From Aquificaceae bacterium (lineage in GTDB: Bacteria; Aquificota; Aquificia; Aquificales; Aquificaceae): a DNA stretch of 18,504 nt. Positions within the stretch are counted from its first letter, which is position 1. The number at the start of each line of letters is the position of its first letter. Under the pieces are notes generated by a model. It had not been told where the DNA came from, did not search any database, and saw only the letters and a program-made list of their open reading frames with translations. Made by a program: the position numbers and the translations under genes. The stretch spans positions 3,941 to 22,444 of the forward strand of contig JAXSMZ010000026.1 in NCBI GenBank assembly GCA_037924335.1, read 5' to 3'. Of this stretch, positions 1 through 18,504 are shown one piece after another.

Positions 1-56
1 GCATGCTGGGAGATGTAGATATCTAAGTCTCTTATCAAACTGAGTAATGCAACCAT
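1..56 (-). CDS. 5' fragment of a gene running off the left edge (MVALLSLIRDLDIYISQH...), product unknown
   Basis: Minus-strand ATG at 56 with TAGGAGG Shine-Dalgarno (72-66) 9 nt upstream; frame open to the window edge; directly downstream of glmS. Too short to name. Confidence 0.6.
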   Translation of the reverse strand, partial: MVALLSLIRDLDIYISQH

Positions 57-90
57 GAAAGCAGCCCTCCTAATGTTTTTTTTATTAAAC

Positions 91-1869
91 TTATTCCACA
101 GTGACCGTTTTAGCCAAGTTCCTAGGTTGGTCTATATCAAGACCTAAATAGTCGGCTATGTAATAGGCTATCAGCTGCAGTGGTATGATGGTGAGGAAGG
201 GGCTAAAATCTTCCTCTACGGGGGGCACGTCTATGTAATCTTTGGACAAACTCCTTAGCTTTTCGTCATTGCCAAAACCGACGCTTATGATGGTACCCTT
301 TCTCGTTAGTACCTCCTCCATGTTTGAGAGTATCTTTTCATAAACCCTGTCCCTTGGTGCTACTACAACGGTTGGCATCTTTTCGTCTATAAGAGCTATT
401 GGTCCATGCTTCATCTCCCCAGCCGGATAACCTTCAGCATGTATGTAAGATATCTCTTTAAGTTTGAGAGCTCCTTCCAAAGCAATGGGATAGCTCAGAT
501 ACCTTCCAAGATACAGCACATTTCTACTGCTGACGTATTTGACTGCTGCCTTTCTTATATCCTCTGCTTTTCCCAAAACTTCCTCCATAAGATGTGGCAA
601 AGTAAAAAGCCTTTCCATGAGCCTTTCCCTCTCAGGAAGGTTGGATATGGCAACGCTGTACAGAACTGCAAGCTGAGCGGTGAAAGTCTTCGTTGCAGCA
701 ACGCCTATCTCCGGGCCAGCATGAGTGTAAAGTGTATAATCGGACTCTCTGTCAAGAGCGCTACCCATAACGTTAACCAAGGATACCAATGTGGCACCCC
801 TCTCCTTTGCTGAAAGAGCGGAGAACCTAGTGTCTGCTGTTTCTCCAGACTGAGATATGGCTAGTACAAGGTCCTTTTCGCTTATTGGACTGTCGGTATA
901 CCTAAATTCCGATGCGAACCTAACCTCCACTGGGACTTTGGCATACTTCTCTATCCAATAGCTGGCTACAAGCCCAGCATGGTAGGATGTACCGCATGCC
1001 ACTATGATAACTCTTCTAAAATCTGTGAGTGAGAAGGGAAGCATGTAATCTCTGGATATATAGCCTTTCAGTGTGTCGCTCATCGTCCTTGGTTGCTCAA
1101 AGATCTCCTTGAGCATAAAGTGTTTAAAGCCGGCCTTCTCTGCCGATATTATGTCCCAGGATACCACCATGACTTCCTTTGTTATCCTGTTTCCTTCCCA
1201 GTCGTATATGTCTACGCTTTCTGGACTTAGGTCCACCACCTCACCGTCTGATAAAGGAATGACATGCTTTGTAAAGGGAAGTATGGCTGGTATATCTGAG
1301 GACAAAAAGTTCTCTCCTTCCCCAATGCCTACTACCATAGGATTTCCGTACCTTACACCCACTATCCTGTTGGGCTCTTTGCTCGTTATAACGGCAAAGG
1401 CATAAGAACCCTTGATCATGGGAAGGACCTTAAGAACAGCCTGCAAAAGGTCTCCCTCGTAATTTTTGGATATGAGATGGACTATCACTTCAGTATCCGT
1501 CTGGGATACAAAGTTTATTCCTTCAGCTTGAAGATTCTCTTTTAACTCTCTGTAATTCTCTATGATGCCGTTATGGACAACGGCTATCTCACCTTTTGCA
1601 TCCGTATGAGGATGGGCGTTTATCTCACAGGGTTCTCCATGGGTTGCCCATCTTGTATGTCCTATACCAACGGTTGCCTTAAGAGGCTTTCCCCACAGAC
1701 TCTTTATGAGCTCCCTTATCTTTCCAGCCTTTTTCTCTACGAATATCCTACCGTTCTCTATGAGGGCTACGCCAGCAGAATCGTACCCTCTGTATTCTAA
1801 CCTCTCCAAACCATTGAGGAGAACCAGAATGGCAGGATTTTTCCCTACATAGCCAATTATGCCACACAT
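91..1869 (-). CDS. glmS: glutamine--fructose-6-phosphate aminotransferase
   Basis: N-terminal MCGIIG (Ntn Cys), GHTRWATHG, HNGIIEN, SQSGETADT, and C-terminal PRNLAKTVTVE; 592 aa. Confidence 0.98.
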   Translation of the reverse strand: MCGIIGYVGKNPAILVLLNGLERLEYRGYDSAGVALIENGRIFVEKKAGKIRELIKSLWGKPLKATVGIGHTRWATHGEPCEINAHPHTDAKGEIAVVHNGIIENYRELKENLQAEGINFVSQTDTEVIVHLISKNYEGDLLQAVLKVLPMIKGSYAFAVITSKEPNRIVGVRYGNPMVVGIGEGENFLSSDIPAILPFTKHVIPLSDGEVVDLSPESVDIYDWEGNRITKEVMVVSWDIISAEKAGFKHFMLKEIFEQPRTMSDTLKGYISRDYMLPFSLTDFRRVIIVACGTSYHAGLVASYWIEKYAKVPVEVRFASEFRYTDSPISEKDLVLAISQSGETADTRFSALSAKERGATLVSLVNVMGSALDRESDYTLYTHAGPEIGVAATKTFTAQLAVLYSVAISNLPERERLMERLFTLPHLMEEVLGKAEDIRKAAVKYVSSRNVLYLGRYLSYPIALEGALKLKEISYIHAEGYPAGEMKHGPIALIDEKMPTVVVAPRDRVYEKILSNMEEVLTRKGTIISVGFGNDEKLRSLSKDYIDVPPVEEDFSPFLTIIPLQLIAYYIADYLGLDIDQPRNLAKTVTVE

Positions 1870-1876
1870 GAGGATA

Positions 1877-1882
1877 ATTATA
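1877..1882 (-). promoter_or_regulatory. putative -10 box (TATAAT) of a leaderless glmS transcript
   Basis: Minus strand reads TATAAT-TATCCTC-ATG (7-nt spacer), with no SD; the box overlaps the kdsC stop codon. Confidence 0.55.
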
Positions 1883-2402
1883 AACTGTAGTAAGTTTTAA
1901 GAAGGTTTTCAAGGTCTCCCCTAAGGTCAAGCAAGTACTCTATAGCTTCTCTCACAGCACCATATCCCCCTCTTGCCTTTGTAACGTACAAACACACATC
2001 TCTTACCTTTTTGGGTGCATCCCTTACAGCTATAGGAAAGCCAACCTTTTTCATGACTGGTATGTCCACATAATCGTCCCCTATAAAGGCCACGTCTTCG
2101 CATTTCAGCAAATGTTTTTTTATGAGGTCTTCTAAAAGGGGAAGTTTTTCGTTATAACCAAGGTAAACCTCATCTATACCAAGCTCAGTAAGTCTCCTAT
2201 AAAGGGGCTTGGAGTTCCTTCCAGATATCACAGCAGTTTTTATGTCGGTTTGCTGAAGAAGCTTAATACCAAGCCCATCCCTTACGTTGAAAACCTTTAT
2301 CTCCTCACCCCTTTCCGTATAGTAAAGCCTTCCATCCGTTAAAACACCGTCCACATCCATAACGAGAAGCTTTATACTCTTAGCCCTCTCGTGAAGGTTC
2401 AT
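1878..2402 (-). CDS. kdsC: 3-deoxy-D-manno-octulosonate 8-phosphate phosphatase (HAD family)
   Basis: [26 protein letters not shown] and GGYGAVRE motifs; 174 aa. Confidence 0.93.
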
Positions 2403-2417
2403 AAAGAATAAATAATA

Positions 2418-2555
2418 CTACTTTTTAGCAGTGGCTACCTCCTTTTTTTCTTCAAAGTCTGAAGGTTTCACATCTTTGAGCGCCTCTTTTATTTTCTTCT
2501 TCTCCTCTGCCATTGCCTTTATTTTTTCTAGCTCTTCCTTTGTGTAGTAGCACAT
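2418..2555 (-). CDS. small hypothetical protein, 45 aa, Lys/Glu-rich (MCYYTKEELEKIKAMAEEKKKIKEALKDVKPSDFEEKKEVATAKK)
   Basis: Hand-translated; absent from the ORF track. Strong SD TAGGAGGTG 6 nt before the ATG, TAG stop at 2420-2418, fills the dnaC-kdsC gap on the same strand. Confidence 0.75.
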   Translation of the reverse strand: MCYYTKEELEKIKAMAEEKKKIKEALKDVKPSDFEEKKEVATAKK

Positions 2556-2585
2556 GTTTTACACCTCCTACGCTTGATACCTTTT

Positions 2586-2613
2586 ACTTTAAGACCTATA
2601 CCTTTAGAGTCAA
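2586..2613 (-). promoter_or_regulatory. putative sigma-70 promoter for the 45-aa ORF (and possibly kdsC)
   Basis: TTGACT (2613-2608) - 16 nt - TAAAGT (2591-2586), about 30 nt upstream of the ATG. Confidence 0.45.
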
Positions 2614-2624
2614 TATGCTTTTTA

Positions 2625-3281
2625 TCATATTAAGTAAACACTGGTATTCATCTGGGATATCTTAGATACTACTGCTTCTGATAGTCTCTCTTCTAAGGTC
2701 TTTGCTATCTCCTTCTCGTTCATTCTTCTCAGGGCATAGTTTGTGGTTATTATGGTACTCTTCATACTGTTGTACCTATGCGATATTATATGCGTGATGA
2801 TCTCCCTTTGCCAGTCGGAGAGCCTTTCGCTTCCAAGGTCGTCAAGCACAAGGAGGGGAACCTGCAAAAGCACATTCATCATCCTAGTGTATCTCTCGTT
2901 ATTCTCCATGATACTTTTTAACCTAAAAAACATATCCTTTGTGTCAAAGAAGATACCTCTCACCATCTTAGTTTTGTAAACAGCCTTTAGGATGGCAACC
3001 GCTAAATGAGTCTTTCCCATGTGAGGAGGTCCCAGGAGAGTTATTCCCCTTCCTTCCTTTAAATCAAAAGACATTGCATAGGAGAGACACACCTTTAAAG
3101 CCGACTTTTGAGATTGGGACACTGGAATGTAGTTTTCAAAGGTTGCGTCTTGAAATCTTGGTGGTATCCTTAGATACTTGGACATATCCCTTTCATCGAA
3201 CCTGCAAGAGCATAGAACCACAGTCTTACCTTTGTTTAAAAAACCGGTCCCACCACAGTGTGGGCATTCTTTTTTCTCCAT
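2625..3281 (-). CDS. dnaC: DnaC/IstB-family AAA+ ATPase, probably the replicative helicase loader
   Basis: N-terminal Zn finger CPHC...CSC, Walker A GPPHMGKT, Walker B LVLDDLG, sensor TTNY. Box VII VVSKI has Lys, as I recall for Aquifex DnaC. No adjacent transposase. Confidence 0.8.
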   Translation of the reverse strand: MEKKECPHCGGTGFLNKGKTVVLCSCRFDERDMSKYLRIPPRFQDATFENYIPVSQSQKSALKVCLSYAMSFDLKEGRGITLLGPPHMGKTHLAVAILKAVYKTKMVRGIFFDTKDMFFRLKSIMENNERYTRMMNVLLQVPLLVLDDLGSERLSDWQREIITHIISHRYNSMKSTIITTNYALRRMNEKEIAKTLEERLSEAVVSKISQMNTSVYLI

Positions 3282-3299
3282 AGTTTAAAATATAGGAAA
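3282..3299. promoter_or_regulatory. 18-bp divergent spacer with overlapping putative -10 boxes for dnaC and surE
   Basis: Plus strand TAAAAT (3286-3291) lies 8 nt before the surE ATG; minus strand TATATT (3294-3289) lies 7 nt before the dnaC ATG. Confidence 0.5.
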
Positions 3300-4046
3300 A
3301 TGCCCACTTTTTTGCTTACCAACGACGATGGCTACTTCTCAGAAGGTATAAGAGCTCTGAGGGATGCTTTAAAAAGCTTTGGAAGGGTTGTGTGCGTTGC
3401 TCCAGACAGGAATTTAAGCGGTGTTGGACATTCTTTGACCTTCAGTTCACCCTTGAGAGTGAGGCGTGTGGATGAGGATTTTTGGACAGTCATAGGGGGT
3501 ACACCGGCAGACTGTGTGCATTTTGGCTACTATCTAATATTGGACGGAAAAAAGCCAGACCTTATCTGCTCAGGGATAAACGAAGGTCCAAACTTGGGTG
3601 AGGATATAACCTACTCTGGGACTGTTTCTGGAGCTATGGAAGGGAGGATACTGGGCATTCCTTCAGTGGCTTTCTCTGCCTTTGGTAGGGATGAGATAGA
3701 CTTTTTGGAGCTGGCACGTATTGCAAAGGATGTTGTGGTAAAAGTGTTTGAAACTCCAATACCAGAAGATACATACCTGAATGTGAACATACCGAACTTA
3801 AAGAGGGAAGAGATAAAAGGTTTTGTGCTGACAAGGCAGGGAAAAAGAAGCTATAAAGAGAAATTCCTCAAGCTATCTGACCCTCATGGAAAACCCATCT
3901 ATTGGATAACTGCAGAGGAGTTTGGGTGGAGGTTGGAAGAGGGTACAGACTATTGGGCAGTGTACCATGGGTACGTTTCTATAACACCACTCCAGCTTGA
4001 CCTTACAAACTACAGAGCTCTCAAAGAGTTAGAAAAAATTTGGTAA
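3300..4046 (+). CDS. surE: 5'/3'-nucleotidase SurE
   Basis: LLTNDDG, GTPADCV, SGINEGPNLG, YSGTV and SITPL motifs. Start reset to ATG 3300 (MPTFLLTNDDG); 248 aa. Confidence 0.96.
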   Translation: MPTFLLTNDDGYFSEGIRALRDALKSFGRVVCVAPDRNLSGVGHSLTFSSPLRVRRVDEDFWTVIGGTPADCVHFGYYLILDGKKPDLICSGINEGPNLGEDITYSGTVSGAMEGRILGIPSVAFSAFGRDEIDFLELARIAKDVVVKVFETPIPEDTYLNVNIPNLKREEIKGFVLTRQGKRSYKEKFLKLSDPHGKPIYWITAEEFGWRLEEGTDYWAVYHGYVSITPLQLDLTNYRALKELEKIW

Positions 4047-4049
4047 AAT
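4041..4049 (+). promoter_or_regulatory. putative extended -10 box (TGGTAAAAT) of a leaderless purL transcript
   Basis: TGnTAAAAT followed by 7 nt and ATG 4057; no SD; overlaps the surE stop codon. Confidence 0.55.
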
Positions 4050-4056
4050 CATTGTG

Positions 4057-6294
4057 ATGACCGACTACACCCTTTATGGACTAAAAAAGGAAGAGTATGA
4101 GCAAATAGTTGAGAAGCTAGGAAGAGAGCCAAACCATGTGGAGCTTGGCATCTTTGGAGCCCTTTGGTCCGAACACTGTTCTTATAAATCCTCGAGGGTT
4201 TTGCTAAGAGATCTTCCCACTCAAGCACCTTGGGTCGTTCAGGGTCCCGGTGAGAACGCTGGAGTTTTAAAGATCGACGATGATATTTGGATAGCCTTCA
4301 AGGTAGAGAGCCATAATCATCCTTCCTTCATAGAGCCTGTAAACGGAGCTGCCACCGGCGTTGGTGGAATAATAAGGGATATACTCTCCATGGGTGCTCG
4401 CCCCATTGCCCTTGCCAATTCTCTCAGGTTTGGTCTTCCAATGGATGCACAGGTCAAGCACATTGTAAGGGGGGTTGTGAAAGGTATAAGCAAGTATGGA
4501 AATTCCATAGGCGTGCCAACAGTTTGTGGAGAGACCTTCTTCGAGGAGTGCTACAAGACAAACCCGTTGGTTAACGTCTTCTGTATTGGTATTCTGCCAG
4601 CTAGAAGGCTCTACAGAGCAAGAGCCCAAGAGGTTGGACAGGTTCTTGTGCTTGTTGGTTCTTCTACAGGTAGGGATGGTGTGCACGGTGCTGTTATGGC
4701 TTCTGGTGAGTTTGCAGAAGACAGAGAGTCCAAAAGGTCCAATGTGCAAGTTGGAGACCCTTACTTTGGCAAAAAGCTCATAGAAGCTATAATGGAGATG
4801 ATAGAAAGAGACCTTCTGTCAGGAATGCAAGACCTTGGAGCGGCTGGTCTATCGGGTGCAGTCGCTGAAGTGGCAAGCAAATCTAACATGGGAGTGGAGC
4901 TCTACCTTGAAAGAGTACCACTAAGGGAGGAGGGAATGCAAGCCTACGAAGTACTTCTCTCTGAAAGTCAGGAGAGGATGCTGCTCATAACCGATGAGGA
5001 AAAAGTTGATGAGATAAAAAAGATAGCCGACAAGAACCATCTTGAATGCAGCGTCGTTGGTAAATTGACTGATGATGGTCTTTTTAGAACCTTCTTTGGA
5101 GATAGGGTTGTTGCAAACCTGCCAGTAAGCCTTCTCACAAAAGAAGCACCCATATATGAAAGACCTAAAAGGGAGCCCGAGTACATAAAGCATCTGAGAG
5201 GTTTTAATCAGGAACTTTTGCCGCAGGTTGATATAAAGGAAGCCATCCGTAAGCTTTTAGACTCACCAAACGTAGCTTCCAAGGAGTGGGTTTACACCCA
5301 GTATGACCACCAGGTTGGTACAAACACAATACTAAAGCCTGGAGGGGATGCAGCAATCCTCAGGCTAAAGTGGGTTGTAAGGCCAGAGATAAGCAGTGAA
5401 AGGATGGTTGCCATAAGCTCGGAAGGGAACTCAAGAATGGTTTATTTGAACCCTTACGAAGGTGGAAAGTTTATAGTGGCAGAGGCTTGCAGGAACCTTG
5501 CATGCGTTGGAGCGAGACCCATTGGCATAACAGACTGTCTGAACTTTGGAAATCCTGAAAGGCCAGAGGTCATGTGGCAGATGGAACAGTCCATAAAGGG
5601 AATGGCCGAAGCTTGCAGCGAATTAGGTGTTCCAGTTGTAAGCGGAAATGTATCTTTGTACAACGAAACGGTAGAGAAAGAGGGAGCAAGAAACATATAC
5701 CCTACTCCTATAGTAGTGGCAGTTGGTACTGTAGAAAACAGAAAGTTCTTGGACCATAAGTTTAAAAAAGAAGGTAGCCTGGTCTTCCTCATAGGTGACC
5801 TCAGAAGAGCATCCATGTTGGATGGAAGCGAGTTTTTAAAGGTTGTTCATGGAAAGGTTGCCGGAGATGTACCCCCAGTTGACCTTGTAAAAGAGAGAGC
5901 CCTTTTACAGCTACTTATTGAGCTTATAGGAAAGGATATTATCCTATCTGCCCACGATGTGTCAACGGGTGGTCTTGCAATGGCTGTGCTTGAATGTCTC
6001 TTTGGCACACAGTTGGGTGCCGACATAAACCTGTACGTTGAAGAAAGGTTAGACCTCTTCCTTTTTTCAGAGAATCCAACGAGAGCGGTCATCAGCGTGG
6101 ATAAGGATAAAGCAGAAGCCTTCAAGGATATCACAGAAGCCTATGGGATAGATTGGATGCTTCTTGGAGAGGTAATAGAAGAAAGAAGGCTAAGCCTTGG
6201 ACTTTACGGTGAGAAGGTTCTTGAACTGAACCTTGAGGAGACGGAGAACCTATGGAAAGGCTCTTTGGAAAGAATGCTATCCTTTACACGTTAA
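4057..6294 (+). CDS. purL: phosphoribosylformylglycinamidine synthase subunit PurL (small type)
   Basis: WSEHCSYKSS, ESHNHPS, GAATGVGGIIRD, QDLGAAGL, SESQERM, DCLNFGNPE, SGNVSLYNET. ATG 4057 preferred over GTG 4054. Confidence 0.97.
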   Translation: MTDYTLYGLKKEEYEQIVEKLGREPNHVELGIFGALWSEHCSYKSSRVLLRDLPTQAPWVVQGPGENAGVLKIDDDIWIAFKVESHNHPSFIEPVNGAATGVGGIIRDILSMGARPIALANSLRFGLPMDAQVKHIVRGVVKGISKYGNSIGVPTVCGETFFEECYKTNPLVNVFCIGILPARRLYRARAQEVGQVLVLVGSSTGRDGVHGAVMASGEFAEDRESKRSNVQVGDPYFGKKLIEAIMEMIERDLLSGMQDLGAAGLSGAVAEVASKSNMGVELYLERVPLREEGMQAYEVLLSESQERMLLITDEEKVDEIKKIADKNHLECSVVGKLTDDGLFRTFFGDRVVANLPVSLLTKEAPIYERPKREPEYIKHLRGFNQELLPQVDIKEAIRKLLDSPNVASKEWVYTQYDHQVGTNTILKPGGDAAILRLKWVVRPEISSERMVAISSEGNSRMVYLNPYEGGKFIVAEACRNLACVGARPIGITDCLNFGNPERPEVMWQMEQSIKGMAEACSELGVPVVSGNVSLYNETVEKEGARNIYPTPIVVAVGTVENRKFLDHKFKKEGSLVFLIGDLRRASMLDGSEFLKVVHGKVAGDVPPVDLVKERALLQLLIELIGKDIILSAHDVSTGGLAMAVLECLFGTQLGADINLYVEERLDLFLFSENPTRAVISVDKDKAEAFKDITEAYGIDWMLLGEVIEERRLSLGLYGEKVLELNLEETENLWKGSLERMLSFTR

Positions 6295-6737
6295 CTTTTT
6301 TCACTGTGGTAGTTGTTGACCTGACAACGAAGAGGCTTGCAGAGATGTATCTATCTTACAAAGATATAACAATCTTGCCCTTTCTTCACTTGGTTCTTGT
6401 GTACAACAGAGGTGTAGCCTTTGGTTTTCTCTCCGATGCTCCAGACGTTGTTAGGGTACCCCTTGTACTTTTTACACCCATCGTAGCTTTCTTCATAACC
6501 TTTCTTTATTCTATAAGGAAAGCTGACCAAAAGACATCTGTTCTCATGGGTATGATAGGGGGTGGTGCCATAGGAAACTTCTACGATAGATTCTTATTTA
6601 GCTATGTCAGGGATTTTATATATCTTTCCTATGGGAAACTTTCTTGGCCTGCTTTTAACGTAGCAGACGCAGCCATAAGCATATCTATCTTCCTTCTCCT
6701 TGTAAACTCCATATTGGGCACATCTGGAAAAAGATGA
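6252..6737 (+). CDS. lspA: lipoprotein signal peptidase (SPase II)
   Basis: NRGVAFG, GAIGNFYDR, VRDFI and WPAFNVAD motifs with hydrophobic segments; overlaps the purL end by 43 nt. Confidence 0.94.
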   Translation: MERLFGKNAILYTLTFFTVVVVDLTTKRLAEMYLSYKDITILPFLHLVLVYNRGVAFGFLSDAPDVVRVPLVLFTPIVAFFITFLYSIRKADQKTSVLMGMIGGGAIGNFYDRFLFSYVRDFIYLSYGKLSWPAFNVADAAISISIFLLLVNSILGTSGKR

Positions 6738-6760
6738 TACCCGTCTTATATTTTATTAGT

Positions 6761-7045
6761 ATGATTAACGAAAGTTATACGGAAAAGACAGCCCATCTTG
6801 CAAGAATAAAGCTCAGGGATGATGAGATGGAGGTCTTCAAAAAACAGCTCCTTGATATACTGAGCTTTGTAGAAAAGCTCAAAGAGTTGGACACTTACGG
6901 AGTAGAACCCTTAACCTATGAACTGGGGCATACACCCCTTAGGGAGGATGAGGAAGGACAGTGTCTAAACCAAGAGGAGGCGCTTAAAAACGCACCACAA
7001 AAGGAGAATGGGTTCTTTGTAGTTCCAAGGGTTTTCGAAACTTAA
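6761..7045 (+). CDS. gatC: Asp-tRNA(Asn)/Glu-tRNA(Gln) amidotransferase subunit C
   Basis: AHLARI, LRED, ALKNAP and FFVVPRV motifs; start reset to ATG 6761 (94 aa). Confidence 0.92.
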   Translation: MINESYTEKTAHLARIKLRDDEMEVFKKQLLDILSFVEKLKELDTYGVEPLTYELGHTPLREDEEGQCLNQEEALKNAPQKENGFFVVPRVFET

Positions 7046-7057
7046 TGGAGGTTTTAT

Positions 7058-8062
7058 ATGCTACAGGAGGAAAAGAAGAGAGCTTTAGAAAGCGTACTTG
7101 CTGGAATTGAGAGGAAGTTTGGGAAAGGATCAATAATGCCTCTGAAAAATGCTGAAAAGGTAAAAGTTCAAGTTATACCTACCGGTTCTTTATCCTTAGA
7201 TATAGCCACTGGTATAGGGGGAATACCTAGGGGTAGGATCGTTGAGGTCTTTGGTCCCGAATCATCTGGAAAGACAACCTTGGCTCTTCATGTGATAGCC
7301 TCTGTTCAAAAGATGGGAGGAGTGGCTGTTTTTATTGATGCAGAGCATGCCCTTGACCCTAAATACGCAGAGAGGATAGGGGTTGATACGGAGCATCTTC
7401 TCATATCCCAGCCAGACTATGGAGAGCAAGCTCTTGAAATAGCCGAAAGCCTTATAACAAGTAATGCAGTAGACTTGATAGTCATAGACTCAGTTGCCGC
7501 TCTTGTTCCAAAGGATGAGCTTGAAGGTGAGATGGGAGAGTCTCACGTGGGTAAGCAGGCTAGACTTATGTCTCAGGCCCTCAGAAAGCTAAAGGGTATG
7601 GCTCATAAGACAAACACCACTATCATCTTTATAAACCAGCTGAGGGAAAAGATAGGTGTCCTGTTCGGTAATCCAGAGACTACACCAGGCGGAAGAGCCC
7701 TAAAATTCTTTGCAGATATGAGGCTAGATGTGAGAAGGGTGGGCGATGTAAAGGACAGCAGCGATAAGGTGGGCAACAGGGTAAGGGTAAAGGTTGTTAA
7801 GAACAAATTAGCGGCACCCTTTCAAGAGGCTGAGTTTGATGTCATATACGGTGAGGGCATATGCAAACTCTGCGACCTCATTGACCTTGCAGCTGAGATG
7901 AAGATAATAAACAGAAGCGGGTCGTGGTTCAGCTATGGAGAATTAAAGCTCGGTCAAGGTAGAGACCAGGCAAAGAAGTTTCTTTTAGAAAATCCGCAGA
8001 TAGCACAGGAGATAGAAAGTAAGGTCAGGGAGGTTTCAGGGCTTGCTTCAACTGATACTTAA
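7058..8062 (+). CDS. recA: recombinase RecA
   Basis: [51 protein letters not shown] upstream. Confidence 0.99.
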
Positions 8063-9137
8063 AAAGGCCATAGAGCTTGGTGCTTCCGACATTCACATTA
8101 AGGTGGGGAGCCAACCTGTAGTTAGAGTAAAGAAGAGGTTGGTAAAATTCACAGACTTTCCAGTGATAGAAGACAAGCTTATGGACCTCTTCGTGAAGGA
8201 AATTCTGGAAAGAAACAGAAAAAAGACGGTGGAGTTTGAAGAGTTTGGAGAGACGGACACATCTTACTCTCTTCCTGGTGTAGCACGTTTTAGAGTGAAC
8301 GTTTACAAACAGATGACGTCTGTAGGTGTAGCCTTCAGGGTTATACCTTTCCATGTACCTTCTTTTGAAAGTTTGAACCTACCGGAGATCATACGCAAAA
8401 CTGTTTTGGAAAATACCAAAGGGCTCATTATAGTAACTGGTCCAACAGGTTCTGGAAAATCAACTACCCTTGCAGCCATAATAAACATAATAAACAGGGC
8501 AAGGGACAACATTATTGTTACCATAGAGGACCCAATTGAGTACATTTTTAGGGATGAAAAGTCCTTCATAGCTCAAAGGGAAGTGGGTATAGATACTTCA
8601 TCCTTTGCAAGGGGATTAAGGGCAGCCCTAAGGGAAGACCCAGACGTTATAATGGTGGGAGAAGTCAGAGACCCGGAGACAGCGCAGATATGCCTTCAGG
8701 CAGCGGAAACGGGACATCTTGTTCTTTCTACCCTTCACACACTCGATGCCAAGGAATCCATAAATAGGTTCATAGGCATGTTTAACCTTGAGACAAGAGA
8801 ACAGATAAGAATACAGCTTGCAGAGACCCTCGTAGCCATATTCTCCCAAAGGCTACTACCGAAGGCAGATGGAAGCGGTGTTATTCCAGCCGTTGAGGTT
8901 TTCATAAACAGAGCAGCCATAAAGGAGTGTATACTTGATGTGAGCAAATTTGATGAAATACCCCTTTTACTGGAAAAAGGGAGGGCCACTTACGGTACCC
9001 AAACCTTTGACCAACACCTTGAAGAGCTCTACAGGAATGGGTTGATAGATTACAATACGGCCCTGCTGTACGCTACAAAGCCCGGAGACCTTGAGCTAAA
9101 GCTCAGGGGCATATCCTCAGGAGGAAGATTTTTCTGA
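8043..9137 (+). CDS. pilT: type IV pilus retraction ATPase, PilT/PilU family
   Basis: ASDIHI, Walker [29 protein letters not shown], His box [13 protein letters not shown] start with upstream GGAGG, overlapping the recA end. Confidence 0.9.
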
Positions 9138-9805
9138 TGAAGATAGCCATAGATGGCCCGTCTGGTAGTGGGAAAAGCACTGTGGCTAAGAGGATATCCA
9201 AGATTCTTTCCGTACCGTACCTTGATACAGGTTCCGTTTACAGAGCCTTTGCTTACATTGCAAAGATAAAAAACATTGATACATCAAACACTTGGGATGT
9301 GCTAAGGCTTTTTGAGAATAATATAGAAGTAAAGCTCTATTTATCAAGGACAGAAATCTTTTATATGGATAGAAAGTTAGAAAGGGAGCTGAAAGGTGAG
9401 GAAATAGGAAGGTACGCTTCGCTCATTGCCAGTGTGCCAGAGTTCCGTGAGAGAATGGTGGAGTTTTTCAGGAAGCTGGTGGGTGATGGGCAGGTAGTGG
9501 CTGAAGGTAGAGATGTTGGAACGCATATATTCCCAGATGCTCCTATAAAGCTCTTCATAACGGCAAGCTTGGAGGAGAGAGCCAGGAGGAGATATGCAGA
9601 GCTTTTAAGCATGGGAGAAGATGTGAGCTACGAGGCTGTACTCAACGCCCTTGAGGAAAGAGACAGGAGAGATAAAGAAAGACCAGTCTATCCGTTCAGA
9701 CCTGCGCCCGATGCCATTCTGATAGATACAACAGATATGAGTGCGGAGAGAGTAGTTGAAATAGCCTTAAGTGTGATAAAAAAAGCCCACACCTTTAATC
9801 GGTAA
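9137..9805 (+). CDS. cmk: cytidylate kinase
   Basis: IAIDGPSGSGKST, LDTGSVYR, EGRDVGT, ERARRR and RDRRD motifs; TGATG coupling with pilT. Confidence 0.96.
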   Translation: MKIAIDGPSGSGKSTVAKRISKILSVPYLDTGSVYRAFAYIAKIKNIDTSNTWDVLRLFENNIEVKLYLSRTEIFYMDRKLERELKGEEIGRYASLIASVPEFRERMVEFFRKLVGDGQVVAEGRDVGTHIFPDAPIKLFITASLEERARRRYAELLSMGEDVSYEAVLNALEERDRRDKERPVYPFRPAPDAILIDTTDMSAERVVEIALSVIKKAHTFNR

Positions 9806-10325
9806 ACTTTATCTTTAGCTCCCCCATCAAGAAGGCTTTGTGGTCCCTCAAGAGGGATCTAAGGAAAGATAGAGAGTCCTCCATAGCTATAAACCCTTTC
9901 CTCTTAAAAGCTTCCTCCATGTCCCTTAACCAATCCAACCTGTTTTTTATAAACCTGTACTGATTTATATAGCCTTTAACCTTGTCTTCTTCTAAGCAGA
10001 GGAGAGACAAAAACCTTAGCTCTACACCTATGTGGTCTGGCTGATAGCCTTCATCCAACCTAAACCCAGAAATCTCGTAGGACCTCAGGGTCTGCTCCGT
10101 ATTTACATCCCTATAGCTTCTTTCCAGAAGGGAGACCTCATCTAAAAGCTCAAGCTCCTCTTGAAGCTTAAAGCTATCTATATGTCTGAGCACATCAAAA
10201 GCATAGGGAGAGTATGCTGAATTAATTAGGTCATTGCACAGGGAATTAAGGTAATAACAATCCTTAGCTAAAAATAGCTCGGAAAAGGCATAGTAGAAGA
10301 AGGAAAGGCCTTTTAGCTCATCCAT
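9795..10325 (-). CDS. TorD/DmsD-family redox enzyme maturation chaperone
   Basis: QPDHIGVELRFL matches the family (E/Q)PxDH motif; located in a molybdoenzyme cluster. Start reset to ATG 10325 (MDELKGL), 2 nt after the upstream stop; 176 aa. Confidence 0.85.
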   Translation of the reverse strand: MDELKGLSFFYYAFSELFLAKDCYYLNSLCNDLINSAYSPYAFDVLRHIDSFKLQEELELLDEVSLLERSYRDVNTEQTLRSYEISGFRLDEGYQPDHIGVELRFLSLLCLEEDKVKGYINQYRFIKNRLDWLRDMEEAFKRKGFIAMEDSLSFLRSLLRDHKAFLMGELKIKFTD

Positions 10326-10327
10326 CT

Positions 10328-11557
10328 TCAAACCCTGTTTACAGAGTAATCTAAGGCTATATCTCCAAAGTATTCGCAGAGGGAGGGGTGTGTGTAGGGC
10401 ATGCGGAAAAGCTGATCGTCCCAAAGGGCATTGTTCATGCTAAAGGATATCAAATTTAGAGCTTCGCTAACTTCCTCCCCTAGGATGGAAAAGTAAGAAA
10501 GCCTGCCTTCATTGTCCACATACATGCATATCATTCCCTTCCTTCCGTTTACAAAGCTCTTTGTGTTTGCGTTCAAAGTCTTTGTGATCTTTCTATGCTT
10601 TGTTTCATAAGAACCAACAAATCCAAGTTCAAGGGCTGAGCATATTACTATGGGCACAAGCCCCGGCCTGTAGGGGCTATAAAAGTCCATCATGCTCTGG
10701 CAGGCAGACTTTGCCTTTGCTATGGCATGGCTTGCACCCATGGGCCTTGTTATGTCCCCCACAGCATAGACACTTTTTATGTTGCTTCTCATACACTCAT
10801 CAACTTTAACATAACCCTCTTGCTCAAACTCAAGGAATGGGAAGGCCTCTTTACATAAATTTGGAATCCTACCAGTTGCCCTTATGTGAAGGTTCGCATC
10901 TATCATGCTGTCCACAAACTTTACACCGCAGAGTTCCAACTCTTCCTCCAGCTTTTCCACCATATCTTCATCCACGGGATAGTCCTTCAAAAGCCTTCCC
11001 TCAACTTTTAGATAAACATCAAAACCAAAGGTAGAAAGAATAAAAGAAAGCTCGCAGGCGCTTGCACCTGAGCCTTCTATAAGGATCCTACCCCTTGGAA
11101 GTATTTTTCCTGTGAGTACATCCTCAACGCTTGGACCTTCCTCCTTAGGCTTTGAACCGCAAGCGAGCACTACATGCTCCCCCCTGAGATATAGGTTTTT
11201 ACCTACCTTTACCGTATTCTCATCTACAAGCACACCCAGGCCTTTTATTAGGTCTATACCTTCCCTCTTTAACAAAAACTCCGCATTGGACCTTATCTGT
11301 TTTATCTTTGTCCTTACGTACTTTAGAGCTTTTTCAAAGTCTACCTTTGTCTCAAAACCCCTCCTCCTTAGAGAGTGCATCTCTTTTGCTATACGGTAAA
11401 GCCCCTCCTTTGGTATGCAACCCCTGTTTAGGCATGTTCCACCAAGCTCTTTAGCTTCCAAAAGGGCAACCTTTAAACCACCCTTTGCAAGCATAAGAGC
11501 TGAAGTAAACCCCCCTGGACCGCTTCCTATAACTATTGCGTCGTAGAGTTTTATCAT
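10328..11557 (-). CDS. class I pyridine nucleotide-disulfide oxidoreductase (dihydrolipoamide dehydrogenase-like, short)
   Basis: FAD motif GSGPGG, redox disulfide GGTCLNRGCIPK, VYAVGD, C-terminal HPSLCE; degenerate second Rossmann motif GSGASACE; 409 aa. Confidence 0.85.
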   Translation of the reverse strand: MIKLYDAIVIGSGPGGFTSALMLAKGGLKVALLEAKELGGTCLNRGCIPKEGLYRIAKEMHSLRRRGFETKVDFEKALKYVRTKIKQIRSNAEFLLKREGIDLIKGLGVLVDENTVKVGKNLYLRGEHVVLACGSKPKEEGPSVEDVLTGKILPRGRILIEGSGASACELSFILSTFGFDVYLKVEGRLLKDYPVDEDMVEKLEEELELCGVKFVDSMIDANLHIRATGRIPNLCKEAFPFLEFEQEGYVKVDECMRSNIKSVYAVGDITRPMGASHAIAKAKSACQSMMDFYSPYRPGLVPIVICSALELGFVGSYETKHRKITKTLNANTKSFVNGRKGMICMYVDNEGRLSYFSILGEEVSEALNLISFSMNNALWDDQLFRMPYTHPSLCEYFGDIALDYSVNRV

Positions 11558-12042
11558 CCCTTCTTCTCCAGCTCAAAAAGACAAAACTCCTTGCCTTGTA
11601 CTATACATTCTATCTCCCTGCATTCCCATTTTAGACTCGTTAGCTCTTCAAGGACGCCTGCAAGGGCACCCTGCAAAGGTATGCATACGGGCTTTTTACT
11701 CTCTTGCCCTTCTGCAAAAACAGAGCCTTTGATATATATTTTTATCCTGTCTTCTTGGTTTTCCCAATGGTCAACAACCCCCACACCAGCCTCGCCGAGA
11801 AAGGTTCTAAGATAAAGCTCTATATCTTCAATAGAAGGCGTTTGATTCCCTATAAGTTCTTTCAGTATCTGCCCAGCTATCCTTCCAGCCTTTCTACCCG
11901 ACATGTTTAGTATGCCTCCTATACCAAAGCCAGAGAGCTTTACTATGCTTGAGTAAAACTCTTGCACCGGCTTCTTTGGCACTATAAAGCCTTCTTGCTT
12001 CAGAAAAATCCTAATCTTTGACACCGCTCCAAGCTCGTCCAT
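11554..12042 (-). CDS. stand-alone V4R (4-vinyl reductase) domain protein
   Basis: C-terminal VCIPLQGALAG...REIECIVQGKEFCLF with C-x22-E-x2-C-x7-C; AGGAGG SD at 12054-12049; ATGA overlap with the next gene. Confidence 0.85.
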   Translation of the reverse strand: MDELGAVSKIRIFLKQEGFIVPKKPVQEFYSSIVKLSGFGIGGILNMSGRKAGRIAGQILKELIGNQTPSIEDIELYLRTFLGEAGVGVVDHWENQEDRIKIYIKGSVFAEGQESKKPVCIPLQGALAGVLEELTSLKWECREIECIVQGKEFCLFELEKKG

Positions 12043-12060
12043 TTTTTACCTCCTAATCAA

Positions 12061-12154
12061 GGGTAAAGGTACCCTCCGTATAAAGCATCAAAGTCTTCCA
12101 CCCTTTAACTTCCGGGGAAGCATAGGCATTACGAAGGGCTCAATCCTTTTACCC
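12061..12154 (-). other. predicted long nested RNA stem-loop upstream of the V4R gene
   Basis: On the minus-strand RNA, GGGUAAAAGG pairs with CCUUUACCC (one bulge). CCCUUCGUA pairs with UACGGAGGG (9 bp, one G-U), and an inner CUUCC pairs with GGAAG. Pairing was done by eye. Confidence 0.55.
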
Positions 12155-12210
12155 ATCCTAAACTCCGCACAAAAGATAAGAAGGGGGAAACCCCTTCTAA
12201 GCCACTTCAT
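12088..12210 (-). CDS. possible 40-aa leader peptide (MKWLRRGFPLLIFCAEFRMGKRIEPFVMPMLPRKLKGGRL)
   Basis: ATG preceded by TAAAAT-N7, the same geometry as purL/glmS; no SD and no recognisable family; may be fortuitous. Confidence 0.25.
   Translation of the reverse strand: MKWLRRGFPLLIFCAEFRMGKRIEPFVMPMLPRKLKGGRL
12171..12198 (-). terminator. intrinsic terminator-like hairpin after the molybdoenzyme gene
   Basis: AGAAGGGG-TTTC-CCCCTTCT perfect 8-bp stem followed by TATCTTTT, 22 nt downstream of the stop codon. Confidence 0.7.
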
Positions 12211-12220
12211 AGATATAATT

Positions 12221-15200
12221 TTATGCCTTTATAACCTTTACGTTTCCACTGTAGAAGGCAACTCCACCGCCAAACCACTCCATCTGAGGATAGACTACAC
12301 CCGTTGGGAGGGTTGTCTTAGGATACATGGCGATGTAGGGAGCTCCCTTATCTCTCTTAGGGTCTGAAAGCAATCTATTCCCGTCCACTATTTTCATAGT
12401 TCCATGCAGGACTTTTGTTCTCCACTCTGGGAAATCCTTAAACCTTGCAAGGACTAGCAATGCCTTTTCTGGGTTCTGTATCTCGAGGGGTACTTTGTAA
12501 ACACCAGAATGGCACCAGTGTCCAAAGGTGGTAGATATGGCTACCGTTCCTTGCCTTATCCTGTTGGTCACATATGCCTTTATTTTGAACTCTACCTTCT
12601 TACCCGCTATATCCACAGCCCAGTCTTCATAACCGGGAGCTAGCACCTTTACATAGTCTCCTTGTTTAATGCCAAGCTTTTGGGCATCCACAGGGTTTAT
12701 CCAAAGGGTATTTTCAGGCTCTGATTCAAGAGCCCATATGTAGTTGATAGTTCTGGATTGGGTGTGCAAAGTGGGCTTGTAGGTTATTAGCTTGAGTGGA
12801 TACTCCGACTCCACCTTGTCTGGGTCAAAGCCTTGATATTGACCTGCCTCTCTCAGGGATACATACCTTGGATAACCGGGCATGAACTTGCCAGTGATAG
12901 GGTTGTGCCTTGTGGCTAAGCCCTCAAAGTAGAACCTTACCATGTTTTCCTTGTTCAGCGGAAACTTGTAAAGATCTCCTTTAAAGTGGTCCTCATAGCT
13001 CAGGAAGAAGCCACCCCTTGAGAGCAAAAAGGCTACCTTGGGCCACTCTTCTGGAGATACAACGTTCTTATACTTGGCAATTGGGTAGTTTTTCTCCACA
13101 AACTCCACATCCTCCTTCTTAGGCTCTATCTTATAGCCCTTTGATTCAAGGTCGTGCACCAGGTTGGCTATCTGCTTGAGGTGGAAATCTTCTGCCCTCA
13201 TGAGGGAATAACTTTTGCCCTCGTTTGGACCCATGCCCTTTATGGCGTCCTTCCCCCATAGGGGTGAGCCGAGCTTCCTTCCTATATCTATAAAGAAGGT
13301 TTCCTGCTGCATAGGTCTTCCGTCCGGTGTTTTGTCCGTTAGAGGTTCAATTATTGGGCACCTTATAGCGTTGTAGAAGAAGTAGTGGTAAAGACCATGG
13401 ATTCCAGTAAGGCCCTCTGCGTAAGTTACATCAGGGACTATGTAATCTGCAAAGTAGGAAGTATCATCTATAACGGTGGTTATATGTACCCACAGTCCTA
13501 CCTTCTTTGTATCCAAGAGTGTATCCTTGTAATGTAGCTGGGCTGGATATGTAAAGAGCGGGTCTGACATATATTGGATAACCGTATATGGAATTCCTGC
13601 CTTATTTTGGTCATAAGGATAGTTATGAACTACAGATGGGAAGAAGCCAGTTATGTGATACTTTGGTCCTATGAACTTAAACCATGGCATCTTTGCAGGG
13701 TAAGGATTTTTGCCCTCCATCTTGGCCTTGTAGTAGAAGGCTGTCTCTTCATAATTCTTCTGAGTTCTATGAAGTTTAAGACCCCAAGGCTTTCTTCCAC
13801 CGCCCAGGTCATACCTTCCCTTGTTTACCCCACCAGTTCCCACCTGCCATATCATACCGCCCTTATGTCCTAAGTTGCCAATGAGCATGTTTATGGAGTC
13901 TATTAGGAACTGGGTCATAGAGCCGTTTATGTGCATAACAGGGCCTCTGTAAGAGACTACCGCTGCCTTTTTGCCGTAAGAGGTTAACTCGTCCGCCGTA
14001 TCTATAACATCCTTTGGATTCACACCAGCCATCTTACACCAGTTTCCTATTGTTTCTGTAAAGACAAAGTCCTTTAGAATTTGTAAAGAGCTTGTAACGT
14101 ACACAGTAGAACCATCCTTTAACTTTAGCTCCAACCCCTTTGTTTTCTTAGGATACTTGCCAGCCCTCTTAGGATCAACATCCTCTATTTCATAAAGCTC
14201 ATTAGGAACTTCCTTTGCCCCTTCATACTCATCCATAAGTATGTACGCAGACTTTGATTGGGTGTTTGCCTTTAGGCTACCTGTTTCCTTGTCTACCACC
14301 ACATACTCGCTCTCTGAACCAAGGCCAAGGTCGCTTGCCCTCAGAAGCTTTCTATAGTGTGGGCTGTCCTTTGGACCTACAACTACCAAGTGGCTCGCAT
14401 TGGAAAAGACCACTTCCCCATCTTCCTTTGCAGCCTCAAGGTTTGGATTTTCCAAGAACCTTCTGTCAAAGGATTGCTTTTCAAAGATCCTTCTTATTAT
14501 GGCGCAGGCTATTGCCGGGTCTTCTCCAGGCTTTGGCATTATATGTCTGTGGGAATAAGCTACTACACCGTTATGTGCCCTTGGGTCTATCCAAACTACC
14601 TTTAGGTCTCCATTCCCTCTTCTGTAATGAAGTAGGGTCCAGGTACCAACCGGTGGGTTAAAGGACTCTGCTATCTGAGCCCCCCAAGCCACTATGTAGT
14701 GGGCAGACTTTAGGTCTGGTCCCACATGGGGCCTATCAAAGGCGAAGATCTGGCCAGCCCACTTAGGCCACTGACAGACATCTGCGTGCCCCAAGAAGTT
14801 ATTAGAGCCTATGGTTCCGTAGATCATCCTCTCTATAAATTCACCCCTACCCTCCGTAACCCTACCACCCAACGCGCAGAAAAAGTTAGACTTTGGTCCT
14901 AAGGCTGGCATCTCTGGGTCTATGAGCTTTTTCTTTATCTCCTCTGGTAGCTTTTGGGCTTCTTCTTTTGGTAGCCATAGCTTGTAGATATTCTCCTCAA
15001 GAAACTTCTTCCAATCTTCTACAGGCTTTCCGTGGGTTATCTCATTGGCCCATCTGTTTAAAAAGTCCTTGCTTACATGGTTAAGGACTGCATCTATCAC
15101 TTCTTCTTCCGATACATAAAGGTCGTAATACATCTTAAGACCTGGAAGTTTCTCTCCCGTCTCCTCTATGATGCTACCTTCTACGACCTCTTTTATAAGC

Positions 15201-15661
15201 TGTTCCCAGCTTATGGGCTTAAACTTTCCTTCACCGCGCTTACCAGCTCTCTTTAGAGGTGTCACTATCCTATATGGGTCATAGGCATAATGGGCTATGG
15301 ACTGACCCTTAAGGCACATCTTTCCAGAGTGCTTTAAGCTCTCTTCAAGGGGTGTATCCATGGGAAGGGGTTCCCAATAGTTGTTAGCTGTGCAGTAAGG
15401 GTTACCATCCACCTTATAGACCATACCATCGTAAACCCTTGCCCTTATACCACACCTTCCGTTACAGGCAAGGCATAGGCTATGGACCACTTTGAACCTT
15501 TCCGCATCCTGCATGTCCAAAGGTGCGGCGTTGGCATAGGGTATGAGCTTAAAGGGCCCCTTCACTATATCCTTTAATGCTGAGCTTCCAAAGGCAAGGA
15601 AGCCCACTCCAGTACCTGCCAAGCCTACATTTCTTAAAAAGTCTCTTCTCGTTGTAGCCAT
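12221..15661 (-). CDS. periplasmic Mo/W-bisPGD oxidoreductase catalytic subunit, TtrA/SrdA-like
   Basis: Tat motif TRRDFL with ANA cleavage site, [4Fe-4S] motif CLACNGRC...CLKG, PLKRAGKRGEGKF, ISWEQLIKEVVEG, likely Cys ligand GHADVC, ADYIVPD, C-terminal LITYK...INPVDA. Start reset to ATG 15661 (AGGAGG 9 nt upstream); 1146 aa. Family is secure, substrate is not. Confidence 0.88.
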   Translation of the reverse strand: MATTRRDFLRNVGLAGTGVGFLAFGSSALKDIVKGPFKLIPYANAAPLDMQDAERFKVVHSLCLACNGRCGIRARVYDGMVYKVDGNPYCTANNYWEPLPMDTPLEESLKHSGKMCLKGQSIAHYAYDPYRIVTPLKRAGKRGEGKFKPISWEQLIKEVVEGSIIEETGEKLPGLKMYYDLYVSEEEVIDAVLNHVSKDFLNRWANEITHGKPVEDWKKFLEENIYKLWLPKEEAQKLPEEIKKKLIDPEMPALGPKSNFFCALGGRVTEGRGEFIERMIYGTIGSNNFLGHADVCQWPKWAGQIFAFDRPHVGPDLKSAHYIVAWGAQIAESFNPPVGTWTLLHYRRGNGDLKVVWIDPRAHNGVVAYSHRHIMPKPGEDPAIACAIIRRIFEKQSFDRRFLENPNLEAAKEDGEVVFSNASHLVVVGPKDSPHYRKLLRASDLGLGSESEYVVVDKETGSLKANTQSKSAYILMDEYEGAKEVPNELYEIEDVDPKRAGKYPKKTKGLELKLKDGSTVYVTSSLQILKDFVFTETIGNWCKMAGVNPKDVIDTADELTSYGKKAAVVSYRGPVMHINGSMTQFLIDSINMLIGNLGHKGGMIWQVGTGGVNKGRYDLGGGRKPWGLKLHRTQKNYEETAFYYKAKMEGKNPYPAKMPWFKFIGPKYHITGFFPSVVHNYPYDQNKAGIPYTVIQYMSDPLFTYPAQLHYKDTLLDTKKVGLWVHITTVIDDTSYFADYIVPDVTYAEGLTGIHGLYHYFFYNAIRCPIIEPLTDKTPDGRPMQQETFFIDIGRKLGSPLWGKDAIKGMGPNEGKSYSLMRAEDFHLKQIANLVHDLESKGYKIEPKKEDVEFVEKNYPIAKYKNVVSPEEWPKVAFLLSRGGFFLSYEDHFKGDLYKFPLNKENMVRFYFEGLATRHNPITGKFMPGYPRYVSLREAGQYQGFDPDKVESEYPLKLITYKPTLHTQSRTINYIWALESEPENTLWINPVDAQKLGIKQGDYVKVLAPGYEDWAVDIAGKKVEFKIKAYVTNRIRQGTVAISTTFGHWCHSGVYKVPLEIQNPEKALLVLARFKDFPEWRTKVLHGTMKIVDGNRLLSDPKRDKGAPYIAMYPKTTLPTGVVYPQMEWFGGGVAFYSGNVKVIKA

Positions 15662-15662
15662 G

Positions 15663-16787
15663 TTATACAACCTCCTCTTTATGGGTTGAACTCTTCCATC
15701 CTGCTATTGAAACAAAGGCTAAGAAAAGGAAAAATACCAAGAAATAAAGGGCTATTACCTCGCTTATTCCCTCCCTTCCAATTAGCTTTATGTGGGGATA
15801 AACTATTCCCCTATGCCCTTTATCTATCATCTGTGCTGGTATTACCATAGTCCATCTTGCGGCGTATATCGCTATTAAAGATACCACGCTTAAGATCGTT
15901 ATACCGCCCAAGCTTCTGTTCATAGAGCTAAAACCGCCTATCAAGACAAAAAGAAGCCCTATGACTTCAACCAAGTAGAAGATCAGGTTTGTCTTTATTG
16001 CCATGGCTATCAGGGGCCACTCTGCGGCGTTCCAATACCACTCGGATACATACTCAATAAAGAGTACAAAGAGGTCAAAGCCTGCAAAACTTGCCATAAC
16101 AATAGTTGGTACTTTTAGAATTTGAGTGTCCACCTTCTCACCGAGGATAGATTGTCCCACTATGTAAAGGAGCATAGTGGCACCTATACCAGAAACCACT
16201 GCGGATATTAAGAAGGTGAGAAGAAGTATGGAAGTTCCCCACAGAGGCATGGCATGCATAGCACTCATTAAGAAACCGACATAGGCGTGGAAGAACATGG
16301 CAACGGGTATGCTTACCGCAGCCCAGAGTTTTACCTTTTTATCATCCTCTTCTGGGTTTACCTCCTTTGCGCCAAAGGTAAGTATACCCGCTATGGTACC
16401 AAAAAGACCTTCTCCTTTTGCCCTTTCAATAAAATCTCTTCTAAACAGGAAATAGCTCTTTAGGAACATAACTGCGAGTAGGATGATCCACAGTATGAAG
16501 AAGAGAATTATGGGAGAGGATAGGTTTGCGTAGAAGGGCACCTTAAAAGCCCTTATAGGCTGAGTTAGGTCAAACATAGGGGCTAAGGGTGCAACAAGCA
16601 TGAGGGCTATGGCCAAGAAGTGTCCTACCCTTTCTAGCTGCTCAAGCTTTTTAAGTCCCAAAAGGTAAACAAGGGCCGTTATTACCGTTGAACCTGCCAC
16701 GATACCAGTGAAGTAAGGATAGGTTACTATCAAAACAGTCCACTCCACTATATGGTTTGGTAAAGTCGGTCCATGGGTCTCTATCAT
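15663..16787 (-). CDS. NrfD/PsrC/TtrC-family membrane anchor (quinone/quinol-interacting subunit)
   Basis: Many TM segments; W-x3-IVTYPYFTG, DLTQPIRA, SSP, HAYVGFL, PLW motifs; AGGAGG SD. Confidence 0.92.
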   Translation of the reverse strand: MIETHGPTLPNHIVEWTVLIVTYPYFTGIVAGSTVITALVYLLGLKKLEQLERVGHFLAIALMLVAPLAPMFDLTQPIRAFKVPFYANLSSPIILFFILWIILLAVMFLKSYFLFRRDFIERAKGEGLFGTIAGILTFGAKEVNPEEDDKKVKLWAAVSIPVAMFFHAYVGFLMSAMHAMPLWGTSILLLTFLISAVVSGIGATMLLYIVGQSILGEKVDTQILKVPTIVMASFAGFDLFVLFIEYVSEWYWNAAEWPLIAMAIKTNLIFYLVEVIGLLFVLIGGFSSMNRSLGGITILSVVSLIAIYAARWTMVIPAQMIDKGHRGIVYPHIKLIGREGISEVIALYFLVFFLFLAFVSIAGWKSSTHKEEVV

Positions 16788-16798
16788 GGCTTACCTCC

Positions 16799-17638
16799 TT
16801 ATCTTAGTTCCCTAAACTTGTTATGTTGCATCCTGACGTTAAAGGTATAGACCTTGCCGTCGGAGGGGTCCGTCCAGATGGCTGGTGGATGTTGGTTTTT
16901 TGTGGAGCTACCAGTTCCTACATAAATACCCTCTATGGCTTCAAGACCTATGTAAAGTACCCTTGGCTTTGTCCCCTCTTCTGGCTTTAGCACCTGCACG
17001 CCGTTCTTCTTTATAAGGTCCCATATGGGGTCGTTGACATCTGCTAAGTCTCCAAAGTTCCTTGCCTTTGTTGGGCATACATCCACACAGGCAGGCTTCA
17101 GGCCGTTGCGTGTCCTGTGGTCGCACCAGGTACACTTGTTCATTACCATCATTATGGGGTCTATGTACCTTACACCATAGGGGCATGCCTGCTCGCAAAG
17201 TCTACAGCCTATGCACCTTTCGTATCTTTGAAGCACCAAGCCATCCCCTTCATCTCTGTAAGTGGCATGCACCGGGCAGACCTTTACGCAGGGCGGATTT
17301 TCACAGTGGTTGCAGAGCTTGGGAACGTTGATAACCTTTACCCTTGTCTCTCCTGTGCTTGGGTCTGTGTAACCCACTTCCCATTTTTCTACCCATGTGT
17401 TAAACACTCCAAGGGGTGTGTTCCTCTCCGCTTTGCAGGCTGCTACGCAGGCATCACAACCTATGCACTTTCTAACATCCACAACAAAGATAAACCTGCG
17501 TTTGCCCTTCTGCTCTGGAAAGGTTCTTTCCGCCCTTGCAGTTTCAAAGATGGCACCACAGGTGGCGACAGTCCCAACTGCAAGAGCCTTCAAAAAACCT
17601 CTCCGAGAGGTTTGTTCTTCTTGAACAGGTTCACTCAT
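16799..17638 (-). CDS. 4x[4Fe-4S] electron-transfer subunit, TtrB/NrfC/DmsB-like, with its own Tat signal
   Basis: SRRGFLK; CIGCDACVAAC, CNHCENPPCVKVC, CIGCRLCEQAC, KCTWC...PACVDVC; AGGAGGT SD. Confidence 0.94.
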   Translation of the reverse strand: MSEPVQEEQTSRRGFLKALAVGTVATCGAIFETARAERTFPEQKGKRRFIFVVDVRKCIGCDACVAACKAERNTPLGVFNTWVEKWEVGYTDPSTGETRVKVINVPKLCNHCENPPCVKVCPVHATYRDEGDGLVLQRYERCIGCRLCEQACPYGVRYIDPIMMVMNKCTWCDHRTRNGLKPACVDVCPTKARNFGDLADVNDPIWDLIKKNGVQVLKPEEGTKPRVLYIGLEAIEGIYVGTGSSTKNQHPPAIWTDPSDGKVYTFNVRMQHNKFRELR

Positions 17639-17674
17639 AATGCCACCTCCTAGGTTTGTTTCATCTCAACCTTG

Positions 17675-17690
17675 AGCAAAAATCGTGCCA
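17675..17690 (-). promoter_or_regulatory. sigma-54 (-24/-12) promoter of the ttrBCA-like operon
   Basis: Minus strand TGGCACGATTTTTGCT matches TGGCAC-N5-TTGC(A/T); 36 nt upstream of the start codon. Confidence 0.9.
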
Positions 17691-17750
17691 ATAGAATACC
17701 AATTGAAAAGCCTTAGAAATCAAAGATGTTAAAGGGGAACCTTTCAACAT

Positions 17751-17827
17751 TGCTTATTTTTTGAGCATTAAGTAATAAAAAATTGAACAGTGTTCAGAAT
17801 TTGAACTCTATGCTCATATTATGAGCA
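17751..17827. promoter_or_regulatory. array of 17-bp palindromes, putative enhancer (UAS) sites for a sigma-54 activator
   Basis: TGCTTA-TTTTT-TGAGCA (17751-17767), half site ending TGAACA (17773-17789), TGTTCA-GAATT-TGAACT (17791-17807), and the perfect palindrome TGCTCA-TATTA-TGAGCA (17811-17827). Confidence 0.75.
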
Positions 17828-17850
17828 GTTCTTCTCTTTCTTTCCAGCTT

Positions 17851-17863
17851 AAAACCCTTGATA
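17851..17863 (-). promoter_or_regulatory. IHF-like DNA-bending site
   Basis: Minus strand TATCAA-GGGT-TTT versus consensus WATCAR-N4-TTR (one mismatch), located between the UAS array and the rightward sigma-54 promoter. Confidence 0.35.
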
Positions 17864-17880
17864 GACCTTGTTTCCATGGA

Positions 17881-17896
17881 TGGCATGTTCTTTGCA
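17881..17896 (+). promoter_or_regulatory. sigma-54 (-24/-12) promoter of the porin-like gene
   Basis: TGGCATGTTCTTTGCA has correct GG-N10-GC spacing and lies 38 nt upstream of ATG 17935. Confidence 0.82.
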
Positions 17897-17934
17897 AAGA
17901 AAGAAGCTGAAGAAAAACTTACGGAGGTGAAAGC

Positions 17935-18504
17935 ATGAAGAAGGTTGTGGGAGCTTTTTTACTATCTGCAGTTCTTGCGGCACCAAGTTATGCCATTAAG
18001 CTAAGAGATGCAGACATTGACTTTGGCATCCAGTACAGGATCATGTACAACAACTCTAACATTCAATCCAACAACCAGTATGACTTCTTCAGACAAAGGC
18101 TTAGGCTCAACTTTGACGTTAAAACTGAAAGTGGTGTTGGTGGATTCTTCCAGATTGAGTACAGGGGCGGATGGGGTGGCTCATCCCCAGCAGCGAGCGA
18201 CCCAAGAGCTACCTATGCTGTAAACGCCTTTAACAGACTTCAGGCAAGAGGTATAAGGTATGGCTATCTTTACTTCCCAGTAGGTCCTGGTACTGTCTTG
18301 GCTGGTATACTTCCAGCGAACGATCAAGTTGACCAGATGCTCTTCTCCGCAGACTGGGACCTTAACGTAGGCGGTATAGCTTACGCTGGTAAGGTAGGAA
18401 ACTTTGACTACAGAGCTGCCTATGTAAGGCTTGTTGAAGGTGTATTCTATAGGAACACAGCAGTTAAGGATAAAGACCAGCACTTTTTGGTCTTAGACCT
18501 AAAC
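17935..18504 (+). CDS. secreted, probable outer-membrane beta-barrel/porin protein (5' part, runs off the window)
   Basis: Hand-translated; absent from the ORF track. GGAGGTG SD, Sec signal MKKVVGAFLLSAVLAAPSYA, then amphipathic aromatic-rich strands (IDFGIQYRIMY, RQRLRLNFDV, GGFFQIEY, RYGYLYF); 190 open codons to the edge. Confidence 0.85.
   Translation, partial: MKKVVGAFLLSAVLAAPSYAIKLRDADIDFGIQYRIMYNNSNIQSNNQYDFFRQRLRLNFDVKTESGVGGFFQIEYRGGWGGSSPAASDPRATYAVNAFNRLQARGIRYGYLYFPVGPGTVLAGILPANDQVDQMLFSADWDLNVGGIAYAGKVGNFDYRAAYVRLVEGVFYRNTAVKDKDQHFLVLDLN

Follow-up and report, generated by a model that had tools for sequence, protein, structure and literature searches.

The closest described systems are the Ttr-like arsenate reductases of Anaeromyxobacter sp. 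PSR-1, Pyrobaculum aerophilum (PAE1265) and Melioribacter roseus (MROS_1076), which have in common with the locus described here the gene order B-C-A, two Tat signals, a Cys ligand and a Gly-Arg motif. In M. roseus an arsenate-induced ttr operon lies beside arrTSR, which provides a precedent (PMC5492636); like our locus, that of Melioribacter has an adjoining phosphonate-binding-protein sensor, kinase and regulator. The regulators resemble AioXSR of Pseudorhizobium banfieldiae NT-26, ArxXSR, and ArrXSR of Chrysiogenes arsenatis, with a periplasmic sensor (X) containing seven pocket residues, a kinase (S), an AAA+ response regulator (R) and a sigma-54 promoter; aioXSR has been listed only for Alpha- and Betaproteobacteria (PMC5908839). 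TtrBCA of Salmonella and E. coli, which is accompanied by TtrSR, shares the gene order, Tat signals on A and B and a nine-helix anchor. SrdBCA of Bacillus selenatarsenatis is, as described, of the same family and order (PMC7331816), and a link to selenium finds no support at the Aquificaceae locus.

How does the Aquificaceae locus compare to these systems? In the 18,504-nucleotide stretch of DNA analysed (the window), comparison of sequences suggests, with fair probability, that B-C-A encodes an arsenate reductase of the Ttr type and belongs to an arsenic regulon common with aioBA, which encode arsenite oxidase. At the core of this reading are features shown by sequence comparison: the gene set, the Gly-Arg motif, an adjacent X-S-R system in which the AioX pocket is complete, and a single palindromic box found in the ttr, porin and aio promoters alike. 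For the deep clade and the regulon common with aio we found no earlier description in the literature searched, whereas the type of enzyme is already known from Melioribacter and Anaeromyxobacter. The initial annotation had described six genes on one strand as a Ttr/Srd-family enzyme with accessory proteins and a dedicated chaperone, and all six were confirmed in that order:

16799-17638, minus strand: TtrB-like four-cluster FeS subunit (B) with Tat signal (profile search; four Cys groups)
15663-16787, minus strand: NrfD/TtrC-like membrane anchor (C), about nine helices, predicted quinol site (PF03916, hydropathy)
12221-15670, likely start 15661, minus strand: Mo/W-bisPGD catalytic subunit (A) of the Ttr family, with Tat signal, FS0 cysteines and Cys299 as metal ligand
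11554-12042, minus strand: stand-alone V4R protein (PF02830), four invariant Cys and a Glu forming a possible metal site; optional
10328-11557, minus strand: shortened flavoprotein of the Lpd/glutathione-reductase family, CxxxxC, GxGxxA and HPSxxE kept; optional
9795-10325, start at 10325 and not 10424, minus strand: TorD/NarJ-family chaperone (PF02613)

Membership in the family of Ttr, Srd and archaeal arsenate reductases is borne out by the gene order B-C-A, by Tat signals in both A and B, by the nine-helix NrfD anchor and by the Cys ligand. Each of A and B shows a twin-arginine motif, with Tat profile scores slightly under the cut-off; a hydropathy count gives nine hydrophobic peaks for the anchor, in which the quinol site is presumably that of the family; and Cys299 aligns with the Cys of ArrA and TtrA. 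The top NCBIfam matches are TtrA for the catalytic subunit (394 bits vs a cut-off of 1750) and TtrB, under its cut-off, for the FeS subunit. The TorD gene, which overlaps the end of cmk, is present in 9 of 11 loci, as expected of a dedicated chaperone. In the intact loci other than this one it is inverted or upstream, so that the argument for V4R and the flavoprotein from their position between enzyme and chaperone is local only.

Several observations indicate that the catalytic subunit is not an ordinary TtrA. It is 26% identical to TtrA of Salmonella and E. coli, scores below the NCBIfam cut-off, falls outside the enterobacterial TtrA clade (grouping with that clade is rejected, p-AU 0.0009), differs in its regulator, and contains a motif that TtrA lacks:

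14861-14866, minus strand: Gly269-Arg270, matched in a HMMER alignment to 6CZ7 with the Gly-Arg by which ArrA binds arsenate (Arg165)

This Gly-Arg, a proposed determinant of arsenic enzymes (PMC12949373, section 4.2), is found in every aligned member of the clade, and other ArrA site residues differ in the alignment to 6CZ7. Since it also occurs in 57 of 73 aligned Ttr-family rows, it is better at excluding TtrA than at proving arsenic. The phylogeny proposed by the initial annotation, calculated with 46 of the 73 rows (LG+G4, SH-aLRT only) and without the characterised Pyrobaculum (PAE1265), Anaeromyxobacter (PSR-1), Melioribacter and SrdA enzymes, places the subunit among Ttr-family enzymes and not with ArxA, a thermophile/archaeal clade being its sister group (SH-aLRT 91). 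The clade is deep, with at most 35% identity to the listed relatives outside it; from PAE1265, PSR-1 and MROS_1076 it may be separate.

Sigma-54 control, unlike in Salmonella, and a control region common to B-C-A and a divergent porin-like gene had also been proposed, and both stood up to analysis:

17675-17690, minus strand: sigma-54 -24/-12 site for B-C-A (motif scan)
17751-17789, strandless: palindromic box pair nearest the B promoter, predicted AioR-type activator sites (17751-17767, score 11.0; 17773-17789, score 4.1)
17791-17827, strandless: palindromic box pair nearest the porin promoter, predicted AioR-type activator sites (scores 14.7 and 19.1)
17881-17896, plus strand: sigma-54 -24/-12 site for the porin (motif scan)
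17935-18504, plus strand: outer-membrane beta-barrel porin, 5' part; the contig ends within the gene, which continues at G000:C8:3-551

Two divergent -24/-12 sites alone are within chance (23 of 200 shuffles give at least two matches); all 7 orthologous loci that were inspected keep the site upstream of B. Overall, scans for sigma-70 promoters and terminators gave no more than chance. The four boxes between the divergent promoters had gone unnoticed. They were scored with a matrix trained only on aioB promoters of three other genomes, the genomes compared being kin. Among 101 sigma-54-like sites of G000 the porin/ttr region ranks first (33.8), followed by aioB (29.7), an aio-like promoter (14.8) and the next site (5.1); the aioB promoter differs hardly at all from one used for training and hence is not an independent test. 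The top-scoring pair in the window is the one on the porin side; the two boxes on the B side together reach about 15. All 8 aioB promoters held out from training lie at 22-38, and all 10 other sigma-54 promoters at 6.1 or less. Moreover, the box is found in ttr promoters of porin-less loci (L007, 21.8; L014, 21.3; L011, 15.4; L012, 15.5). Three ttr promoters (L008, L015, G071) do not pass when boxes are scored as pairs (-3.5 to 1.5); a distance of 24 bp between the sites, seen in the two of them that were inspected, is a post-hoc explanation. Two other Ttr-family operons (L017, L018) have no upstream sigma-54 site and one isolated box-like match inside an upstream gene.

The divergent gene indeed encodes a porin-like protein: a complete 97% orthologue was modelled as a beta-barrel matching AlgE/Occ porins (alignment-based, mean pLDDT 56, used in place of a single-sequence model with pLDDT 32.5). 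The family has no Pfam match, and its gene follows aioA in 7 genomes. A single 5,384-base contig of run X2 bridges the window end and contig C8, and the same porin-regulator layout is contiguous in G006. Beyond the porin, and overlooked by the initial annotation, lie the regulators:

C8 600-1931, strand opposite to the porin: response regulator
C8 1903-3585, strand opposite to the porin: kinase
C8 3566-4405, strand opposite to the porin: AioX-family periplasmic sensor (X)

The best solved relatives of X are ArrX (E 9e-37), AioX (6e-31) and then PhnD (5e-17). It groups with AioX/ArxX, separate from PhnD, is encoded with a kinase and response regulator and not with an ABC permease, and is less than 30% identical to NT-26 AioX. 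The AioX pocket, as defined earlier (PMC5908839), is complete (Tyr88, Cys106, Tyr131, Ser161, Ser163, His192, Asp210), as it is in all 20 aligned Aquificota X proteins; PhnD and TtrS lack the pocket Cys, the TtrS sensor domain being without an AioX pocket. This AioXSR-type system just outside the window is thus the likely regulator of B-C-A. Unlike in known AioXSR systems, it stands beside a Ttr-family enzyme, and the predicted box sequence was derived in this analysis; unlike in the Ttr-like arsenate reductases, the sigma-54-type regulator is orthologous to one adjacent to aioBA in the same family, the box is common with aio promoters, and porin, V4R and flavoprotein occur as optional members. 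In a search of 178 genomes X was found in 24, and each of these 24 also has aioA or a gene of the Ttr-type enzyme; the X gene adjoins aioBA in 10 of them and ttr in 8. It was not found in G091 or G092, genomes with the enzyme, and within 10 kb of L141 (74%) there is neither X-S-R nor a sigma-54 site.

The pocket does not discriminate between arsenite and arsenate. The sensor common with aioBA and the Gly-Arg motif, which Arx also carries, would fit a reverse reaction, the enzyme being, like Arx, an arsenite oxidase linked to quinone and the second one of the cell. We consider this very improbable, as B-C-A order and tree assign the enzyme to the Ttr family and not to the neighbourhood of ArxA. 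Moreover, ubiquinone is described as the quinone of Arx and menaquinone as that of Arr, and Aquificaceae use naphthoquinones, which also counts against an Arx-like enzyme.

The view that V4R and the flavoprotein are constant components of the enzyme system, serving in sensing and relay, found no support. V4R is present in 4 and the flavoprotein in 3 of 10 assessable intact loci, and in the complete genome G071 enzyme, TorD and regulators are in the locus, whereas V4R, flavoprotein and porin are not there and are unmatched genome-wide. In addition, two elements between A and V4R had been overlooked:

12179-12198, minus strand: terminator-like hairpin with U-rich tail directly 3' of the catalytic gene (fold scan)
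12056-12210, minus strand: broken remnant of a gene of about 90 amino acids, intact in relatives

The hairpin is at the same position in 8 of 8 folded loci, with a z-score of only -1.43 in the window. In relatives the small gene often precedes a CxxCH cytochrome c gene that is absent from the window. Before V4R in the window, a search for an internal promoter gave no -24/-12 match and a best box score of 3.2. The proposed gene-neighbourhood search for V4R, Lpd-like protein, TorD and porin gave a divided answer: V4R, flavoprotein and porin come together in 1 of 10 intact loci; TorD is regular, and in other genomes orthologues of V4R, flavoprotein and porin are preceded by sigma-54 promoters of their own that also carry the box, so that all three are likely members of the regulon. 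V4R was rejected as sensor of the operon: most loci lack it, and a dedicated X-S-R adjoins. The flavoprotein has the CxxxxC, second GxGxx(G/A) and C-terminal His-Glu pair of class I pyridine nucleotide-disulfide reductases, the second GxGxx(G/A) being degraded in 2 of 12 aligned rows (distant paralogues). A role as pyruvate-dehydrogenase E3 was rejected (TIGR01350, 192 bits vs a cut-off of 409; two other Lpd-family genes, one in a 2-oxoacid dehydrogenase operon).

V4R-flavoprotein paralogues close a sulfate-assimilation operon, which abuts the locus in L011 and L012 and in the decayed loci of G073 and G074. Together with the TtrA/TtrB matches and the spread of Gly-Arg through the Ttr family, this could point to a reductase of sulfur or selenium oxyanions (tetrathionate, polysulfide, selenate) that lies beside arsenic regulators by chance, V4R and flavoprotein relaying sulfur redox signals. 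Such an enzyme is quite unlikely, since the aio-trained box occurs in the porin-less ttr promoters and is missing from 7 sulfate-operon promoters, the TtrA grouping is rejected, V4R and flavoprotein are absent from most loci, and an ATP-sulfurylase search of G000 was without match. From the S/Se/As oxyanions initially listed as substrates, arsenic is favoured over tetrathionate, polysulfide and selenate.

How could an arsenic-switched arsenate reductase work? An arsenic oxyanion would enter via the porin and bind X, which would activate the kinase; phosphorylated R would then bind the box pairs, which lie about 70-100 bp upstream, and open the sigma-54 promoters. After maturation of A by TorD, C would oxidise quinol and pass electrons via B to the Mo/W site, which, facing the periplasm, would reduce As(V) to As(III) under oxygen shortage, and AioBA would catalyse the opposite reaction in the presence of oxygen. 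V4R and flavoprotein would be optional cytoplasmic members, most likely for thiol redox upkeep under arsenic stress, and would not be needed for electron delivery to the enzyme.

The same regulon evidence could also be accommodated by thioarsenate as substrate, the As-S bond being cleaved reductively to arsenite and sulfide, which would feed arsenite oxidase and sulfide oxidation. One sensor and one sigma-54 activator would then switch on porin, Ttr-family enzyme, canonical arsenite oxidase and a divergent Aio-like enzyme, converting thioarsenate to arsenite and on to arsenate, and co-regulation with aioBA would be sensible as a two-step pathway. The Ttr scaffold is that of a sulfur-bond reductase family, the clade is deep, and, according to one report, thioarsenate makes up 40-60% of the arsenic in an alkaline sulfidic spring, where its conversion to As(III) is credited to Thermocrinis mats (PMC4850476). 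We nevertheless hold this to be unlikely: 7 of 12 enzyme-bearing genomes, one of them complete, have no aioA match, most aio-bearing Aquificota are without the enzyme, and where growth on monothioarsenate has been reported, the compound serves as donor. If true, the enzyme would be a candidate for thioarsenate-to-arsenite conversion in hot-spring outflows.

In many arsenic-rich hot springs Aquificaceae are the dominant bacteria, and they are regarded as arsenite oxidisers. One metagenome study reports that no arrAB was found in Aquificaceae (PMC3665934), and the supplementary table of a later survey has one Thermocrinis unit under arsenate reduction (PMC11362583, Dataset S8). The box flags an arsenic-linked porin family and the V4R-flavoprotein pair as regulon members, and box, sensor and Arg270 position offer direct handles for testing, thioarsenate conversion included. 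With the arsenate reductase and the oxidase under one sensor, if this is true, a single cell could run arsenic both ways as oxygen changes.

The six minus-strand genes and the divergent porin of the initial annotation were all found where it had placed them, in a window that forms the terminal part of contig C26 of a genome (G000) totalling 1.53 Mb. The start of the TorD-family chaperone falls at 10325, judged by overlap pattern and homology, and the genes at 91-9805 resemble housekeeping genes (glmS, kdsC, a dnaC-like gene, surE, purL, lspA, gatC, recA, pilT and cmk). Between the genes of B, the TtrB-like FeS subunit, and the porin lies a gap of 296 bases with two sigma-54-type -24/-12 sites, both pointing outward. 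Two such matches are unremarkable against shuffled sequence (23 of 200 shuffles), but all seven orthologous loci examined keep the site upstream of B. Contig C8 opens with the remainder of the porin gene; next to it, in opposite orientation, come genes for a sigma-54 response regulator (R), a histidine kinase (S) and a PF12974 periplasmic protein (X). The junction is supported by a 5,384-base contig of sequencing run X2, which spans window positions 17845-18504 and C8 positions 1-4570 with 154 bases between them (17 and 19 differences from the two segments), and by G006, where the identical order porin-regulator-kinase-X lies on one contig. In high-depth contigs of runs X1 and X5 the regulator genes are missing, and the porin end runs straight into the DNA that lies past X (L019:600-4672); their source is probably a more abundant relative.

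Among solved structures ArrX and AioX are nearest to X. The seven AioX pocket residues named in the accessible part of PMC5908839 are all kept in X, and likewise in all 20 Aquificota orthologues aligned; the pocket Cys is missing from PhnD and from the sensor domain of TtrS. In 178 Aquificota genomes, many of them incomplete assemblies and the related ones non-independent, X was found in 24, aioA in 23 and the B-C-A enzyme clade in 12; two more copies of the enzyme are decayed. Every X genome contains aioA or a gene of the Ttr-like enzyme (24/24; for G006 this is no more than part of B, cut by the end of a contig), and X is found in 19 of the 23 aioA genomes and 9 of the 12 enzyme genomes, a tenth having S and R running up to a contig end. 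X adjoins aioBA in 10 genomes and Ttr-like genes in 8, the remaining six cases being broken, elsewhere or cut.

A box of paired 17-base palindromes (matrix consensus TGGTCA-AAATT-TGACCA) sits 70-115 bases upstream of aioB promoters. The matrix, built from six sites of three genomes other than G000, ranked the porin/ttr region top among 101 sigma-54-like sites of G000 (33.8), followed by aioB on contig C37 (29.7, near-identical to a training promoter and therefore not independent), the aio-like operon on C9 (14.8) and a fourth site at 5.1. All eight held-out aioB promoters scored 22-38, ten other sigma-54 promoters at most 6.1, and the porin-less ttr promoters of loci L007, L011, L012 and L014 15-22. 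The paired score failed in three ttr promoters (L008, L015, G071), two of which on inspection had single sites, 24 bases apart. In the window the porin-side pair is the strongest and the B-side pair scores 11.0 + 4.1. We infer that R binds these predicted sites.

Other arsenic and redox genes of G000
C9:37250-40014, plus strand: Rieske and AioA-like pair (locus L044)
C37:8033-8303 and C22:2-598: canonical aioBA, split across two contig ends
C8:32441-35476: formate dehydrogenase-N-like gene whose single in-frame TGA probably encodes selenocysteine
C4:36037-37631: arsR-arsB-like pair
C2:109931-111601: arsC, permease and small redox protein

The AioA-like protein on C9 is 27% identical to canonical AioA, under the TIGR02693 cut-off; both proteins of the pair carry twin-arginine motifs, the genes are preceded by a sigma-54 site that has the palindromic box as well, and orthologues occur in G093, G089 and the metagenome island L138, which unites X-S-R, aio-like genes and B-C-A. 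The canonical aioBA is 98% identical to the copy in G017, which is flanked by insertion-sequence-like genes.

What is the substrate of the enzyme? The catalytic subunit A is 26% identical to TtrA of an E. coli plasmid, and its closest relatives (77-87%) are Aquificaceae records throughout. Its clade, seven relatives at 76-90% and one at 61%, is set off from the other 112 matches listed of 238, all at 35% or below. In a 46-row tree the clade is fully supported with a thermophile/archaeal group as sister (SH-aLRT 91), and joining it to the TtrA group was rejected (p-AU 0.0009). According to the accessible part of PMC12949373, a Gly-Arg pair (Arg165 in ArrA) is present in all arsenic enzymes of the group and missing from true Ttr. 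Gly269-Arg270 of A aligns with this pair, which TtrA lacks. Arg270 is presumably the equivalent of Arg165, the numbering offset having been checked against ArrA residue numbers; since 57 of 73 aligned rows have the pair, it is a weak positive marker. A sulfur or selenium substrate, conceivable within the Ttr family, seems improbable, and cleavage of thioarsenate, which would also fit an arsenic regulon, is unlikely. Oxidation of arsenite, for which a sensor shared with aioBA could speak, appears quite improbable; family placement and quinone chemistry would point to the reductive direction. From sequence, we moderately favour B-C-A as a quinol-fed arsenate reductase within an arsenic regulon. 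After A, a gene of about 90 codons is conserved in relatives (L008:6312-6984, L010:5281-5989, L011:9924-10205) and often precedes a gene for a membrane-tailed CxxCH cytochrome c; a Pfam scan of two proteins from this region gave no match.

The proposal that V4R, flavoprotein and porin form a fixed relay module with the enzyme found no support in the neighbourhoods. Among 11 genome loci with intact enzyme (the twelfth genome, the fragmented G092, being left out), X-S-R adjoins in 8 and TorD in 9; where the downstream side is assembled, V4R is present in 4/10 (one frameshifted), the flavoprotein in 3/10 and the porin in 3/10, all three together in G000 alone. Eight metagenome loci contain V4R once, the flavoprotein never and regulator genes in five; no regulator was found in L141. 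A hairpin with U-rich tail lies 3' of A in all eight loci folded, although taken singly it is weak in three of them, the window among these, so that V4R-flavoprotein-TorD would need read-through.

Decayed versions of the locus
L071, L072, L111, L117, L126 (including G073, G074, G083 and G005)

In G073 and G074 V4R-flavoprotein-TorD survives, while of A and the porin there are only fragments. In G083 X-S-R adjoins a TorD remnant, and G005 has V4R and porin alone, with box-bearing promoters.

V4R and flavoprotein are a pair of their own: paralogues (about 50% and 44%) close a sigma-54 operon with sulfite reductase, TauE, CysG and ATP sulfurylase.

Sigma-54 sulfate-assimilation operon
L075-L079: terminal Lpd-like gene, with V4R in most

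The listed ORFs of L079 include no CysG, and the sulfite reductase of L012 is a fusion protein with ThiS and PAPS-reductase domains. Closer orthologues have box promoters of their own, the flavoprotein in G096 after aioBA (21.7) and V4R in G005 (23.0), where no X match was found; in G015 a pair stands without arsenic context. Further V4R paralogues lie in G000 at C39:6880-7311 and C3:36212-36652 (55% and 30%). The porin, which models as an AlgE/Occ-like barrel, lies downstream of aioA in 7 genomes. In aioBA islands two small genes follow it (L048:4838-5663, L049:16655-17474), one with weak Rossmann-fold matches, the other with no Pfam match. For the porin, V4R and the flavoprotein, putative roles are drawn only from gene context.

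Ttr-like arsenate reductases have already been described (accessible parts of PMC7331816, PMC11462812, PMC12949373 and PMC2500031). The accessible part of PMC5492636 reports that ttr of Melioribacter adjoins a regulator set, arrTSR, and is arsenate-induced, and the arsenate-reduction list in Dataset S8 of PMC11362583 includes at least one Thermocrinis unit (rows 1-26 of 53). A literature search, with subscription journals thinly covered, returned nothing on an Aquificaceae AioXSR regulon, the box or the V4R-flavoprotein pair. The locus is real and its enzyme of a known kind, the predicted Aquificaceae AioXSR regulon and its box are without description in the literature searched, and an arsenic regulon is better founded and more testable than a fixed relay module.
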